This document shows positions 1 to 64,000 of a DNA stretch of 64,000 nt, in pieces. A model generated the notes under the pieces. The model was not told where the DNA came from and made no database searches. It saw only the letters and a list, made by a program, of their open reading frames with translations. A program made the position numbers and the translations under genes. Positions within the stretch are counted from its first letter, which is position 1; each line of letters starts with the position of its first letter. The stretch is from Kiritimatiellia bacterium. GTDB lineage: Bacteria > Verrucomicrobiota > Kiritimatiellia > WLWN01. The stretch covers positions 75,792-139,791 of the forward strand of contig WLWN01000001.1 of assembly GCA_012103575.1 (NCBI GenBank), read 5' to 3'.

Positions 1-502
1 CGACTTCAATCACCCACAAATCAGGTGATCCAATTCGCACATTGCCCATATGTTTCTCATCCACCCAATTGACAATAGCCCCCCCATTGACTACAGATGG
101 GTTTTTATCCATATAAGATAAAGTCCACCCTACCAGTCCTGCTACAGTCGTCTTTCCCGCTGTACCAGCAATCGCAATCGTTTGTTTACCCTGCACAAGC
201 CGCGCAAGCATTTCTGCTCGATGAATAACGGGAACGCCTAATTGGCGAGCCGTGATCAAGTCAGGATTATCTTTTTCGATCGCTGTGCTAACAATTAGCC
301 CCAACGTTTCTTTCGTAAGACCGGAACCATTTTGAGGAACAAATCGAATCCCTGCGCATCTTAGTTTCTTAATAACCTCAAGATCGGCACCTTGATCATA
401 ATAACGATCAGAACCGGTTACCTCATATGGGTAAGCAACCAGCACTTGAGCCAATGCACTCATCCCTACACCCGCAACGCCTGTCAGATGGTAATGTTTC
501 AT
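1..502 (-). CDS. murC: UDP-N-acetylmuramate--L-alanine ligase MurC, N-terminal part (3' end outside window)
   Basis: Minus-strand frame open to window edge, ATG at 500-502; N-terminus MKHYHLTGVAGVGMSALAQVL and Mur-ligase P-loop GTAGKTT. Confidence 0.7.
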   Translation of the reverse strand, partial: MKHYHLTGVAGVGMSALAQVLVAYPYEVTGSDRYYDQGADLEVIKKLRCAGIRFVPQNGSGLTKETLGLIVSTAIEKDNPDLITARQLGVPVIHRAEMLARLVQGKQTIAIAGTAGKTTVAGLVGWTLSYMDKNPSVVNGGAIVNWVDEKHMGNVRIGSPDLWVIEV

Positions 503-621
503 TTTCACTAAGTTTACCGGATCTAGGTTGAAACGATTATTATTTGGAGCGCTGAAGTTTGTTGAAAAAACATAGCGGATTTCCACATTCCATCCCAACA
601 ACGAATAGCTAACCTTGAATA

Positions 622-1299
622 TCAAGCATTGCTATAAGGCCACCCCCCCCCTACAGCCAAATGCTCGGCAGACAGGCTCCCTTCAAAAAGACCTCCGGCT
701 TGAATATGAACCAAGCCGGATGCTTTAAGATTGGCTTTGAGGTTCCCATAAAGCTCAACGTTTCTATAGCAAGCCTTTTGTTTAAATATAACGTGGCCCC
801 CTCGCGCGACTCTCAGATCGCGCCCTTTAAAAAACTCTTCATCAATCGATACAGAGGCACCGATCTCAAGCCAGCGAGATGCAAATAATGTTCCGCCTTC
901 CACCTTTCCTTCAAGAATAATATCGGTAGCATTCAATGCTCCATCCTTTAGAATCCCTGAAGGCTGGATATGAATATTACCACCTGTTCTTATGGACTCA
1001 CACCATGGGCCGTCAATGGTATAATCTTTCATATCAAGTTCTACCTTACACTTTGGACAATGAATCTGGTCGACCCGTCCTGCAAACTGAAATTGATAGG
1101 TACACTCATAACACACCACATCATGTTTAGTAGGCATAACGGTATGCCCAATATGGCTTGCTACTGAGGGAACATTTTTTTTATTAGAAACGGAAGGTTC
1201 TGCAGATGTCTTGCCGGAACTTCTATCGTGCTGAACCGCACGTTGAGCAGCTTTTAAGGTCGTAAACCCATCAACAAGTCTAGCTTTCTCTTCTGCCAT
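622..1299 (-). CDS. bactofilin-like protein with N-terminal CxxC...CxxC zinc-ribbon
   Basis: ORF track 225 aa; CYEC...CPKC motif followed by bactofilin-like beta-helical repeats; C9 tract at 643-651 encodes GGG near C-terminus. Confidence 0.5.
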   Translation of the reverse strand: MAEEKARLVDGFTTLKAAQRAVQHDRSSGKTSAEPSVSNKKNVPSVASHIGHTVMPTKHDVVCYECTYQFQFAGRVDQIHCPKCKVELDMKDYTIDGPWCESIRTGGNIHIQPSGILKDGALNATDIILEGKVEGGTLFASRWLEIGASVSIDEEFFKGRDLRVARGGHVIFKQKACYRNVELYGNLKANLKASGLVHIQAGGLFEGSLSAEHLAVGGGWPYSNA

Positions 1300-1327
1300 G
1301 GGGAATGAGCGGTCCGTTATTCTTCAT

Positions 1328-1774
1328 CTAGCGTTTAGAAAATACGCCCGTCTTTGCACCTTTCCCTTCAGGGGCTGTATTATCCTCTTTGAGTTGATCG
1401 ACTCTATTCTTCGAAGTATTCGATCCACTACTTACAGAACTACCACTTGGGTTTACCTCTGATTTCCCGACAAACGTCACACCATCTTCAACCGCCAACC
1501 GTTTTGCTTTGATATCCCCCGTTACCCGAGCCGTGGATGTCATTTCTATACGATCCTTCGCTGTAATATTCCCATTAACCGTCCCAGAGATCGTAATCGA
1601 GTTAATTGCCAAGTTCCCTTTAATATTAGCGCTTTTCCCAATGGTCGCATCGCCACCACTCTCCAAATCCCCATTTAGCTTTCCATCAATTTGAATAGCT
1701 CCCGAGGTTTTTACAGTACCGGTAATTTCGGTTTCAGACGATATAACAGATTGTGAATTCATATGTTGCTCCAT
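1328..1774 (-). CDS. bactofilin family cytoskeletal protein
   Basis: 148 aa; repetitive G/I/T-rich beta-helix core (TGTVKTSGAIQIDGKLNGDLESGGDATIGKSANIKGNL) typical of bactofilin/CcmA. Confidence 0.65.
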   Translation of the reverse strand: MEQHMNSQSVISSETEITGTVKTSGAIQIDGKLNGDLESGGDATIGKSANIKGNLAINSITISGTVNGNITAKDRIEMTSTARVTGDIKAKRLAVEDGVTFVGKSEVNPSGSSVSSGSNTSKNRVDQLKEDNTAPEGKGAKTGVFSKR

Positions 1775-1902
1775 TCTTCGATCTCCTTACTTTTGTTATT
1801 TATATCTGAGAAATGAATTTGTTTTATATTCGAGTCTATCTCTCTTTTCAAAGGGCACCATGCTACGTCATGCTTTAAAAGAAAAGTCAAAATTTGCAAC
1901 TA

Positions 1903-2432
1903 GAACGCTTCACGATTGAGGTGTCGCGATGTAGCACGAAGAAAACCAGCCGATTACCTCGTCGGGAGAAACCTCTTCGGACGCTTGTGTGATCGCTTCA
2001 GATAGTTCCTGCTGACTGCGGGCTGTAAGGCTGCCCAACCGATTCTTTATCTTGCCCCACATTTTTTCAATGGGGTTGGAATCGGGGCTGTAGGGTGGAA
2101 GGAATCTTACATGGACCCCACATGACTCAATGAGTTCAATGACCTTGGGATTGTGATGGACGTGAAGATTGTCCATGATGACCGGGATGTTTGCCCCCCA
2201 GTTGAGCCAACGCCTTGAGCTGCTTTCCGCTGTAGAGGGCCTGACGATGCCCACGCGGTCGGGGAGCGGTCTGTCCGGTTTCGTTGAAACGAGAGAGCCC
2301 ACGCTGAAACGTTCTAAGATCTACACGATAAGAAGATGCGATATCGGCCTGGGAACCTTTGCCCATTTTGTAGGCATCTATCGCACGCCGCCGGATTTCT
2401 GCTAGCGAGGCATTTTCAATCGTTAAATGCTC
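1903..2432 (-). mobile_element. IS630-family element, internally deleted copy (TA-flanked)
   Basis: Ends GAGCATTTAACGATTGAAAATGCC and CCTCAATCGTGAAGCGTTC match the other copies; flanking TA at 1901-1902 and 2433-2434; transposase N- and C-terminal pieces joined by a ~420-bp deletion. Confidence 0.75.
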
Positions 2433-3216
2433 TAATGTGCGTGCCGCCGCCAAAAGGCGCGCTATTTTTAGTAATGGTACAATTCTCAGTTGAACCACCC
2501 CGCATTCCTCCACCATAAATGTTGGCAATGTTGTCGCTAATGATAGAGTTCCGAACAGGCCCAAAATGCGTACCTCCACCATAATTGGCGACGTTGCTGT
2601 ACAATACACGATTCTCAACAACAGCGTGAGCTGCCGCGCCACCATCAACACCCGCCTGATTACTAACAAGGCTACAGTGTTTCAATATTCCTCCATATGC
2701 GCCACCACCAGCAACATTAGCTCTATTGCCAACAATAAAGCAGTTGGAAATTATGGCACCCGGTTCACACCAAACGCCTCCACCAGAATCTTCTTTAACA
2801 ATATCCCTAAAATTTTGGGTAAACCCATTTGTCAGAGTGAATCCGATCAATTCTGCCCCGTTTATCATATAGGCACAGCGTACGGCATTCGAACCAAGAG
2901 GTCCTTGCCCTTCGATTACGGTAAACGCTGGTCCATTCACACTGCAAACGGTTATGGGTTTGGTAATGGCAATCCGGTTTGTTCCATAAGTGAAAACGGC
3001 AACACCCCCGGTTGAGTAGGTTCCGTTGGTGACCAGGACCGTATCCCCATTGGAAGCCACATCAATGGCCGATTGAATATCGGTAGCCGCAGTGGCCCAA
3101 CTGGTAAAAGGAGTCGTATGACTTCCTGAGAAGGACACATAGTTCGTCGCTCCCCAGATCACGGACGTTAGGCAAAAGAAAAAGATCGGAACTAAATACT
3201 GTTGTTTCTGCATCAT
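2416..3216 (-). CDS. secreted parallel beta-helix repeat protein (Pmp/autotransporter-passenger-like), 3' end interrupted by IS630
   Basis: 266 aa; N-terminal signal peptide, repeated GGG/GGA and N-rich beta-helix motifs; stop codon lies inside IS630 terminus. Confidence 0.5.
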   Translation of the reverse strand: MMQKQQYLVPIFFFCLTSVIWGATNYVSFSGSHTTPFTSWATAATDIQSAIDVASNGDTVLVTNGTYSTGGVAVFTYGTNRIAITKPITVCSVNGPAFTVIEGQGPLGSNAVRCAYMINGAELIGFTLTNGFTQNFRDIVKEDSGGGVWCEPGAIISNCFIVGNRANVAGGGAYGGILKHCSLVSNQAGVDGGAAAHAVVENRVLYSNVANYGGGTHFGPVRNSIISDNIANIYGGGMRGGSTENCTITKNSAPFGGGTHIRAFND

Positions 3217-3344
3217 TGGATCTCCTAGTTTAGTTTTTCACACAAAATTGGTATACTATTTTTGCTTCTATTCATACTAGAGTATTTAACGATTGAAATG
3301 CCTCGCTAGCAGAAGTCCGGCGGCGTGCGATAGATGCCTACAAA

Positions 3345-3707
3345 ATGGGCAAAGGTTCCCAGGCCGATATCGCATCTTCTTATCGTGTAGATCTTAGAAC
3401 GTTTCAGCGTGGGCTCTCTCGTTTCAACGAAACCGGACAGACCGCTCCCCGACCGCGTGGGCATCGCCAGGCCCTCTACAGCGGAAAGCAGCTCAAGGCG
3501 TTGGCTCAACTGGGGGGCAAACATCCCGATGCAACGCTTGAAGAACTCAAGAACATGAGCGGCGTGAAGGGGTCGATCATGGCCGTACAGCGGGCGTTGA
3601 ATCGGTTGGGCTGCCGGTATAAAAGAAACGCTTCACGCCAGCGAGCAAGACCGGGCGGATGTAAATCTCTTGAGAAAGCAGTGGATCCAAGAAGTGGCCA
3701 AACTTGA
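3345..3707 (+). CDS. IS630 transposase, N-terminal HTH part (orfA)
   Basis: 120 aa helix-turn-helix-like region; overlaps orfB by 38 nt suggesting frameshift expression or decay. Confidence 0.7.
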   Translation: MGKGSQADIASSYRVDLRTFQRGLSRFNETGQTAPRPRGHRQALYSGKQLKALAQLGGKHPDATLEELKNMSGVKGSIMAVQRALNRLGCRYKRNASRQRARPGGCKSLEKAVDPRSGQT

Positions 3708-4233
3708 TCCAAGTCGCCTTGTCTTTATTGATGAATCCGGGGCGAAAACGAATATGACTTGTCTGCGGGGCCGGGCGTTGGGCGGGAACAGGCTTTTTGC
3801 CAAAACGCCTCATGGACATTGGTGTACCACCGCCTTGATTTCTTCGGTCCGCCTGGACGGAACAACAGCGGCCATGGAGGGGGAGGGGGCGACAGAGACG
3901 GCTGTTTTTGGAGAATATATTCGCCGGGTTCTTCTCCCGACTCTTTCACCTGAAGACATCGTCATCATGGACAATCTTTGCGTCCATTACAATCCCAGGG
4001 TCATTGAACTCATTGAGTCATGTGGGGCCCATGTAAGATTCCTTCCACCCTACAGCCCCGATTCCAACCCCATTGAAAAAATGTGGGGCAAGATAAAGAA
4101 TCGGTTGGGCAGCCTTGCAGCCCGCAGTCATCAGGAACTATCTGAAGCGCTCACACAAGCGTTCGAAGAGGTTTCTCCCGACGAGGTAATCGGCTGGTTT
4201 TCTTCGTGCTACATCGCGACACCTCAATCGTGA
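3670..4233 (+). CDS. IS630 transposase, DDE catalytic part (orfB)
   Basis: 187 aa; DDE_3-type motif VIMDNLCVH...FLPPYSPDSNPIEKMWGKIK. Confidence 0.8.
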   Translation: MRKQWIQEVAKLDPSRLVFIDESGAKTNMTCLRGRALGGNRLFAKTPHGHWCTTALISSVRLDGTTAAMEGEGATETAVFGEYIRRVLLPTLSPEDIVIMDNLCVHYNPRVIELIESCGAHVRFLPPYSPDSNPIEKMWGKIKNRLGSLAARSHQELSEALTQAFEEVSPDEVIGWFSSCYIATPQS

Positions 4234-4459
4234 AGCGCTCTAATGCCAGGCGCTAAAGGAAGGAACGGCATTCATGTGAGAAAGTTCAAAACAGAGAGAA
4301 ACACGTGGGCACCCTGCAGGAGAGTTCAACGTTTCGCGTGAACACCCTGCACGGTTGCCATGAAGCAGAGCTTTTGATTTTTCCTTTTTTATACGAACAA
4401 TCCCTTTCCTATACCGGCTGCGCCATGAAGCGTGGTTCGCGCAGCGAAGCTCTGCTTCA

Positions 4460-4535
4460 TGGCACCCCCAACGGGAATCGAACCCGTGTTTCCGGGATGA
4501 GAACCCGACGTCCTAGTCCACTAGACGATGGGGGC
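4460..4535 (-). tRNA. tRNA-Glu (anticodon CUC)
   Basis: Cloverleaf folded by hand: acceptor GCCCCCA/TGGGGGT, T-arm ACGGG-TTCGATT-CCCGT, anticodon loop TTCTCAT, CCA encoded. Confidence 0.8.
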
Positions 4536-4705
4536 AGTTATAGCGCAGAGGTCAGTGATCAGATACCAAATCATTAAAGTCTTATGAGCCTTCTTCAAAA
4601 CTAGTAAGTCAGCCATTCCTGGCTGACATGTATCAGGCAAGAATGCCTGACGTACTAAGGTTTTTGAGGAGACTAACATACCGAAAATCTTTTACAAAAG
4701 CCTCT

Positions 4706-5710
4706 TTATAGATGGGGATTAACACGGTTCCACTCTGTTAATGACGGTAAGATACCCATTTCAATGACTTCGTCACGTAATTCTTTTAGATGTTCATACG
4801 AAGTGTTCAATGCTTCTAATTCTCTGTCTGTTCCCTTAGGGATTTGCCATGTCACACCCACATGGGTGAGTTCTGTTTCCATAGCCATCATAATCTTTTC
4901 AAATCCATGTTCAGGCGCATCCACATAAACGCCGCTTGGCCAAGGATATCCTTTTCCATCAATCACCGCTTTCACCATCAAAAGAGACTGGTGAGAAGGG
5001 CTTTGAAACGAACTGCGGCCCCGTAGCTGAATAATCTTTTTTCCGCCCTGACGGACATGTTGCTTGATCTCTTCCCATCTTTCTTCGGGTAGTTCCGAGG
5101 TCCCAATAAAGTCCACAAGCGGGGTACTGTTTACCTGTGCGGTGCTTGCAAATACCGCCATTTGCTCTCCATGTCCTCCATAGGTACGGCAATGGGTGAC
5201 TTGATCTTGTGCTATATCGAAATGCTGGGCTAAAGCGATTTGTAAGCGGGTACTGTCTAAGGCAGCGAGGGTGGCTATGCGTTTAGATGAAAGTCCTGAG
5301 TACAATAAAGTGACTAATCCTGTAATATCTGCAGGGTTAAAAATAATAACGCCAAACTTTAGGTCTGGGCAGTAAGCCTTAATATCTTTTCCTAGTTGAG
5401 CCGCGATTTCAGCATTTCCCTTGAGTAAATCTTCACGTGTCATCCCTTCCTTACGTGGGGCGCCACCTGAAGAAATCAAATAATCAGCGCTTTCTAGCGC
5501 TTCAGCGATGTCGGTTGTCCATGTGACATGTGAACCCGGAAACGCGCAGTGATATATTTCTTCGGCAGTTCCTTGAAGTCCCTTTTCAAAAGGATCATAC
5601 ATCGTTACCCGCGAAGTTACCCCAAGGGTTAATGCCGATTGAACCATATTGGAGCCAATCGCACCTGCGGCGCCCAGAATCACTAATTTGTCTTTACTTA
5701 AATAGTCCAT
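4706..5710 (-). CDS. mdh: malate dehydrogenase (NAD-dependent)
   Basis: 334 aa; LGAAGAIGS Rossmann motif, SGGAPRKEGMTREDLL, IFNPAD, LDSTRL, YGGHG blocks matching E. coli-type MDH. Confidence 0.85.
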   Translation of the reverse strand: MDYLSKDKLVILGAAGAIGSNMVQSALTLGVTSRVTMYDPFEKGLQGTAEEIYHCAFPGSHVTWTTDIAEALESADYLISSGGAPRKEGMTREDLLKGNAEIAAQLGKDIKAYCPDLKFGVIIFNPADITGLVTLLYSGLSSKRIATLAALDSTRLQIALAQHFDIAQDQVTHCRTYGGHGEQMAVFASTAQVNSTPLVDFIGTSELPEERWEEIKQHVRQGGKKIIQLRGRSSFQSPSHQSLLMVKAVIDGKGYPWPSGVYVDAPEHGFEKIMMAMETELTHVGVTWQIPKGTDRELEALNTSYEHLKELRDEVIEMGILPSLTEWNRVNPHL

Positions 5711-5884
5711 TACGCGTTTCCTTTCTTGTTAAAATGAAAAAGCTAAACGTTGCTAGGAGAAGTTTCAATGTTTACTTTTTTATATGGACACTATTTTACC
5801 TGCGTTGAGCGATAAGGCTAAAGGTTCTACTTGCATTTCAAAGCGGGTTGATTTACACACGTCAGGATCTGTTGATACAGCGAA

Positions 5885-8185
5885 ATGATAACCCAAGAGA
5901 AAAAAACACCCATGTATATAGAAAAAAACAGATTAGATTGGGAAGCACAACAAGCTAGAAATCACGAGCTTCTGAATGCTTCTAAATATATGCGTGAAAA
6001 AGTTATTTCAGAGGTTTTACCTTTTCACATTGATATGGAGAAAACAAAAACCCTCTCACAAGATCAGCTATATGTCTTGCAGGCAATGGGAATCGAAGCC
6101 GCACGAACGGCCATAGAAAGTGTAGGATCGCTTGCAAAGATTAATGAAGTGGACCATCTGGGTGGTGCGCTAGACCTCATTTCTTCCCTCCTCTTAACGC
6201 TTTCAATTACCGATTATAAAAAAACTGAATATACGATTGAGAATGCTCACACCAGTATTGGCTATTATGCGGCCTTATCCGTACTCGGTTACTTAGATCG
6301 AGAATGGGTCATTAATACCTTTCGCCGGGGATTAGATATTGCGGGTCATGTATCTTGGGTTCCAGGAGGCACACAACTAAATGGGGGTCGGCTAGGTGTT
6401 ATGGTTCCTATGGCTGTAGGACAGGCCCTTGGCAAAAGAGCGGTTTATGGTGAGGAGACATGGGTTGTTTGTCATTGTGGAGATGCAGGATGGATATCGG
6501 GTCAAGCGCTTAATGGCTTTAATGGGGCGGATCTGCACCGGGCGCCCATCACATTTGTGATGCAACGTAACGGCATTCAGCTTTCTGGATCCAATAAACA
6601 GATTATGGATAAAGATCCTCGGCCCATTATTGAATCGTTTGGAATAACCATTCTCGAAACGCCTAGTCTACACGAAGTGGACGTTTTATATAACGTGTAT
6701 AAAGAAGCGTATTCGCTAGCTCAACAAGGGCGGCCTTCCCTTATCTATCCAACTGGGTACGTGTCTTCTGATAATGAGTTGGTTGATCTCAATGTGTTTG
6801 GCAAACGATATAACGTTGAAAAAGAAGTAAAAGCTTTTGCGGAGACCCATCGTGTTTCTATGGATACCCCTATCTGGATCCCTGGTGCTCTCATGGGGTA
6901 TCGTGACGTCCCGGCAATGCTTGAGTGCTTATTTTTTACCAATGAGTTGCCCGGAGGGAAGGCACACCATGATGGACATCTTAAAGGACGTGATATGGAC
7001 GCGTTGCTAGCCAATCCCACGTTACAGATGTCCACAGAACAACAGACCGCATTAGACCGCCTTCGTTCTGTGCCCAGAAGAAAAGTTGAGACAAAGGCTC
7101 GTCCTGTTCCTGGAGCGAAAAACCTTGAATTGCCCCATTCTATCTTGTCTGAAATCAAATTGCCCGAAGCAGGCGAGCGAGTCAGTGCGAGGGTCGGGGT
7201 TGAAGCGGGATATGCCGCCGTGGCTGAAGCTTTTCCGGATCAAATGTTTGTCATTGGATGTGACTTGGACCCTTCTACTAAGTTAGGCAAAGCAAGCTCG
7301 CATCTAGATGTGAATCGCTGTTTCGAAATGAGTATTGAGGAGCAGGCCTCTGCGCTCATGGCCAGTGGGTTGGCCACAAGCCATGATGAGCCTCAACTCG
7401 TTGTCTTTTCGACCTTTGCTGCTTTTTTTGAGGGTATCGCACGTGAAGGATTGGAGGTGTGGCGTTATCAGCGAAATTTAAATGGCATGAACGAAGGTTT
7501 AAACGTGACGTTTCATATGTCCCATGTTGGCGCGTGTACGGGGCGCGACCATTTTTCGGGATGGGCGTTGGATTGGATAACCATGGCTATGGGTTACCTC
7601 CCCTATTTACACCGTTTTTATGCACCTGCAGATGCACGCTCAACGTTTATCGGAATAAGAGATTTAGCGGCACATTATGGCGCATATATTATGGGTGTTC
7701 CTAGAGATAACTTGCCGATTCTTGAAAAACAAGACGGCTCAGGTCCCCTCTGGGACGTTCATACTCCTTGGGAACCGATGACCCCGTTTCGAACCTATCC
7801 CAATGCCCAAAAGGCGATTTTGGCCTTTGGCGCGCCGGCGTTTCTCACCGATGAAGCGGCCCACGAACTTAATGAACAAGGAACACCTGTTGATGTATAC
7901 ATTGTTAATGGGCTCCCCTGTCCACTCCAAATATTGTCCGATATTTTTTCTCGATATCCAAAAGGTGTAGTGACCATTGAAGACGGGATTATAGCTACCC
8001 GAGAAATAGGGTTAAGAGGGTTTGCAGGGTTTATTGCAAGTGCTTCTTACTCGTCAAGTACGCCTACAGAACATATAGGTATTATTGATCCACGTCTGGC
8101 GCCCTCTGACGGTCACATGGAGGTATGGAAACACTTTGGCATTACGACAGAGGCCCTTGTAGAGACTGCTCTAAGCTTGGGGTAA
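5885..8185 (+). CDS. thiamine-diphosphate-dependent transketolase-like enzyme (divergent)
   Basis: 766 aa; ThDP-binding-like block CHCGDAGWISGQALNGFNGADLHRAPITFVMQRNGIQLSG; exact family uncertain. Confidence 0.45.
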   Translation: MITQEKKTPMYIEKNRLDWEAQQARNHELLNASKYMREKVISEVLPFHIDMEKTKTLSQDQLYVLQAMGIEAARTAIESVGSLAKINEVDHLGGALDLISSLLLTLSITDYKKTEYTIENAHTSIGYYAALSVLGYLDREWVINTFRRGLDIAGHVSWVPGGTQLNGGRLGVMVPMAVGQALGKRAVYGEETWVVCHCGDAGWISGQALNGFNGADLHRAPITFVMQRNGIQLSGSNKQIMDKDPRPIIESFGITILETPSLHEVDVLYNVYKEAYSLAQQGRPSLIYPTGYVSSDNELVDLNVFGKRYNVEKEVKAFAETHRVSMDTPIWIPGALMGYRDVPAMLECLFFTNELPGGKAHHDGHLKGRDMDALLANPTLQMSTEQQTALDRLRSVPRRKVETKARPVPGAKNLELPHSILSEIKLPEAGERVSARVGVEAGYAAVAEAFPDQMFVIGCDLDPSTKLGKASSHLDVNRCFEMSIEEQASALMASGLATSHDEPQLVVFSTFAAFFEGIAREGLEVWRYQRNLNGMNEGLNVTFHMSHVGACTGRDHFSGWALDWITMAMGYLPYLHRFYAPADARSTFIGIRDLAAHYGAYIMGVPRDNLPILEKQDGSGPLWDVHTPWEPMTPFRTYPNAQKAILAFGAPAFLTDEAAHELNEQGTPVDVYIVNGLPCPLQILSDIFSRYPKGVVTIEDGIIATREIGLRGFAGFIASASYSSSTPTEHIGIIDPRLAPSDGHMEVWKHFGITTEALVETALSLG

Positions 8186-8360
8186 GGGTGTTCAAAAAGG
8201 TAGTTGTACTGCGAGTAGGGCTGAACCTGTTCCATCACCAGATAGAAGGACTGCTACGAGTTCTTGTGAGATCCATGCCGCCATCAGTCCCTCATAAATG
8301 TGCAGGCCTTTATTCCTTTATCCAGACTATGGAATGACTTTTAACCCCGTTTTCCTGAGT

Positions 8361-8690
8361 GGTAGAGTAACAATACAAGTGCAAAGGTCCGCAGCATAGT
8401 TCATTCTTTGGGTATCTGACCCCCCCAAAGGAGAACATAGAATGCCACGAACCTACGAACATTTAAACCGTTATGAACGAGAAGTGATAGCCCAGATGCT
8501 AAAAGAAAAATATAGCTTATCTCAAATTGGCCATCGCCTGGGCCGATCCCCCTCGACTATTTGGTGCGAATTTCGCCGTAATCAAGTCCGTGGCCGCTAT
8601 TACCCAAGACACGCAAATGGCCTGGCTCAAAGCCGATTACAGCTAGCTCGAAAGCCTCAAAAAGTGATGGGAGCTAGCAAAGAATAAGTG
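8361..8690 (+). mobile_element. IS30-family element, truncated copy (left end and first 81 codons only)
   Basis: Left end GGTAGAGTAACAATACAAGTGCAAAGG identical to copies at 17149, 32309, 40160; transposase ORF 8442-8687 diverges from the full copy after residue ~80. Confidence 0.7.
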
Positions 8691-8880
8691 GACCTGAATC
8701 CGTCAGCTATCGCTTCGGAAGGCGTTTTGGGGCTCAAAAGTTGAAAATTTTTTCCTTGAGATGCTCGCTTTTGGGCGGATTGGGACCGGCAAGTATCACC
8801 CTGATGAATTTTTTGAGCGTACAGGTCAGATTCACTCTGATTTGACCATTTTGGGGCGTAGGCCTCCTTGGGCAGTCGCC

Positions 8881-10253
8881 TTAGAGTATTGTTAAAGGTG
8901 CACGGAGGGCTATGCGAAGGAATGGGGCAATATCTTGTATCACTTCAAACCAGCAACAACGCTTGCCAAAGTGAAGTTCAATTCGTCCGGCGTGGCGGAC
9001 CAATCGAACCGCGCAATAAACGATATTTTTGAGAACCGTTTTGATTCGCCAGCACGGGATGTTGATTTTTTGCGGGGCAAGCCCAGCCCGTTTGATGACC
9101 TCTTGGCCAAGACCGCGCAATAGGTTGAAGGCCACCATGGCGCATAACAAAATAATCTTATTGGCACAGAGTCTCCCCGAAGGCAATCGCTCAACATCAA
9201 GATCGCTTTTGAGTTCACTGTGGTACTGCTCGCTGGGGCCATGTCCATGATAGAGATCTAGCACCGTCTTGGCACGACAAGAGAGGTTCGTCTACCAGGT
9301 GTTCACCTCAAGTTTAGGAACCAGAAGTTTCTGACCATCGATATCGATGGTGCGTTCAATCACTTCGAAGGCCACCGGGACACAAGGGCGGTTTTGGTCA
9401 CCACCGGGATGGAAATGATCGAAAAAGCCTGTGTAAACGTTCTTGCCTTCACGACTGTCTTGTTTGTCTCCAACTCGGCGTGCAAGGGCCAGCATTTGTT
9501 CAGGACATTCGCGGTGAGGATTTCGCTTTACGATAAAATAATGATCCCCAAAAGCGTCGAAGTTATCGGCCGCAGCGTTGCCACTATCAAGCCGAAGCAA
9601 ACATTTTCCACCTAGGCCCAGGGTTTGGAGCGTTTCAACGCTGCGGGCAATAAACGCGGTCGTTCCCGACTGACAATGTTGTTTACCGGGTCGAAGTTCG
9701 CACTCAAGCATGTGGCCTTGAGTGCCCACATAGGCAAATATCGGGGCGTAACCATCATGGCCCTTATAGGTATAGGAAACGCCTTCTTTCGAAGAGCCTG
9801 AGTGATCCAAAGGGCTCACATCGATATCGACGGGAACAAGATCAAGCCCTTCGACATCTACCTAGCCAAAGGGGCCCGAGGAAAGAAGTTCGGTGTTGAG
9901 TTTGCGTAGCCCCACATGGGTTCTGGCTGGGGGCAGGTCGTCGGAACGACATCGGAACACCGGCTCAGAAGCTACCTTTTTAACTCCCCTTTTAAAGTCC
10001 AAAGGCATTCATAAAAATCTCATCACCCCGGTACAGGTCGATATCATTGAAAATCGGTTCGACCGTTGCAAAGTAAGCCGATCTGGGTAAGGAGGATCTC
10101 CCGATCAGAGATCGCATCGGAGCGGCGTGGTTGAAAATTGGAGGGAAGAATCTGTTGAGCATGATCCTCAAGCAGCAGGCCGCAAAGATGATTTCCGCTT
10201 GTGCTGTTGAGTTCGCCCTTGCCAGTCTTTATTTTATATTGTTTCATATACAC
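8881..10253 (-). pseudogene. IS1380-family transposase, disrupted (in-frame TAG at 9292-9294 plus further breaks)
   Basis: ORFs 9292-9819 and 8881-9264 are in the same frame separated by TAG; motifs GHDGYAPIFAY...LRPGKQHCQSG...RLDSG and C-terminal HSELKSD...LPSG...AFNLLR. Confidence 0.55.
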
Positions 10254-10327
10254 ACCTGTTGGGGTGGGGTTGTTTGTTTGAATACGGGTATGCTCCCCGC
10301 TTTAGCCCAACAGGTAATGAAAAATCG

Positions 10328-10702
10328 TCAGATTTTGTCTGACGGATTCAGGAGATACCCTTTAGTGAGAGTTAGGTCTGAGATAACAAAATGACTCGCA
10401 TAGCTCTTGAAAATCCGGCTACTATTATCTCCACTAATGGTCAGATTTGTTCGACCTGGCCCAATAATGGTTAAGTCCTGGTTAATATCAATTTGACCGG
10501 TAGTAAGCGTGATGGTTGCACCGTCGAGAATATTTGCAAAAACAATGGTGTCTCCAGGTGCAGCTATTCCAACGGTGTCTCGCAATGAGCCTGGACCATT
10601 ATCCATTGAATTGAGCACAGTCAACGTTGCTCCCTCACTGGATACTACCAAAAAAATTAAGAACAGGATTAAAAAAGCTACGTAACGGAATGTATTGTTT
10701 AT
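10328..10702 (-). pseudogene. N-terminal fragment of a large beta-helix surface protein (signal peptide + GSLRD...TIVF...ITL...LTISG start)
   Basis: ORF reads straight out of the MITE at 10703; only ~100 aa of beta-helix before stop; no ATG start. Confidence 0.4.
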
Positions 10703-10865
10703 CCTGGATCCGTCAGTTAAACGCGGTTTTCTGCACGAACCATTTGGGCCAAAAGGAATTACAAAAAAGCCTCGACGCACCCAGCGGGTGCGCCTGCGTT
10801 TTTTTGCAACCTTTTGCCTCCAAAGCATTCGCACAGAAATCCCACGTTTAACTGACGGATCCAGG
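10703..10865 (+). mobile_element. MITE-1 copy 1 (163 bp, 21-bp perfect TIR CCTGGATCCGTCAGTTAAACG)
   Basis: Near-identical to copies at 15947-16109, 36061-36223 (inverted) and 51184-51338 (left TIR truncated). Confidence 0.75.
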
Positions 10866-12255
10866 GTTCAATATCACCTGGCACACCATCATTATCTGTG
10901 TCAGTAGACACGTCATAAACACGGGCAAACCACGTATAGGCTCCTGATAATGGATTTTCTCCAATATCAGATAGTGATGAACTCAAAACAGCTCGGTAAT
11001 AACCAGGCCCAAGATTTGTACTAAAACTTTGCAAGGCTACATTAAAATCATTTTCATAGGTAAATTACGCTTCCTGTCACAACCACATCATCCACAGTAC
11101 TATGAATCCCATCTGGACCCGCCTCAAAAATGGCAAAGGAACTGATATCTAATGTTGATGCATCCATAGGCTCACTGAATGTAGCTGAAAAGACAGAAAG
11201 ATCTTTGAGCAACGACCCGTTCTTAGGTGTCACCGCTTTTACCTGGGGTGAGGTCGCATCAAGTAGAAGTGTTACAACAATGTTACTACTCCACGTTGCA
11301 TTTCCTCCTGTATCACTGGCACGTGTTTGAATTGAAAATGTGGACTGCTCGGTTAATCGAGGGGTTATGAAATGATATTCAAACGGGAAGTTTCCATCGG
11401 TAGGGGCTTTGATTCCATCAATATAAAACTCAACATTACGAATTTGGACATCATCATTCACCTCAACGTTAATGCGGACCCATTTCCCTTCTTCAGCTTG
11501 GGGAGGATTTAAGGAAAAGTTGGCTGACAACGTAGCAGACGGAGGATTTCCTGCCGTATCCGCAGATAAGTAATTGATGACCTGCAGACCGGCGCTGTGA
11601 TCGGCTACATAGGCTTGGCCATTATATATGGAGACCGCACGGGCAATCCCTGGTGTTTGGTGTTCGGTGATAGTTGAAGGCATTTACATTACTCGGGTTA
11701 CTGACATTGTATAAAGAAATGTTGTGAGCGCCATCCAATGTACTATTAGGACTCACTGCAGCAATACCCAACCCTGAACCATTCACGACCATGTGTTTCC
11801 AACCAAACTGCGAGGCTGATAAGTTATCAACAGGGGATCAGCAGGATCACTGACATCAAGCGTATTATACCCTCTACGATATATTGTGTAGGCAATGTCA
11901 TTTCCGACAAACAAACGCATTCGCCCACTGCCTGAACTCGGTGTACCCGGTGAAGAAACCGAGCCAAGGATTTGCATAGACCCCTTTTAGTATTCTAGAA
12001 TATGAAAAGCCCTTAAAGCAAGGACATATAAGTAATTTCCTGAAAAAACCACGTCATGGACCTCGTAAAGGAAAGAGTATGTTTCAAGAACCTCACCACT
12101 CCCTAAATCAACTTCACATACTTTGCTATTAAAACCATTGGCAATCCCCACAAAGGCGATCCCTCCTGCGGCAGCAACAGCCCGTGTAAAACCTATAAAG
12201 TTGACTTGATGGGTAATAGAGGCCAACGCTGGATCAGTAATGTCAATGATAGCTA
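10866..12255 (-). pseudogene. LVIVD-repeat/beta-propeller-like surface protein, fragmented (4 ORF pieces), 5' cut by IS630, 3' interrupted by MITE-1
   Basis: ORF fragments 10759-11034, 11054-11683, 11783-11977, 11987-12226 in different frames; repeated YVADHSAGLQVIN / NYLYVLA type motifs. Confidence 0.4.
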
Positions 12256-12863
12256 GAGCGCTTCACGATTGAGGTGTCGTGATGTAGCACGAAGAAAACC
12301 AGCCGATTACCTCGTCGGGAGAAAAACCCGGCGAATACATTCTCCAAAAACAGCCGTCTCTGTCGCCCCCTCCCCCTCCATGGCCGCTGTTGTTCCGTCC
12401 AGGCGGACCGAAGAAATCAAGGTGGTGGTACACCAATGTCCATAAGGCGTTTTGGCAAAAAGCCTGTTCCCGCCCAACGCCCGGCCCCGCAGACGAGTCA
12501 TATTCGTTTTCGCCCCGGATTCATCAATAAAGACAAGGCGACTTGGATCAAGTTTGGCCACCTCTTGGATCCACTGCTTTCTCAAGAGATTTACATCCGC
12601 CCGGTAACGCCTTGAGCTGCTTTCCGCTGTAGAGGGCCTGACGATGCCCACGCGGTCGGGGAGCGGTCTGTCCGGTTTCGTTGAAACGAGAGAGCCCACG
12701 CTGAAACGTTCTAAGATCTACACGATAAGAAGATGCGATATCGGCCTGGGAACCTTTGCCCATTTTGTAGGCATCTATCGCACGCCGCCGGATTTCTGCT
12801 GTTGCTATACTCGTGTCATGGAGTATAGATCTTCTAGAGAGGCATTTCAATCGTTAGATGCTC
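12256..12863 (-). mobile_element. IS630-family element, internally deleted copy (TA-flanked)
   Basis: Same termini as other copies; TA at 12254-12255 and 12864-12865; DDE region deleted at junction GGGAGAAAAACCCGG. Confidence 0.75.
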
Positions 12864-12867
12864 TAAT

Positions 12868-14566
12868 GTGTCTGCTCAAGGTGTCGACTTTACCACATTG
12901 TTCGATCCTGTTACGTGGAGCTTAACGACGGGTTATTACGCAATACGAGCCAGAAGTGAAGATTCATTTGGGCAATCCGATAATTTCCAGCCAGACATCA
13001 GCGGTGTAGGCGCTGATACCTCTGGTAAGACCACAGCAGAATGGCATAGAGATTTGGGTGTAATTAGAGTAATAGAAATTATTCTCCCTCCGGTAGACTT
13101 GGACATTGATTCTGACAATAACAATAGATTAGGCATTCCGGATAGAAGTACTACAGAGGATGAGGGTGAAGACGTTTTGGGGAATTCCGCTCAACCTGGA
13201 AAATTTATAGAGGTAAGCACAGAAGACGCAGACAATGACAATATACCTGACTTTGCAGATGGATTTAACCTCGATGGAATGGGTGGAAATGATGACGATA
13301 CCTCTGTTGGTGTAGGGTTTATACCTTTAGTCTTTGAATTGGCAGGCGTCACAAATCTAGAAGTTGCCGAAAATAAGGCTTACATATAACGCATCCGATC
13401 CATTGGGGGTTGCTGTGTCGGGGACATCCACGAATCGAACCTATACACCTGGGGCAGGTGGCTTGCGGATATGGACCGAAGATGGTGGGGTCGTTCGGAA
13501 TGGAAATCAGGTACATGTCGGTGGAAATTTTATTTCTTCGAGTGTTTATGATGCGACCAATTTGGGTTTCTCAATGAACAACCTTATTGTTACATCCTAT
13601 GTCGAAGGGATATGGGGAAGCGCATCTGTAGCGGATCAACACATTCTAGTTGAGGTAGATCCTGATGGGTCAGCTGGAGCAGGGTTCGTGCATAGTGATG
13701 CGGTTCGGGTTACTCTGCTTGAGTTAACCTTTTCTAGCGATGAGACAGGGAATCTATATCTACCTGCATTTAACGGCTCGACTAATGTGGCAAGGTTAGA
13801 TGAATTCAGGTTTTTAGTGGGGGAAAACCGCGCGATACTGGGTAAAGTGTCCGGGAGTTTGGATAGGAGTTTTACCTTTGAAGTTGTGGGAGATAGTATT
13901 CCGGCTATTCCGCCCGTGCCCGCTTTGGGTAATTTAGCAAATAGTGGGTTTTCTTTTACACCTAATGCCACGTTAGGGAATCGACCTCTCGGAACAACAG
14001 CAATTCCCGCTGTACGCTATACCGTTAGTATTAAAAACTCACTAGGAACGGTTGTGGTTGACAAGACTATATCCCAAGATCTGATTGACCGAGTACGGCA
14101 AGAATATATAGATCGTTTTATTCATCACGGTACTGGTTTTACAGCAGGGAGTATAGGGTTGGTTTCTCATGCCCCTTCTCGCGATGAGGTTAAGCGTGCG
14201 CCATCTATACAAGTGGGTGGACCTGGACCTATTGGAAACTGTAGGGATTGGCCGAATCCGAATTATACAGAATCGGGAATAGGCATTGTGTGGGATCAAG
14301 GGTCTGTTGATCTTATTAACAATATTCGGTTAAACATGGGTCCTGATACGGTCTGCCTTCATAGCGGGCATAGGAGTCCGTCTCATAATCAGCGAGTAAA
14401 CGGTGCGACTAATAGTGACCACCAATGGGGACGGGCCGCAGACATGTCTTATGAAAATACGGTGGTAGTGGGTACCGTTGCAGCAGCTTTATTTCACTTG
14501 CGTCTCTATCGGGTTGCTCTTGGAGAGACAACGGGTCAGATTCTGCTTGAGCTGAATTCAGCCTAA
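12868..14566 (+). CDS. secreted acidic protein with C-terminal peptidase M15 (VanY/zinc D-Ala-D-Ala carboxypeptidase-like) domain; 5' end abuts IS630, internal frameshift near 13364-13389
   Basis: Two overlapping ORFs (12868-13389, 13364-14566); motif HSGHRSPSHNQRVNGATNSDHQWGRAADM resembles the M15 SGYRSPxxN...SxHxxGxAADi signature; D-rich possible Ca-binding stretch. Confidence 0.45.
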
Positions 14567-14994
14567 CGACTACCCAACCGATGGGATCCACCTCCAACCA
14601 ATCATACGTTTGTTGCGATATCAGGAAACGCCAATTGGCAAGTGGAAGTCGAAGACAGTAATCAAGATGGTCTGCCGGATCAAGTAAACGCGGTAATGGG
14701 CACGATTCCAAATGCTACAGATTTAGTTTGGAATGGGGGAGGGACAAGTAATCCTCCGCTTAGGGTTTTAGATGGAAATAATAATAACCAAATCGATGTT
14801 GGGGAAACGTTAGTGATCATCTATAACGGGACACATACGCTTTTCGAACGATTTTCTGGAGCTAGCCATATCCATGCAGAAACCAATTAAGAAAAAAGGA
14901 AAGACTTTATTGACGGAGTGTTTAATTCATGCGAAGCAGAGTGATGAGTCAAGAAGGCCTTAGACTATGAAAAATAGATCATGGGAGAAAGAGA

Positions 14995-15290
14995 CAGCGC
15001 CCCTCCAGGGCGCAGGATCTGTTCTCATGACCTTTCCTGGGGTTAAAACCCCAGGCTATATACCCTCACTGCGTTGCAGTGAAACAGGATTGAAGAGGTT
15101 GGAATTATGGATGAGATTGAAACTCTAGGTGGCATGTCCACACTGCATTGCAGTGAAGAAAGGTCGGATTTTGTATGGCGACAAATATGATGATTCCAAA
15201 GATGTCCCAACGGGACAAGGTGATACAGCCTGGGGTTTTGACCCCAGGAACGAGGGAACAACCCTTCCATTGCGCCCTGAAGGGGCGCTG
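14995..15290. repeat. MITE-2 copy 1 (hairpin-rich ~296-bp element with palindromic ends GCGCCCCTCCAGGGCGC / GCGCCCTGAAGGGGCGC)
   Basis: Second copy at 15615-15896; internal perfect palindromes CCTGGGGTTAAAACCCCAGG. Confidence 0.6.
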
Positions 15291-15348
15291 TTGAGGAGAG
15301 GAAAATGAGGAAAATAATGTTTAATTTAAATTTTACAGAAGGAGAAAA

Positions 15349-15594
15349 ATGAAAATAAAAGAATCCATAGCTGAAATCCAAGCCGTCGGACGTCGGATAT
15401 CCACAGAGTATGGACCTGGTATAAAAGCCTTGCTTAATCACTGCAAGGAATCCGCAAAGTCCTATAAAGATCAATTATTGCTCCATTCTAAACGACAGAT
15501 CCACAGAGTGGCCGAAACTTTGGCTGAGTACACAGCCGAGAAAGAGGATGAAACAGGGCAGGTTAAGAAGGCATTAGAAAATGAGAAGAAATAA
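15349..15594 (+). CDS. small hypothetical protein (81 aa) between the two MITE-2 copies
   Basis: ATG preceded by GGAGAAAA Shine-Dalgarno-like sequence; charged K/E-rich; no recognisable family. Confidence 0.3.
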   Translation: MKIKESIAEIQAVGRRISTEYGPGIKALLNHCKESAKSYKDQLLLHSKRQIHRVAETLAEYTAEKEDETGQVKKALENEKK

Positions 15595-15614
15595 ATCATG
15601 GGTGAAGAAGGTAC

Positions 15615-15896
15615 GGCACCCCTTCAGGGCGCAAGATCTTTTTTCATTACGTCTCCTGGGGTTGAAACCCCAGGCTATGCGTTGCAGTGAAAGAGGATGG
15701 AAGATGTTGGAATTATAGACGAGGTTGGACAGGTTGGCATGTTCACACATCATTGCAGTGAAGAGAGATCGGATTTTATAGGGTGACGAATATGATGACT
15801 CAAAAAGATGTCCCAATGGGACAAGGTGATACAGCCTGGGGTTTCAACCCCAGGAACCAGAAAACAATCATCCCATTGCGCCCTGAAGGGGCGCTG
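15615..15896. repeat. MITE-2 copy 2
   Basis: Near-identical architecture to 14995-15290 with scattered substitutions. Confidence 0.6.
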
Positions 15897-15946
15897 TCTA
15901 ATGAAAAAGAGTAAGAGCATGAATAAAGAACGTATAAATATAATAG

Positions 15947-16109
15947 CCTGGATCCGTCAGTTAAACGCGGTTTTCTGCACGAACCATTTGGGCCAAAAGG
16001 AATTACAAAAGAGCCTCGACGCACCCAGCAGGTGCGCCTGCGTTTTTTTGCAACCTTTTGCCTCCAAAGCATTCGCACAGAAATCCCACGTTTAACTGAC
16101 GGATCCAGG
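15947..16109 (+). mobile_element. MITE-1 copy 2
   Basis: Perfect TIRs; same internal sequence as copy 1. Confidence 0.75.
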
Positions 16110-16170
16110 AATAGGAAAACGTTCCGCCCCAAATCTTTTTTCTGCTATCTTCTTCGTATTCTGTGGTTTA

Positions 16171-17148
16171 ATGATCTTTCTCTTGTATGCGACAACCTCG
16201 ACAGCTAATCCTCTGGTCACGGTTACATCAAAAGTCGTGGGGACTCAACTGGAAGTTTCTCCCGTGCAAATGGCGGTGCCAAAAGGAATCGCCGGGTCTG
16301 TAAATGTGAACATTGTAGCAGGACTTGGAGGTGAAAATGAAACATCCCTTGCCCTAGCCGATGGCGTTCATATTGAGGCAACCCTACGGGGTCCTTCTTT
16401 TGCGGCCCGACAAACCTTTGGTCGCCCAAATGAACCCCTGTTGTTCCCGCCATTACCGCTAGTCGGCGATTATCAACTCGATGCTATTAAGCTGGTCGAT
16501 TCTGCAACCGGTAAAATCCGCCTCGAAGGTTCCCCCTCAAGCATCCCTATTTTTGTATTCAAAGAAGTGCTGGTTACCCGGGTAACTTCACGGCCGTTAA
16601 CCCTCGACGAGATTCAGGAAAAAGGGATTTTGATCGATGAATCCAATTTTCGGGCGGTGGAATTTGAAGTGGGGTTTGTGATCGACGGAAAAACGGTTCC
16701 GGTCAAGTTACCGGTGATTGCCCCCACGTTTAAAGAAGCCACAGAAATTATTCCTCAAGCAGAAATCGATGAAAAGATGGCGGCAGCCAATGTGATGAAT
16801 CAGCAACTTTCTCAGACAGCGGAGTTACCGCCGGAACTGGAAGCCGCAGGTCTAAACATTGAAATTCAAGGCATCAATTTTCAGTTTGTGGATACAACTT
16901 TAGAATTAGGTCTTGCTCTACAACCTCCTCCGATTCCTGCATTGATGGTGATTCCGGGGAATATTGGTTTTATCAATCAGTTTTTTAGTGTTCAGATTTT
17001 TATGGAAAATGGGGTGCCGGGAGGTTCGGGACTTAACGTGCATAATATGCAGGCCGAACTACTCCTGCCGGTGGGATCGGATTTGGTAGCTGGAACGTAT
17101 GAGGTTTCCGGCGATGATCCATTGCGTTTTGCGCGGACAGGAACGAAT
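16171..17148 (+). CDS. hypothetical protein fragment, 3' end runs into IS30
   Basis: ORF 16171-17187 continues into the IS30 left end at 17149; no recognisable motifs. Confidence 0.35.
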
Positions 17149-18194
17149 GGTAGAGTAACAATACAAGTGCAAAGGTCCGCAGCATAGTTCATTCTTTGGG
17201 TATCTGACCCCCCCCCAAAGGAGAACATAGAATGCCACGAACCTACGAACATTTAAACCGTTATGAACGAGAAGTGATAGCCCAGATGCTAAAAGAAAAA
17301 TATAGCTTATCTCAAATTGGCCGTCGCCTGGGCCGATCCCCCTCGACTATTTGGCGCGAATTTCGCCGTAATCGAGTCCGTGGCCGCTATTACCCAAGAC
17401 CCGCAAATGGCCTGGCTCAAAGCCGATTACAGCTAGCTCGAAAGCCTCAAAAAGTGATGGGAGCTAGCAAAGAACAAGTGGAGACTCTCCTGGCGAATAT
17501 TGGTCTCCAGAACAGATTGAAGGTCGAGGAAAGCTAGAAGGTGACCCTCCCATCAGTCGAATGATGATCTACCGCTACTTGTACAGTCCAAGAGGGGCTG
17601 GCTACCGAAAATACCTGCGTGGCCCCGGAAAGAAAAAACGAGCGACTCGGAAAAGCCATTCACGTATACACAACCAAACGATGATTGACCAACGCCCCGA
17701 AGAGGGTGAAAGTCGCAAGGTGGCAGGCCATTGGGAAGGTGACACTATTCAGGGCCAAACGAGAAAAGAGGCCTGTGTAGTCACTCTAGTAGATCGAGCG
17801 ACTCGATATCTCATCGCCGATCTTTTACCTCGATGCAATGCCGAATCGGTCAACCGTTCCGTACCTCAGTTCGCTGATTCAGGGCTCCCCTTTAAAACGG
17901 TGACTGTAGATAATGGCATGGAGTTTGCCAGCCATGCTAAACTACAGAAAAAAATAGCAACCCCCATTTTCTTTGCTGAAGGGAGAAACCCTTGGCAAAG
18001 AGGGAGCAACGAAAATACGAATGGTTTGCTTCGCCAGTTTTTCCCGAAGAAAACCGACTTTGCTGCCCACAGCTCCGCTCAGTTGAGCTGGGCTGTGGAG
18101 TTACTGAATAATAGGCCGAGAAAATGCTTAGAATATAGAACGCCCAAAGAAATGATGGACAGCTTCGGTTTTGCACTTGTAAGTTGAGTCTGCA
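17149..18194 (+). mobile_element. IS30-family element (type 1), transposase frameshifted
   Basis: Transposase split into ORFs 17232-17537 and 17561-18187 by a 1-nt deletion (GAATATTGG versus GAAGTATTGG in the intact copy). Confidence 0.8.
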
Positions 18195-19154
18195 AGCGTG
18201 GAAAGGAGGTGTAGTTCTTGGCCCATGAACGTTAGCCCATGTATACATTTTTTTAATACCCTCTTCAAGAGACGTACTCTCTTTTAGCCCCAATACCTCT
18301 TTTATTTTTTCATGGTCTGAATACGCATGTACAACTTCATTGCGGCTTTCACAGTAAGTAATTTTGGGGTTTGACAGGCCGAATGTCTGGCCAACAATTT
18401 TTGCCAACTCACTAACCGAATAAGGGTGATCACTCCCTATATTAAATACATCATTATAACACGATTTGAGCTCGATAGATTTTGCCATGATAGGTGCAAG
18501 GTCTCCAATATACGAAAAAGCACGTGTCTGTGCTCCGTCCCCAAAAATCGTGAGCGGTTGATCTTGCATAAATTGGTTCATGAAGATACCGATTACGTTC
18601 CGATACTTATCCCCAATATTTTGGCGCTCTCCGTAAACATTGTGTGGCCGAAAAATAATATAGTTCAGGTCGTACATAGAACGCGCCGCCTTAAGATCTA
18701 GTTCAACCGCATATTTAGAAATTCCATAAGGATCTTCCGGTTGAGGGGTAAGGCTTTCAACCATAGGCAACTGATTCTGTCCATACACGGCTATAGACGA
18801 GGTAAATACAGAACATTTTATCTCATGCTTTATAGATGCATTAAGAAGATTTACGCTGCCAATGAGATTGTTTTCATAATTGAAGCGCCGGATAAAATGA
18901 CTTAACCCCTCTGCGGCATAAGCGGCTAGATGAAAGACATAATCAAAATCATGTGTTTCAAAAAGCTGATTGATGAGGTCAGTATCCAATATACTTCCCT
19001 CGACAAACCGGGCTTCGTTTGAAACGTTATCTCGGAACCCACCTGAAAGATCATCGAGAGCAACAACATCATGATGGCATTTCAGTAATTCATCAACCAC
19101 ATGGGACCCCATGAATCCTGCACCCCCGGTTACTAATGAATATTTTTTAGTCAT
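17937..19154 (-). CDS. NAD-dependent epimerase/dehydratase (GalE/WcaG-like); 3' end fused to IS30 sequence
   Basis: MTKKYSLVTGGAGFMGSHVV Rossmann start at 19154; reading frame continues into IS30 right end (CRLNLQVQ...). Confidence 0.7.
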   Translation of the reverse strand: MTKKYSLVTGGAGFMGSHVVDELLKCHHDVVALDDLSGGFRDNVSNEARFVEGSILDTDLINQLFETHDFDYVFHLAAYAAEGLSHFIRRFNYENNLIGSVNLLNASIKHEIKCSVFTSSIAVYGQNQLPMVESLTPQPEDPYGISKYAVELDLKAARSMYDLNYIIFRPHNVYGERQNIGDKYRNVIGIFMNQFMQDQPLTIFGDGAQTRAFSYIGDLAPIMAKSIELKSCYNDVFNIGSDHPYSVSELAKIVGQTFGLSNPKITYCESRNEVVHAYSDHEKIKEVLGLKESTSLEEGIKKMYTWANVHGPRTTPPFHACRLNLQVQNRSCPSFLWAFYILSIFSAYYSVTPQPSSTERSCGQQSRFSSGKTGEANHSYFRCSLFAKGFSLQQRKWGLLFFSVV

Positions 19155-19247
19155 CATTTCTATTTCATAAGTTTGCATCCAATTGAATATGTCAATATGT
19201 GACGGATGGACCGGCATTGAGCCACAAAAAAATGTATATGGCTAGAA

Positions 19248-20261
19248 TTATTTAAGGCAGGTCAAATCCTCAGTGGTATTTAGGGGGTCGCGTAAAAAGA
19301 ATCCTCTTATAAATCCAATTCCGTACCCGATATGACCCGCCAGGAACGCAAAAGGGGCAACAAAAATTTCCTTGTATGACTGAGATAAACGTATGCTTTC
19401 CACAACAACCGCTAGTAGATATAAGAATACAGGTGCGCAAAGCGCTCTGTATAGAAAGTGGTCATGTATCCATGGGAGGAGCACGAGTAGCCCTGCCGCG
19501 TATAAGGAAAAAAATGCAGGCGCCGCTTGCCATATATAGGAAACATCGCTTTTACTCTTTCTTAACCTTCCCTTATCTAACCCATAATTATAAAACTGTT
19601 TCATAAAGGGTCTGAGTATTTTTCGGCGATGATGAAAAACGACTACGTCAGGGTCATACAAAACTTTCTGTCCTTTTGCCCGGATCTCCAGGCAATACAT
19701 CATGTCCTCACTCGTATTCAAATCTTCTCGAAATACAATGCCTCTTTGACGACGAATGATCATGTTGCATGTTGGCATTTCGTTAACATATTGACGTTGC
19801 TTGGGTACATGGCGAATATAAGCGGGGCCAAAACCGATGGGGCTTTCCATCACGCGCCCTGAAATACGCCGTGAAAAATGATCGTGCGGAGGTGTTAGGT
19901 TTGGACCGGTCACAACGGTCACGTTTTTCTGTAGCAAGGGGAGGCCTTTTCCCAGCCAATCCATCCTTGGGTAGGCGTCAGCATCGATCAAGGCAAATCG
20001 CTCGGCGTCACTTTTTTGTAATACAATATTTCTTTTATAGGCTGGATTACCGGGTCCGGTCGGTTCGATAATAAGTTGTGGAGGCTGTACGAGAAGATCA
20101 AGTCTTTTCCTCCATTCGAGGGTGGGCATATCATCTGGTAATAACCATATTCTTGTTTCGAAACTTGCTGCGGCTAACCTTCCGCATTTGTCAACGCATT
20201 CTAAAAGCCACGAATCTGCTATTTGAAAGGGTATTATGATATCAATTTTCTTATACGTCAT
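19248..20261 (-). CDS. family 2 glycosyltransferase with C-terminal membrane segments
   Basis: 337 aa; GT-A fold-like N-terminus (IIIPF..., DADAYP), hydrophobic C-terminus. Confidence 0.65.
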   Translation of the reverse strand: MTYKKIDIIIPFQIADSWLLECVDKCGRLAAASFETRIWLLPDDMPTLEWRKRLDLLVQPPQLIIEPTGPGNPAYKRNIVLQKSDAERFALIDADAYPRMDWLGKGLPLLQKNVTVVTGPNLTPPHDHFSRRISGRVMESPIGFGPAYIRHVPKQRQYVNEMPTCNMIIRRQRGIVFREDLNTSEDMMYCLEIRAKGQKVLYDPDVVVFHHRRKILRPFMKQFYNYGLDKGRLRKSKSDVSYIWQAAPAFFSLYAAGLLVLLPWIHDHFLYRALCAPVFLYLLAVVVESIRLSQSYKEIFVAPFAFLAGHIGYGIGFIRGFFLRDPLNTTEDLTCLK

Positions 20262-20318
20262 TGTTTCTGTGTGTTTGTATCGTTCCCAATGATCTGTTGT
20301 TGCTCTGTGAAAGCAGGT

Positions 20319-20720
20319 TTACCATACACATTGGTTATACTGAGCGGACATCCAGCGATCTCGTGTTATGAGCGGGAGATTCATGGCTTTAGCTGTGGCA
20401 AGGACGATCTGATCAAAGGGGTCTCTGTGGTCACACAAATACATGCTTTCGGCCATGATTCGTTCTTCGTAGGGTTGGAACCGAAAATTTTTTGAGCCTT
20501 CAATATATTTAATAACTTCTTCAATCTGTGCATCAATGCGTTTAATTTCTATCAATATTGAACTTCGAGAGTTACCATTGTGGGTACGTAAAAGATATTT
20601 CGAGCCTGACAGATAATCCGTCTGATTTTTTGAGATAGTGTGTCGGGTTCTAATAGCCAATAAATGAGTGAATGAGTATCGATGACGAAAGCATGCGAAG
20701 GGGCTGCGTTCATTTCGGAA
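20319..20720 (-). pseudogene. PIN-domain (VapC-like) toxin, frameshifted
   Basis: N-terminus MNAAPSHAFVIDTHSLIYWLLEPD in one frame (from ATG ~20720) and C-terminus DPFDQIVLATAKAMNLPLITRDRWM in another; shift near 20580. Confidence 0.5.
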
Positions 20721-20779
20721 GATGCAGGTGTTTCAACAACTCGGTATCCGCGCTTTCCAAATCCCCTATGATCTTTCCC

Positions 20780-20953
20780 TTAATCTTTTCTTTTCTTTAG
20801 TAGATGGGGGTTCTTTGTCTTGCTGTAGACTTCTTCAGAAACAATAACGGCATTGCCAAATCGTGTCTGTATATGTACGGGAATCCCTTGTAAAGCAACT
20901 CGGAGTTCTTTAAACAGTCTGTTTCTTAATTGAGTAGGTGTCAGATAGTTCAT
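20780..20953 (-). CDS. Phd/YefM-like antitoxin (putative)
   Basis: Internal Met start MNYLTPTQLRNRLFKELRVALQGIPVHIQTRFGNAVIVSEEVY; immediately upstream of the PIN remnant. Confidence 0.45.
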   Translation of the reverse strand: MNYLTPTQLRNRLFKELRVALQGIPVHIQTRFGNAVIVSEEVYSKTKNPHLLKKRKD

Positions 20954-21075
20954 GTTTTCTCCCTTTCCAACTTTTTGAATATGTACATAACAGTATGTAC
21001 GTATTCTTGTCAAGGAGGTGTTTCCGTTAAGTTTTCTGTTCCGTGTTTTTCGTGGGTAAAAATCTGCTGTTGTTG

Positions 21076-21837
21076 TCAGTGGTGAGCGGATCCGTCTGTG
21101 GCGGAAGCATCCAGCGCTTTTCCCATCTCCTTCAATCCTGTTGGAGTTCCCATATCGAGTAGAGGAGGGGGGGTCTTATAGGCTTTGAGTCGTCCTTCTT
21201 GACTTAAGACAGGAAAGATATCTGTTTCTAAAGACATGGTTTTGTTCGGCTCAATAGACGCTAAAACTTTTTTAGCCATCAGGTAAACACCGCCATTAAT
21301 CCATCCCTCCGTGTGATGCGCTTTCTCTTGGAAGGAGGTAACGAGATCTTGGTCGTTAAAGGTCACCGTTCCGTAGCGACCGGCATCTTGGATCTGTGTT
21401 ATAGAAAGTGTCATAAGGGCATCCAAAGACGTACAGTGTTGGTTGCTTAATGCTTGGAAATCTAGATTGAGGAGTAGGCTGTCCCCATTCAGAACAAAAA
21501 AAGGATCCGTTTGAATAGCGTTCTCTAAAAATTTGATGGCTCCAGCTGTCCCCAAAGGGCGTGGCTCTATAGAAAGAGAGATTTTAAGGTCAGGGAAAGG
21601 GTCAGCGTCAAGCCACTCTTGTATAGCCTTTGGCATATAACCCGCTGACAAATGAATATCTGTAATGTTCTGCTTGCTTAGCCATTCGATTTGCCATTGC
21701 AGAAAGGGTTTTCCCGCTATAGAGATTAACGCTTTCGGTCGGTCTGGAGCAACGGAACGGATGCGTGTTCCTTGACCGCCTATGAGTAAAATAGCTTGAG
21801 GAGAGGGCCGATAGAGGTAAGACGCAGAGGAAGTCAT
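21076..21837 (-). CDS. sugar-phosphate nucleotidyltransferase (HddC/ManC-like)
   Basis: LLIGGQGTRIRS G-x-G-T-R motif. Confidence 0.7.
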   Translation of the reverse strand: MTSSASYLYRPSPQAILLIGGQGTRIRSVAPDRPKALISIAGKPFLQWQIEWLSKQNITDIHLSAGYMPKAIQEWLDADPFPDLKISLSIEPRPLGTAGAIKFLENAIQTDPFFVLNGDSLLLNLDFQALSNQHCTSLDALMTLSITQIQDAGRYGTVTFNDQDLVTSFQEKAHHTEGWINGGVYLMAKKVLASIEPNKTMSLETDIFPVLSQEGRLKAYKTPPPLLDMGTPTGLKEMGKALDASATDGSAHH

Positions 21838-21839
21838 GT

Positions 21840-22850
21840 TTATGTTTCGTTCGGGAGCCGTGTTTTAACATGTTCGTATGTTTTTTTTAACCCCTCTTCA
21901 AAAGAGGTGTTAGGGACCCAATCATATAGTAACTGTTTTGCTAGTGTGCAGGTTACGGCTTGACCCCACAATGTCGTCTTAACAGAGAGATCGAATGATA
22001 ATGTAAGGTCTTTATCCGCTATTTTGATAATGTGTTCTGCAATTGTTTTAATGGTGACGCGACCCTCTTGTCCTAAGCTGAAAGGGCCGACGATGGAATG
22101 ATTTTTTTGTGCAGAAATACTGCGGAGGATGGCATCTACTACATCATCTATAAAACAATAAGAGCGTGTTTCTTCGCCCGTACCCCAAAGAGGAATGGCT
22201 TCTCTACGATTAGCCCGTAAAGCCCGATGGCATAAAACAGGGATGACCGAACCTGTCTCTAGTCCGATGTCTTGGTTATAGCCATAAGCCCCAACAATAC
22301 GGGCTATAGATACCCGGAGCCAAGGATGTTCTTGTGCGAATCCTTCCAGCGTTTGTTCCCCTATCAGTTTTCCCCAGCCATAGCTTAATCCCGGGTTAGC
22401 TGGATAGGCTTCATCTTCTGTTAAAGGAGAACTGTCTGGTGTTTGTTGTCGTTCTTCGGGGTAAACATGTGCACTACTTGCATAGAACACTGAGGGGATA
22501 CGGTGTTCTATAATGGCTTTGAAAACGTTTTGATCAATAAGAAGGTTATTATTTAAAATGTCTCCCGGATGGTTTAAATAAACTTTGATGCCACCGACTT
22601 TGGAGGCTAAGTGAAAGACCACCTCTGACCCTTTTAAACAATCGCGGGTTTCCTCAAGATTACGAAGATCCATTTGATGAAAATCAACTTTGTCTATGAA
22701 AGGTGTTATAAACTCAAGAGCGCCGCGTTCTAGATTGTCAAGAATTTTGACGTTTGCTCCTTCCTGTACCAATCGTTTGGCCAGGATCGATCCAATGCAT
22801 CCGGCACCCCCTGTTATGACGACTGAACGATTTTTCCATGTATAATTCAT
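21840..22850 (-). CDS. NAD-dependent epimerase/dehydratase (extended SDR)
   Basis: VVITGGAGCIGS Rossmann motif; YxxxK region. Confidence 0.7.
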   Translation of the reverse strand: MNYTWKNRSVVITGGAGCIGSILAKRLVQEGANVKILDNLERGALEFITPFIDKVDFHQMDLRNLEETRDCLKGSEVVFHLASKVGGIKVYLNHPGDILNNNLLIDQNVFKAIIEHRIPSVFYASSAHVYPEERQQTPDSSPLTEDEAYPANPGLSYGWGKLIGEQTLEGFAQEHPWLRVSIARIVGAYGYNQDIGLETGSVIPVLCHRALRANRREAIPLWGTGEETRSYCFIDDVVDAILRSISAQKNHSIVGPFSLGQEGRVTIKTIAEHIIKIADKDLTLSFDLSVKTTLWGQAVTCTLAKQLLYDWVPNTSFEEGLKKTYEHVKTRLPNET

Positions 22851-22862
22851 AATGCTAGGTAC

Positions 22863-24068
22863 TTATTTTTCAACGGGGAAGAAAGAGTATAATGCATGTG
22901 CCCATTGTTGCGTTATTTTTTTAGGATCCAGTTTTTCTTGTACTGTTTTATACGCCTCTATCCCCATTTGTTTTCTATTTTCGGGATGATCAAGCATACG
23001 TATCAGCTGATTGCAAAATTCATCGCGGTCCGTTGGATCAAATAGCAAGCCGTTTTTCCCGTCTTTAACCCATTCGGAAATGCCCTTTAAACGGGCCGCT
23101 AGAATAGAGGATCCGCATGCTAAACTATGTAACAAATTAGCGGTGACTTGAAAATGATCTGAGAACTTTCCTTCTCTCATAACTAATGACACGTCTCCTG
23201 CATTCAGTAGATCGTTTAAGGCGTTGACGTGGGGTAGCCATCCTAAAAACTGTACATGCTTTTCCATGTCCAACTTTTTTGCCTGAATTTCTAATTTTAG
23301 TCGTAAAGGGCCGTCACCTGCAATAACAAAAAGGATGCTTTTATGCTGATCGAGAAGAGGCTGTACAAAACTGAAAATACGGTCTAGGGCCTTGTTAGGA
23401 TGAAGAATGCCGTGATGAACAATCACGAAATCATGGTCATGGAATCCAAACTGTTCACGGGCTGACTGCTTGTCGATAGGATAGAAAATATGGGATTCAC
23501 ATGCTTCCGAGATAACCGCGATATTGTCCGCCTTTATGCCTTTGGAAACAGCATATTGTTTATATGCTTCTGTATGAGTAATGGTCCCTTGAAGACGTTT
23601 CCACGTAAAAACATCCATTTTTTCAAAGAATTGGCGGATGGGTTTTTCCCACTTTTTGTGGCCCAGATAGACGTCCCAGAGGATGTCGCAACTACTGATG
23701 GCAACAGGGCGACCTGAAAAGAACATAAGAATGAGGGGGAGTATGGGCAGTGATTCTTCGATGTAGATCAAATCAATTTTTTTCGCCCGAGCCCATAGGC
23801 CGATCCATGGAGCGGTGATATACCACAAGATTGTTTTGCTCCATTTATCAAACGCTGAACTTCGTTTCAGGCGTATAGGCATCTCATGGATATATATGTG
23901 CTCATGTTCAGTTAGCCAATGCTTATGAAGTGACTTGAATGAAAAATGATGAACGTCGAGTGTTTCAGAAAGTTTTAGGAGTACATGCGGATAGGTGTTT
24001 GCCATGGCTTCATGATCGGCAAGACCATACCGGAATAAAGAAAGAATTTGTTTGCGTTTTTTGTTCAT
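22863..24068 (-). CDS. glycosyltransferase, GT-B fold (GT4-like)
   Basis: 401 aa; C-terminal half typical of GT1/GT4 (EGFS/ E-x7-E-like region). Confidence 0.65.
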   Translation of the reverse strand: MNKKRKQILSLFRYGLADHEAMANTYPHVLLKLSETLDVHHFSFKSLHKHWLTEHEHIYIHEMPIRLKRSSAFDKWSKTILWYITAPWIGLWARAKKIDLIYIEESLPILPLILMFFSGRPVAISSCDILWDVYLGHKKWEKPIRQFFEKMDVFTWKRLQGTITHTEAYKQYAVSKGIKADNIAVISEACESHIFYPIDKQSAREQFGFHDHDFVIVHHGILHPNKALDRIFSFVQPLLDQHKSILFVIAGDGPLRLKLEIQAKKLDMEKHVQFLGWLPHVNALNDLLNAGDVSLVMREGKFSDHFQVTANLLHSLACGSSILAARLKGISEWVKDGKNGLLFDPTDRDEFCNQLIRMLDHPENRKQMGIEAYKTVQEKLDPKKITQQWAHALYSFFPVEK

Positions 24069-24097
24069 AGAAAACTAGCGATGAGATTGTGAGTGAT

Positions 24098-25123
24098 TTA
24101 GGGGCACGTGCTAGACCAGGTTTGCACGCCTACGTTCGAAAAGCTGAAGGTCATAAAGATGCCACCTAATTCCTCTAATTTTTCTTTGACGTCTCTTTTT
24201 TTGTCCATGGGAACAAAAAGAAGTAAAAATCCGCCACCCCCTGCACCTAGAATCTTTCCTCCGAAAGCGCCTTCCTTACGGGCTGCATTATATAATGCAT
24301 CAATATGTTCATCGGTAGTTTCGGGGTTCATTCTCTTTTTAGCCAATCCTGCTTTGTGTAGAAGGTGTCCGAACTCAAATATTTTTCCACGTAGAAGAAG
24401 GCTTTTTGCCTCATACGCTAAGGCTTTTAATTGTTCTGTACCCTCGCGGCTTGTTCCTGCGTTTTCTTGAAACGCTGCGACTTGTTTGTCGATTAGATTT
24501 GCTGATAACCGTGTCCCACCTGTAAAGCATAGCATACAGTGGCTTTCGAGATCGTTGAGGGTGTCCTGGTGGAGCCGTAAAGGCGTTACTTCTACATGAT
24601 CGGTGTTAAATTCTATTAAATTGAAGCCGCCAAATGTGCTTGCGTATTGATCTTGTTTCCCTCCGCTAATACCCATTTTGATCCGTTCAACGCGATAGGC
24701 TTTTTCGGCCAGTGCATAAAGATCAAGGTGTGCTTCGTTTAGCGTTTGTAAGCCGGCAAGGACGGCTGTGAGCATAGAGGAGGAGCTTCCCAGTCCGCTT
24801 CCTGGTGGGGCTTCTGTTTGAATACAAATGTCAAGCCCTCTATCAATATTTAATTCTTCGATACTGGCTTTGACCAAATCTAAAACACCATCGTATTTGG
24901 GTTTATCCTTAAGGTTAAAGTCAATTTGTTTGTTATAATCTAAAGACCGTACAGAGATTTGGTGGTCATCGTGGGGTGTAATCGAGGCGTAACTATACTT
25001 GTTAATCGTGCTAACCAGTACCGCACCCCCGATATTCTGATACACGGCTTCTATATCCGTACCTCCTCCAGCAAAACTAATGCGCAGTGGAGATTTTGCT
25101 CGGAGATAGGTTACTTCTTTCAC
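24098..25123 (-). CDS. GHMP-family sugar kinase (D-glycero-D-manno-heptose 7-phosphate kinase HddA-like)
   Basis: PPGSGLGSSSS GHMP motif; adjacent to nucleotidyltransferase. Confidence 0.7.
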   Translation of the reverse strand: MKEVTYLRAKSPLRISFAGGGTDIEAVYQNIGGAVLVSTINKYSYASITPHDDHQISVRSLDYNKQIDFNLKDKPKYDGVLDLVKASIEELNIDRGLDICIQTEAPPGSGLGSSSSMLTAVLAGLQTLNEAHLDLYALAEKAYRVERIKMGISGGKQDQYASTFGGFNLIEFNTDHVEVTPLRLHQDTLNDLESHCMLCFTGGTRLSANLIDKQVAAFQENAGTSREGTEQLKALAYEAKSLLLRGKIFEFGHLLHKAGLAKKRMNPETTDEHIDALYNAARKEGAFGGKILGAGGGGFLLLFVPMDKKRDVKEKLEELGGIFMTFSFSNVGVQTWSSTCP

Positions 25124-26073
25124 TTTCGCGCCTCATGTTGGTGTGCTCGGTACCAATCAACCGTTTTTTGAAGCCCCTCTTCAAGGGATGTCTTGGCTTT
25201 CCACCCTAACTCTTCTTTTGCTTTGGTGATGTCAAAACATCGATGAAGCTGTCCATCGGGTCGTGACGTATTCCATTCGATTTGTCCCTTATATGCTGTG
25301 ATACGTGTTAAGATATCTATGACCTCTTTGATGGAAGTTTCTTGTCCAGAACTTAGGTTCACAATGGCATTGGTATTAAAGTATTCAGCGCTTAAAAGAA
25401 GCCCTTCAGCGACGTCCCCAGCATAGACAAAATCGCGCGCAGCTTTTCCTGTTCCCCAGACCTCTATTCGCTCTGTTGCCTGTTTAGTGGCCTCAACAAA
25501 TTTGCGGACTAAGGCGGGAATAACATGAGCATCAAGTAGGTTATAATTATCATAAGGTCCGTAAATATTTCCGGGAATTCCGATGACAGAAACAAAATTA
25601 TGCTGTCTATAATAGGCTTCGGATTGGATCGTTAACAACCTTTTTGCCAGTGAATAGTGTGCGCTTTCCTGCTGGGGAAACCCTGACCAAAGATCAGACT
25701 CCTTTAATGGATTTTCAGCAAACTGAGGATAGCCGCAGCCTGCACCCGCGGCGATAAATTTAGAGGCGCCATGCTCCCATGCATGATGGAGCATAAATGT
25801 TCCCATGAGAAGATTTTGATAGAAGTAGCTAGCCGGTTGCTCTTTGTTCGGCAAAATACCTCCTACGAGTCCAGCTAGATGGATAACAATATCGCACGGA
25901 TGTTCTTTGAAAAGCCTGATAACTTCATCTTCACGGGTCAGGTTATAGTCCTTACTGCGAACACTGAAAATTTCCGCTATATCTTTTTTGCTCTCTAGTG
26001 CCTGAGTCACGTGTGTGCCGAGGAATCCACCGCCGCCTGTAACCAGTATTCTTTTGTTTGTCCAGATCGACAT
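25120..26073 (-). CDS. GDP-L-fucose synthase family 3,5-epimerase/4-reductase (Fcl-like)
   Basis: ILVTGGGGFLG..., HVIPALVRKF...VWGTG...SRPDG blocks matching Fcl. Confidence 0.7.
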   Translation of the reverse strand: MSIWTNKRILVTGGGGFLGTHVTQALESKKDIAEIFSVRSKDYNLTREDEVIRLFKEHPCDIVIHLAGLVGGILPNKEQPASYFYQNLLMGTFMLHHAWEHGASKFIAAGAGCGYPQFAENPLKESDLWSGFPQQESAHYSLAKRLLTIQSEAYYRQHNFVSVIGIPGNIYGPYDNYNLLDAHVIPALVRKFVEATKQATERIEVWGTGKAARDFVYAGDVAEGLLLSAEYFNTNAIVNLSSGQETSIKEVIDILTRITAYKGQIEWNTSRPDGQLHRCFDITKAKEELGWKAKTSLEEGLQKTVDWYRAHQHEARK

Positions 26074-26227
26074 AAATAAAATTCACCTTTCTCTTAAGTT
26101 AGTGCTGCATCCATACCACCGAAAATAGGGTTTGTAAATGTGCGAATGAATCCTCTTGAAAAATCGAAGAAAGAATGTCAAGATCCCAAACAAATCCTAA
26201 TAACCCAAATTTGAATGTAAAAAGATC

Positions 26228-26995
26228 ATGATAGACAGCCCTCCCAACGTACAGACTCATTCTCGAAAAGAAATCTGGTCCATATTCGATCGCATAGCGC
26301 ATCGATATGATCTGTTGAATCAGTTGTTATCGTTTGGTCAAGATCGTGTCTGGCGAAATAAGTTGGCCCTATGTCTACGCGGAAAAAAAGATTTACATCT
26401 TCTTGATTTGGCAACGGGCACAGGCGATCAACTGTTATCGATATGCAAAAAAGGGATTCTTATTCAATCAGGGGTTGGAATGGACATGTCCGAAAAGATG
26501 CTCGAAATCGGGCGTAAAAAAGTGGCTGAACGCAAATGGGAAGGACGCATAGCGCTGCAACGTGGCGATGCGATGGACATCCCTTTAGAAAACAATCGTT
26601 TTGATGCGGTAACGATTTCGTTTGGTATCCGTAACGTAGTGAATGTTGTCCATGCTTTAAAAGAAATGTATCGCGTACTTAAACCCGGCGGACGCGTATT
26701 GGTTTTAGAATGTTCACTCCCACCCAATCGGTTTGTGCGTTCCGTTTATTTATTTTACTTTCGGAATATTTTACCTCGCATGGGGTCATTAATTTCTGGT
26801 GATTCATACGCGTATCGATATCTAAACGAAACCGTTGAAACGTTTCCGTGTGGACAAGATTTTTGTGATATGATGTTGTCAGCAGGACTTGTAGACGCTA
26901 GGGCAACACCTCTCACGTTTGGGATTGCTACTATTTATGAAGGAACGAAACCCGGGTTCGAAGATCAGCCATCAGAAGCGAGCCCTATAGCATAA
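26228..26995 (+). CDS. ubiE: demethylmenaquinone/ubiquinone methyltransferase
   Basis: SAM-binding LDLATGTGD, UbiE/MenG-like blocks. Confidence 0.8.
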   Translation: MIDSPPNVQTHSRKEIWSIFDRIAHRYDLLNQLLSFGQDRVWRNKLALCLRGKKDLHLLDLATGTGDQLLSICKKGILIQSGVGMDMSEKMLEIGRKKVAERKWEGRIALQRGDAMDIPLENNRFDAVTISFGIRNVVNVVHALKEMYRVLKPGGRVLVLECSLPPNRFVRSVYLFYFRNILPRMGSLISGDSYAYRYLNETVETFPCGQDFCDMMLSAGLVDARATPLTFGIATIYEGTKPGFEDQPSEASPIA

Positions 26996-26997
26996 CG

Positions 26998-28380
26998 ATG
27001 AATGGTGCCGTTACAGAATCTCTAGGCGTCTCTCGGATGAATGCTTTTATGATTCAATTAGCCGAAAAAATCAAAGCGTTCCAAAACGTTTCGGATCATC
27101 CTCCGTTTCAAGCCACCAGACTCGTTATCCCTATTCCATCCGTAGACCCTTTAGACTGGCTGAATCAACAGAAAAGCGATGTAAAAAGTTATTGGTCTTC
27201 CCGCGATAAACAGTTTGAAATGGCTGCTGTGGGTATGGCTGATTGCATCACCGCCAAGACCTTTCATGAATTTCCTCACTTTTCTCAACGGCTTAAGGAC
27301 ATCTTGTCTGTTAGCTCAAAAGGCGTTCGGTATTATGGGGGATATCGATTTTCTAATTCTGCGTCGACTGAAATGTGGGAACCGTTTGGATCTTATTATT
27401 TTTATTTGCCTCGCTTTGAACTCATTCACAAACGTGGCAAGAGGTATCTCGCGTGTAATGTTTTTTTAAAAGATTCAACCACCGTCGATCAAGTTCTTGC
27501 CGAATTAGAAGAGATTACCTTTTCTTCAAACAGCTCAGAAAGCGTTCCTCTCATTCCTACGTTAAGGGAAGATGACCCGGGCAAAGAACAATGGCATACA
27601 AATATTTATCGCGCGTTGGCCTCTTTTGATGTCGGTGAAATGGAAAAAATCGTTTTGGCCCGAAAATCAACGTTCTCATTTGACCATCATCTCAATCCCT
27701 TGACCTTATTGCAGAAGTTACAAGCAGGCACACCCCAATGCTTTCATTTTTGTTTTCAACCCCAAAAAGGGACCGCTTTTGTCGGGGCCTCCCCTGAACG
27801 TCTTTACCGACGAACCGGGCAATCCATTGAAAGCGAAGCCGTGGCGGGAACGCGTCCTCGTGGCCAAACAAGGTCCATAGACACTCGACTGGCCCAAGAA
27901 CTATTAGATAGCGATAAAGAGCTGCGTGAACATTGTTTTGTTCGTGATTCCATACGTGACCTCTTAGAGCCCTTATGTGAATCTTTAAATCTAGATGCGG
28001 ATGTGTCTTTGATTCGGCTTGCCAGGGGCCAGCATCTTTTCACAGGGTTCCACGGTAGTTTAAAAGCCCATGTAACGGATCAAGATTTATTACATGAACT
28101 CCATCCCACGCCTGCCGTAGGTGGCTGTCCAACCGAAAAAGCCATACAGAAAATCACAGAATGGGAAAACTTTGATAGGGGTTGGTATGCCGCACCCATC
28201 GGTTGGATCGGACGTGATTCTGCTGAATTTGCTGTGGCGATTCGGTCTGGACTCATAAACGGTGATCAGCTTTCTTTATTTTCCGGAGCTGGCATTGTTC
28301 AGGGATCGACCCCTGAAAGAGAATGGAGCGAAATCGAAAACAAAATCGGCGACTTTATCAAATTATTAACCGGCACATGA
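26998..28380 (+). CDS. menF: isochorismate synthase (menaquinone-specific)
   Basis: Chorismate-binding C-terminal domain (GASPERL..., AGTRPRG); context ubiE-menD. Confidence 0.7.
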   Translation: MNGAVTESLGVSRMNAFMIQLAEKIKAFQNVSDHPPFQATRLVIPIPSVDPLDWLNQQKSDVKSYWSSRDKQFEMAAVGMADCITAKTFHEFPHFSQRLKDILSVSSKGVRYYGGYRFSNSASTEMWEPFGSYYFYLPRFELIHKRGKRYLACNVFLKDSTTVDQVLAELEEITFSSNSSESVPLIPTLREDDPGKEQWHTNIYRALASFDVGEMEKIVLARKSTFSFDHHLNPLTLLQKLQAGTPQCFHFCFQPQKGTAFVGASPERLYRRTGQSIESEAVAGTRPRGQTRSIDTRLAQELLDSDKELREHCFVRDSIRDLLEPLCESLNLDADVSLIRLARGQHLFTGFHGSLKAHVTDQDLLHELHPTPAVGGCPTEKAIQKITEWENFDRGWYAAPIGWIGRDSAEFAVAIRSGLINGDQLSLFSGAGIVQGSTPEREWSEIENKIGDFIKLLTGT

Positions 28381-30116
28381 AAGACCTCAATCTCAACGAT
28401 GTCTGGGCCCATCTTATCATTGAAGAGTTTTATCGGCAAGGGGTCCGATGCGTAAGCCTTTCTTCTGGATCGCGTAGTTCTCCTTTAACGGTTGCTGCTG
28501 CCGAACATCCTGGCATAGAATGTATCGTCCACTACGATGAACGAGGCGCCGCTTTTTTTGCGGTGGGATGGGGCCGAGCGACAGGGATGCCGGCGCTTGT
28601 GATTACAACGTCTGGAACTGCCGTAGCCAATGCCTTTCCAGCTGTCATTGAAGCAGCGAAGGATCATGTGCCTCTTATTTTACTGACGGCAGATAGGCCT
28701 CCTGAACTGAGAGACACAGGGGCTAATCAAACGATTGACCAAGTAAAAATCTTTGGTGAATATGTGCGATGGAATGTTGATCTTCCGTGCCCAACACAGG
28801 ACATCGATCCCGCTATGGTTTTAACCACCGTTGACCAGATTTGGTTTCAAACCCTAAACACTAAAGGGCCTACTCATTTGAACTGTATGTTTCGAGAACC
28901 TTTAACTTCAACAGACAGAGATTTCAGTGATGTCGTTTCGCTAAAAAATATTCAAAAATGGCGTGACGGAGAAAGCCTTTATACTTCATATCCAATGCCC
29001 ACAGTGCGATTGGAGGAGTCGAAACTCGAAGAGGTAGCTTCAGCCTTATCTTCTGTTAAACAAGGTATCATCGTCGTCGGAAAACTTGATCACCCAGAAC
29101 AAAGCAAAGCGGTTTCTACATTGATTGCGGCTATGCAATGGCCTGTGTTTCCGGATAGTACATCGGGTTTGAAAGTAGGAAATCATAGCCCCTATATAAT
29201 CTCTCATTGCGATCAAATCTTGGTATCCCAACCTGCAACCGAATCCACTCGGCCAGAAGCAGTACTGCATGTGGGGGGGGCTATAGTTTCAAAACGCTTG
29301 CTTCATTTCATTAAACAATCTAGGCCTAAGAAATATATTGTTGTCAAAGAACATGCTCAACGACAGGATCCTTTTCATCATGTAACGACGAGTATTCAAA
29401 CAAATCTTGAAGATTTTTGTTGTCGATTCGCGTCCATTGTAAAAATAACCCCTGATCCTTCTTGGCTCTCTCAATGGTTAACGTATTCAGACAAAATAGG
29501 CGAAAAAATCAGGAATCATTTTTCTGGCATGAATGAACTAAATGAACCGCTCATTGCCCGATTAGTATCAGCCGAACTTCCAGAAAATCATGGCCTTGTT
29601 TTGGGCAATAGTATGCCTATATGCGATATGGATATGTACGGCGCTTGTGATGGGTCGTCGATTCGGATCATCGCCAATCGTGGAGCGAGTGGGATTGATG
29701 GACTGATTGCCACCGCAGCGGGTTATGCTCAAGGCACAGGAAGTCCTGTTACGGTTATTATAGGTGATTTAACTTGTTTACACGATTTAAACTCACTGGC
29801 TTTTTTAAAAAAGATAAAAGTGCCTGTAACCCTTATTGTTATAAACAATGATGGGGGTGGTATTTTTTCATTTCTACCTGTCTCGAAAGACAAAAACAAC
29901 TTTGAACCCTACTTTGGAACCCCTCATGGTTTATCTCTTCAAGGAGGAGCAAAGCTATTTCAATTGGATTATAAGCATCCCCAAACAGCAGATGAGTTTG
30001 TGAAAGATTTTGAGGAAGCGACCCAATCCGATCAATCAACTCTTATAGAGGTCTTTACAGATCGACAAAAAAATTATGAGTTGCACGAGACTCTACTGAG
30101 AATAAAAGAAGAGTAA
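28377..30116 (+). CDS. menD: 2-succinyl-5-enolpyruvyl-6-hydroxy-3-cyclohexene-1-carboxylate synthase
   Basis: ThDP enzyme; ATG at 28377 overlaps menF stop (ATGA); MenD-like N-terminus. Confidence 0.8.
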   Translation: MKDLNLNDVWAHLIIEEFYRQGVRCVSLSSGSRSSPLTVAAAEHPGIECIVHYDERGAAFFAVGWGRATGMPALVITTSGTAVANAFPAVIEAAKDHVPLILLTADRPPELRDTGANQTIDQVKIFGEYVRWNVDLPCPTQDIDPAMVLTTVDQIWFQTLNTKGPTHLNCMFREPLTSTDRDFSDVVSLKNIQKWRDGESLYTSYPMPTVRLEESKLEEVASALSSVKQGIIVVGKLDHPEQSKAVSTLIAAMQWPVFPDSTSGLKVGNHSPYIISHCDQILVSQPATESTRPEAVLHVGGAIVSKRLLHFIKQSRPKKYIVVKEHAQRQDPFHHVTTSIQTNLEDFCCRFASIVKITPDPSWLSQWLTYSDKIGEKIRNHFSGMNELNEPLIARLVSAELPENHGLVLGNSMPICDMDMYGACDGSSIRIIANRGASGIDGLIATAAGYAQGTGSPVTVIIGDLTCLHDLNSLAFLKKIKVPVTLIVINNDGGGIFSFLPVSKDKNNFEPYFGTPHGLSLQGGAKLFQLDYKHPQTADEFVKDFEEATQSDQSTLIEVFTDRQKNYELHETLLRIKEE

Positions 30117-30239
30117 AGAATCAGGTTGCATCGTTGCATTGTGCCCATGTACTATCCCCGCACTCACAACGTATTCATAAAGCAGATAAACCTAAGTTTG
30201 TACTTTTCGGGAAAGTCAATATGAGAGCACCTAAAAACT

Positions 30240-31382
30240 ATGAAAATACACGAATATCAAGCAAAGGATTTATTTCGGTCCTATGGCATGCTTCTTCCTT
30301 CAGGCAAGGTTGCACGCAGTGCGGATGAAGCCGAATCTATCAGTAACGAATTAGGTTCTACAGTAGCTGTCAAATCTCAGGTTCATGTCGGGGGTCGTGG
30401 CAAAGCGGGTGGGATTAAGCTCGCTCATTCTCCAGAAGAAGCTCGTGCCGCTGCCGAGGCTATTTTAGGGATGGATATTAAAGGAAGCATCGTTCGCAAA
30501 GTATGGGTCGAACAGGCGGCAAGGATTTCAAAAGAAGCCTATCTTGGTCTAATTGTGGATCGTAGTTCAGCCTGTCTTTCCTTTATTTGCAGCTCCGAAG
30601 GGGGCGTGGAAATTGAAGAGACCGCTGCTAAAACGCCTGAAAAAATTCTGCGTTTTAAAACGTATCCCAAAGAATTTCCTGAAGATGGAGCCAGAAAATA
30701 CGCGGGACAGTTGTTTGGGGATGAAACGTCTGTCGACGGCGTTCTCGATGTCATGCGGAAATTATTCAAATTGTTTGCTCAGAAAGATTGTTCCCTCGCA
30801 GAAATCAATCCCTTAGTGTTAACCGAAGACGGGCAAGTCATAGCTTTAGATGGAAAGATTAACTTTGATGACAATGCTTTGTATCGACATCCGGAAATTG
30901 AAGAACTTCGCGATATGGATGAAGAGAACGAAAACGAAATCACAGCCAAGGAACAAGGCCTAAGCTTTGTACAATTAGATGGCGATATTGGGTGCATGGT
31001 CAACGGTGCTGGTTTAGCCATGGCGACCATGGATGCGATTAAGCTTTTTGGAGGTGACCCTGCTAATTTTCTCGATGTGGGAGGCAGTTCAAATCCGGAA
31101 AAGGTCGTCAATGCGTTTCGTCTCATTCTAAACAGCTCAAAGGTAAAAGCCATCCTCATTAATATTTTCGGGGGGATTACCCGATGCGATGATATTGCCA
31201 GAGGCATCATAGAATCCGGCAGACAAATCGATATCAACGTACCTATTGTTGTTCGTCTCGTGGGCACAAATATGGAAGAGGGGCTTGGGCTCTTAAAAGG
31301 GACTTCACTAATTCCGGCTTCAACATTAGCGGATGGGGTCCAAAAAACAATTGACTTGGCGAAAGGAACGATATCGGGATGA
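30240..31382 (+). CDS. sucC: succinyl-CoA synthetase beta subunit
   Basis: [12 protein letters not shown]... ATP-grasp N-terminus; CoA-ligase C-terminus. Confidence 0.9.
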
Positions 31383-32248
31383 GTATTTTAGTAGACGAAA
31401 ATACGCGATTGATTGTTCAAGGTATTACGGGGCGTGATGGATCGTTTCACGCTCACCAAATGCTTGATTACGGGACCAACGTCGTGGGTGGGGTCACTCC
31501 CGGAAAAGGGGGGCAAACCGAGCATGACCTCCCTGTTTTTAATACGATGAGAGAAGCCGTACTAGGAACCCATGCGAACGCATCTGTTATTTATGTGCCC
31601 GCAAAATTTGCCCCTGAAGCTATCGTAGAAGCTGCGGATTCAGGCATTGAACTGATTGTCTGTATTACCGAAGGGGTGCCAGTCATCGATATGATAGAGG
31701 TGTATCATGCCGTGAAAAATAAAGGCCTGATATTGATTGGACCTAATTGTCCCGGCGTTATTTCTCCGGGAGAATCCAAGGTGGGTATTATGCCCGGTCA
31801 AATCCACAAACCTGGAAACGTGGGGGTCATTTCCAGAAGCGGTACATTGACCTATGAAATTGTGCATGCATTGACCCAATTCGACATAGGTCAGTCAACG
31901 TGTATTGGGATTGGTGGCGATCCAATTATTGGTACTTCTTTTCGAGATTTACTGCCCTTATTTCAAGCAGACGATCAAACCGATGCTATCGTGATCGTCG
32001 GCGAAATTGGAGGCGATGAAGAAGAAAAAACCGCGGAATTTATTCAAAAAAATGTTTCCAAACCGGTCTTTTCCTTCATTGTTGGGCATACAGCCCCTGA
32101 AGGAAAACGAATGGGGCATGCGGGTGCGATTATTTCAGGCGGAAGCGGTACAGCTGAATCCAAGACAAAAGCCTTAAATGATGCGGGGGTTCCTGTCGCT
32201 AAAACTATTGACGAGCTCGCAGGTCTTGTTAGAGATCATTTTGCCTAA
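31379..32248 (+). CDS. sucD: succinyl-CoA synthetase alpha subunit
   Basis: Start overlaps sucC stop; [15 protein letters not shown] catalytic His block. Confidence 0.9.
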
Positions 32249-32308
32249 GTAGCGCGAAGTTGACCTGACTTCAACGCCTGGATCACTGGAATAAGAAATT
32301 TCCAGACG

Positions 32309-33357
32309 GGTAGAGTAACAATACAAATGCAAAGGTCCGCAGCATAGTTCATTCTTTGGGTATCTGACCCCCCCCAAAGGAGAACATAGAATGCCACGAA
32401 CCTACGAACATTTAAACCGTTATGAACGAGAAGTGATAGCCCAGATGCTAAAAGAAAAATATAGCTTATCTCAAATTGGCCGTCACCTGGGCCGATCCCC
32501 CTCGACTATTTGGCGCGAATTTCGCCGTAATCGAGTCCGTGGCCGCTATTACCCAAGACCCGCAAATGGCCTGGCTCAAAGCCGATTACAGCTAGCTCGA
32601 AAGCCTCAAAAAGTGATGGGAGCTAGCAAAGAACAAGTGGAGACTCTCCTGGCGAAGTATTGGTCTCCAGAACAGATTGAAGGTCGAAGAAAGCTAGAAG
32701 GTGACCCTCCCATCAGTCGAATGACGATCTACCGCTACTTGTACAGTCCAAGAGGGGCTGGCTACCGAAAATACCTGCGTGGCCCCGGAAAGAAAAAACG
32801 AGCGACTCGGAAAAGCCATTCACGTATACACAACCAAACGATGATTGACCAACGCCCCGAAGAGGGTGAAAGCCGCAAGGTGGCAGGCCATTGGGAAGGT
32901 GACACTATTCAGGGCCAAACGAGAAAAGAGGCCTGTGTAGTCACTCTAGTAGATCGAGCGACTCGATATCTCATCGCCGATCTTTTACCTCGATGCAATG
33001 CCGAATCGGTCAACCGTTCCGTACCTCAGTTCGCTGATTCAGGGCTCCCCTGTAAAACGGTGACTGTAGATAATGGCATGGAGTTTGCCAGCCATGCTAA
33101 ACTACAGAAAAAAATAGCAACCCCCATTTTCTTTGCTGAAGGGAGAAACCCTTGGCAAAGAGGGAGCAACGAAAACACGAATGGTTTGCTTCGCCAGTTT
33201 TTCCCGAAGAAAACCGACTTTGCTGCCCACAGCTCCGCTCAGTTGAGCTGGGCTGTAGAGTTACTGAATAATAGACCGAGAAAATGCTTAGAATATAGAA
33301 CGCCCAAAGAAATGATGGACAGCTTCGGTTTTGCACTTGTAAGTCTCCACCTCTGCA
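32309..33357 (+). mobile_element. IS30-family element (type 1), apparently intact
   Basis: Left end GGTAGAGTAACAATACAA..., right end ...TTTTGCACTTGTAAGT...TGCA; single 323-aa transposase ORF. Confidence 0.85.
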
Positions 33358-33362
33358 AATGA
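32391..33362 (+). CDS. IS30-family transposase (323 aa, intact)
   Basis: HTH N-terminus; DDE block GHWEGDTI...TVTVDNGMEF...NPWQRGSNENTNGLLRQF. Confidence 0.85.
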   Translation: MPRTYEHLNRYEREVIAQMLKEKYSLSQIGRHLGRSPSTIWREFRRNRVRGRYYPRPANGLAQSRLQLARKPQKVMGASKEQVETLLAKYWSPEQIEGRRKLEGDPPISRMTIYRYLYSPRGAGYRKYLRGPGKKKRATRKSHSRIHNQTMIDQRPEEGESRKVAGHWEGDTIQGQTRKEACVVTLVDRATRYLIADLLPRCNAESVNRSVPQFADSGLPCKTVTVDNGMEFASHAKLQKKIATPIFFAEGRNPWQRGSNENTNGLLRQFFPKKTDFAAHSSAQLSWAVELLNNRPRKCLEYRTPKEMMDSFGFALVSLHLCK

Positions 33363-33416
33363 GATGAAAAAACCATTCTAAACATTGGCAAAAAAAGAGG
33401 AAAACCCTTTATTCGT

Positions 33417-34445
33417 TCATGCTGCTGTCGTTAGCAGATCGTGTTTATAGAGTTGTCGGATCATCTGGACATCTAGCCAATGCCCGGCTTTATAGGATAT
33501 GGCATTACCCACAAAATGTCCTTCTTCTATCAAAGCTAATGCTGCTAATAAATCTAATATAGCCCGATGCCAAACCGCTTCTAGTGATTTACCTTCATGA
33601 CTGCATTGTGGTTTATTATAATATCCAAACCGACCTGCAATCAAAAGATTTTCTGGCGAATACCCAAGATTTCGAATATCTGCAAACAGCATGCCGATTG
33701 TTTTGCAATAGAACATTTTCATAAATGAAGTATTTGTACGTGCCACAGATCCGTATCGGAAATGTTCGTAATTTAAAGGGAATTTAATTCGTTGTTTTCG
33801 TATAGCGGTTTTAAAATGGATCGCACAGTCAATGTTCAGGACAGGGTGGCTCTTTTCACAAGGGGCCAACGTTAAAAAACTACCATGCGGACCTGTAACC
33901 GTTACCGTTTCCTTGACGGTTATATAGCGAGATGAACGTTTTTGCTCTTCTGTTCCTGCCCTTTCAAAGGCTTCAACAAGATCTAGGCTGCCCTGATTAA
34001 AAAGGGGCGGGTCCCCTGAATCGATTTGAATCATTAGATTATCAATACCCGTTCCAAGTTTAAGAGCAATAATATGTTCAACGAGTCTGATATAATTATG
34101 CGGGGATCCACTGCGTAATACAATATTGCTGACGATAGCGCCTGTAGTCCATACATTGCGTATAGAGACTTTAACCGGAAGAGCATCGGGCAAATCAGTC
34201 CGATCAAACCACCAGCCTTCTTCATGTGTGGGCCTTAAGGTAACTGTTCTTTTTGCTTTACCAAAAAAGGTGCCAGGACCTGTGACGCTGACGGGTTCTG
34301 CAATGGTTTTTTGGTAAGGGGCGATTTTTCTTGGAGAGGTACTCATCAAATCCCAATCAATCGGTTGTTGTGCCCATTGATCGTATGATTTCTGAATCGT
34401 ATTGGATGGCCCTAAAATGATTTTTCCATATGATTTATATGACAT
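33417..34445 (-). CDS. lpxC: UDP-3-O-acyl-N-acetylglucosamine deacetylase
   Basis: Blocks TGPGTFFGKAKRTVTLRP, EHIIALKLGTGIDNLMIQIDSGDPP, HEGKSLEAVWH align to LpxC. Confidence 0.75.
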   Translation of the reverse strand: MSYKSYGKIILGPSNTIQKSYDQWAQQPIDWDLMSTSPRKIAPYQKTIAEPVSVTGPGTFFGKAKRTVTLRPTHEEGWWFDRTDLPDALPVKVSIRNVWTTGAIVSNIVLRSGSPHNYIRLVEHIIALKLGTGIDNLMIQIDSGDPPLFNQGSLDLVEAFERAGTEEQKRSSRYITVKETVTVTGPHGSFLTLAPCEKSHPVLNIDCAIHFKTAIRKQRIKFPLNYEHFRYGSVARTNTSFMKMFYCKTIGMLFADIRNLGYSPENLLIAGRFGYYNKPQCSHEGKSLEAVWHRAILDLLAALALIEEGHFVGNAISYKAGHWLDVQMIRQLYKHDLLTTAA

Positions 34446-34594
34446 GTTTTTTCTTTAATATATATGATCTAGGTATTACGGTACTCAATTGGTTCGGCTA
34501 GATCCGAGCTCAAAATGATTTTTTTCTAGTATGCAGGCTAATCTTTAGATTCATACCTATCTCAAACTCGTAAAGTAAAAGAAAAGGCAAAAGA

Positions 34595-35494
34595 GTGACA
34601 AAAGTAAAAGATATACCTCAATGGGTCGTTGGAATCATGATGTGCATTTCGTGCTCCGTGTCTGCTAAAACAGATTCGGAAATAAGAGTACTGTTAGAAC
34701 ATGTGAACCTTCGTGCACGACCTAGCTTGACGTCTGAAGTGGTTGGTCAAGTCAACTATGGCGATGTTTTGATGGCAAAGAAATTTAAGGAAGAATGGGT
34801 CAAAGTCGTTCCTCCTCCTACATTGGATTTATGGGTTCACCAGACCTTTCTTGAAAATGATCAGGTTTCCGTTGCGACCCTGAATGTGCGGGCAGGGGCG
34901 GGTATTAACTTTAATATAGTGGGTCAGCTAAAACGAGGCATGAAGATAAAATCAAGAGGAACCTTTGGCGAATGGGTCAAAATTGAACCCCCAGCCTCCG
35001 CCTCGTTATGGGTTCATCGCACTTTGGTTGAAGTGATTAAACCAATACCAAAACCTAAGCCTTTACCCAAGCCACAAAAACCTACGACAACACGCACTAA
35101 TATGCTTGTCGAGCCGAAGGAAGACGCACAACCTCCTGGCAACCACAAGAAGGTGAGCCCTAAGCTCTCTGAAGCATCGAAAAAGAATCGTCCCCCAAAA
35201 GCACTTAAGCTAATTCCTTTAGATGGTCAGGGTCTTGAAGTCGAACGAGTGGGGATTTTAACGAAAGCGGGTTTTGTCTTTAAGCCACCTGCTCGTTATA
35301 GACTCGTTCGGTATAGGGGTAATTACACAGAGACGATCTGCTATGTATATGCGAAAGAAGATAAGTTGCTTCCACTAAAGGGTAAACGTGTACTTATTCA
35401 CGGTCACGAGTATTGGGTACATAAGAGTAAGTATCCTGTCGTGGTTCCTCGAAAAATCGAAATCAGAGATGCTGTTCAGCAAATCTCTTTCTGA
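34595..35494 (+). CDS. secreted protein with two bacterial SH3-like repeats and a proline/lysine-rich linker
   Basis: Signal peptide; duplicated (V/L)N(V/L)RA...G...G....V.V block; PKPKPLPKPQKP linker. Confidence 0.45.
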   Translation: MTKVKDIPQWVVGIMMCISCSVSAKTDSEIRVLLEHVNLRARPSLTSEVVGQVNYGDVLMAKKFKEEWVKVVPPPTLDLWVHQTFLENDQVSVATLNVRAGAGINFNIVGQLKRGMKIKSRGTFGEWVKIEPPASASLWVHRTLVEVIKPIPKPKPLPKPQKPTTTRTNMLVEPKEDAQPPGNHKKVSPKLSEASKKNRPPKALKLIPLDGQGLEVERVGILTKAGFVFKPPARYRLVRYRGNYTETICYVYAKEDKLLPLKGKRVLIHGHEYWVHKSKYPVVVPRKIEIRDAVQQISF

Positions 35495-35551
35495 GCTATT
35501 TATTCTGACCTATCTGTCATGATAAATCCCGCAAGGATAAAAGAGGAGTTT

Positions 35552-36043
35552 TTAAGAGGGACCCGTAATACGTTTTTTTTGAAAAAACGTTTGTAGAAGA
35601 TCCTTGCCGTCTTCTTCTAAAATGCCTGAACAGATTTCCACGTGATGATTCAATGCCTTACACTGTAGAATATTAAACAAAGACCTTCCACCTCCTCTCA
35701 ATGGATCGGTCATAGCCCAGACAACGCGTGGAATTCTGGCTTGGACAATGGCACCTGCACACATCGGGCAAGGTTCTTTAGTCACATAGAGCACGGTATC
35801 TAACAGTCGCCAGTTTTCTAATGCACTGGCTGCTTGGGTAATGGCAATAATTTCTGCATGGGCCGTTGGGTCTTTAAGTAATTCCACTTGGTTATAAGCC
35901 CGGGCAATAACCCGGTCTTTATGAACAATGACGGCTCCCACAGGGACTTCATTTTCCCGGGCCGCTTGGTGGGCCATGTTGATCGCCATTCTCATATAGG
36001 TTATGTCATTATCTATAACTTGCATTAGGATACAATTTTTCAA
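35552..36043 (-). CDS. tadA: tRNA-specific adenosine deaminase
   Basis: HAEIIAI...PCPMCAGA zinc-binding deaminase motifs. Confidence 0.85.
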   Translation of the reverse strand: MKNCILMQVIDNDITYMRMAINMAHQAARENEVPVGAVIVHKDRVIARAYNQVELLKDPTAHAEIIAITQAASALENWRLLDTVLYVTKEPCPMCAGAIVQARIPRVVWAMTDPLRGGGRSLFNILQCKALNHHVEICSGILEEDGKDLLQTFFQKKRITGPS

Positions 36044-36060
36044 CCCGTTTTAGTATATTA

Positions 36061-36223
36061 CCTGGATCCGTTAGTTAGACGTGGGATTTCTGTGCGAATG
36101 CTTTGGAGGCAAAAGGTTGCAAAAAAACGCAGGCGCACCCGCTGGGTGTGTCGAGGCTTTTTTGTAATTCCTTTTGGCCCAAATGGTCCGTGCAGAAAAC
36201 CGCGTTTAACTGACGGATCCAGG
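36061..36223 (-). mobile_element. MITE-1 copy 3 (inverted orientation)
   Basis: Perfect TIRs; located 18 bp upstream of tadA start. Confidence 0.75.
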
Positions 36224-36306
36224 TATTATCTCTATCTAGGATTCCTTATCCGATATTGACATTTAATGTATTTGATTTTTATGCGTAACGCTATACACTC
36301 CTGCCC

Positions 36307-37164
36307 ATGTCACGTTTACCATCATGGATTCGATTATCACTGTGTACAGACCAAGGCTTTAACCATGTTCATAGCCTGATCTCAAGTCATAAATTAAACA
36401 CCGTTTGTGAGAGCGCCAAATGTCCGAACCGACATGCCTGTTGGAATCGTGGTACAGCTACGATGATGATATTAGGCGACGTGTGCACACGTGACTGTAA
36501 ATTTTGCGCGATCAAAACCGGGCGACCTCTCCCTTTAGACTATGATGAACCCCGTCGAGTGGCTTCAGCAGCAAAATCAATGAACTTAAATCATGTGGTT
36601 ATAACGAGTGTAGCTCGTGATGATCTTGATGATGGAGGGGCGGGTATCTTTGCAGAGACCATATCAGCTATAAGAGATGAATTGCCAGAGGCCTCTATTG
36701 AAGTATTAACGCCCGATTTTGACAGTAAAATTGAAAATCTTGATCAAGTATTAAAAGCGCGGCCTGATGTTTTTAACCACAATCTGGAGACGGTTAAACG
36801 ATTTCAACCTCTGATACGTCCACAAGCTTCGTACGGACGTTCGTTGGCGACTCTCAAACATGCGGCATCCAGTCCTATTCGGCCTGCTATTAAATCGGGT
36901 ATGATGTTGGGATTAGGCGAGACCGAAGAAGAGATCGTTGAAGCGATGGGAGATCTCGTTTCCGTGGGATGCGAACTGTTGACCTTAGGGCAATATCTAA
37001 GGCCGACACCTGATCATATTAAAGTCAATCGTTATGTTGCACCTGATGAGTTTAATCATTTTGCCGATCGAGCACGAGAGATTGGATTCAAAGGTGTTGC
37101 TTCAGGGCCTATGGTCCGATCTTCTTACAAAGCTGACGAATTGCTTGCACAGTTACGTTCTTAG
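36307..37164 (+). CDS. lipA: lipoyl synthase
   Basis: Radical-SAM CTRDCKFC motif plus N-terminal Cys cluster. Confidence 0.9.
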   Translation: MSRLPSWIRLSLCTDQGFNHVHSLISSHKLNTVCESAKCPNRHACWNRGTATMMILGDVCTRDCKFCAIKTGRPLPLDYDEPRRVASAAKSMNLNHVVITSVARDDLDDGGAGIFAETISAIRDELPEASIEVLTPDFDSKIENLDQVLKARPDVFNHNLETVKRFQPLIRPQASYGRSLATLKHAASSPIRPAIKSGMMLGLGETEEEIVEAMGDLVSVGCELLTLGQYLRPTPDHIKVNRYVAPDEFNHFADRAREIGFKGVASGPMVRSSYKADELLAQLRS

Positions 37165-37241
37165 TATAGTTCAAGGTTCGCAGTTCGCGGTTCAGGGTTG
37201 GCGCATCCAGTTTTCACCCAAAAAACCAAGAGAGGAAAAAA

Positions 37242-38261
37242 ATGAGTGCCATACAGATGTCGAATTCAATTTCTTCGGAAAGTCCATTGTCCATACTAGT
37301 CCTACGGGGAATGATTGGAGGAACCCTCATGGGTTTGGCCAATTTAGTGCCCGGAATTAGTGGTGGCACTATGCTGTTGGCAGCAGGGGTATACCCTTTA
37401 TTTATCAATGGGATTGCTGAAGTAACAACAGGACGCTTCAGAAGACCATCATTGGTTGTTTTAGGGGCTGTTGTGTTATCGGCGGGATTTGCCATTCTAT
37501 TACTCGCAGGTAGCGTAAAAAGTTTAGTGGTAGACCATCGTTGGGTGATGTACAGCTTATTTATTGGACTTACATTGGGCGGTGTTCCTCTTGTGTGGAA
37601 CATGGTGGGTAAAGCAACGCGGGGGACTTGGGTAGGGGTTGGGATGGGGTTCTTAACAATGGTCTTTTTGGCTTATGTTCAGCAAGTAGGGTTTGGAACG
37701 AGTGGAGGGGGGGGGGAGGCTGCAGGCATTATCATGCTTTTTGTAGCCGGCATTGCGGGTGCTAGCGCCATGATCCTACCAGGTATCAGTGGGGGGTATT
37801 TACTTTTGGTGCTAGGTCAGTACGTCATTATCTTATCCGCAATCGGTCGATTTAAAGAAGCATTACAAGCAAGCGACTTTAGTACGGTTTTGAATATAGG
37901 ACTTTATGTCATCCTGCCGGTTGGGTTAGGGGTTCTGATAGGAATTGTTGGGGTCAGCAATTTACTTCGTATATTACTCAAACGATTTGAAAAGACTACC
38001 TTAGGTGTGCTTTTGGGTCTATTAATTGGGGCGACAGTGGGCCTTTGGCCTTTTCAGCACGGAGTACAACCTGAAATTGGCGATGTGATCAAAGGCCAAA
38101 TTGTAACACATGAGACCCTCATCAACTTTGAGCCTGAAGATTACCTTACAGCATTTTTCCAGCCAACGTTCGGTCACGTTGGAGGCGTTTTAGGCCTTAT
38201 CATTATCGGCTTCTTTGGGACCGTGGCCGTGGCTAGGATTGGCAATCCTTCAAAGGGATAG
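37242..38261 (+). CDS. DUF368-family polytopic membrane protein (polyprenyl-phosphate translocase-like)
   Basis: Duplicated PGISGG motif (LVPGISGGTML / ILPGISGGYLL) in hydrophobic protein; G10 tract 37707-37716 inside CDS. Confidence 0.55.
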   Translation: MSAIQMSNSISSESPLSILVLRGMIGGTLMGLANLVPGISGGTMLLAAGVYPLFINGIAEVTTGRFRRPSLVVLGAVVLSAGFAILLLAGSVKSLVVDHRWVMYSLFIGLTLGGVPLVWNMVGKATRGTWVGVGMGFLTMVFLAYVQQVGFGTSGGGGEAAGIIMLFVAGIAGASAMILPGISGGYLLLVLGQYVIILSAIGRFKEALQASDFSTVLNIGLYVILPVGLGVLIGIVGVSNLLRILLKRFEKTTLGVLLGLLIGATVGLWPFQHGVQPEIGDVIKGQIVTHETLINFEPEDYLTAFFQPTFGHVGGVLGLIIIGFFGTVAVARIGNPSKG

Positions 38262-38384
38262 TTTCTGATCTTAAAGGGGTTAACAATCCTCCTCGACGCT
38301 CGACGCTGAGGTTTTTTATTGTTAAAAAAGTACATACATTGTACGTTCGGAGTAATCCAAACATCAAATCGAAGGAATTAGAAG

Positions 38385-38996
38385 ATGCCAGATCAGAGCG
38401 CTGTTGAAAATCCGATAAAAATCACGGGTGAATTTACACCTGATCCCGATGTGTGTAAATTTATCATCGATCGTCCCATACTTGACGGGTGGACATTAAT
38501 CTTTAAAGACAAAGATCAGTCCATGGGCTCTCCCCTTGTCGATGCCTTATTTGAAATAGAAGGTATTACCGAAGTAAAGGTTACAGGCTCTACGGTAACC
38601 ATTACTAAAAATATTTCAATACCTTGGCCCGACATGGGCAACGATATCTTGCCGGCTATACGCCATGTATTAACCCATAACAAATCCGCTATTTCTCAAG
38701 AAGCCATTGAAGCCGTTGAACAAGCAGCCACAGAAGATATAGGATCTGTGATCGAACAATTGTTTGAGGTTCACATCAATCCCGCCTTAGCTTCACATGG
38801 TGGTTACGTCCGGTTACTAGAAGTTCAGGATCGAGATGTGTACCTTGAAATGGGTGGTGGCTGTCAAGGATGCGCGGCATCTCAGGCGACTTTAAGGGAT
38901 GGAATTGAAACAGCCATTCGCGAAGTCGTTCCACAGGTCCGGCAGGTTATAGATGCCACCGATCATTCATCCGGCGCCAATCCTTATTATAGCTGA
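38385..38996 (+). CDS. NifU/Nfu-type Fe-S cluster scaffold protein
   Basis: C-terminal NifU domain with GGGCQGCAAS motif. Confidence 0.6.
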   Translation: MPDQSAVENPIKITGEFTPDPDVCKFIIDRPILDGWTLIFKDKDQSMGSPLVDALFEIEGITEVKVTGSTVTITKNISIPWPDMGNDILPAIRHVLTHNKSAISQEAIEAVEQAATEDIGSVIEQLFEVHINPALASHGGYVRLLEVQDRDVYLEMGGGCQGCAASQATLRDGIETAIREVVPQVRQVIDATDHSSGANPYYS

Positions 38997-39089
38997 AGGG
39001 GTAGGGGAGTGTGATTATTATGAGTCGATATCTTTGATGGCTATTACTGATTCGATACTTCCTTAATATTGATCAAAAAAAACGAATAA

Positions 39090-39164
39090 GCGGGGCGTAG
39101 CTCAGCCTGGTAGAGCGCTACGTTCGGGACGTAGAAGCCGTGGGTTCAAATCCCGCCGCCCCGA
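39090..39164 (+). tRNA. tRNA-Pro (anticodon CGG)
   Basis: Hand-folded cloverleaf: acceptor CGGGGCG/CGCCCCG, anticodon loop TTCGGGA, T-arm GTGGG-TTCAAAT-CCCGC. Confidence 0.8.
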
Positions 39165-39212
39165 CCCAACAAACCACGGAGTTGTAAACGGCATGGATGA
39201 AACGGAGAATTG

Positions 39213-39668
39213 TTAGCTCTTGTTTTTTTGGTACTCCTGGAGCAGTGACTGCCACTCTGTAATGAAGTCATTGTAGTGGTCTTTCGTAAAGCTGTTGATG
39301 AACTGCTCACCAGTGGTTGATAAGGCAACGCACCTGTAAGTAACGGTAACATCTGTGGTCTCTTGTCCTGAATCAGAGCAGGTAACTCTGATGACTCCGA
39401 TTTTCTCCTCTGGTTCTACTCTGTAGAGCTCAATTACGTAATTTCCGGGATCGTAGTGTTTCACGATCCAGAGAGCTTTGGTTGCGGTGTGGTCATGCGT
39501 CTTCGTCGTAAAGATGTAGTCTTCGCAGAGCTCTGTTGTGCCCATAAGATTCTGGTAATTCCACCCTAGCACCCATTCCTTCTCGCCCTCTGGGCTAAAC
39601 AAATGGAACGCTTGTTCAATGGGTATTTCTTCTATCTTGAATGCTTTGCTGCAGGCTATAGACGTCAT
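39213..39668 (-). CDS. hypothetical protein, possibly SRPBCC/START-like
   Basis: 151 aa ORF between two tRNA-Pro genes; weak resemblance only. Confidence 0.3.
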   Translation of the reverse strand: MTSIACSKAFKIEEIPIEQAFHLFSPEGEKEWVLGWNYQNLMGTTELCEDYIFTTKTHDHTATKALWIVKHYDPGNYVIELYRVEPEEKIGVIRVTCSDSGQETTDVTVTYRCVALSTTGEQFINSFTKDHYNDFITEWQSLLQEYQKNKS

Positions 39669-39919
39669 CTTTTTCCGGTTCAGTTATTCGGGTTGGACCA
39701 AAGGTTTGTCTAGAGTATTAACGACTTACGCAAGAAAATTTTCCTATATTAGCTCTTAGAATCAATTATTGATCCTGAAAATAAGCTGCAAGCCAGATTG
39801 TTAGATTCAGCTCTCACAATAATTGGAGGAGAGCCCATTACTCAAGACCCTTGAAAATCCTATCCAAAAATCCTTCCCAGCATCCCCCTAAAATCTCCAA
39901 ATCTCAAAACTGTCTAAAG

Positions 39920-39996
<77 letters not shown>

Positions 39997-40159
39997 AACC
40001 CGTTCATTTTCTGATGACACTCTTTTCGGTCCACGAATCTAGAAAGTTTGTGATCAGACAATCATCATTACGCTTTCTGTACATTACAAGCATGCGTACA
40101 TTCATTTCAAGGTTTTTTCTTCCAAAGCATTAGATTAGAACTCCCAGCTTATGCTAATC

Positions 40160-41206
40160 GGTAGAGTAACAATACAAGTGCAAAGGTCCGCAGCATAGTT
40201 CATTCTTTGGGTATCTGCCCCCCCCCAAAGGAGAACATAGAATGCCACGAACCTACGAACATTTAAACCGTTATGAACGAGAAGTGATAGCCCAGATGCT
40301 AAAAGAAAAATATAGCTTATCTCAAATTGGCCGTCGCCTGGGCCGATCCCCCTCGACTATTTGGCGCGAATTTCGCCGTAATCGAGTCTGTGGCCGCTAT
40401 TACCCAAGATCCGCAAATGGCCTGGCTCAAAGCCGATTACAGCTAGCTCGAAAGCCTCAAAAAGTGATGGGAGCTAGCAAAGAACAAGTGGAGACTCTCC
40501 TGGCGAAGTATTGGTCTCCAGAACAGATTGAAGGTCGAAGAAAGCTAGAAGGTGACCCCTCCCATCAGTCGAATGACGATCTACCGCTACTTGTACAGTC
40601 CAAGAGGGGCTGGCTACCGAAAATACCTGCGTGGCCCCGGAAAGAAAAAACGAGCGACTCGGAAAAGCCATTCACGTATACACAACCAAACGATGATTGA
40701 CCAACGCCCCGAAGAGGGTGAAAGTCGCAAGGTGGCAGGCCATTGGGAAGGTGACACTATTCAGGGCCAAACGAGAAAAGAGGCCTGTGTAGTCACTCTA
40801 GTAGATCGAGCGACTCAATATCTCATCGCCGATCTTTTACCTCGATGCAATGCCGAATCGGTCAACCGTTCCGTACCTCAGTTCGCTGATTCAGGGCTCC
40901 CCTGTAAAACGGTGACTGTAGATAATGGCATGGAGTTTGCCAGCCATGCTAAACTACAGAAAAAAATAGCAACCCCCATTTTCTTTGCTGAAGGGAGAAA
41001 CCCTTGGCAAAGAGGGAGCAACGAAAACACGAATGGTTTGCTTCGCCAGTTTTTCCCGAAGAAAACCGACTTTGCTGCCCACAGCTCCGCTCAGTTGAGC
41101 TGGGCTGTAGAGTTACTGAATAATAGACCGAGAAAATGCTTAGAATATAGAACGCCCAAAGAAATGATGGACAGCTTCGGTTTTGCACTTGTAAGTTGAG
41201 TCTGCA
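40160..41206 (+). mobile_element. IS30-family element (type 1), transposase frameshifted
   Basis: Transposase split into ORFs 40242-40700 and 40552-41199 by a 1-nt insertion in a C-run (GACCCCTCCC versus GACCCTCCC). Confidence 0.8.
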
Positions 41207-42641
41207 CATACGCAAAGTCGGTCCGGGTCCCATTCCCGTATTCACGACGTTCGGCACGGGTAGGTCCTATATAATCGTACGTGGCCACCAGACCATTCTG
41301 GTCTGTTATGCTTTGCTTACGTTCGAGCTCATCGTACGTACAGGTAACAACACGGCCTCCTGGATAAATACATGAAAGCATGTTGTCCACTCCGTCATAG
41401 GTGCAACTGTTTGTTTCTCCGTTAAGAACTTCTTGAATGATATAAGACAGGGAATCATAACTACGCGTGATCACCGAGTCATTGTCTTGGACATAAATGA
41501 TTCTGGATAACCCATCATATTGACAGCTTTCAAAGAGGGTGTTCGAAGAAATGCCGGGACCGGGCAACACATTTTTAGCCATAAGACGATCAAGCTGATC
41601 ATAGATATTTGACATGATGCTGCCATTGGCATCAATGCTCTGAACGAGGTTATCGTACACGTCATAGAAACTGCTATGGGTAGTGCCATCTGCATAGATG
41701 GTTAAGACCTCACGATCTAAGGGGTCATATCCGTAAGTGGTTGTATTCCCGTTATCATCGGTTATGGACGTGAGACGCGAAGAGTCATCCCAGACCCGGC
41801 TAATGGTAATGATATCAATAAAATTGCCACTTCCGGTACCATCGTCGGTTAAATCGTTCATGCTACTTGTAAGGCGATTGAGACCATCGTATTCATATCG
41901 AGATCTATTCCCCAAGGCATCAATCAAAAGCATATGATTATCGCGAGAGTCGTACGCGTATTCGATCGTATTAGAAGTATTATCGATGCTCTTAATACGA
42001 CGATTGAGGTTGTCATATTGATAGGTTGTCGTGAAAAGTTAGGGTTCCCCTGGTCAGATTTTTCTATCTCATCGACTTGTAATACGTTGTTATTGGCATC
42101 GTAGGCATAGGTAGAGATGTTGCTCTTAGCGTCTGTGCCAATAGATACACGATGGGCAGTATCGTATACGGTAAAGGTCTCGTTGCTATTATCGTTTTTA
42201 GTCCGTACAACTTGGGAGGCATCACTATAATAGAACTCAGTAATGGATTGGCCATCACCAATGGGCCATTGTGTAGTCGAATCAAAAAACTCGGTTTCTG
42301 TGCGAATACGACGATCCATAGTATCGTAAATATAAGCTGTTTCTGACAGACGGACATTATTTACCTAACCGATCAGATCGGTTAACTCACCATCGGTCTG
42401 CTCTGAGACACGATTATGATTGTCGTCATAGTGATAGGTCGCGACATTGCCCATGGAATCGGTTACCGCAACGGGTCGATTGTACTCATCATACACATAA
42501 GCTGTTATGTGTGGGGAACCTTCAAGCCCTTATAAGGTTCTAATCAGACTTCCGTTTTTATTGTAATCATATTGTACGGTTGACTGGTCAGGGCCACCTC
42601 CTGCTCGAACCACTTGAAAGAGTTTATCGCGTTCGTCATTC
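41207..42641 (-). pseudogene. RHS/YD-repeat protein, internal fragment with frameshifts, both ends cut by IS elements
   Basis: Repeated YD motifs (YEYDGLNRL, YGYDPLDRE, YDQLDRL, TYDELERK, YAYDANNNV); ORF pieces 41091-41933, 41924-42319 and further. Confidence 0.6.
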
Positions 42642-43867
42642 GGTGGATTGTAAAATTAAATGCCGCAAAAAATGGACCTGAGAGCTTCTGCTCATGCGGC
42701 GATCTCCAAATCGAAACACTCCTGTGCGGGTTTGTATTCTAGGATCTTGCGAGGATAGTTGTTAATCCATTTTTCAATCTCACCAATACGGTCGATGGTA
42801 TATTTTCCGATGTTGTCTCCTTTGGCGACGAAACGACAAACCATACGGTTGGCATTTTCGTTGGAGCCTCGTTCCCAGGAAGAATACGGGTGAGCATAAT
42901 AGAGTTTAACACGTCTCTTTTTGCTAAATCCGGAACGTTCCATCTGCTCCACGTCGAGAAGCTCGCTCCCGTTATCGGCTGTAATCGACTTGAACATCGA
43001 TCTGAATGGGCCAACTCCCGTCGATCTTTCGATCGCTTTGAGGGCCTGCAGAACCGATGCCTGTGTTTTATCCGAAAGTTTTCTCACCCTTAGCATTCGG
43101 GTCTTTCTTTCTACTAACGTCATTAAAACCGGTTTTGAAGTTCCTTTTCCGCCGACGATCAAATCCAATTCCCAGTGCCCAAATTCCTCGCGTTTTTCTA
43201 CGGTCTTAGGTCGTTTTTCGATACTGGTCCTTCGGGCATGTTGCTTTTTAACCCGCTTAATAGCACGTCTTTTTCGTTTTATCCGTTTTCGTTTTTCCCA
43301 TAGGGACTCGTTGCTCACCCCCGGGATGAGACCTTGGTCAATATAGGTATACAGCGTTTTTGTACTCACCGCTGCAGGTCTCTGCTCTTGTTTAAGCAAA
43401 GGAGCAACCACATCGGGTGAGCGTTTGTGAACAAGAATGTGCTCGCTGGTAAACACGGCCGCTTCATGATGCTTTCCAAGCTTAAGCTCAGGTCCCTTGG
43501 CCGTCGCATTTAGATCATGAAGTTCCTGGGCTCGATCACTGCTGTATGCTTTCTTCTTTCGCGGCTCTGTATCGAAATGCTCTACCTCCCCACGTTTGAT
43601 TTCGCGCTCTATGGTTCGACGATGCCTTCCCAGATAGCTAGTAGCTATCTCCAAAGGACGTCCTCGGTTTTTGAGCATTGTTTCAATCATGATCCGTTCT
43701 TTCTGTGTCAAATGCTTGCCTTTTCGGGGATGAATACTACTCTTGATTTGTTCCATGTCTTTTTCCTTTTTTTGTCTTCTGTCGAGTTTCTAAATCTAGA
43801 AGATTTCGGCATGGAACACTCCTGTTTTACAATATCTTCTTTTGGGCATTTAATATTACAATTCTCA
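42642..43867 (-). mobile_element. IS30-family element (type 2), copy A
   Basis: Ends TGAGAATTGTAATATTAAATGCC / GGCATTTAATTTTACAATCC; near-identical to copy at 49959-51183 in inverted orientation. Confidence 0.75.
42692..43756 (-). CDS. IS30-family transposase (354 aa)
   Basis: GHWELDLIVGG...ITADNGSEL...YYAHPYSSWERGSNENANRMV DDE block. Confidence 0.8.
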   Translation of the reverse strand: MEQIKSSIHPRKGKHLTQKERIMIETMLKNRGRPLEIATSYLGRHRRTIEREIKRGEVEHFDTEPRKKKAYSSDRAQELHDLNATAKGPELKLGKHHEAAVFTSEHILVHKRSPDVVAPLLKQEQRPAAVSTKTLYTYIDQGLIPGVSNESLWEKRKRIKRKRRAIKRVKKQHARRTSIEKRPKTVEKREEFGHWELDLIVGGKGTSKPVLMTLVERKTRMLRVRKLSDKTQASVLQALKAIERSTGVGPFRSMFKSITADNGSELLDVEQMERSGFSKKRRVKLYYAHPYSSWERGSNENANRMVCRFVAKGDNIGKYTIDRIGEIEKWINNYPRKILEYKPAQECFDLEIAA

Positions 43868-43922
43868 CATATAAAATCTATATGAAGCTTGACCTTAACG
43901 AACCGTAGGTATATCTTTAGAC

Positions 43923-44126
43923 ATGGATACTTCGATTATACAGAAGATGAATACACAAGAACAGTTGCAAACTATGGAGCAGCTTTGGGACAACTTGTGT
44001 AGACGTTGTGATTACCCTCTCACGCCTGAATGGCACGAAGACATTCTTAATGAGAGAAAGGCTATTCTCGACTCAGAAAATGCTTCATTGCTTTCCTTAG
44101 ATGAAATCAGGAAGCAACGAACCTAA
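43923..44126 (+). CDS. putative addiction-module antitoxin (TIGR02574-like)
   Basis: 67 aa; MEQLWDNL...LTPEWHEDILNERKAIL pattern; stop overlaps start of downstream toxin (ATGA). Confidence 0.5.
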   Translation: MDTSIIQKMNTQEQLQTMEQLWDNLCRRCDYPLTPEWHEDILNERKAILDSENASLLSLDEIRKQRT

Positions 44127-44428
44127 TGTTTCAAAAAGAAGTCTTGGTCCTCAAAGAAGTAAAAGAGGACATTGAATTAGGTAAAACTTTTTATGACTCA
44201 ATAGAACCTGGTGTTGGCCACTACTTTGCAAGCTGTATTTTAGCTGATCTCGAATCGTTACCGTTTTATTCAGGTGTACACAAGAAGATTTTTGGAGTCT
44301 ATCAAGCTTTATCAAAGAGATTCCCGTTTGGTATATATTACGAAATTAAAAATGAAACGATCATCGTTGTGGCTATACTTAACATGAGGCAAAATCCTGA
44401 GTCAATCCACAAAAGATTAACACGCTAA
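44126..44428 (+). CDS. RelE/ParE-family toxin
   Basis: 100 aa; C-terminal FPFGIYYEIKNETIIVVAILNMRQNP typical of ParE/RelE fold. Confidence 0.6.
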   Translation: MFQKEVLVLKEVKEDIELGKTFYDSIEPGVGHYFASCILADLESLPFYSGVHKKIFGVYQALSKRFPFGIYYEIKNETIIVVAILNMRQNPESIHKRLTR

Positions 44429-44721
44429 TAAAATCAGGATTCGTTCAACAATTAGATCCACCTAATACCACTCGCTGCGCCCACATTCTGGATCTATCGC
44501 ATAGGGTATTTATTTCGAGGTAACTGGTAACGAAACAAAGAACCACATGCATCCTTATAACTTATATTTAAAGGTATGGCCCCATTCCATTCACAACCTG
44601 AACCCGGACTACCTCATTTTTCTTTGCCTTGTTTACCACTTTTCGGTAGCGCAATCAAGATGCGCCCTTTTGGGGGGGTGTTTTGGTTTGATATGTTTCT
44701 GAATGCTGCTATGCTTTATTT

Positions 44722-44961
44722 ATGAGTCCGACAGTTTTTAGAGAAAAAGGGTATCGATTTTACTTTTTTTCGTTGGAAGAAAATCGGATGCATGTGCATG
44801 TCGCCTGTTCAGATGGCGATGCAAAATTTTGGCTCGAACCTAAAATTGACCTTGCCATGCAGCGTGGTCTTGCACCACACCGGCTAAATCAAATTCGGAA
44901 GATTATAGGAGACCATCAAAATGAGCTCACAGATGCTTGGCGAGAACACCTCGCTCGTTGA
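44722..44961 (+). CDS. DUF4160-family protein (toxin-antitoxin pair component)
   Basis: 79 aa; FYFFSLEENRMHVHV motif. Confidence 0.6.
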   Translation: MSPTVFREKGYRFYFFSLEENRMHVHVACSDGDAKFWLEPKIDLAMQRGLAPHRLNQIRKIIGDHQNELTDAWREHLAR

Positions 44962-45181
44962 GGTAACACACATGGACATCCGAGGGTTTTGGCTCTATGT
45001 CGACGGAACGGAACATTATCTGCCCTTTGACGACTTTCCCTGGTTTGCCAATGCAACCGTTAGGCAAATCTGCCATATTGAGCGATATCGTCCTCACCAT
45101 TTTCACTGGCCAGATATTGATGTTGATCTAACACTTGATATGATTGATCATCCCGATAAGTATCCTCTAAAATACACGTGA
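44921..45181 (+). CDS. DUF2442-family protein (partner of DUF4160)
   Basis: 86 aa; overlaps upstream gene by 41 nt; VEVTHMDIRGFWLYVDGTEHYLPFDDFPWF pattern. Confidence 0.55.
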   Translation: MSSQMLGENTSLVEVTHMDIRGFWLYVDGTEHYLPFDDFPWFANATVRQICHIERYRPHHFHWPDIDVDLTLDMIDHPDKYPLKYT

Positions 45182-45435
45182 AATACGAAGCATATGAGGC
45201 CATATATAATGAAGGGAAAGAAAGCAACGAACAATAGGTCCTCCTGCATACTCTATTCTGGGCATCCTCGGACACTAAACAAATAAGGGTAAGTCACCGA
45301 TACTTAAATCCGAGGACACCTTTTCCCCGAGAGAACGAAGCAAAGAACCGCGTACCCTTTTCCTAATCTTCCTTTTGTCTGGCCGTTATTCGCCAAGCTA
45401 AAAATTGGAAAATTGGAGACCTGACCCGAATGGCA

Positions 45436-46031
45436 CTAACTTAAGCATGATTTCCTTTTGTTTAACCAATGGCGATTTCTGTGAGCAGGCACAATCATTT
45501 CGTGCCTTGGTTTAGTCAGCAAATGATAGTTTTTTCGTCGTCTCTTTACAGCTCGAGGTTCACTTCTGCCAGGGCGTTGCCGCAAGGGTCTTTGGGTCAT
45601 GCTTTCATAGAGCATAAAAATCAAACCGAAACGTTCCTTCCGACTCATTCTCGCTTGATTTAGATTCGGCTCCCAACTGCGCAAGGCTTGAAGCGAAGTT
45701 TTGAAGCTAATTTGCCGAACGGGCAAACCAGCCTCTTCAGCCGCCTCATACATGATCCGGCGCATGCAGTTGTAGGCAATAAAATACATCACCATCTCTT
45801 TTCGGATCATTTCCGGGCTCTTGCATCGTAAGATATCCATACCCAGCGTTGTTTTTATATCACGGAAAAAGAGTTCAACATCCCAACGCCGAAAATACAC
45901 ATCGGCTAAATCTTTGGCAGGGTACTTTTCTGCATCTAATAATGTGGTGACCAGATAGATCACTTTAGATCGAAAGCCGGGCTGATTGATCGTTATTTTA
46001 ACTTGGCGTAGGAACAAACTAGAGCGCTTCA
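45436..46031 (-). pseudogene. IS4-family (DDE_Tnp_1) transposase, C-terminal fragment; 5' part removed by IS630 insertion
   Basis: YFRRWDVELFFRDIKTTLGMD (Y-R-E-K signature) ; ORF 45436-46056 runs into IS630 end. Confidence 0.6.
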
Positions 46032-46871
46032 CGATTGAGGTGTCGCGATGTAGCACGAAGAAAACCAGCCGATTACCTCGTCGGGAGAAACCTCTTCGGA
46101 CGCTTGTGTGATCGCTTCAGATAGTTCCTGCTGACTGCGGGCTGCAAGGCTGCCCAACCGATTCTTTATCTTGCCCCATATTTTTTCAATGGGGTTGGAA
46201 TCGGGGCTGTAGGGTGGAAGGAATCTTACATGGGCCCCACATGACTCAGTGAGTTCAATGACCTTGGGATTGTGATGGACGCGAAGATTGTCCATGATGA
46301 CGATGTCTTCAGGTGAAAGGGTCGGGAGAAAAACCCGGCGAATATATTCTCCAAAAACAACCGTCTCTGTCGCCCCCTCCCCCTCCATGGCCGCTGTTGT
46401 TCCGTCCAGGCGGACCGAAGAAATCAAGGTGGTGGTACACCAATGTCCATGAGACGTTTTGGCAAAAAGCCTGTTCCCGCCCAACGCCCGGCCCCGCAGA
46501 CGAGTCATATTCGTTTTCGCCCCGGATTCATCAATAAAGACAAGGCGACTTGGATCAAGTTTGGCCACCTCGTTGGATCCACTGCTTTCTCAAGAGATTT
46601 ACATCCGCCCGGTAACGCCTTGAGCTGCTTTCCGCTGTAGAGGGCCTGACAATGCCCACGCGGTCGGGGAGCGGTCTGTCCGGTTTCGTTGAAACGAGAG
46701 AGCCCACGCTGAAACGTTCTAAGATCTACACGATAAGAAGATGCGATATCGGCCTGGGAACCTTTGCCCATTTTGTAGGCATCTATCGCACGCCGCCGGA
46801 TTTCTGCTGTTGCTATACTCGTGTCATGGAGTATAGATCTTCTAAAGAGGCATTTCAATCGTTAAATGCTC
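46032..46871 (-). mobile_element. IS630-family element with ~150-bp internal deletion (TA-flanked)
   Basis: TA at 46030-46031 and 46872-46873; transposase ORFs 46505-46858 and 46029-46568. Confidence 0.8.
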
Positions 46872-47050
46872 TAGCAGAATCGTTGGGGTTCAGGCCATGA
46901 TTGTTTTCCCACTAATTCGGCAAGCCATCTAGATCGGTATCCACTCCAGGATCAAAACTGAACAAATTCTTTACTTGTCCGACGTTTGCAATGGCATAAT
47001 CATCGGCGATCCCTCCTGTCCAGGGATATTAGTTGGTATACCCACCACAA

Positions 47051-47416
47051 TCAACCAATCGTAAAAATTTGCGGCAATCGTTTTGATCTGCGCAAGATTA
47101 AGAGGGACATAATTTCCCTGACTTGAAAAGCCATATACCACATATTGGAGACCACATCCTGTTCGGGAATGGCTGTTGGTGGGAGATGGGTTTTTAGATA
47201 CTGATACCCCTGAAAGGCAATATGCTTGACCTGTCCATCAAGGACTGGAGAGTAGTCATCAGGGGATACATTGCTATTAATCACTCCCCGACTCGTCCAC
47301 CATTGGGGCGGAGCAGAGAAAACATGGGACGATGCGCCCATGCTAAACAGCAAGGTTAATATCCATAGGGCTATGCTTTTAATCCGAAACATTATCAATT
47401 TTTTCCTTATCTTCAC
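47051..47416 (-). CDS. hypothetical secreted protein
   Basis: 121 aa with N-terminal signal-peptide-like segment; no family recognised. Confidence 0.3.
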   Translation of the reverse strand: MKIRKKLIMFRIKSIALWILTLLFSMGASSHVFSAPPQWWTSRGVINSNVSPDDYSPVLDGQVKHIAFQGYQYLKTHLPPTAIPEQDVVSNMWYMAFQVREIMSLLILRRSKRLPQIFTIG

Positions 47417-47450
47417 TTTACGTTTTTGAATCCTCGATGTTCGATCCTGG

Positions 47451-49125
47451 CTATTCAGCTTTCGAACCCTCAGGGACTATTCGTGTAACTCCCCATCTGG
47501 AGATCGCCACGTGGTTGTATTGAATCGTGTTGAAAGCGGTCAGGATCAGGCTGTTTACAAGATTCGTGTCCGTTGTCGGCCAAGTCGATCGTGTTTCACT
47601 TCCGAGCGTAAGCGTTCCTCCAATCGTTAATCCGCCACTGATGGTATCACCTGCTTTATTGACATAGTTCGTCAACTGACTGGATGAAGCAAAGGTAGAG
47701 GCATCCAGACCGTCGAGCAGGTCCGCATTCCAATTCGTCCACAGAGTTGTGGAGGCCGTGCTCTTCTGGTTGAAATTAATCTGCTCATTTCCGTCATAGG
47801 TTATCGTTCCATCTATAAAATCGATTTCACTGCGATCATTCGACCCGGGATTAATACCTATATCACGAATATTCAGGGCACCGGTCATCGTGTCGCCCGC
47901 TTTGGTCACATAACGTCCATCGGCGGCGTTAGTGCTTATCGTTTCTGGCCAGGTGGTCAGCGCCGTCCCACCAAGCGTTAACGATTGGGCACTTACATCT
48001 CCGCCTACCGACAGGCTCCCACTGACCGCTCCTCCCATTTTATCTACATAATTGGTCAACTGACTATTTTGAGCAAAGCTCGAGGACTCCAACCCGTCAA
48101 TGAGATCCGCATTCCAATTCGTCCACAGAGTCGTGGAAGCCGTACTTTTCTAGCTAAAATTGATCTGTTCGGTGCCATCATAAGTTATTGTTCCATCTAT
48201 AAAGTCAATTTCACCACGATCGTTTGACCCGGGGTTAATACCGATGTCGCGAATATTCAGAGCGCCGGTCATGGTATCGCCCGCCTTGGTCACATAGCGA
48301 CCATCGGCGGCATTAGTGCTTATCGTTTCTGGCCAGGTGGTCAGCGCCGTCCCACCAAGCGTTAACGATTGGGCACTTACATCTTCGCCTACCGACAAGC
48401 TCTCACTCACGGCTCCTCCCGTTTTATCTACATAATTGGTCAACTGACTATTTTAGACAAACGTCGAGGCCTCTAAACCGTCAATGAGATCGGCATTCCA
48501 ATTTGTCCATAGAGTTGTGGAGGCCGTACTCTTCTGGTTGAAAATTGATCTGTTCGGTGCCGCCGTAAGTTATCGTCCCATCTATAAAGTCGATTTCACC
48601 ATCCTGATTCGACCCGGGGTTAGCCCCAATATGACTAACTTCCAGTGGGCCGGTCATCGTGTCTCCTGATTTGCTTACATAACAACCATCGGCGGCATTG
48701 GTGCTTATGGTTTCCGACCAATTGGTGATCGCTGTCCCGTCCAGCGTCGACGATTGAGCGACGCTTACATCTCCTGATACTGACAAGCCACCACTGATCG
48801 TATCACCTGTTTTATTCACATAACGACCATCAGCCTGATTCGTGCTTATCGTCTCTAGCCAGTTCGTAATCGTGCTCCCATTAAGAGTCAAGGAACCCGC
48901 CGTTACATCAGCGTCTACCGTCAGATCTTGTTTGAACAGCACATTACTGTTTACCGCTAGATCACCTTCCATGATAATGGCATTAGTTGCTATTTCTGCC
49001 TGAATGAGTAAAGAGAAGCTCAACAGAACCCCTAAAAAACAAAAACACCGCCTCAGAGAATAAAACCCAAAGAAAGAGGGGGGGAAGGAATCTTTATGGT
49101 TGGTCTCAAACAGTTGTCTTTTCAT
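47451..49125 (-). pseudogene. phage-tail-fibre-repeat protein with signal peptide, interrupted by a TAG, a TAA and a 1-nt insertion
   Basis: Three ORF pieces (48481-49125, 48150-48443, 47451-48092); recurring DGRYV(T/N)K(A/T)GDT(M/I)(T/S)G motif; tandem 384-bp units. Confidence 0.55.
47657..48808. repeat. tandem repeat, period 384 bp (128 codons), about 3 units, inside the tail-fibre-like gene
   Basis: TATCTACATAATTGGTCAACTGACTA recurs at 48041 and 48425; diverged homologue at 47657. Confidence 0.7.
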
Positions 49126-49182
49126 GGCTATATGCTCCCTTTTTTTACTATTCGTTAGATCATTGAATTATTGATTTAATAT

Positions 49183-49883
49183 TTATCTTATAAATACGGT
49201 TCCCCTAGGTCTGAAGATGATGGTTCCATTTGGTTTGAGTATCTGTTCATCATAACTACCCCCTTTTATTTCTAAGATATCTTGATCGAAAGCTACAGCC
49301 AAACCGCCTTCAACCGTTTCCTTGGGCCCATGACCATTTTCGACTATTGGTTTCACGCCATCATAGAGGTCATCGCCTGTAAGTGAATTGGCGTATAGAA
49401 TGATATGTGCGCTCTGTATATTCGTTGGATCCGTGCCGCGTTGGTACTCTTGGACATTGATGAACCCGTCACCATCCAGGTCTTGGGTTCCATCAATCTG
49501 GTCAAGCGGGTCTAAAAAGGATCTGTTTAATTCATAGACATCATCAATGCCATCCTGATCGGTATCCAGCGCATTGGTTATGGCCACGCGTTGGACATAA
49601 TAGAAGCCCATCGAATTCGTTGATGTCCCGAGCAGTTGCCCGCTAGCCTGCTGACCAAGGGCCATGTAGGTGGCCACTGTCATATCGGTTAGGGTCGGGC
49701 CATGAAGCAAAGTATAGTAATAGTTTGTACTGGACTGGTGGTGAATTTAAGAGTTGTTCAAATTATGGAACTGAACATCGGTGATTTGAAAATCCTGAGC
49801 ACTAACAAAATAACTAAGAGAAAGAGATAGAAGAAGTGCGGCGCCTGTCCTCCCCAAAAATTTACCTACTTTAAACCCCATTC
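49183..49883 (-). pseudogene. secreted protein with calcium-binding-like D-x-D-x-D-G repeats; signal peptide separated from body by frameshift/stop
   Basis: Signal peptide MRMGFKVGKFLGRTGAALLLSLSLSYFVSA ends in TAA (~49740); body ORF 49183-49710 with DTDQDGIDD and DLDGDGFIN motifs. Confidence 0.35.
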
Positions 49884-49958
49884 TCATCCTAAACACTATC
49901 TCCTTTTTATATTTAAAAAATGACAATGGAAAGATTTAAAGATTGTGTCAACTAAAAT

Positions 49959-51183
49959 GAGAATTGTAATATTAAATGCCCAAAAGAAGATATTGTAAAA
50001 CAGGAGTGTTCCATGCCGAAATCTTCTAGATTTAAAAACTCGACAGAAGACAAAAAAAGGAGAAAGACATGGAACAAATCAAGAGTAGTATTCATCCCCG
50101 AAAAGGCAAGCATTTGACACAGAAAGAACGGATCATGATTGAAACAATGCTCAAAAACCCAGGACGTCCTTTGGAGATAGCTACTAGCTATCTGGGAAGG
50201 CATCGTCGAACCATAGAGCGCGAAATCAAACGTGGGGAGGTAGAGCATTTCGATACAGAGCCGCGAAAGAAGAAAGCATACAGCAGTGATCGAGCCCAGG
50301 AACTTCATGATCTAAATGCGACGGCCAAGGGACCTGAGCTTAAGCTTGGAAAGCATCATGAAACGGCTGTGTTTATCAGCGAGCACATTCTTGCTCACAA
50401 GCGCTCACCCGATGTGGTTGCTCCTTTGCTTAAACAAGAGCAGAGACCTGCAGCGGTGAGTACAAAAACGCTGTATACCTATATTGACCAAGGTCTCATC
50501 CCGGGGGTGAGCAACGAGTCCCTATGGGAAAAACGAAAACGGATAAAACGAAAAAGACGTGCTATTAAGCGGGTTAAAAAGCAACATGCCCGAAGGACCA
50601 GTATCGAAAAACGACCTAAAACCGTAGAAAAACGCGAGGAATCTGGGCACTGGGAATTGGATTTGATCGTCGGCGGAAAAGGAACTTCAAAACCGGTTTT
50701 AATGACGTTAGTAGAAAGAAAGACCCGAATGCTAAGGGTGAGAAAACTTTCGGATAAAACACAGGCATCGGTTCTGCAGGCCCTCAAAGCGATCGAAAGA
50801 TCGATGGGAGTTGGCCCATTCAGATCGATGTTCAAGTCGATTACAGCCGATAACGGGAGCGAGTTTCTCGACGTGGAGCAGATGGAACGTTCCGGATTTA
50901 GCAAAAAGAGACGTGTTAAACTCTATTATGCTCACCCGTATTCTTCCTGGGAACGAGGCTCCAACGAAAATGCCAACCGTATGGTTTGTCGTTTCGTCGC
51001 CAAAGGAGACAACATCGGAAAATATACCATCGACCGTATTGGTGAGATTGAAAAGCGGATTAACAACTATCCTCGCAAGATCCTAGAATACAAACCCGCA
51101 CAGGAGTGTTTCGATTTGGAGATCGCCGCATGAACAGAAGCTCTCAGGTCCATTTTTTGCGGCATTTAATTTTACAATCCACC
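49959..51183 (+). mobile_element. IS30-family element (type 2), copy B
   Basis: Same termini as copy A; right end abuts a MITE-1 copy lacking its first ~8 TIR nucleotides. Confidence 0.75.
50069..51133 (+). CDS. IS30-family transposase (354 aa)
   Basis: Near-identical to 42692-43756 product (few substitutions). Confidence 0.8.
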   Translation: MEQIKSSIHPRKGKHLTQKERIMIETMLKNPGRPLEIATSYLGRHRRTIEREIKRGEVEHFDTEPRKKKAYSSDRAQELHDLNATAKGPELKLGKHHETAVFISEHILAHKRSPDVVAPLLKQEQRPAAVSTKTLYTYIDQGLIPGVSNESLWEKRKRIKRKRRAIKRVKKQHARRTSIEKRPKTVEKREESGHWELDLIVGGKGTSKPVLMTLVERKTRMLRVRKLSDKTQASVLQALKAIERSMGVGPFRSMFKSITADNGSEFLDVEQMERSGFSKKRRVKLYYAHPYSSWERGSNENANRMVCRFVAKGDNIGKYTIDRIGEIEKRINNYPRKILEYKPAQECFDLEIAA

Positions 51184-51338
51184 CGTCAGTTAAACGCGGT
51201 TTTCTGCATGAACCATTTGGGCCAAAAGGAATTACAAAAAAACCTCGACGCACCCAGTGGGTGCGCCTGCGTTTTTTTGCAACCTTTTGCCTCCAAAGCA
51301 TTCGCACAGAAATCCCACGTTTAACTGACGGATCCAGG
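51184..51338 (+). mobile_element. MITE-1 copy 4 (left TIR truncated at IS junction)
   Basis: Begins CGTCAGTTAAACG directly after IS30 type 2 end; right TIR intact; ends 25 bp upstream of serS ATG. Confidence 0.65.
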
Positions 51339-51363
51339 AAATAGAAAGATGGGGAGCCACCAT

Positions 51364-52632
51364 ATGCTCGATTTAAAAATAGTTAGGAACGAGATCGGTC
51401 GTGTTCGGGATGGAATCCGTTCTCGATCTGTCGATATTGATTTGGATGTTGTGGTACAGTGTGATCAACAACGTCGGCTGCTTCTTCAAGACGTTGAGTC
51501 TTTGAAAAGTGAGCGAAACCGTGTCTCTAAAGAGATTGGAGCTCTTAAAAAGAGTGGTGAAGATGCTTCGGCAAAACAAGAGGCCATGCGGTCGGTGGGT
51601 ATCCGTATCAACCAGTTAGATCAAGAGATTCGTGAAGTTGAAACCCACTTACACGATCTATTGCTAGCGATTCCTAATATGCCTCATGAAAGCGTTCCCC
51701 TTGGGCAAGATGATGCAGCCAATAAATTAGTGCGTACGCATGGAGCACCCAAACATTTTTCTTTTACCCCTCGATCTCATGGGGAATTGGGTGAGAAACT
51801 ACGGCTTTTTGATTTTGAACGTGCAACCCGTATGAGTGGCGCAGGATTTCCGTTGTTGCTGGGTCAGGGAGCTCGTTTGGAGCGAGCCTTAATTCAGTTT
51901 ATGTTAGATCTACATATCAAAGAGCATGGGTACACAGAAATTGCGCCCCCTTTATTGTGTACACCAGCGGCTATGACAGGGACGGGCCAATTACCGAAGA
52001 TGGCCGAAGATGTGTATCATATCGTTGGCGATGATCTCTATTTGATTCCTACTGCTGAAGTCTCTGTAACGAATTATTATAGAGAAGAGGTTATACAGAA
52101 TCCATTGCCTTTATTGTTTGTGGCATACACACCCTGTTTTAGACGGGAAGCCGGTGCAGCGGGTAAAGATACCCGTGGACTGATCCGTGTACATCAATTT
52201 AATAAAGTGGAGATGGTAAAATTTGTCGAGCCCGATCGATCGTATGATGAGCTTGGATTTCTTGTTAAAGATGCAGAAGATGTTTTGCAGCGATTAGGGT
52301 TGCATTATCGTGTACGTGAACTGTGTACCGGAGACCTAAGTTTTGCCGCGGCTAAATGTTATGATATAGAGCTTTGGGCCCCGGGCCAGCAGGATTGGTT
52401 AGAGGTCTCTTCATGTAGCAATTTTGAAGCGTTTCAGGCGCGTCGTGCGAATATCCGGTACCGAAACAGTGAAGGAAAAACAACATTTGTTCATACATTG
52501 AACGGTTCTGGGGTTGCTTTGCCGCGTTTAATGGTTGCTATTTTGGAAAATGGGCAGGAAGAAGACGGCTCCGTTTCTTTGCCCGAAGCGCTATGGCCTT
52601 ATATGGGGGGCGTGCAACGACTGACGGCATAG
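51364..52632 (+). CDS. serS: seryl-tRNA synthetase
   Basis: MLDLKIVRNE start with GGGGAG 9 nt upstream; class II aaRS motifs; track ORF begins 15 nt earlier at 51349. Confidence 0.9.
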   Translation: MLDLKIVRNEIGRVRDGIRSRSVDIDLDVVVQCDQQRRLLLQDVESLKSERNRVSKEIGALKKSGEDASAKQEAMRSVGIRINQLDQEIREVETHLHDLLLAIPNMPHESVPLGQDDAANKLVRTHGAPKHFSFTPRSHGELGEKLRLFDFERATRMSGAGFPLLLGQGARLERALIQFMLDLHIKEHGYTEIAPPLLCTPAAMTGTGQLPKMAEDVYHIVGDDLYLIPTAEVSVTNYYREEVIQNPLPLLFVAYTPCFRREAGAAGKDTRGLIRVHQFNKVEMVKFVEPDRSYDELGFLVKDAEDVLQRLGLHYRVRELCTGDLSFAAAKCYDIELWAPGQQDWLEVSSCSNFEAFQARRANIRYRNSEGKTTFVHTLNGSGVALPRLMVAILENGQEEDGSVSLPEALWPYMGGVQRLTA

Positions 52633-52717
52633 ATGTTACCTTAAAAAGAAGAACGTTTAGAGGCCTTTAAATCCCAGAACAATAGAATATCCAAAATCCG
52701 CCATCCGCCATCCAATT

Positions 52718-54133
52718 ATGCTTCGTCAGGTACAGAAGACAATAAAGGGTCATCAACTCATTTTTTCAGGTCAACATATCCTTATTGGGGTTTCTGGGGG
52801 CGCTGATTCTGTAGCATTAACCTGTCTTCTTCATCATTTACAATCTCGCCTTAAAGTGAAGCTGACGCTCGTTCATCTGAATCACAAGATACGCGGTCAG
52901 CGAGCTGATGAAGATCAACGATTTGTCGAAGCATTAGCTAACAAGCTGGGGTTAGCGTTCATTACCCAAACACGTAATATACCACGATTAGCTCGTGAAA
53001 AAAAATGGTCTTTGGAAATGGCTGCTCGGGAAGCTAGACATGACTTTTATAGAAGCACATTGAAACGATTCGGCACTCAAAGCATGGCCCTTGCTCACAC
53101 GTCCGATGATCAGGCTGAAACGGTTCTTCTTAAATTGGTGCGCGGTGCGGGCGTCCAAGGGTTGAGCGCTATGGATTATCAGTGTCAGCTGAAAGGGATC
53201 CATGTGGTTCGCCCTATGCTAGATGTGACGCACCAGGCCGCGATCGATTTCCTTAAAAAACGCGGGCAAGAATGGCGCGAAGATGAGAGCAATCAGGATT
53301 TTCGTTTTCAGCGAAATCGAGTTCGACATGAAGTGATTCCTTTGCTTGAAGCGACATTGAATCCGTCTCTTCGGCAAGCTTTAGTCCGAACAGCCGATCT
53401 CTGTAGAGAAGAAAATAAGTGGATGAACGATCTAACGTGCTATATGTTTGATGCAAGTTTGGATCCTGTATATCCTGCAGCGTTGAAGCTTGATGTGGTT
53501 AATCAATACTCGATTGCTGCTAGAAGGCGAATCCTTTTGTGTTGGCTGACTAAACATCATGTTGATGTGGGTCGCATTGATTATCAATTGATTGATCGTT
53601 TGCTCTCATTGATAAGGTGCTCAGCAGGAACAAAAAATTTATCTGTATCAAAAGATGTGCGTGTGATTCGTAACTATGACCGTTTGTTGATCGAGAGAAA
53701 TAAGGATGGGGTTCTTTCTCCTTTTAAAATTCAGATAAAGGCCCCTGGTATTACATGCTGTTTTGACCAAAACATCCGTGTACAAACAACATGGGCCCGT
53801 GGATGGGTAAAGCAGGAAAGGGGACCTGTAGGCGATTTTCCGGCCCACGCCTTTTTGAATGCACAACGAATAGGCTGGGCAAAAATCTATATCCGTTCCT
53901 GGAATCCAGGGGATCGGTTTAACCCGTTGGGATTCAAAGGCTCTAAAAAAATTCAGGATATTTTCGTCGATCAAAAAGTGCCTCAACAAAAACGACCCAT
54001 GATACCACTCGTTCAGTGTCGCGATGAAATCATTTGGGTCCCTGGATATCAGATTGCTTGTGGTTGGGAGGTAAAGGATTCCCAAACCCGCACATTACAT
54101 ATAACCATGGAGTTGGTTCCACATAATAAATAG
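52718..54133 (+). CDS. tilS: tRNA(Ile)-lysidine synthase
   Basis: PP-loop SGGADS motif. Confidence 0.85.
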   Translation: MLRQVQKTIKGHQLIFSGQHILIGVSGGADSVALTCLLHHLQSRLKVKLTLVHLNHKIRGQRADEDQRFVEALANKLGLAFITQTRNIPRLAREKKWSLEMAAREARHDFYRSTLKRFGTQSMALAHTSDDQAETVLLKLVRGAGVQGLSAMDYQCQLKGIHVVRPMLDVTHQAAIDFLKKRGQEWREDESNQDFRFQRNRVRHEVIPLLEATLNPSLRQALVRTADLCREENKWMNDLTCYMFDASLDPVYPAALKLDVVNQYSIAARRRILLCWLTKHHVDVGRIDYQLIDRLLSLIRCSAGTKNLSVSKDVRVIRNYDRLLIERNKDGVLSPFKIQIKAPGITCCFDQNIRVQTTWARGWVKQERGPVGDFPAHAFLNAQRIGWAKIYIRSWNPGDRFNPLGFKGSKKIQDIFVDQKVPQQKRPMIPLVQCRDEIIWVPGYQIACGWEVKDSQTRTLHITMELVPHNK

Positions 54134-54362
54134 ACCTTCATGTTCGATTATCCATTGCATAGTTTTTACTGGGGTGATACGATTAACCCGCTTTAAATAA
54201 AAACACTACAGTGACACGTAGCGAAAGTCGCAGTCTATTCATATAGAAATTTTAGCGTTTCAGGTGTCAGAGCTCAGAAGTCAGGTCAATTTTCCCCTCT
54301 CCCAGAGGGAGAAGGATTGTGTTTATTAATTCTCGTCGTAGTGATGCCTAAAGAAAGATAAG

Positions 54363-56351
54363 ATGGAAGAAAAACAAAAAAAAGAAAAAGGAAATGATTC
54401 AAATCAACAGCGTTTTTCTGTGCGTGGATTAGTTATGTGGCTTTTACTGCTTGCGCTTTGTTTAAGTATGTTTCAAGTATTTTCCCATGGCCATGAAAAG
54501 TATGTGAAAATCGATTTATACCCCGATTTTTACAAGTTACTAGATAACGATCGAATCTCAAAATGTGAACTCGTCAAGGAAGTGTCTGGCGTTATGTTTA
54601 TTCGTGGAGAGCAGGTTGATGTGGACGAAAAAACAAAACTTCCCCGTAAATTTAAAGTTTTTGTGATGGGTAAAGGGGACGAGATTCAGAAGCTATTGCT
54701 CGAAAAAGGGATTCCAACGGAAGCAAAATATCAAAATCCATATGTATGGGAAATTCTATCTGCGGCCATCCCTTTTCTTCTTGTACTTGGATTACTTTAT
54801 TTTCTCTTTATTCGACAGATGCGCATAGCGGGTAAAGGCGCGATGAGTTTTGGTAAGAGCCGCGCACGCATGCTGACCCGTGATCGGAACAAAATAACGT
54901 TTGAACATGTAGCGGGTATTGATGAAGCGAAAGAAGAAGTACATGAAATTATTGAATTTCTTCGTGATCCTAAAAAATTCCAAAAATTAGGTGGAAGAAT
55001 TCCTAAAGGGGTCCTTTTGGTCGGATCTCCGGGTACCGGTAAAACCTTATTAGCTAAAGCGATTGCGGGAGAAGCAGATGTGCCTTTTTTCAGTATTAGC
55101 GGTTCTGATTTTGTAGAGATGTTTGTAGGGGTGGGTGCTTCTCGTGTACGTGATATGTTTGAGCAAGGTCGAAAACAAGCTCCATGTATTGTTTTTATTG
55201 ATGAGATTGATGCGGTAGGCCGTAGTCGTTTTAGCGGTATTGGAGGAGGCCATGATGAACGTGAACAGACCTTGAATGCTTTATTAGTGGAGATGGATGG
55301 ATTCGAGACCCAAGAAGGGGTGATTATTATCGCCGCGACAAATCGGCCAGATGTACTAGATCAAGCGCTGCTCAGACCGGGTCGTTTTGATCGTCAAATT
55401 GCTATAGATCTACCCTCCCTCGAAGGGCGTGAATCCATTCTAAAGATCCATGCTGAAAAAGTAACACTATCTCAAGTAGCAGATTTACGTCGTATTGCTC
55501 GCGGGACACCTGGGTTCTCAGGTGCTGACTTAGCCAATCTTGTTAATGAAGCAGCCCTATTAGCTGCGCGTCGTGAGGCTGAGGTCATTGAAACAGCTGA
55601 TTTAGAAGAAGCGCGTGATAAAGTGCGTTGGGGACGAGAACGGCGAAGTCGACTTTTGGATGATCACGAGAAAAAACTAACAGCCTATCATGAAGCGGGC
55701 CATGCTATTACCATGCAATTGGAGGAAGAGAGTGAGCCCTTACATAAAGTAACCATTATACCGCGTGGCCAATCACTCGGTTCTACCATGCAGTTACCTG
55801 AAAAAGATAGATATACCGAAAGCAAGAGAAAGCTTTTAGCCATGCTCGTTGGTTTAATGGGAGGACGCGCGGCTGAAGAAATTGTTTTCGGTGACATTAC
55901 AACAGGCGCTTGTAGTGATTTAAAACAGGCTACCTCCATTGCGCGATCGATGGTGTGTGAGTGGGGCATGAGTTCTCTTCTAGGCGCTCAATCATTTGGG
56001 AATAAGGAGGAGCTTCTGTTTCTAGGGCGTGAGGTCAATAAAACGCAGGAATATAGTGAAGAAACGGCAACAAAGATCGATCAAGAAATCAGTCGTATCA
56101 TGCAAGAAGCCTATAATCGCGCCATGAATCTTCTCAAAGAAAATAGAGATCTTTTGGAAGCATTAGCCAACCTTCTTTTGGAGCGAGAAACCGTGGATGG
56201 ACGCGAAGTGGAAAAATTGGTTAAGCATGGACGTTTGCTAACGGACGAGGAACGAGGCCCTATAGAAACTGCTGAAAAAAAAGAGATTGAGCCTGTTTCT
56301 CAAACTCCAGAAACAGCGCCTGAATCGCCTGCGGTTCCGCTTGATGCGTAG
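54363..56351 (+). CDS. ftsH: ATP-dependent zinc metalloprotease FtsH
   Basis: Walker [12 protein letters not shown] second region, HEAGH zinc site, N-terminal TM helices. Confidence 0.9.
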
Positions 56352-56388
56352 ATCCTGAATATGGATACTCCATCCTGGATAATAGAAG

Positions 56389-57357
56389 ATGAATCGTAGA
56401 ATCGAAGATTCTAGTATCAAGCATCAGGCATCCAACACCAAGCATTCAATATCCAGCCCCCAGTCCTTGCCATCAAAGCGCTCATCGTTCATCTGGGCAT
56501 GCCGAGACCAAGTTGTGCAGCTAGGTCCTCGAACGCTTATTATGGGGATTCTAAATGTAACCCCTGACTCTTTTTTTGATGGAGGTAATTACTTTACCCT
56601 TGATCAAGCTATTCAACGCGGATTAACCATGGTAAAGGAGGGGGCCGATATCATTGACGTGGGTGGAGAGTCAACACAACCGGATTCCGTACGTATATCG
56701 GTTCAGGAAGAATTGAAGCGTGTCATTCCTGTTGTAAGAGAACTTGTCAAACAAGGAAATACACTGATTTCCGTGGATACAATGAAAGCCGATGTGGCTC
56801 GGGAAGCGGTTCGGGAGGGGGCTCACATTATTAATGATATTTCGGGGTTAACCTTTGATCCAGAAATGGTTGAGCTGGTTTGTCAATCACGTGTTGGTGT
56901 TCTGATAGTGCATATGCAAGGACAACCGGAAAACATGCAGCAAAATCCAACGTATGAGGATGTTATTAGTGAGGTCCATGAATATTTGTTATCGCGCGTT
57001 GCTGTCCTGGTTAAAAAAGGGGTCGCTTTAAACAGGATTGCTATTGATCCTGGCATTGGATTTGGTAAAACAGTAGAACATAATCTAAAATTGTTAATGG
57101 CGGTAAACCGTTTTACATGTCAACGACCTATCGTTGTCGGCCTTTCTCGAAAAAGGTTTCTAGGCACTTTAACCCATAGATCGACAGATGAACGACTTTC
57201 GGCAAGTTTAGGGGCTGCCGCGTATGCCATAGGGCGTGGTGCTCATGTTTTACGTGTTCATGATGTCCAGGAAACAGGTGATGTGGCAAAGGTCGTAGAC
57301 CGTCTTTTAAAAGAGGAATATAATGGTACAGGTATGGAACCAGATCCGTGCGATTGA
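56389..57357 (+). CDS. folP: dihydropteroate synthase
   Basis: GILNVTPDSFFDGG motif; true start may be downstream of 56389 (non-ATG). Confidence 0.8.
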   Translation: MNRRIEDSSIKHQASNTKHSISSPQSLPSKRSSFIWACRDQVVQLGPRTLIMGILNVTPDSFFDGGNYFTLDQAIQRGLTMVKEGADIIDVGGESTQPDSVRISVQEELKRVIPVVRELVKQGNTLISVDTMKADVAREAVREGAHIINDISGLTFDPEMVELVCQSRVGVLIVHMQGQPENMQQNPTYEDVISEVHEYLLSRVAVLVKKGVALNRIAIDPGIGFGKTVEHNLKLLMAVNRFTCQRPIVVGLSRKRFLGTLTHRSTDERLSASLGAAAYAIGRGAHVLRVHDVQETGDVAKVVDRLLKEEYNGTGMEPDPCD

Positions 57358-58192
57358 GTTTAGTGCATTGCTCGAGATATTCGCTTTGGCGATTTTATTC
57401 TATTACTTGATTTTGTTTTTTAAAGGGACACGTGGGGCTGCGGTGCTTACGGGATTTATGTTGGTGTTTATTGTCCTGTTGATCTTAACTCAAATTTTTC
57501 GGCTCGATACACTCAATTGGATTTTACAACGGTTTTCGGGTTTTCTAGTCATTGCCTTTGTTATCATTTTTCAACCAGAAATTCGTCGGGCCCTTGCTGA
57601 ATTAGGGAAACAACATGTTTTTGTGTCTACAAAAAGCGAACGGAGTTTGATCGATGATATTGTCAAAGCTGTTTTGCATTTAGCCGAACGAAAGATCGGG
57701 GCGCTGGTTGCCATTGAACGTGAAATTGGAATGCGTGCGATTCAGGAGTCTGGCACAAGAGTCGATAGTTTGGTGACACCTGAACTATTAGCCACTATTT
57801 TTTTCCCTCAAACCCCGCTCCATGATGGGGGGGTTATTATTCAAAGAAATCGTGTCGTGGCTGCGGGTTGTTTTTTCCCCCTTTCTCAGCGGGCTGAGCT
57901 TAGTAAATCATTGGGGACCAGGCATCGTGCAGCTATTGGGATTACCGAAGAAACCGATTCGTTGGTGATTGTTGTATCGGAAGAAACAGGCGCTATATCG
58001 GTCGCCTATAATGGGCGGTTGAGTAGAGGGTTAGATGAAGAACGCCTACGTCGATTATTATCTGGGGTTTTAATTCGGCGGAAAAAAAAGACCCAAACGC
58101 GACTCACAAAAATGCAAGAACAATTGGATCTCACGCCTGAAGGCGTTGCCAGGGCAGATGATTTAGCAGCGGAGTCAGAACATGTCGGATAA
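57323..58192 (+). CDS. cdaA: diadenylate cyclase (c-di-AMP synthase)
   Basis: N-terminal TM helices; DAC domain with LHDGGV and TRHRAA motifs. Confidence 0.85.
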   Translation: MVQVWNQIRAIEFSALLEIFALAILFYYLILFFKGTRGAAVLTGFMLVFIVLLILTQIFRLDTLNWILQRFSGFLVIAFVIIFQPEIRRALAELGKQHVFVSTKSERSLIDDIVKAVLHLAERKIGALVAIEREIGMRAIQESGTRVDSLVTPELLATIFFPQTPLHDGGVIIQRNRVVAAGCFFPLSQRAELSKSLGTRHRAAIGITEETDSLVIVVSEETGAISVAYNGRLSRGLDEERLRRLLSGVLIRRKKKTQTRLTKMQEQLDLTPEGVARADDLAAESEHVG

Positions 58193-59132
58193 GTGGCCAG
58201 GATTAGAACGAGGCGTGTTTAGCCATAAAGGTCTTAAAATAGCGGCCTTGGTGTTAGCCGTGATTACTTGGTTTGCTGTTCATAAAGCGATACGTTTTGA
58301 GACAGAAGTAGATGATATTCCGATCACCATATTAGTGGATCAAGGATGGGCTGTATTGGAGCGGTCTGCGGATACCGTCAATGTTCGGTTCCGTGGGGCC
58401 CAAGAAGATATCTTGCCTCTTCGCGCGGATACGATTCAGGCCGTTATTGACATTAAAGGTCAATCCTTTGAAGGAACGCGGACCATCGAGATCGAGCCTA
58501 AACATGTCAGAGTACATGGCGCCGCACGGCCGGTATTGATTCGGCCAAAAAAAATTACACTGCGCTTGGATCAGGAAGCGGAAAAATTAGTGCCTGTAAA
58601 AGTGGATATGAAAGGAACGGCTTCACCGGGGTATGAAATCGAAAAAGTAGAGATTTCACCGCTATCGGTTATGCTTAGAGGTCCTAGCAAGTTGATCGAA
58701 AACATCCATGAACTGCGTACAAAACCGATTGATATTGAGGGACGTGTACAATCCTTCAAAATCCGGACAGACTTTCTTTCACCAAGCACAGATTGGGTGG
58801 GGTATATTGATCCGGAAAAAGTGACGGTTGATGTGACCTTTGTTGAACGGTCAACGTATAAAAGCTTTGAACAAGTGTCTTTACACGTCCTGATGAATCC
58901 AGGGATCAGTCCTTCTGTCACGATCAATCCAGCCTATGTGCAGATAAAAATAAAGGGCCGTTCAGAGGTTGTAGAATCGCTTGAACAAGACTGGATTACC
59001 GCGTATGTCGATGGTTCTTCTTTAAAATCTGCTGCACGGTATCAGTTGCCTGTTCGTGTTCATGCGCCTACGAGGATCATCGTAGAAAGTATTGTTCCTG
59101 ATACGGTAGATATTAGTATCGGCGATTTGTAG
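58182..59132 (+). CDS. cdaR: YbbR-domain protein, CdaA regulator
   Basis: Overlaps cdaA end; N-terminal TM segment then repeated YbbR-like beta-rich domains. Confidence 0.6.
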   Translation: MSDKWPGLERGVFSHKGLKIAALVLAVITWFAVHKAIRFETEVDDIPITILVDQGWAVLERSADTVNVRFRGAQEDILPLRADTIQAVIDIKGQSFEGTRTIEIEPKHVRVHGAARPVLIRPKKITLRLDQEAEKLVPVKVDMKGTASPGYEIEKVEISPLSVMLRGPSKLIENIHELRTKPIDIEGRVQSFKIRTDFLSPSTDWVGYIDPEKVTVDVTFVERSTYKSFEQVSLHVLMNPGISPSVTINPAYVQIKIKGRSEVVESLEQDWITAYVDGSSLKSAARYQLPVRVHAPTRIIVESIVPDTVDISIGDL

Positions 59133-59157
59133 ACCCGACTGGATTATAGGGGATTAA

Positions 59158-59931
59158 CTATTTCTTCGGATACCTTCCGGCTAGCGCATTTCGAATGATG
59201 TCTTGAGTATCGGATGGAAAATCAGTTTTAAGTATCCACTTCAGAAACCCAGGGTCGTCCGTCGCTAGATTTCGCAATGTGCGCCCTTTATTCTTTCCAA
59301 AATTAATAACCGCTTCCTCGCTTTCCCATTTTAGTCTTCCCGTATAATCGATCCATGCTCTATCTCGAGGGTTGCAATATTCGTTCAAGCTTTTTGGTGT
59401 GTGGGGTAAATCTGGATATGTATCTAGTTGTCCTTCTAATACATGAATAGTGGCCTCAACATCTTTCAATGCGCCATGAGCGCCTGTATGTTTCTTGCCA
59501 CAATAGAACGCTAAAGCAGCCGATAAATCGCGTGGTTCCTTTTTATGGTAAATACGTTGAGCGTCGATTATCTGTCGACCTTCAAGGATAAAAGGGATGC
59601 CGGCCCGGGCATACTCTTCACAAAGCAAGGGGATATCAAAATGAACAATATTAAAACCACCAAGATCACAGTTCTCGAGTCGATGTATAACGTCGGGTGC
59701 AATCTCTTTAAAGAATGTTGCCTGTTCTACGTCGGCATCTGTAATTCCATGAATATCCGTTGACTCTTTGGGGATCGGTATTCCTGGATTTACACGATAG
59801 GTGTAATCTTTTTGTTCGCCGTTTGGCATGATTTTGATAATCGCTAAATCAATAACTCGATCGGTCTTGCGATTAATGCCGGTTGACTCAATGTCAAATA
59901 CAGCTAGAGGTCTTTCTAGATTTAGCTTCAC
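59158..59931 (-). CDS. DEDDh-family 3'-5' exonuclease (DnaQ-like) with C-terminal extension
   Basis: Exo motifs FDIESTG, VHFDIPLL, HGALKDVEA; GTG start overlapping upstream stop. Confidence 0.7.
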   Translation of the reverse strand: MKLNLERPLAVFDIESTGINRKTDRVIDLAIIKIMPNGEQKDYTYRVNPGIPIPKESTDIHGITDADVEQATFFKEIAPDVIHRLENCDLGGFNIVHFDIPLLCEEYARAGIPFILEGRQIIDAQRIYHKKEPRDLSAALAFYCGKKHTGAHGALKDVEATIHVLEGQLDTYPDLPHTPKSLNEYCNPRDRAWIDYTGRLKWESEEAVINFGKNKGRTLRNLATDDPGFLKWILKTDFPSDTQDIIRNALAGRYPKK

Positions 59932-61751
59932 TTTAGATGTTCTTCCGTATAGAGAGAAAGTTCGATCATGCGTTCAAGTAAATCTTCGGTTGAGTGCCCG
60001 GGAAAATTTTTAAAAACCAGCTCTTTTGAAAAAAGACGACACATATAGCGTAGTTTAAGGGCATTAAACCGAGATGCATAAACAAAATCGCGATGTCCAT
60101 TATTAATCACAATAATGTTCTGTTCGGTATCATACCGAGATCGCGAAAGTTCCCTTGACGCACGTTTGAATGTATAGCTAGGGAGCCCTTGCTGAAAGGT
60201 CGTGGGTTCTTTATTGTCGGGTAGCAATAACGCATCCGTGACCGTAAGAAGCGCTTCGGATTCACAGGCGACGGCGTTTTGTGTAGCGGTTACTTTAATG
60301 TGTGTTAATCCCGGTTCGGACGTGGCTTTGAACGTGACCATTTCGTCAAGATGATCGCTAAGGGTTCCTGTTCCTTCAATGATCTCCCATTGAAAAGTGA
60401 TCCCCTGTTCTATTAGAAGACGTGAACGATCACGCGGTATAGCGTGCAAGGTTTTTTCTTCGTTTACCGGTACGACACAGGATGTGGGAGATATCCGTAC
60501 ACTAAATAGGGGGCCTGCATATTCAAAGAATTGTTTTTGCGCGTTAGAAATAGATTCATTGCCTTCAAGGTTGGTTTCTTTTTCTGAGTCTGTAACGGCT
60601 ATTCCTTTGATATCTTTGGGGGATTTAGCGGCCTCTCCTCTTTCTTTTTTGTGAATATCGAACCAGTCATATTCTTCAACAGGCAGGGCGAGAAGCGCTT
60701 CTTTAAACGCCTTTTGAATCGCCCGTAATGTTTCATGACTGGCGCGTTCTTCCTCGGCCTTTTTTTGTTCTTCAATAATTTTTATGAGCGCTTGCTCAAC
60801 GGGTTCTAGCGATCTGCAGAAGTCGTAGAACGGTGTATCTTGAATGATCCCGGTGCGTGTTCCTGGCGTTAGATTGAGAAAGGGAGCTTCGATAATGCCT
60901 TGCAGATAGTCGGTAGACCATGGCATATGCTGAAAAGCATCCAGGTCCGTAATCTTTTCTAAAACACGTGTTCCGGGCCGATAAAGGCTGACGGAGTTGT
61001 CTGGGGTTGGTGTGGTTAGATAGAGCTCAAGATAAATTTCTCCATGGAGTGTGTTGACTGACGGTAATTGGTGAAGAAGGCGTCCTTCAAATTCCCGAGG
61101 TTCAACGATATATTGTTTTCCAGCATGCCGATCAATCACTTTGATCGTTACCCCAGACTGTCGGATCCGATCACGTAATTCTGAGGCAAGATACCGTTGG
61201 ATTTTGTCACCATTCAATTGGCGTATGCCGGGTAACAGGGGTTTAATCTTTAATTCGGTGCCTGGTTGGGGTATCAGAACGCGTTTTCCCTTTACGCGAT
61301 AACCGGGTTCTCCTTTCCGCATTTTCATCTCATAGGTTTTGCCCCCCATGCCTGCTGAAGTTAGCGTAAGTTCCTCACCGACCGTCCAAAAGCTTAAAAG
61401 CCCAATCCCAAATTCGCCTTGAAGGCCGGTGATGCCTGTTGCTTTTAAATGGCGCTTGATAGAATCGCAGATATGAGTGGCCACATATTTAAAATTAGGT
61501 TGGCCTTCTTCGTTTTGAGGAATCCCTTCTCCATCATCGACAATACGCAAGTACGGTTCACCGCCTTCTCGTCCCCGGGTAATGATAATATGGCGCGAGT
61601 GCGCATCAATACTGTTTTCTACAAATTCTGCGATAGCTTTGAGAGGGTTATTCTGTGAAAGGGCAATGATCGTGATCGCGTTCCAATCGTCACCTATACG
61701 TAGTTTTCCTGAAAGCCCTGATTTCTTTTTTGAGTGTGTAGACTTTTTCAT
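59928..61751 (-). CDS. GHKL-superfamily ATPase (MORC/HATPase_c_3-like) with uncharacterised C-terminal region
   Basis: Bergerat-fold motifs AIAEFVENSIDA, LRIVDDGEGI, GEFGIGLLS in first ~130 aa; 607 aa total. Confidence 0.6.
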   Translation of the reverse strand: MKKSTHSKKKSGLSGKLRIGDDWNAITIIALSQNNPLKAIAEFVENSIDAHSRHIIITRGREGGEPYLRIVDDGEGIPQNEEGQPNFKYVATHICDSIKRHLKATGITGLQGEFGIGLLSFWTVGEELTLTSAGMGGKTYEMKMRKGEPGYRVKGKRVLIPQPGTELKIKPLLPGIRQLNGDKIQRYLASELRDRIRQSGVTIKVIDRHAGKQYIVEPREFEGRLLHQLPSVNTLHGEIYLELYLTTPTPDNSVSLYRPGTRVLEKITDLDAFQHMPWSTDYLQGIIEAPFLNLTPGTRTGIIQDTPFYDFCRSLEPVEQALIKIIEEQKKAEEERASHETLRAIQKAFKEALLALPVEEYDWFDIHKKERGEAAKSPKDIKGIAVTDSEKETNLEGNESISNAQKQFFEYAGPLFSVRISPTSCVVPVNEEKTLHAIPRDRSRLLIEQGITFQWEIIEGTGTLSDHLDEMVTFKATSEPGLTHIKVTATQNAVACESEALLTVTDALLLPDNKEPTTFQQGLPSYTFKRASRELSRSRYDTEQNIIVINNGHRDFVYASRFNALKLRYMCRLFSKELVFKNFPGHSTEDLLERMIELSLYTEEHLK

Positions 61752-62223
61752 GAGAATATTCTATCTAAAAGTTTGCATACGTTTCCAAAAACGATAATCC
61801 ATGTAGGAGTACGAATACTAGACTAATTTTTTTAAGGACGTTCTTGTAGCTAAGATAACTTCTCATACCTGCCAGATTGGCCAGCCAACGGATGATCCCT
61901 CGCAAAGAGATTCGATCCGAGCCACTGATTGACCCGGTCACGTGTTTATCGTATAGTTCCATAAATGCTTTTATTGAGTTCTCCTTATCTTTATGGAGTC
62001 TTCATTGACCCCTATTGGGTGTCATCAGATTGATGATGTTGGGAGAACGTGTCTATTTTTTTATGCGATTACAAATAAAAAAATTTGGTTGCGACTTTGC
62101 TGCGCTAGGGAATCTGCGGATTGAGCAAGCAGAATAAGAGGTCATATTAACATCAGAAAAGGAGGGATTAATACAATTGCTCAATGCAAGCGAGCGGCTA
62201 AATAGATATAAGGAGAGGAATAA

Positions 62224-63267
62224 ATGGATATTAGATTGTTTAAAATATTAAGCGAAACGCCGAGTGTGCCAGGGAACGAAGATCGCTTGCGGAACATCGT
62301 AATGGATACGATAAAACCCCTCGTTGATACCGTTGAGATAGATATTATGGGGAACGTTATTGGACTTAAAAAGGGGCATGGCCAACGCAAAGTGATGATC
62401 GCTGCTCATATGGATGAGATTGGATTTCTAGTCAAATATATCGATGAAGAAGGATTTTTACGAATCCAACCCTTAGGTGGATTTGACCCTCGTCAGTTAT
62501 TCGCCCAACGTGTATTTGTTCATACGACTAACGAGTCCTTGCACGGTGTACTATCTTATACATCAAAACCTACACACATGCTTACGCCTGACGAGATCAA
62601 ACAGGCGCCCAAACTAGAAAACTTTTTTGTCGATTTGGGAATGCCTGCCGACCTTGTTAAAGAAAAAGTCCACGTGGGAGATATGGTGACGATGGATCGT
62701 ACATTTGAACCATGTGGTGACACTTTTATCGGGAAAGCATTAGATAACCGGGTAGGTGTATTTGTCATGCTAGAAGCGCTAAAGAGGTTAAAAAAATGTG
62801 AAGTTAATATTTATGCGGTAGCCACTGTTCAAGAGGAAATTGGTCTTCGCGGGGCCACAACATCTGCTTTTGCGATTGAGCCGGATGTTGGCATTGCTTT
62901 AGATACAACGTTAGCCACGGATTATCCCGGCCCCGCAAAAGAAGATCTGGTCACAGAACTGGGAAAAGGAGCTGCAATTAAAATCATGGATGCCTCACTT
63001 ATTTGTCACCCCAAAGTAGTAAGTCATTTTAGAGATATTGCCGAAAAAGAGAAGATTCCTTTTCAGATGGAGATTCTCGGTCGGGGCGGAACAGATGGAG
63101 GCGCTTTGCAGCGTTCACGATCCGGGGCGGCAAGCATGACACTTAGTATCCCTACACGTTATATTCATACGGTAAACGAAATGGTTTCCCGCAAAGATGT
63201 AGAGGCCACTATTCAACTATTGGTCTGTTATCTGGAAGAAGCACACACAAGGGAATACAGGTTTTAG
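62224..63267 (+). CDS. M42-family metallo-aminopeptidase
   Basis: AAHMDEIGF, LDNRVGV, QEEIGLRGA, GGTDGGAL blocks. Confidence 0.8.
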   Translation: MDIRLFKILSETPSVPGNEDRLRNIVMDTIKPLVDTVEIDIMGNVIGLKKGHGQRKVMIAAHMDEIGFLVKYIDEEGFLRIQPLGGFDPRQLFAQRVFVHTTNESLHGVLSYTSKPTHMLTPDEIKQAPKLENFFVDLGMPADLVKEKVHVGDMVTMDRTFEPCGDTFIGKALDNRVGVFVMLEALKRLKKCEVNIYAVATVQEEIGLRGATTSAFAIEPDVGIALDTTLATDYPGPAKEDLVTELGKGAAIKIMDASLICHPKVVSHFRDIAEKEKIPFQMEILGRGGTDGGALQRSRSGAASMTLSIPTRYIHTVNEMVSRKDVEATIQLLVCYLEEAHTREYRF

Positions 63268-63494
63268 TTGAAGTGGTATCACTTTATCCCCCTCCGATTC
63301 GAGATCTTCAACTCAGGAATCTTCCCAAAATGTTTCTCATTATTTGTTACAAGCACATCATTCATGATAAGCGGAGTTGATCCAATCAACAAATCAAAGT
63401 CATCAACGGTTTTTCCTCTTTTTCCCGTCTTGCACAAGATACAGAATTATGATCTAATCTATAAAGATATATCACCATTTAAAATAGGGAACAT

Positions 63495-64000
63495 ATGAAA
63501 AAGATCATATTTATATGTAAGTCCTTTCTCCTTCTCGCGATTGCCGTCAATACCACAGAAGCGGCAACCTTATATACTGGAGATGGCGTTCTATCAACAC
63601 GGCTAGAAACAGAGCGATGGGCCATTAATCGCGCACGATCTGCTCCAGAGATGGAGGCCGACCGATTATTGCTTACGAACTCTACCCCGGGCGGTCATCC
63701 TGATTATGATGTAGGGGAAGACATTAATGCCCCAAACGACTTTGGAACAACAACCAATGAATGGGCCCTATGGAAACAGTCCAAACAACCTTTAGCTCCG
63801 AACGGATTGCTCAACACAGCTTCGGACAAACACTGTCAAGATTTAGCACGCGTTGGATTCCTCACACATTTCACACCTGCTGGCTCACTTTTTTATGCTG
63901 AGAATGCTAGCACAATCGACCGAGCGCTTGCCGAAGGCTATGTAAACACAGTAATAGGCTTTGTCGAAAACCTTGCGTCAGGATCGAGGGGGTCGAGCAT
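63495..64000 (+). CDS. secreted protein, possibly CAP (SCP/PR-1-like) domain; 3' end outside window
   Basis: ATG at 63495, signal peptide MKKIIFICKSFLLLAIAVNTTEA; weak CAP-like pattern (HCQDLARVGFLTHF...AENAS). Confidence 0.3.
   Translation, partial: MKKIIFICKSFLLLAIAVNTTEAATLYTGDGVLSTRLETERWAINRARSAPEMEADRLLLTNSTPGGHPDYDVGEDINAPNDFGTTTNEWALWKQSKQPLAPNGLLNTASDKHCQDLARVGFLTHFTPAGSLFYAENASTIDRALAEGYVNTVIGFVENLASGSRGSS

What the first reader, a model, noticed from the sequence alone, without database searches (positions are those of the whole stretch)
36061..36223. MITE-1 carries a terminator-like hairpin and sits immediately upstream of gene starts in a fixed orientation
Each MITE-1 copy contains a GC-rich hairpin (CGCACCC-AGC-GGGTGCG) followed within a few nucleotides by a T7 run, i.e. 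a plausible intrinsic terminator on one strand. In three of four copies the same element end lies 18-62 bp upstream of a start codon in the same relative orientation: tadA (start 36043), serS (51364) and the ORF at 16171. For serS the only sequence between the IS30 type 2 transposase stop and the start codon is the IS end plus this MITE, so any dedicated serS promoter must lie within the MITE or the 25 bp after it. The element may act as a portable insulator and promoter cassette.
Basis: inference. Interest (0 to 1): 0.5.

Follow-up and report, generated by a model that had tools for sequence, protein, structure and literature searches.

The report
IS1380-derived MITE with palindromic hairpin
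The 163-bp repeat is a real miniature transposon, mobilised by an IS1380-type insertion sequence in a sponge symbiont; its "terminator" is the tip of a whole-element palindrome on both strands, and across about 40 insertion sites it shows no preferred orientation or position relative to genes, so it looks like ordinary selfish DNA, not a regulatory cassette.

Summary
The repeat is real. There are four copies in the window: 10703-10865, 15947-16109, 36061-36223 and 51183-51338, the last one truncated. It is a 163-bp MITE with 21-bp perfect terminal inverted repeats and a 5-bp AT-rich target duplication.

Its 14 terminal bases match both ends of a 1660-bp IS1380-family insertion sequence in the same window (8693-10352). 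The window comes from the 3.1-Mb contig of a Kiritimatiellae MAG, by inference 'Ca. Patea custodiens' from the sponge Mycale hentscheli.

The hairpin is the apex of a palindrome that spans the whole element. It is flanked by A6 and T7, so both strands carry a hairpin followed by a U-run. On both strands the U-run starts 5-6 nt after the strong stem, which is not canonical for an intrinsic terminator. Two of the four window copies carry stem-breaking substitutions.

Across 40 unique insertion sites in the window and sponge metagenome contigs:
- orientation relative to co-directional genes is 8 versus 9;
- element ends lie within 100 bp of gene starts (16) about as often as gene stops (15);
- substitutions are not depleted in the stem.

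No sigma-70-like promoter lies inside the element.

The 'fixed orientation' is a small-sample coincidence. This is a new MITE family of a known kind. Any termination effect is plausible but weak, bidirectional and untested.

The parts
36061..36223 (-). MITE copy C, the reported element. The consensus orientation (hairpin then T7) is on the - strand. It lies between the divergent genes tadA and lipA.
   Evidence: nhmmer score 201 bits on the - strand versus 71 on the + strand; alignment A1
36056..36060 (.). Target-site duplication TATTA, left copy. The right copy is at 36224-36228.
   Evidence: Read directly from the sequence. A perfect 5-bp TSD is present at 28 of 39 sites.
36224..36228 (.). 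Target-site duplication TATTA, right copy.
36134..36150 (.). Central hairpin, the apex of the whole-element palindrome. It reads CGCACCC-GCT-GGGTGTG on the + strand and has an A.C mismatch on the - strand.
36121..36127 (-). T7 run on the - strand (A7 on the + strand), 6 nt 3' of the stem in the tadA direction.
36158..36163 (+). T6 run on the + strand, 5 nt 3' of the extended 9-bp stem in the lipA direction.
10703..10865 (+). MITE copy A, identical to the family consensus. It has no target-site duplication (TTTAT versus GTTCA), so it has been rearranged or recombined.
15947..16109 (+). MITE copy B. TSD AATAG at 15942-15946 and 16110-16114. It lies 61 nt upstream of the ORF at 16171.
51183..51338 (+). 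MITE copy D. The first 7 nt of its left TIR were removed by the adjacent IS30. It lies 25 nt upstream of serS.
   Evidence: The same arrangement is present in 4 other metagenome assemblies.
8693..10352 (-). 1660-bp IS1380-family insertion sequence, the presumed autonomous relative. Its 14-bp perfect IRs, CCTGAATCCGTCAG, match the MITE termini at 13 of 14 positions. Its transposase is split over at least 3 frames.
   Evidence: PF13701; NF033539, E = 1.9e-27 for the window fragment; 2.3e-52 and 178 bits for the L031 ORF
49950..51180 (+). IS30-family element (transposase at 50069-51133) abutting and truncating MITE copy D. Ends are approximate.
35552..36025 (-). tadA, tRNA adenosine(34) deaminase. 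The ATG is at 36025; the longest ORF starts at TTG 36043.
   Evidence: (NF008113, 164 bits)
36307..37164 (+). Lipoyl synthase gene, 83 nt from the other end of MITE copy C.
51364..52632 (+). serS, serine--tRNA ligase.
   Evidence: (TIGR00414, 484 bits)

Best explanation
MITE-1 is a non-autonomous miniature transposon of 163 bp.

What is shown:
- It has 21-bp perfect terminal inverted repeats and no coding capacity.
- It shares its terminal 14 bp with an IS1380-family insertion sequence present in many copies in the same genome.
- It is flanked by 5-bp AT-rich duplications, with a target preference of C|WWWWW|G.
- Many copies are identical or nearly identical.
- It has no orientation or position bias relative to genes.
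- The whole element is an imperfect palindrome of two arms of about 80 nt. The GC-rich hairpin flanked by A6 and T7 is simply the tip of that palindrome and therefore reads the same way on both strands.

What is inferred:
- The IS1380-family transposase moves the element in trans.
- The copies near tadA, serS and ORF 16171 are there because AT-rich intergenic DNA is both the preferred target and the only place where insertions are tolerated.
- When the element is co-transcribed, the long hairpin may cause some bidirectional pausing, termination or RNA processing. Because the U-runs sit 5-6 nt from the strong stem, and two essential genes (tadA, serS) lie directly behind the element with no recognisable promoter in between, termination is probably leaky.
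For: MITE anatomy:
- TIRs and copy alignment.
- 40 unique sites, 28 of 39 with a perfect 5-bp TSD. TSDs are 86% A+T against 55% for the window. C is enriched at -1 (15 of 28) and G at +6 (13 of 28).

Link to the parent IS:
- The IS at 8693-10352 has 14-bp IRs CCTGAATCCGTCAG, against CCTGGATCCGTCAG in the MITE. IS ends in L010 and L039 match 14 of 14.
- Transposase fragments hit PF13701 and NF033539 'IS1380 family transposase'.
- IS1247, of the same family, is 1672 bp with a 5-bp DR (PMC3281130).
- The MITE right arm resembles the subterminal region of IS end A: local score 26 against 15.5 +/- 2.9 in shuffles, reached by 3 of 500.

Recent amplification:
- 8 sites carry the exact consensus, and 35 young copies differ from it by a mean of 1.6 nt.

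Palindrome:
- The whole-element RNA fold is -86.6 and -107.2 kcal/mol on the two strands, with z = -11.8 and -14.6.

No orientation or position bias.

No selection on the hairpin after insertion:
- 6 stem substitutions against 4.7 expected.

No promoter inside the element. No Rfam family matches.
Against: - No full-length IS1380 transposase ORF of about 440 aa was found for this genome. The longest variant is 304 aa, apart from a 551-aa fusion, so current mobilisation in trans is not shown.
- Only the terminal 14-19 bp clearly link the MITE and the IS.
- Three diverged copies keep the central hairpin through compensatory changes (CGCACCC/GGGTGCG to TGTACCT/GGGTACA). This shows some constraint on the palindrome, whether for transposition or for function.
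- Gene calls used for the orientation statistics come from a home-made codon-score caller, not a curated annotation.
- Copies come from short-read metagenome assemblies, which may homogenise repeat interiors.
- tadA and serS still need a promoter, and none was identified.
Confidence: 0.82

Rival explanations
1. The element is a domesticated, orientation-specific cassette. Its hairpin and T7 run insulate the downstream gene from upstream transcription, and the arm distal to the hairpin (or the TIR plus flank) supplies a promoter for that gene.
For: - Hairpin plus T-run is present.
- Essential genes tadA and serS start 25-35 nt from the same element end, with no other recognisable promoter. The serS arrangement is fixed in five sponge assemblies.
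- The TIR hexamer TTAACT lies 12 nt from each end and forms hybrid promoter-like sites with some flanks: CTAACT-15-TATACT 29 nt before the tadA ATG, and TTAACT-16-TATATT at the left end of copy B.
- IS1380-family elements ISEcp1 and ISPme1 carry strong outward promoters at their 3' ends (PMC9330008).
- The hairpin is kept by compensatory changes in a diverged subfamily.
Against: - Orientation is random: 8 versus 9 in co-directional contexts, and the right versus left end within 100 bp of a start is 7 versus 9.
- No -35/-10 pair lies in the element or before serS, even at a relaxed 8-of-12 threshold. None lies at the IS end either.
- The motif is symmetric, so orientation could hardly matter.
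- The U-run is 5-6 nt from the strong stem.
- Stem-breaking substitutions are present in 2 of 4 window copies, including the tadA copy, and there is no depletion of stem substitutions.
- About 1% divergence leaves little time for domestication.
Confidence: 0.08
2. The element is a bidirectional attenuator or RNA-processing site with fitness consequences, but no promoter. Whichever way it inserts, the roughly 80-bp RNA hairpin lowers read-through between neighbouring transcription units or stabilises upstream mRNAs, as reported for Correia, ERIC and REP elements. In an IS-ridden genome this damps IS-driven transcription.
For: - Both strands have very stable folds with hairpin plus U-run.
- The palindrome is conserved by covariation in old copies.
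- Copy D sits exactly between an IS30 and serS.
- Comparable effects of MITEs on mRNA stability and expression are described in the literature (PMC3184786; PMC11578231).
Against: - There is no enrichment at 3' ends or between convergent genes: 5 of 33 sites with two called neighbours.
- Substitutions in young copies are spread uniformly.
- The T-run is interrupted (T3CT3) in 2 of 3 old copies.
- The geometry is non-canonical for a terminator.
- No expression data are available.
Confidence: 0.1

Closest known systems
Bacterial MITEs derived from insertion sequences, for example MITEPye1 of Paracoccus yeei (IS1182-related; PMC11578231)
   Same: Small and non-coding. TIRs match the ends of a resident IS. 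Flanked by direct repeats. Intergenic, multi-copy, and folding into a long RNA stem-loop.
   Different: Different IS family (IS1380) and unrelated sequence. Much higher copy number: 4 copies in 64 kb, and at least 40 sites sampled, against 1-3 copies per chromosome.
IS1380-family insertion sequences (IS1247, ISEcp1, ISPme1)
   Same: 5-bp target duplication, element ends beginning with CC, and an IS length of about 1.66 kb. The transposase matches NF033539 and PF13701.
   Different: The MITE has no transposase. The experimentally shown outward promoter of ISEcp1 (TTGAAA-18-TACAAT; PMC9330008) has no counterpart in the MITE arms or in the resident IS end. In a search of papers holding both 'IS1380' and 'MITE' (21 papers, of which three were read), I found no description of an IS1380-derived MITE.
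Correia repeat-enclosed elements (CREE/NEMIS) of Neisseria
   Same: MITE of about 100-160 bp with TIRs. Often found 5' of genes. Can influence neighbouring gene expression, and its transcripts form long hairpins (PMC3184786).
   Different: Correia elements carry measured promoters and an IHF site, and (from my own knowledge) duplicate TA. This element duplicates 5 bp, has no recognisable internal promoter, and has unrelated TIRs.
[quoted passage not shown]
   Same: An interspersed repeat whose predicted structure resembles an intrinsic terminator (PMC3184786).
   Different: [quoted passage not shown] This element is not: 5 of 33 sites are convergent, and ends are near starts as often as stops. 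This element also has TIRs, TSDs and a parent IS.

Membership tests
Bacterial MITE (non-autonomous IS derivative) | Small size (under about 500 bp) without a transposase gene | tested here: met
   163 bp. The only ORF inside it is mechanical (55 aa, 36092-36259).
Bacterial MITE (non-autonomous IS derivative) | Terminal inverted repeats | tested here: met
   21-bp perfect TIR CCTGGATCCGTCAGTTAAACG.
Bacterial MITE (non-autonomous IS derivative) | Target-site duplications flanking the copies | tested here: met
   28 of 39 sites have a perfect 5-bp duplication, and several more differ by 1 nt.
Bacterial MITE (non-autonomous IS derivative) | Multiple dispersed, near-identical copies | tested here: met
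   4 copies in the window and 40 unique sites overall. 8 are identical to the consensus.
Bacterial MITE (non-autonomous IS derivative) | An autonomous element with the same termini in the same genome | tested here: met
   The IS at 8693-10352 and IS ends in many loci carry CCTGRATCCGTCAG.
IS1380-family derivative | The IS sharing these termini encodes an IS1380-family DDE transposase | tested here: met
   NF033539: E = 2.3e-52, 178 bits for a 272-aa partial ORF, against a cutoff of 180 for the full-length protein. Also PF13701 and tblastn hits to annotated IS1380 transposases.
IS1380-family derivative | 4-5 bp target duplication typical of the family | tested here: met
   5-bp TSD. IS1247 has a 5-bp DR (PMC3281130).
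IS1380-family derivative | An intact transposase is available, and mobilisation in trans occurs | tested here: inconclusive
   More than 160 transposase variants exist in the genome, but none is full length (longest 304 aa). These may be true frameshifts or assembly indels. Mobilisation itself cannot be tested here.
Intrinsic (Rho-independent) terminator | GC-rich stem-loop | tested here: met
   7-bp stem of -11.3 kcal/mol (T7 strand) and 9-bp stem of -15.3 kcal/mol (other strand). The stem is weakened in copies B and C.
Intrinsic (Rho-independent) terminator | U-tract immediately (0-2 nt) after the stem | tested here: not met
   5-6 unpaired or poorly paired nt separate the strong stem from the U-run on both strands. 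Only a weak alternative 5-bp stem (GCGGG-UGCG-CCUGC, -5.7 kcal/mol) abuts the T7 run.
Intrinsic (Rho-independent) terminator | Measured termination of transcription | not testable with these tools
   This needs Term-seq, an in vitro transcription assay or a reporter assay.
Sigma-70-type promoter carried by the element | -35 and -10 hexamers with a 16-18 nt spacer inside the element or at its junction | tested here: not met
   None in copies C or D or their flanks. A relaxed scan finds only junction hybrids that use the TIR hexamer TTAACT: left end of B, and C with a 15-nt spacer.
SPRITE-like terminator repeat | [quoted passage not shown] | tested here: not met
   Convergent contexts make up 5 of 33 sites. 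Ends lie within 100 bp of stops 15 times and of starts 16 times.
REP/REPIN elements | Short palindromes of 20-40 bp without TIR or TSD, associated with a RAYT transposase | tested here: not met
   The element has TIRs and TSDs and is linked to a DDE IS.

The most novel reading that the evidence does not exclude
In this IS-saturated symbiont genome the MITE has begun to be co-opted. Its symmetric hairpin with flanking U-runs would act as a bidirectional insulator that shields essential genes such as serS and tadA from IS30/IS1380-driven transcription. The TIR hexamer TTAACT, 12 nt from each end, would supply a portable -35 box that builds new promoters with the AT-rich target DNA. Under this reading each insertion both cuts a gene off from its old upstream signals and re-arms it. 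A side point is that this may be the first described MITE family derived from IS1380.
Probability: 0.08. Interest if true: 0.5.

Novelty: new member of a known kind. Interest (0 to 1): 0.22.

Why it matters
As it stands, this is a tidy example of a recently amplified MITE with its likely parent IS in an uncultured, IS-ridden sponge symbiont that makes pateamine. The genome paper does not mention transposases, insertion sequences or MITEs.

It matters in three modest ways:
- Annotation: about 160-bp repeats break short-read assemblies and create spurious ORFs.
- Understanding genome erosion in a host-restricted symbiont.
- As a possibly first-described IS1380-derived MITE with a clear C|WWWWW|G target preference.

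It would matter more only if expression data showed that the element really insulates or drives essential genes. The sequence evidence gathered here argues against a specific, orientation-dependent role.

Tried and rejected
- A blastn search of the element against the plasmid collection gave no match.
- Rfam at gathering thresholds on the whole window found only three tRNAs. Rfam at E <= 1 on 35950-36350 found nothing.
- A literature search by accession prefixes (JAALKB, WLWF and others) returned only noise.
- The genome-contig scan returned one contig labelled Gammaproteobacteria MH1_Bin6. I first took this as the host organism. It was later shown to be a misbinned Kiritimatiellae contig, because its proteins are identical to NKB25556 and NKB25557.
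- I looked for a full-length parent IS in the fetched loci. Only ends and truncated copies were found, because the assemblies break at the repeat.
- In L012 the transposase next to a MITE end is an IS630-like insertion, not the parent.
- An exact look-up of P0002 to fetch IS copies from the 3.1-Mb contig failed.
- I considered Tn3-derived TIMEs because of the 5-bp TSD. I rejected this because the termini match an IS1380-family element instead.
- I considered an ISEcp1-like outward promoter inherited in the MITE arms. None was found in the MITE or at the IS end.
- I considered the IS30 as the parent. Its IRs are unrelated, and it merely truncates copy D.

Full report
**Observation**

The reported interval 36061-36223 is exactly one copy of a 163-bp repeat. 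The same repeat occurs at 10703-10865 (copy A), 15947-16109 (copy B) and 51183-51338 (copy D).
- The motif CGCACCC-NNN-GGGTGCG, allowing up to 2 mismatches, is found four times against 0.02 expected.
- A T7 run follows the stem after the six bases CCTGCG.
- The quoted distances hold. The same element end lies 17 nt from the TTG at 36043 of tadA (35 nt from the ATG at 36025), 25 nt from the serS ATG at 51364, and 61 nt from the ORF at 16171.
- Gene identities are confirmed for tadA and serS.

Three details differ from the finding.
- Only copies A and D have a perfect stem. Copy B, and the reported copy C, each carry a stem-breaking substitution on the T7 strand (hairpin energies -13.6, -11.0, -8.2 and -12.4 kcal/mol for A to D).
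- The opposite strand carries an even better hairpin (9 bp, -15 to -17 kcal/mol) followed after 5 nt by T6, so the motif is bidirectional.
- Copy C lies between the divergent genes tadA and lipA, with its other end 83 nt from the lipA ATG. It therefore says nothing about orientation.

**What the element is**

- The copies are 95-100% identical and end in a 21-bp perfect inverted repeat, CCTGGATCCGTCAGTTAAACG.
- The two halves are imperfect reverse complements over their whole length. The RNA of either strand folds into one long hairpin (-86.6 and -107.2 kcal/mol; z = -11.8 and -14.6).
- The 'terminator' hairpin, with A6 on one side and T7 on the other, is the tip of that palindrome.

I scanned public contigs for the TIR and recovered 38 metagenome loci plus one genome contig. 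A profile search over these found 59 hits, of which 43 are nearly full-length copies at 40 unique insertion sites.
- 28 of 39 sites show a perfect 5-bp duplication, for example TATTA around copy C and AATAG around copy B.
- The duplicated pentamers are 86% A+T, against 55% for the window.
- C is over-represented just before the pentamer and G just after it, giving a target of C|WWWWW|G.
- Copy A has no duplication and sits between gene fragments, so it has probably been rearranged.
- Copy D has lost seven bases of its left TIR to an adjacent IS30.

**Parent element and host**

A search for the terminal 20-mer, allowing mismatches, found two inverted sites 1660 bp apart at 8693 and 10352. Both begin CCTGAATCCGTCAG, which matches the MITE terminus at 13 of 14 positions. 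IS ends in L010 and L039 match 14 of 14.
- The ORF fragments between these sites hit PF13701 and NCBIfam NF033539, 'IS1380 family transposase'. The window fragment gives E = 1.9e-27. A 272-aa ORF of another copy (L031) gives E = 2.3e-52 and 178 bits.
- IS1247, of the same family, is 1672 bp and makes 5-bp duplications (PMC3281130).
- Beyond the termini, the MITE right arm resembles the subterminal region of the IS end downstream of the transposase gene (score 26 against 15.5 +/- 2.9; reached by 3 of 500 shuffles). I treat this only as suggestive.

Exact-sequence look-ups place the window's serS, lipA, IS30 transposase and other proteins on a 3,096,896-bp contig of a MAG labelled Kiritimatiellae bacterium. 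That matches the single 3.09-Mb contig reported for 'Candidatus Patea custodiens', the pateamine-producing symbiont of the sponge Mycale hentscheli (PMC7157528). The identification of the organism is therefore by inference.
- That paper does not mention transposases, insertion sequences or MITEs.
- The genome holds more than 160 distinct variants of the IS1380 transposase. None is full length; the longest is 304 aa, apart from a 551-aa fusion. Whether an active transposase exists is open. Assembly indels are a possible cause.

I called genes with a codon-usage score trained on the window's long ORFs and classified each unique site in the element's own orientation.
- Between co-directional genes the element lies in the same direction 8 times and the opposite direction 9 times.
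- Between divergent genes it occurs 11-12 times, and between convergent genes 5 times.
- The right end (the one next to tadA and serS) is within 100 bp of a gene start 7 times, and the left end 9 times.
- Ends lie within 100 bp of gene stops 15 times and of gene starts 16 times.
- These proportions hold at four gene-calling stringencies.

The fixed orientation seen in the window is therefore a sampling coincidence. The family is simply intergenic.

Consensus scans find no sigma-70-like promoter inside the element, in the 25 bp before serS, or anywhere in 35500-36800.
- A relaxed scan finds only junction hybrids that use the TIR hexamer TTAACT, 12 nt from each end, together with flanking DNA. 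These are TTAACT-16-TATATT at the left end of copy B, and CTAACT-15-TATACT 29 nt before the tadA ATG.
- The resident IS end has no ISEcp1-like outward promoter either (compare PMC9330008).
- The IS30-MITE-serS arrangement is identical in four other sponge assemblies.

**Terminator plausibility**

On both strands the strong stem is separated from the U-run by 5-6 poorly paired bases. Only a weak 5-bp alternative stem (-5.7 kcal/mol) abuts the T7 run. From established knowledge of intrinsic terminators, the U-tract must follow the stem directly, so I expect at most partial termination.

tadA and serS are generally essential genes (my own knowledge). They lie directly behind the element on the T7 strand, with no recognisable promoter in between. 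The simplest inference is that transcription reads through.

Among 35 young copies (mean 1.6 differences from the consensus, 8 identical to it), substitutions are spread evenly:
- stem: 6 observed against 4.7 expected;
- T-run: 0 against 2.4;
- TIRs: 16 against 14.2.

There is thus no sign of purifying selection on the hairpin after insertion.

Against a purely neutral view, three older copies keep the central hairpin through compensatory changes (CGCACCC/GGGTGCG to TGTACCT/GGGTACA), and a few other pairs covary. However, two of the three have an interrupted T-run. The constraint on the palindrome could be for transposition as easily as for RNA function.

**Comparison with known elements**

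The element meets every structural criterion of a bacterial MITE, and its parent belongs to the IS1380 family.
- It works like other IS-derived MITEs such as MITEPye1 (PMC11578231).
- It recalls Correia elements and SPRITE, which are discussed as promoter- or terminator-bearing repeats (PMC3184786).
- It is not a member of either family. Its TIRs, 5-bp duplication and lack of positional bias all differ.
- In a search of papers holding both 'IS1380' and 'MITE' (21 papers, of which three were read), I found no description of an IS1380-derived MITE. The family may be undescribed, but absence from that library is weak evidence.

**Caveats**

- Gene calls are home-made.
- Short-read assemblies may homogenise repeat interiors.
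- All copies come from one organism. The single 'Gammaproteobacteria' contig is misbinned.
- No expression data were available.

**Verdict**

The MITE call is right and can be extended to a parent IS, a target-site rule and a host. The proposed role as an orientation-specific insulator-plus-promoter cassette is not supported. This is a new member of a known kind, of modest interest.

Noticed in passing
window 8442-10352: Nested insertion sequences. A 1660-bp IS1380-family element (8693-10352) sits inside an IS30 copy, of which only the N-terminal HTH part of the transposase (8442-8687) remains on this side. Genome-wide there are more than 160 variants of the IS1380 transposase, none full length. 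This points either to frameshifts shared by all copies or to assembly indels.
   Followed up: partly
window 10328-11683: MITE copy A has no target duplication. It separates a Big_7-domain ORF (11054-11683, - strand) from an ORF with a signal-peptide-like start and beta-helix-like repeats (10328-10702). The latter frame stays open back into the MITE to a GTG at 10834, so the element could donate an N-terminal extension.
   Followed up: no
window 49950-51338: An IS30-family element abuts MITE copy D and replaces the first 7 nt of its TIR. The missing TIR bases are not found on the other side of the IS30, which suggests an adjacent deletion. The arrangement is identical in four other sponge metagenome assemblies.
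   Followed up: yes
L012 4059-5290: A MITE copy is interrupted after 48 nt by an IS630-like element with a frameshifted DDE transposase. MITEs are therefore themselves targets for other insertion sequences.
   Followed up: partly
L004 (JAALKB010000137.1): A contig filed in GTDB under 'Gammaproteobacteria bacterium MH1_Bin6' encodes proteins identical to NKB25556 and NKB25557 of the Kiritimatiellae contig and ends in the MITE. It is almost certainly misbinned.
   Followed up: yes
L025 1017-1179, L038 1075-1237, L008 4714-4876: An older, roughly 10-15% diverged MITE subfamily in which the central hairpin sequence has changed but still pairs (TGTACCT/GGGTACA). The T7 run is interrupted in two of the three copies.
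   Followed up: partly
window 42692-43756 and 50069-51133: Two further full-length IS30-family transposase genes lie within 64 kb, and the genome cluster holds 68 protein variants. Together with the IS1380 and IS630 elements this indicates a massive IS expansion typical of recent host restriction.
   Followed up: no
window 4463-4535, 39091-39164, 39923-39996: Three tRNA genes. They are the only Rfam matches in the window.
   Followed up: no

What the first reader, a model, noticed from the sequence alone, without database searches (positions are those of the whole stretch)
42642..51183. Six-kb island bracketed by two inverted copies of a second IS30-family element, carrying toxin-antitoxin modules and decayed mobile or secreted genes
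Two near-identical 1.2-kb IS30-family elements (354-aa transposase; 42642-43867 minus, 49959-51183 plus) lie in inverted orientation with their right ends outward, bracketing 43868-49958. The enclosed segment contains two intact-looking TA pairs, an IS4 remnant truncated by an IS630 copy, a signal-peptide protein, a decayed phage-tail-fibre-repeat gene and a frameshifted calcium-binding secreted protein. The outer flanks are themselves mobile or decayed DNA (RHS fragment on one side, truncated MITE-1 then serS on the other). This is the architecture of a composite transposon or an IS-bounded accessory islet stabilised by addiction modules.
Basis: seen in the sequence. Interest (0 to 1): 0.55.

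Follow-up and report, generated by a model that had tools for sequence, protein, structure and literature searches.

The report
Two insertion sequences flanking junk DNA
Two copies of a very abundant jumping gene sit 6 kb apart, facing opposite ways, in a sponge symbiont's genome and enclose decaying and selfish genes; it looks like a composite transposon, but nothing shows it ever moved as one piece, so it is ordinary.

Summary
Two 1226-bp IS30-family elements (42642-43867 minus, 49958-51183 plus) are 98.8% identical, both have intact 354-aa transposase genes, and they bracket 6090 bp with their right ends outward. The listed contents are confirmed with small corrections.

The composite-transposon reading is not supported:
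- No 2-10 bp target-site duplication fits either copy, the whole unit or an inversion product.
- The outer flanks cannot have been contiguous. One is the interior of a decayed RHS gene; the other is a MITE missing its first 8 nt.
- The interior is itself a patchwork. An IS4 fragment is cut off by an IS630 copy, and the rest of the IS4 is absent.
- The two copies are no closer to each other (8 aa differences) than to copies elsewhere in the genome (5-6).
- The element has at least 68 transposase variants on a 3.1-Mb contig, very probably the sponge symbiont 'Ca. Patea custodiens'. About 8 such close pairs are expected by chance.
- All four junctions recur at 100% identity in independent sponge metagenome assemblies. 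No empty site and no second copy of the island was found.

Verdict: an IS-scrambled patch of accessory DNA between tRNA-Pro and serS. It is composite-like only in form. Low interest.

The parts
42642..43867 (-). Left copy of the IS30-family element ('IS30-B'), 1226 bp. Transposase ORF at 42692-43756 (354 aa, intact). IRR at 42642 (outer end), IRL at 43867 (inner end).
   Evidence: The end ...CAATCCACC| is confirmed by 13 independent IRR junctions. DD(33)E residues are D198, D261, E295.
49958..51183 (+). Right copy of IS30-B, 1226 bp. Transposase ORF at 50069-51133 (354 aa, intact). IRL at 49958 (inner end), IRR at 51183 (outer end).
   Evidence: It differs from the left copy at 15 nt and 8 aa. 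The terminal IRs match at 19 of 24 positions (sequence).
43923..44428 (+). TA module 1: PF09720 'Unstab_antitox' antitoxin (43923-44126, 67 aa) and a RelE/ParE-like toxin (44126-44428, 100 aa). Start and stop codons overlap.
   Evidence: PF09720 scores 39.6 bits against a cutoff of 23.3; ParE_toxin scores only 17.2 bits, below cutoff. GenBank names them NKB22916.1 and NKB22917.1.
44722..45181 (+). TA module 2, DhiTA type: DUF4160 (44722-44961, 79 aa) then DUF2442 (44921-45181, 86 aa), overlapping, toxin gene first.
   Evidence: Weak match to NCBIfam toxin_DhiT. The DUF4160/DUF2442 pair was validated as a type II TA system in Dickeya (PMC8198452).
45421..46011 (-). 3' fragment of an IS4-family element: a 26-nt terminal IR at 45421-45446 and the C-terminal part of a DDE_Tnp_1 transposase. 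It is truncated at about 46011.
   Evidence: The full element is seen in L002 (352-aa plus 135-aa ORFs). The rest of the IS4 is absent from the window.
46012..46880 (-). IS630-family copy, an internally deleted variant with a split transposase (HTH ORF 46505-46858, DDE_3 ORF 46029-46568). Its boundaries are known to within about 5 nt.
   Evidence: Other copies lie at 1898-2434, 3270-4242 and 12253-12865.
47051..47416 (-). Small ORF (121 aa) with a signal-peptide-like N-terminus and no family match.
   Evidence: The signal peptide is judged by eye only.
47451..49125 (-). Pseudogene of a secreted protein with 128-aa (384-nt) tandem repeats that weakly resemble phage tail fibres. It has one frameshift near 48540 and in-frame stops at 48453-48455 (TAA) and 48150-48152 (TAG).
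   Evidence: The lesions are identical in short-read contig L011.
49183..49890 (-). Pseudogene of a secreted protein with a calcium-binding (EF-hand or thrombospondin type 3) motif. A signal-peptide-like N-terminus is followed by an in-frame TAA at 49747-49749.
41207..42641 (-). Internal fragment of a decayed RHS/YD-repeat gene (stops at 42530-42532 and 42365-42367, plus a frameshift). It is cut by IS30-B at 42641 and by a different IS30-family element at about 41206.
40160..41206 (+). Copy of a different IS30-family element ('IS30-A') with a split transposase. Other copies lie at 17149-18194 and 32309-33344, with a partial copy at 8351-8692.
51184..51338 (.). Copy of a 163-nt MITE (terminal IR CCTGGATCCGTCAGTTAAACG) lacking its first 8 nt and abutting the IRR of the right IS30-B copy.
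   Evidence: Complete copies lie at 10703-10865, 15947-16109 and 36061-36223.

Best explanation
The two elements are two of the many dispersed copies of one highly expanded IS30-family insertion sequence. The host is an IS-riddled, pseudogene-rich sponge-symbiont genome, very probably 'Candidatus Patea custodiens' from Mycale hentscheli. Both copies lie inside an 11-kb patch of mobile and decaying DNA (about 40160-51340) between tRNA-Pro(tgg) and serS.

Shown: none of the four IS30-B junctions is the partner of another. The internal IS630 copy also joins two unrelated segments: the TA modules plus an IS4 stump on one side, and secreted-protein pseudogenes on the other.

Inferred: the copies arrived independently. 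IS-mediated adjacent deletions and/or homologous recombination between dispersed copies then removed the original duplications and stitched unrelated fragments together.

The result has the form of a composite transposon: two intact transposase genes and four intact ends. It has no trace of having moved as a unit. What it can plausibly still do is invert the 6.1-kb interior by recombination between the inverted copies, or seed further deletions. Whether the TA modules have any stabilising role is speculation.
For: Copy number: the 90% protein cluster holds 68 transposase variants. The 15 members listed are all GenBank proteins of one Kiritimatiellae MAG and are recorded on the 3,096,896-bp contig, with accessions spread from NKB22833 to NKB25954. 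Thirteen distinct IRR junctions were recovered from sponge metagenome contigs. For 68 copies in 3.1 Mb, about 8.5 neighbouring pairs within 6.1 kb are expected, about 2 of them in this orientation.

Relationship of the two copies: they differ by 8 aa, while each is 5-6 aa from some other copy. By my count from the mismatch list, their 12 coding differences are about 9 non-synonymous and 3 synonymous, which looks roughly neutral.

Junctions:
- No duplication of 2-10 bp fits any scenario, even when the ends are shifted by 0-6 nt.
- RHS coding sequence runs up to 42641 and has no continuation anywhere in the window.
- The MITE lacks 8 nt, and those 8 nt are not at any other junction.
- The IS4 is truncated by IS630 and the remainder is absent.

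About 16% of the 64-kb window is IS or MITE sequence. All four junctions are identical in the WLWE/WLWF/WLWG/WLWI, JAAHTH and STOR20 assemblies. The island's TA proteins have one accession each, so there is a single locus in the source genome.

Source: the 3.09-Mb single contig of the Kiritimatiellaeota pateamine producer is described in PMC7157528.
Against: Absence of duplications is negative evidence. The duplication length for this particular IS clade could not be established. The one full-length relative examined (L018, 81% nt identity) also shows none, so the clade may simply not leave a recognisable duplication.

The two window copies share a 1-aa insertion (ATSY) that most listed copies lack. 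This hints at some shared ancestry or gene conversion.

The rest of the source genome could not be read, so the partner junctions predicted elsewhere were not found.

Short-read contigs confirm each junction but not the linkage across the 1.2-kb IS.
Confidence: 0.72

Rival explanations
1. A true composite transposon. The two IS30-B copies and the 6.1-kb cargo transposed together into this site using the two outward-facing IRR ends. Later deletions next to the outer ends erased the duplication and the original flanks.
For: The form is right: the same IS on both sides, both transposase ORFs intact, all four terminal repeats intact. IS30-family elements do form natural composite transposons, for example Tn6330 with ISApl1 (PMC5821093). 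The two copies share a 1-aa insertion that is rare among listed copies. TA cargo is typical of mobile DNA.
Against: There is no outer duplication: TC versus CG at 2 bp. The best near-match is 6 of 8 (CGTCATTC versus CGTCAGTT). The right-hand 8-mer is fixed MITE sequence, and the left one is not preceded by the missing MITE bases. The flanks are non-contiguous. There is a single locus in the source genome and no empty site in the other assemblies. The copies are not sister copies. The cargo is itself an IS-made mosaic of pseudogenes. Tn6330 has directly repeated copies and uses one IRL and one IRR; activity of an IRR/IRR pair is unproven.
Confidence: 0.08
2. The whole 40-51 kb patch is the decayed remnant of one genomic island or prophage that integrated next to tRNA-Pro. 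The insertion sequences are later invaders, and the interior genes were once neighbours.
For: tRNA-Pro(tgg) lies at 39920-39996, immediately left of the patch, and tRNA-Pro(cgg) at 39091-39166. The cargo is island-like: RHS, two TA modules, a tail-fibre-like repeat protein. Housekeeping genes lie on both sides: lipA and nfuA on the left; serS, tilS, ftsH and folP on the right.
Against: There is no integrase and no att-like repeat of either tRNA. The tail-fibre similarity is weak (E about 1e-7, no Pfam hit). The orphan junctions show that at least some neighbours were brought together secondarily. This reading is compatible with the best explanation rather than opposed to it.
Confidence: 0.15
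3. Assembly artefact. The hybrid assembly mis-joined contigs across the repeated IS, so the bracketed arrangement or the orientation of the interior is not what exists in the cells.
For: The element has dozens of near-identical copies. Short-read contigs all break inside it, so they confirm junctions but not linkage. Contig L002 shows that repeat-crossing joins in these data can connect this locus to genes that lie about 2,660 locus tags away in the source genome.
Against: The source contig came from a hybrid metagenome assembly (PMC7157528). On the assumption that it included long reads, those would span a 1.2-kb repeat. Copy-specific SNPs next to each junction in independent contigs agree with the window.
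Confidence: 0.04

Closest known systems
IS30-family insertion sequences (IS30, ISApl1, IS4351)
   Same: Single transposase with an N-terminal HTH and an rve catalytic domain. It scores 228 bits against the NCBIfam IS30 equivalog model. The DD(33)E spacing is present. The element is 1226 bp with imperfect terminal repeats of about 24 bp.
   Different: The 2-3 bp duplication typical of the family (2 bp for ISApl1, PMC5821093) is not visible at either copy or at an 81%-identical relative. As far as I know the element is not a named ISfinder entry; I could not check this.
Tn6330 (ISApl1-mcr-1-pap2-ISApl1) and other IS30-family composite transposons
   Same: Two copies of one IS30-family element bracket a few kb of unrelated cargo.
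   Different: Tn6330 has directly repeated copies, a 2-bp duplication at each new site, conserved inner dinucleotide 'fingerprints', and occurs at many sites. Here the copies are inverted with IRR/IRR outward, there is no duplication, there is only one site, and the cargo has no selectable function.
IS expansion and IS-mediated genome scrambling in recently host-restricted bacteria (e.g. Shigella, Bordetella pertussis, Sodalis; from general knowledge)
   Same: There are many near-identical IS copies, numerous pseudogenes, junctions lacking duplications, and truncated elements nested in one another. About 16% of this window is repeat sequence.
   Different: The pattern has not been quantified genome-wide here. 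The two M. hentscheli papers consulted say almost nothing about transposases or IS elements in this symbiont: no mention in PMC7157528 and one figure-legend mention in PMC7196800.
DhiTA (DUF4160/DUF2442) and PF09720 + RelE/ParE type II toxin-antitoxin modules
   Same: Gene sizes, order and overlap match, and the Pfam domains are present. DhiTA was validated in Dickeya dadantii (PMC8198452).
   Different: Scores fall far below the DhiT equivalog cutoff (17.9 versus 100 bits) and below the ParE_toxin gathering score (17.2 versus 23 bits). No functional data exist.

Membership tests
IS30 family insertion sequence | Transposase matches the curated IS30 family model | tested here: met
   NCBIfam NF033563 transpos_IS30: 228.1 bits against a cutoff of 80, E 1.5e-67. 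Pfam HTH_38 above cutoff (34.4 vs 27); rve just below its gathering score (28.8 vs 32.6).
IS30 family insertion sequence | DDE catalytic triad with 33 residues between the second D and the E | tested here: met
   D198, D261 and E295, with 33 residues between D261 and E295. Residues were assigned by motif (WELD, TADNG, SWERG), not by structure.
IS30 family insertion sequence | Length 1.0-1.7 kb, one ORF, terminal inverted repeats of 20-30 bp | tested here: met
   1226 bp with one 354-aa ORF. IRL TGAGAATTGTAATATTAAATGCCC and IRR GGTGGATTGTAAAATTAAATGCCG match at 19 of 24 positions. The IRR end is fixed by 13 junctions.
IS30 family insertion sequence | 2-3 bp target-site duplication | tested here: inconclusive
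   None at the left copy, the right copy or relative L018, under any end shift of 0-6 nt and any length of 2-10 bp. Rearrangement after insertion can erase duplications, so this does not exclude membership.
Composite transposon | Two copies of the same IS bracket a segment, with intact outer ends and at least one intact transposase gene | tested here: met
Composite transposon | Target-site duplication flanking the whole unit | tested here: not met
   Outer flanks are ...GTCATTC| and |CGTCAGT..., with no match at 2-7 bp and 6 of 8 at 8 bp.
Composite transposon | Outer flanks form a continuous sequence once the unit is removed (empty site) | tested here: not met
   The left flank is mid-RHS coding sequence. 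The right flank is a MITE missing its first 8 nt. No empty site appears in the other assemblies, which all carry the same four junctions.
Composite transposon | The same unit is present at more than one site or replicon | tested here: not met
   The cargo proteins have one GenBank accession each in the source genome (NKB22916-22919, NKB22924). Every other assembly shows the same locus.
Composite transposon | Demonstrated mobility of the unit | not testable with these tools
   This needs long reads or a transposition assay.
Type II TA, PF09720 antitoxin + RelE/ParE toxin | Two small adjacent co-oriented genes; antitoxin and toxin match family models | tested here: inconclusive
   Antitoxin: PF09720 at 39.6 bits against a cutoff of 23.3. 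Toxin: PF05016 at 17.2 bits against a cutoff of 23. No PDB hit. PGAP names the toxin a RelE/ParE family toxin.
DhiTA type II TA | DUF4160 toxin gene followed by an overlapping DUF2442 antitoxin gene | tested here: met
   PF13711 at 60.6 bits and PF10387 at 46.4 bits, with a 41-nt overlap. The architecture matches PMC8198452.
DhiTA type II TA | Equivalog-level match to DhiT; toxicity and neutralisation | tested here: not met
   NF048015 at 17.9 bits against a cutoff of 100. It belongs to the same domain superfamily but is not the same protein. Function is not testable here.

The most novel reading that the evidence does not exclude
The unit is a still-active IS30-family composite transposon that uses two right ends (IRR/IRR) and carries two toxin-antitoxin modules as cargo. 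The missing duplications would reflect an unusual insertion chemistry of this IS clade rather than later rearrangement. That would make it an example of selfish cargo hitch-hiking during IS expansion in a sponge symbiont.
Probability: 0.04. Interest if true: 0.35.

Novelty: new member of a known kind. Interest (0 to 1): 0.12.

Why it matters
It matters little on its own. It is one local example of how a burst of insertion sequences is scrambling and eroding the genome of a sponge symbiont, probably the pateamine producer. The context may be of some use. The two source papers I consulted barely mention transposases or IS elements for this symbiont. The IS load (at least 68 variants of one IS30-family element, plus IS30-A, IS630, IS4 and a 163-nt MITE) may explain why its biosynthetic clusters were hard to assemble. 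It is also the pattern seen in bacteria that have recently become host-restricted. If the unit were shown to move, it would be an unusual inverted IRR/IRR composite for this family.

Tried and rejected
- Exact-protein look-ups for the window's transposases and for SerS with the longest-ORF start found nothing. The source genome is not in that index. SerS worked once the start was moved to M6.
- The single genome-contig scan did not contain the source genome. It returned only one mis-binned 6.1-kb contig (L001) bounded by the same IS ends.
- The metagenome scan returned IRR junctions only. No further IRL junctions were obtained. Junctions therefore could not be paired, and the clade's duplication length could not be determined.
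- The closest full-length relative (L018) gave no duplication either.
- I first read contig L002 (intact IS4 next to the TA modules) as a strain variant. One search showed that its far side corresponds to genes about 2,660 locus tags away in the source genome. It may therefore be a short-read chimera through the multi-copy IS4, and I do not rely on it.
- The look-up of the intact IS4 transposase failed.
- No att-like repeat of the adjacent tRNA-Pro genes was found.
- There were no Rfam hits other than the two tRNAs.
- There were no PADLOC hits for the small ORFs and no PDB hit for the toxin.
- The 3-nt match between the inner flank of the left copy (...ATG|IRL) and the IRR flank in L020 (IRR|ATG...) is expected by chance among 13 flanks, so I did not pursue it.
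- In-frame stops in the pseudogenes are a mix of TAA and TAG, so recoding was rejected.

Full report
**1. The observation**

The window contains one long inverted repeat. Its arms are 42642-43867 and 49958-51183, 1226 nt each, with 15 mismatches and no gaps (98.8%), and they enclose 6090 nt. No other copy is in the window.

Each arm carries an intact 354-aa ORF (42692-43756 minus, 50069-51133 plus). The ORF has an HTH_38 domain and an rve domain and scores 228 bits against the NCBIfam IS30 equivalog model, whose cutoff is 80. The catalytic residues fall at D198, D261 and E295, which gives the DD(33)E spacing of the IS30 family (the spacing rule is from general knowledge).

The terminal repeats are IRL TGAGAATTGTAATATTAAATGCCC and IRR GGTGGATTGTAAAATTAAATGCCG, matching at 19 of 24 positions.

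**2. Contents and flanks**

The inventory is essentially right:
- 43923-44126 is a PF09720 antitoxin and 44126-44428 a small partner. Pfam links the partner only weakly to ParE (17.2 bits, below cutoff), but GenBank calls it a RelE/ParE family toxin.
- 44722-44961 (DUF4160) and 44921-45181 (DUF2442) form the pair validated as the DhiTA type II toxin-antitoxin system in Dickeya dadantii, with the same toxin-first order (PMC8198452).
- 45421-46011 is the 3' end of an IS4-family element. It is cut off by an internally deleted IS630-family copy at about 46012-46880, which has relatives at three other places in the window.
- On the minus strand follow three genes: a 121-aa ORF with a signal-peptide-like start; a gene with 128-aa tandem repeats broken by one frameshift and two in-frame stops; and a calcium-binding-motif gene.
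- The repeat gene has weak PHROGs tail-fibre hits (E about 1e-7) and no Pfam hit.

To the left, decayed RHS/YD-repeat coding sequence runs on the minus strand right up to 42641. It is cut at its other end (about 41206) by a different IS30-family element. To the right, the IS abuts a copy of a 163-nt MITE that lacks its first 8 nt, and serS follows.

Housekeeping genes resume on both sides: lipA, a translocase-like gene, nfuA and two tRNA-Pro genes on the left; serS, tilS, ftsH and folP on the right. The mobile patch therefore spans about 40160-51340.

**3. Where it comes from**

The two transposases are GenBank proteins NKB22915.1 and NKB22926.1 of a 'Kiritimatiellae bacterium' MAG with a 3,096,896-bp contig.

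Contigs from Mycale hentscheli sponge metagenomes are 100% identical to the window. Storey et al. describe a 3.09-Mb single contig for the Kiritimatiellaeota pateamine producer 'Ca. Patea custodiens', obtained by hybrid assembly (PMC7157528; see also PMC7196800). I infer that this is the source; it is not proven.

**4. Is the pairing more than chance?**

The repeat itself clearly is. The proximity of the two copies is not.
- The 90% protein cluster holds 68 distinct transposase variants. The members listed all carry accessions of this one MAG, scattered from NKB22833 to NKB25954.
- Thirteen different IRR junctions were recovered from the sponge metagenomes. All end in ...CAATCCACC|, and the flanks show no obvious consensus.
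- With 68 copies in 3.1 Mb, about 8.5 neighbouring pairs within 6.1 kb are expected, about 2 of them in this orientation.
- Contig L001 is another 6-kb segment bounded by ends of the same IS.
- About 16% of the window is IS or MITE sequence.

**5. Tests of the composite-transposon reading**

(a) *Duplications.* IS30-family elements typically leave 2 bp (PMC5821093). No direct repeat of 2-10 bp fits the left copy, the right copy, the whole unit or an inversion product, even when the ends are shifted by up to 6 nt. The best near-match is 6 of 8 (CGTCATTC versus CGTCAGTT at the outer flanks). It is not significant after multiple testing. It is also contradicted by the fact that the right-hand 8-mer is fixed MITE sequence.

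(b) *Flank continuity.* Removing the unit would join mid-RHS coding sequence to a MITE lacking 8 nt. The RHS gene has no continuation anywhere in the window, and the missing MITE bases are at none of the other junctions. Both outer junctions are therefore orphans.

(c) *The cargo is a mosaic.* The IS630 copy has an IS4 stump on one side and unrelated DNA on the other, and the rest of the IS4 is absent.

(d) *Relationship of the copies.* They differ by 8 aa, while each is 5-6 aa from some copy elsewhere. By my count from the mismatch list, about 9 of their 12 coding differences are non-synonymous, which looks roughly neutral. They do share a 1-aa insertion that is rare among the listed copies. 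That is the only hint of a special relationship.

(e) *Other sites.* The cargo proteins have one accession each in the source genome. Every independent assembly shows the same four junctions at 100% identity. No empty site and no second site was seen.

**6. A caution on contig L002**

One contig (L002, WLWE01008177.1) carries the TA modules followed by a complete IS4 and then other genes. I first took this as a structural variant. One search showed that those other genes are GKR87_14005/14015 in the source genome, about 2,660 locus tags from this locus. The IS4 has about 15 ORF variants in the genome. L002 may therefore be a short-read chimera through the repeat, and I do not rest any conclusion on it.

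**7. Best explanation**

The two copies are independent members of an IS burst that landed in, or were recombined into, a patch of already dispensable DNA next to tRNA-Pro.

Shown: none of the four junctions is the partner of another in the window, the cargo is a mosaic, and the junctions are identical in every sponge metagenome assembly examined.

Inferred: IS-mediated deletions and recombination between dispersed copies produced the orphan junctions.

The structure is composite-like in form only. Its likeliest remaining activity is inversion of the interior by recombination between the inverted copies. A stabilising role for the TA modules is untested.

Rival readings and rough probabilities: a real composite transposon whose flanks were later eroded (about 8%); a decayed tRNA-linked island or prophage, which is compatible with the main reading (about 15%); an assembly mis-join (about 4%).

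**8. Comparison with known systems, and novelty**

The element passes the membership tests for the IS30 family except for the duplication, which is inconclusive. The closest named composite is Tn6330 (ISApl1-mcr-1-ISApl1). Tn6330 differs in having direct copies, 2-bp duplications and many insertion sites.

Every gene for which I retrieved the GenBank record (the two transposases, the four TA proteins, the IS4 fragment and the 214-aa ORF) already carries a conventional annotation. I rate this as a new member of a known kind. A specialist would not be surprised, so interest is low.

Noticed in passing
window 10703-10865, 15947-16109, 36061-36223, 51184-51338: A 163-nt MITE with 21-nt terminal inverted repeats (CCTGGATCCGTCAGTTAAACG) is present four times in 64 kb. 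The copy beside serS lacks its first 8 nt. Its IR matches the IS30-B IRR at 11 of 19 positions (a hand count, possibly chance). No parent element was identified.
   Followed up: partly
window 8351-8692, 17149-18194, 32309-33344, 40160-41206: A second, unrelated IS30-family element ('IS30-A', 323-aa transposase at 32391-33362) is present in three full copies and one partial copy. The copy at 40160-41206 has a split ORF and truncates the RHS fragment.
   Followed up: partly
window 1898-2434, 3270-4242, 12253-12865, 46012-46880: There are four IS630-family copies with different internal deletions. Two of them form a nested inverted arrangement at 1898-4242.
   Followed up: no
window 44671: The window has a run of 7 G in a terminator-like hairpin downstream of the RelE/ParE gene. 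All six independent short-read contigs have 8 G. This is probably a long-read homopolymer error in the source assembly. It is intergenic.
   Followed up: yes
L002 (WLWE01008177.1) 1-4696: This contig joins the island's TA modules through a complete IS4 (352-aa plus 135-aa split transposase, 26-nt IRs) to genes that are GKR87_14005/14015 in the source genome, about 2,660 locus tags away. It is either a real strain rearrangement or a repeat-induced chimera.
   Followed up: partly
L001 (JAALKB010000218.1, 'Gammaproteobacteria bacterium MH1_Bin6'): This 6108-bp contig is bounded at both ends by about 52 nt of the IS30-B IRR, 98-100% identical to the window copies. It encodes DUF11 and FG-GAP-like repeat proteins. 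It is probably a mis-binned piece of the Kiritimatiellae symbiont and another IS-bracketed segment.
   Followed up: partly
window 15198-15291 and 15804-15897; L025 flank: A 94-nt repeat containing a GC-rich hairpin (CCTGGGGTTTTGACCCCAGG) occurs twice, 606 nt apart. A similar sequence lies directly beside an IS30-B end in metagenome contig L025. It may be another small repeat family.
   Followed up: no
window 39091-39166 (+) and 39920-39996 (-): Two tRNA-Pro genes (anticodons CGG and TGG) face each other around a 151-aa ORF with no family match (39213-39668), immediately left of the mobile patch. No att-like repeat of either tRNA was found in the window.
   Followed up: yes
source genome (protein clusters): One 3.1-Mb symbiont contig carries at least 68 protein variants of IS30-B and about 15 broken variants of the IS4 element. 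Many IS30-B ORFs are 313-aa N-terminally shortened forms. The two Mycale hentscheli papers I consulted barely mention transposases or IS elements for this symbiont (none in PMC7157528, one figure-legend mention in PMC7196800).
   Followed up: partly
window 43763 versus L005/L006: At one of the 15 sites that distinguish the two IS copies, contigs from two other samples (WLWG, WLWF) carry the right-copy allele next to the left copy's inner junction. This suggests polymorphism or gene conversion between IS copies.
   Followed up: no

Follow-up and report, generated by a model that had tools for sequence, protein, structure and literature searches.

The minus-strand gene at positions 47470-49125 of the window (the 64,000-nucleotide stretch of DNA that was analyzed as a whole) is very probably a fixed pseudogene of a secreted fibre protein, which held position -1 of a conserved fibre/TSP3/RHS cassette, now disrupted through point mutations and mobile elements. 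The host is 'Ca. Patea custodiens' (Kiritimatiellae), the pateamine-producing symbiont of the sponge Mycale hentscheli; the proteins NKB22922-24, together with FtsH, are recorded under 'Kiritimatiellae bacterium' on a 3.10-Mb contig. Gene decay occurs in IS-rich, host-associated bacterial genomes, and the decay observed here is itself ordinary; the intact cassette of other bacteria appears to be undescribed.

With the +1 and -1 shifts taken out, the ancestral reading frame runs from the ATG at 49125 to a TGA at 47472-47470 and comprises 1,656 nt, or 552 codons, a stretch that is split in GenBank into three hypothetical proteins (GKR87_00710, GKR87_00705 and GKR87_00700). The ancestral sequence was rebuilt from the paralogous repeat units and from distant family members. 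Residues 1-44 (48994-49125, minus strand) fit the pattern of a signal peptide by hydropathy and charge, with RR at residues 25-26, a 15-residue hydrophobic stretch (residues 27-41, core CFCFLGVLLSFSLLI, Kyte-Doolittle mean of 2.6 in the hydropathy scan) and IQA/E following; signal peptides also begin the relatives P0012, P0014, P0017, P0027 and P0031. No prepilin-type N-terminal motifs were found in the window.

The shaft of the fibre (47655-48795, minus strand) consists of three tandem units of 384 bp, or 128 codons, which Tandem Repeats Finder reports as a single array with a period of 384, 3.0 copies and 82% matches, and which a repeat search of the window and the unit alignment also recover, with start-to-start spacings of 384 and 385. 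In protein register the units span 48813-48429, 48428-48045 and 48044-47661. The original prediction of three 384-bp units on the minus strand between 49125 and 47451 is borne out, as is that of a protein built from them, with a putative signal peptide. The two related halves that it had assigned to each unit hold up only in part: each unit consists of a 47-aa module (SLTLxGTxxTxWxETISTNxADGRYVxKxGDTMTG) followed by an 81-aa module, the end of which (NYVDKTGGAVSxSLSVGxDVSAQ) is a second, degenerate copy of the motif in the 47-aa module, so that the halves are related but unequal.

Relative to the paralogous units and to intact relatives, the fibre gene carries two frameshifts and two nonsense codons in total. 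Three of these had been predicted and are all present where they were placed, namely a +1 frameshift at ~48544-48540, where unit 1 has an extra base in TTTTC compared with unit 3 (ATCAATTTTCAACCAG in unit 1 vs. ATTAATTTCAACCAG in unit 3) and which closes a 214-aa open reading frame (ORF) at 48481; an in-frame TAA at 48455-48453, aligned with CAA (Gln) in unit 2; and an in-frame TAG at 48152-48150, aligned with CAG (Gln) in units 1 and 3. The fourth is a net -1 frameshift, located to the interval 47515-47598 (minus strand) on the basis that the frame of the shaft and the frame of the C-terminal motif differ and that only across this interval are both open. Because this shift puts the real C-terminus out of the shaft frame, the TAG at 47453-47451 is not the ancestral stop; the true C-terminus is …IQPRGDLQMGSYTNSP, closed by the TGA at 47472-47470 in the same frame as the start codon. 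The conserved motif in this segment, PRGDLQMGSYTNSP with the ancestral TGA (47514-47470, minus strand), is the sole match to the pattern P.{0,3}G[GDNES][ILVM].MG.[YFW] when the window is read in all six frames. The ancestral product would have been a Sec-exported protein of ~551 aa, in which the signal peptide is followed by an N-terminal 'GDLxVxxN' segment, a predicted shaft of one 47-aa module and three 128-aa tandem units, and the closing C-terminal motif IQPRGDLQMGSYTNSP.

The genes flanking the fibre gene are in a comparable state. Upstream, cassette gene -2 (49183-49926, minus strand) opens with a signal-peptide ORF (49926-49747), after which comes a TSP3/EF-hand-like body (49710-49183); the two share one frame, with a TAA at 49749-49747 between them. 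Position -2/-3 proteins from other loci match the C-terminal half, and the whole is probably a nonsense-mutated gene, although the TAA could instead be the boundary of two separate ORFs. Downstream, at a distance of 77 nt from the ancestral fibre stop and on the same strand, cassette gene 0 (46874-47392) encodes a protein with PxWWxxRGV, three NxGQxK motifs and TSP3 repeats, which is disrupted by two frameshifts, so that it occupies three frames, and by one in-frame stop, and is truncated by an IS630-family element (46017-46873, minus strand, HTH and DDE_3 ORFs), a family with four copies or fragments across the window. When its frames are joined, gene 0 aligns collinearly over 83-92% of the joined length, at 45-49% identity, with intact homologues of ~207 aa. 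The fourth member, cassette gene +1, survives as an RHS/YD-repeat remnant (41091-42592, minus strand) that is interrupted by two in-frame stops and a frameshift and has lost both ends to IS elements. This remnant is a broken internal fragment only, in which the ORF at 41091-41933 matches Pfam RHS_repeat at 1.7e-18 and which resembles the RHS proteins of one of the metagenome loci (L008); its C-terminal end has been displaced by an IS30-family element at ~41206, and any toxin/immunity pair is gone. The remnant lies ~4 kb from the rest of the cassette, with IS elements and other DNA between, and would once have belonged to the operon, judging from its minus-strand collinearity.

A further IS30-family element (49958-51183, plus strand) ends 32 nt before the first cassette gene, and its inverted twin (99% identical, 42642-43867) lies between the cassette and the RHS remnant. 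An inversion of the 6.1-kb segment between these two copies was considered and is unneeded, since the cassette and the remnant are collinear on the minus strand. Overall, all four cassette members are broken in the window, by at least 11 point lesions in addition to the IS630 and IS30 insertions, and dispersed repeats make up 14.7% of the window; the housekeeping genes near the cassette are intact. The window showed no PAAR, VgrG, TpsA or immunity gene. The original prediction had overlooked the fourth lesion of the fibre gene, as well as the dead state of the two flanking genes and of the downstream RHS gene.

The reading that fares best among the alternatives to a pseudogene, while still unlikely, is that the locus is partly alive and that the 214-aa N-terminal ORF continues to yield a short secreted protein, which has kept some function or gained a new one. 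The start codon and the signal-peptide-like segment are intact, as is a GGGAG box (Shine-Dalgarno-like) 9 nt ahead of the start, and the ORF retains the N-terminal segment and ~1.5 repeat modules. Against this, the first gene of the operon has an IS30 copy 32 nt ahead of it and itself bears a stop, and the product would be devoid of the family C-terminal motif and would end in 19 residues that are out of frame.

The cassette to which the pseudogene is assigned was recovered in 80 metagenome loci among 179 candidates, and clustering of the locus proteins showed that the -2/-1/0 order is kept. In 44 of 73 metagenome loci, the PxWW gene is directly preceded by an ORF with the C-terminal motif, and the gene 0 homologues are single ORFs of ~207 aa. 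The position -1 fibre family of the TSP3/PxWW/RHS cassette is one that was defined in this analysis and is not a curated family. The fibre gene shares its features: a C-terminal P-x-(Q)-G-D-(L/I)-x-M-G-x-(Y/F)-T lies within the last ~15 residues, here out of the shaft frame; the gene is directly upstream of the gene for the PxWWxxRGV / three NxGQLK / TSP3 protein; and the protein is similar to position -1 proteins. BLASTP of the reconstructed fibre returned mostly position -1 proteins in alignments that reach their C-terminal ends, with low identities of 20-25%, for example residues 40-547 against 6-543 of a 544-residue protein (L034) and residues 334-549 against 98-320 of a 322-residue protein (L025). 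Elsewhere, position -1 proteins with the same termini have different shafts, matching YadA_head in 8 of 38, Gly_rich_2 in 8 of 38 and Collagen in 2 of 38. Among the +1 proteins, Pfam RHS_repeat was detected in 13 of 37 (best 1e-75) and DUF6531 in 7 of 37, so that only about one locus in three has RHS downstream; this Pfam count was used in preference to a regular-expression count of YD motifs, which gave 9 of 44 and was an under-count.

In public data no intact orthologue of the fibre gene was detected: among 1.84 billion representatives, only the gene's own fragments score high, the exhaustive search returning 84 relatives and 0 orthologues, and a word-indexed protein search gave nine weak relatives with a best identity of 32%. 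The reconstructed protein has no Pfam or NCBIfam match above threshold, including to Pfam YadA_head, Collagen and Gly_rich_2, and phmmer against PDB sequences gave no match at E <= 1. Likewise, no Pfam or NCBIfam model matched the PxWWxxRGV N-module or the PxQGDxSMGxYT C-terminus. AlphaFold2 models of the 213-aa ORF, predicted without an alignment (pLDDT 33), and of the PxWW-module protein, predicted from a 4-sequence alignment (pLDDT 47.6), were unusable and too low for meaningful fold matches, respectively.

The likeness of the shaft to phage tail fibres is real at the sequence level and confined to short modules. PHROG tail-fibre profiles match the fibre (13229 and 21722 at 1.1e-15, 4465 at 2e-12), as does a 1543-aa protein of the IMG/VR contig UViG_3300035698_007508 (BLASTP 8e-14, 32% identity over 183 aa), the gene for which adjoins that of a large terminase (TerL). 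The shaft units carry DGRYVxKxGDTMTG and STTLWTNWNADLLDGLDxSxF, modules in common with phage long tail fibres, in which the same elements occur serially as ...DGRYVxKxGDTMTGxL... and ...STTLWTNWNADLLDG(L/I)DxSxF.... Of the tail-fibre-like motifs that had been proposed, the similarity to the PHROG families and to the IMG/VR protein therefore holds, whereas the expected match to Pfam tail-fibre repeat models does not: hmmscan against Pfam-A at E <= 1 gave sub-threshold, unrelated matches only, and no tail-fibre repeat or domain model. In contrast to phage long tail fibres, the protein has a putative signal peptide in place of a virion-attachment N-terminus, matches neither Peptidase_S74 nor a receptor-binding tip, ends in the cassette motif and has no phage neighbors.

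These similarities bear on a second and less probable alternative, that the gene is the remnant of a prophage tail fibre and thus phage DNA instead of a bacterial cassette gene. Besides the PHROG families at 1e-15, it draws on distant relatives with Peptidase_S74 or Gp53-like_C and on the phage contig protein with the same STTLWTNWNADLLDG module. However, no phage or prophage context (tail, baseplate or chaperone genes) was found, the neighbors being cassette genes, IS630, IS4 and IS30 elements, a ParE-like ORF and housekeeping genes; a signal-peptide-like N-terminus and the cassette-specific C-terminal motif are present; BLAST ties the fibre to position -1 proteins of non-phage loci; and, alongside the missing Pfam tail-fibre match, tblastn against 50,697 GenBank phage genomes was empty. 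A domesticated phage tail fibre, as first suggested, overstates the case: the termini and the neighborhood are those of a bacterial cassette family, other members of which use YadA-head, collagen and glycine-rich shafts.

The repeats themselves record a long functional past. Between units, the DNA is 77-85% identical, dS is 0.73-1.12 and dN/dS is 0.07-0.15, with a deficit of nonsynonymous changes relative to neutrality at binomial P values from 1e-10 to 7e-16 (largest 1.6e-10). Judged by these comparisons, the units are old structural shaft repeats shaped by purifying selection and not a recombination switch; having diverged long ago under strong purifying selection, they indicate that the fibre gene was functional over most of its history.

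Surface-protein genes with tandem repeats are classic substrates for switching, and the gene is of this kind, which raises the highly improbable alternative of a contingency (phase-variable) gene in which slipped-strand mispairing, or recombination between 384-bp units, toggles expression. The divergence between the units (dS 0.7-1.1) implies that they have been neither homogenized nor recombined, the frameshifted run consists of only four T bases, and repair of the frame would require four separate events. Additionally, the window and four other assemblies, one of them a strain variant distinguished by a synonymous SNP, are all in a single state, with no assembly differing at the lesions; the repeat-mediated recombination switching that had been put forward is not supported on any of these counts.

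The lesions were compared across other assemblies, as the original prediction had recommended for the stop positions, and all of them are identical in the four other assemblies, which are consensus sequences and could mask minor intact alleles. Across the locus, the assemblies GCA_012271395.1, Logan SRR10090331 (a contig present in three samples) and JAALKB010000298.1 (SPAdes, NODE_9695, coverage of 13) match the window at 100% identity, and the ENA assembly of SAMN12718693 has as its sole difference a synonymous C/T at 48757. Both SAMN12718693 and SRR10090331 belong to the Mycale hentscheli data of Storey et al. 2020 (PMC7157528). The lesions are real and not assembly errors, and the view of the gene as decaying through small changes stands, since the same lesions recur in four other assemblies. 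A scan of genome contigs returned a single 3.2-kb contig, which matches the window at 100% identity and carries the label 'Gammaproteobacteria bacterium MH1_Bin6'. Gammaproteobacteria was dropped as the taxon because the same proteins are recorded on the 3.10-Mb Kiritimatiellae contig, and the short, IS-bounded contig appears to have been mis-binned under MH1_Bin6.

It is accordingly extremely improbable that assembly or sequencing errors (e.g., in nanopore homopolymers) account for the stops and frameshifts and that a single intact ORF exists: the source genome does come from a hybrid long-read/short-read assembly (PMC7157528) and one lesion lies in a short T run, but the separately made short-read assemblies (ENA, Logan SRR10090331 and SPAdes NODE_9695) carry all four lesions, two of which are substitutions and not indels, and the neighboring genes are also lesioned while the housekeeping genes are clean. 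Equally remote is full-length expression through recoding, whether by programmed frameshifting and readthrough or by reassignment of TAG/TAA to Gln, an idea that has in its favor that both internal stops fall at Gln codons (CAA to TAA, CAG to TAG) and that UUU_C might in principle permit a +1 slip, but which would require four independent events, would have to accommodate the TAA or TAG that closes 21 of 31 long ORFs checked in the window (TAA 11, TAG 10, TGA 10, with SerRS, TilS and FtsH all closing with TAG, as under the standard genetic code), finds no suppressor tRNA in the window (tRNA-Glu and two tRNA-Pro only) and no slippery heptamer or stimulatory stop at the first shift, and is set against C-to-T at a Gln codon being the commonest way to a nonsense codon and against flanking cassette genes that are broken as well.

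Several known systems share features with the cassette. In polymorphic toxins, tail-fibre repeats have been described as one of the less frequent filamentous modules at the center of the protein, combined with several secretion routes (Zhang et al. 2012, PMC3482391). The 'stalk' modules of such toxins (RHS, filamentous-haemagglutinin and tail-fibre repeats) are likewise repeat-built filaments that are Sec-exported and genetically tied to RHS/YD proteins; polymorphic toxins, however, hold tail-fibre repeats inside the toxin polypeptide, whereas here the fibre is a separate gene without a toxin domain, positioned between two TSP3 proteins. The heads of YadA-type adhesins and bacterial collagen-like proteins provide the shafts of other position -1 proteins, which suggests from their sequences that the position -1 proteins may form a trimeric, modular surface fibre; unlike YadA-type and collagen-like fibres, this one has no autotransporter beta-barrel, LPXTG or other known anchor. 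The state of the locus resembles the decay of IS-rich symbiont genomes, in which many IS copies (14.7% of the window here) accompany frameshifts and nonsense codons that are clustered in surface and secreted genes, with housekeeping neighbors left intact. In the M. hentscheli symbiont literature that was searched, no discussion of pseudogenes or transposases in 'Ca. Patea custodiens' was found.

Combined, these comparisons describe a conserved cassette in which gene -2 encodes a signal peptide and TSP3 calcium-binding repeats, gene -1 a fibre with an exchangeable shaft and a C-terminal PxQGD(L/I)SMGx(Y/F)T motif, gene 0 a signal peptide followed by PxWWxxRGV, three NxGQLK motifs and TSP3 repeats, and gene +1 a large variable protein, most often of the RHS/YD-repeat type. 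The products of the intact cassette may assemble into a calcium-stabilized fibre outside the cell, probably a trimer, on which the downstream RHS-type effector is carried or presented, and the cassette would have become dispensable in the sponge-associated lineage. More tentatively, the intact locus could represent an undescribed four-part extracellular apparatus of Kiritimatiellae/PVC-type and other environmental bacteria, in which an exchangeable-shaft fibre (phage-tail-fibre-like, YadA-head, collagen or glycine-rich), probably trimeric, uses its C-terminal motif for docking to partners that bind calcium, and exposes or delivers an RHS toxin independently of T6SS, T5SS and Tc components. The copy in 'Ca. 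Patea custodiens' would then be a fossil of this apparatus, given up as the symbiont adapted to the sponge.

For annotation, it is useful that GKR87_00700, GKR87_00705 and GKR87_00710 are pieces of a single dead gene. This dead gene led to a recurrent, seemingly uncharacterized cassette with two conserved signatures and a frequent link to RHS toxins; should the cassette prove to serve delivery or display, phyla without the usual systems would have a further route for RHS effectors. For the symbiont, this part of the 'Ca. Patea custodiens' genome is under erosion by IS elements and point mutations, and the decay of the locus informs how far the symbiont has shifted towards host restriction.

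Within the minus-strand interval 49125-47451, Tandem Repeats Finder placed a 384-bp tandem array at 47655-48795 (3.0 copies, 82% matches), in agreement with the roughly three 384-bp units of the original prediction. In a repeat search of the window, start-to-start distances between units were 384 and 385, the latter because a frameshift within the array (lesion 1) adds one base. The two related halves predicted for each unit were recovered as motif-bearing modules but of unequal length, a 47-aa module terminating in DGRYVxKxGDTMTG and an 81-aa module terminating in a degenerate copy of the motif, NYVDKTGGAVSxSL. The N-terminus, with an RR pair, a 15-residue hydrophobic core and then IQA|E, looks like a signal peptide, as had been suggested. 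With the extra base taken out, the three 128-codon units share 77-85% DNA identity and 76-90% protein identity, with dS of 0.73-1.12 and dN/dS of 0.07-0.15 between units (Nei-Gojobori) and too few nonsynonymous differences (binomial P 1.6e-10 to 6.5e-16). The array is therefore an ancient structural part of a long-maintained protein, and purifying selection acted on the fibre gene through most of its past.

Three-frame translation and unit alignment located all three previously listed changes on the minus strand: one extra base in TTTTC at 48544-48540 (lesion 1; ATCAATTTTCAACCAG in unit 1 vs. ATTAATTTCAACCAG in unit 3), a TAA at 48455-48453 where unit 2 has CAA (lesion 2), and a TAG at 48152-48150 where units 1 and 3 have CAG (lesion 3). 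The open pieces on this strand are 49125-48481 (214 aa), 48443-48150 (97 aa) and 48092-47451 (213 aa). GenBank lists GKR87_00700, GKR87_00705 and GKR87_00710 (213, 82 and 214 aa) as independent hypothetical proteins, not annotated as one pseudogene; the fragments' accessions are NKB22922-24, ‘MAG: … [Kiritimatiellae bacterium]’. In loci found via homologues of gene 0, the PxWWxxRGV/TSP3 gene of the cassette, the gene preceding the homologue terminates in …PQGDLSMGSFTN…, and the same motif stands at window 47514-47470 as IQPRGDLQMGSYTNSP followed by TGA, the single match to the pattern in six frames of the 64 kb. This motif shares the frame of the ATG and not that of the repeat shaft, and therefore a net -1 shift (lesion 4, minus strand) lies between 47598 and 47515. 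From ATG 49125 to TGA 47470 there are 1656 nt, or 552 codons, with the +1 and -1 shifts cancelling. With its lesions, this gene would not yield a full-length fibre product.

Searching for exact matches to the 214-aa ORF and scanning the representative genomes of GTDB turned up four other assemblies of this stretch. Three are 100% identical to the window, namely L001 (GCA_012271395.1), L003 (Logan assembly of SRR10090331, whose contig recurs across three samples) and L004 (JAALKB010000298.1, a node of a SPAdes assembly with 13x coverage), and the sole difference in L002 (ENA assembly of SAMN12718693) is a synonymous GCT/GCC at 48757. SAMN12718693 and SRR10090331 are Mycale hentscheli data published by Storey et al. 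2020 (PMC7157528). Across the target stretch, no lesion differed between the window and these assemblies; the lesions are real and, in these consensus assemblies, fixed and common to all five, which bears out the decaying-gene reading that had been proposed. The other reading, a switch operated by repeat-mediated recombination, was not supported, since the array is old (dS 0.73-1.12) rather than young and recombining. Recoding was rejected, as TAA, TAG and TGA are all in use as stops (closing 11, 10 and 10 long ORFs of the window respectively, with TAG at the end of SerRS, TilS and FtsH) and the window's only tRNAs are Glu-CTC, Pro-CGG and Pro-TGG.

An HMMER search of 1.84 billion representatives returned 84 relatives at E <= 0.001, the strong ones being the target's own fragments only. 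Seven relatives (P0006, P0017, P0027, P0028, P0030, P0031 and P0040) resemble the target in having a putative signal peptide, the modules WxNWNADLLDG and DARYVNxSGDxMTG, and IPPQGGISMGxYTN at the C-terminus, and remoter relatives are giant signal-peptide proteins, some ending in Peptidase_S74 or Gp53-like_C. The proposed likeness to phage tail fibres held in part. PHROGs tail-fibre families matched at about 1e-15, mainly via the DGRYVxKxGDTMTG module, and an IMG/VR scan turned up a viral contig of 126.7 kb that encodes, beside a large terminase (PHROG 675, 6e-50), a protein of 1543 aa; this protein carries repeated IDIENHASLSTTLWTNWNADLLDGIDSTAF and aligns with the target by BLASTP (8e-14, 32% identity over 183 aa). 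In contrast, Pfam scans, including its tail-fibre repeat models, and NCBIfam scans gave no matches for the target, and tblastn against 50,697 phage genomes found nothing. The phage resemblance is thus genuine, but at the level of modules.

With the PxWW module of gene 0 as an independent anchor, a JGI metagenome scan yielded 179 relatives, and 80 loci were retained from these. In intact gene 0 homologues (~207 aa), a signal peptide is combined with PxWWxxRGV, three copies of DYAxxNxGQxK and TSP3 repeats. PxQGDxSMGx(Y/F)T ends the immediately upstream ORF in 44 of the 73 loci having upstream sequence, and local clustering recovered a -1 family in 29 loci, with TSP3 proteins at -2 and +1. The reconstructed target matches chiefly position -1 proteins, reaching their ends. 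Pfam domains among the latter are Gly_rich_2 and YadA_head (8/38 each) and Collagen and Laminin_G_3 (2/38 each); the shaft is exchangeable and the termini are constant. Position +1 proteins contain RHS_repeat (13/37, best 1e-75) and DUF6531 (7/37). Termini, position and similarity place the target in the fibre slot of a recurrent cassette often tied to RHS proteins. On L014, the JGI contig with P0006, the cassette has pseudopilin genes (N_methyl/T2SSG) and a gene for an N_methyl/SBP_bac_10 protein in its vicinity. At 6916-10348 of that contig, an ORF of 184 aa with a signal peptide and YadA-like head repeats extends 26 nt into the start of a 967-aa fibre ORF; the two resemble a single fibre gene interrupted by a frameshift or an error in sequencing, suggesting that breakage of long repeat genes of this kind may be common.

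The cassette members in the window are all on the minus strand in canonical order. Gene -2 (49926-49183), which matches C-terminal halves of position -2/-3 proteins, is a signal-peptide ORF and body in one frame, split by TAA 49749-49747, and is followed by the fibre gene with its four lesions. Gene 0 (47392-46874) occupies three frames, with two frameshifts and one stop, and an IS630-family element truncates it at 46873; its joined frames show 45-49% identity to the intact homologues. Beyond it lie an IS4-type fragment, a ParE-like ORF, an IS30-family copy and then an RHS remnant (42592-41091, minus) with two in-frame stops, one frameshift and both ends lost to IS elements. SerRS, TilS, FtsH, FolP, CdaA and YbbR, just outside the cassette, are intact. 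The ParE-like ORF (44126-44428, plus) has a weak, below-threshold ParE-toxin match (Pfam E 0.0076); apart from this ORF, the roughly 1.5 kb separating the IS4 fragment from the IS30 copy is non-coding.

Dispersed repeats make up 14.7% of the window. Two IS30-family copies in inverted orientation (42642-43867 and 49958-51183; 1226 bp each, 99% identical), the second stopping 32 nt upstream of gene -2, flank 6.1 kb of DNA that contains the dead cassette, IS630, the IS4 fragment and the ParE-like ORF, a layout resembling a composite transposon or inversion substrate. Four IS630-family copies or fragments (1898-2434, 3278-4242, 12314-12865 and 46017-46873) have an HTH ORF and a DDE_3 ORF in overlapping frames, and short-read contigs of the genome break at copies of this family. 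Short-read contigs of the target stretch all terminate in flanking IS copies and are therefore just 1.6 to 3.6 kb. Another IS30-like family, about 1.05 kb long, is present as three full copies and one partial (8351-8692, 17145-18194, 32299-33344 and 40156-41206); the copy at 40242-41199, which directly adjoins the RHS remnant, has its transposase split between two ORFs. A 165-180-bp repeat in both orientations (10700-10865, 15940-16118, 36056-36235 and 51173-51347; 95-98% identical), one copy directly after the IS30 at 51183, looks like a MITE or IS end. Window 8200-16100, where long ORFs are sparse and several IS fragments occur, may hold further decayed genes.

The source of the window is ‘Candidatus Patea custodiens’, MAG 1 of Storey et al., with a GC content of 45.05% in the window vs. 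44.59% for the MAG (Data Set S2, PMC7157528). FtsH (NKB22930) and TilS (NKB22929) are likewise recorded as ‘MAG: … [Kiritimatiellae bacterium]’. L004 (3189 bp), from the GTDB representative ‘Gammaproteobacteria bacterium MH1_Bin6’, corresponds to window 46821-50009 and is probably a short IS-bounded contig mis-binned in a public MAG. A CdaA (diadenylate cyclase) and YbbR pair at 57323-59132 adjoins FolP and FtsH, an arrangement common in PVC and Gram-positive bacteria and a hint against the ‘Gammaproteobacteria’ label.

Phage tail fibres, like collagen and YadA heads, are trimeric, and by analogy the intact protein, presumably secreted by Sec, would form a trimeric fibre. Together with two TSP3 calcium-binding partners, it may have displayed or delivered the downstream effector, much as filamentous stalks do in polymorphic toxins; tail-fibre repeats are known as one of the less common kinds of such stalks (Zhang et al. 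2012, PMC3482391). Loss of the cassette in Patea may reflect relaxed selection in the sponge. A pseudogene such as the target is ordinary in an IS-rich symbiont genome; of moderate interest is the conserved, apparently uncharacterised fibre/TSP3/PxWW/RHS cassette.
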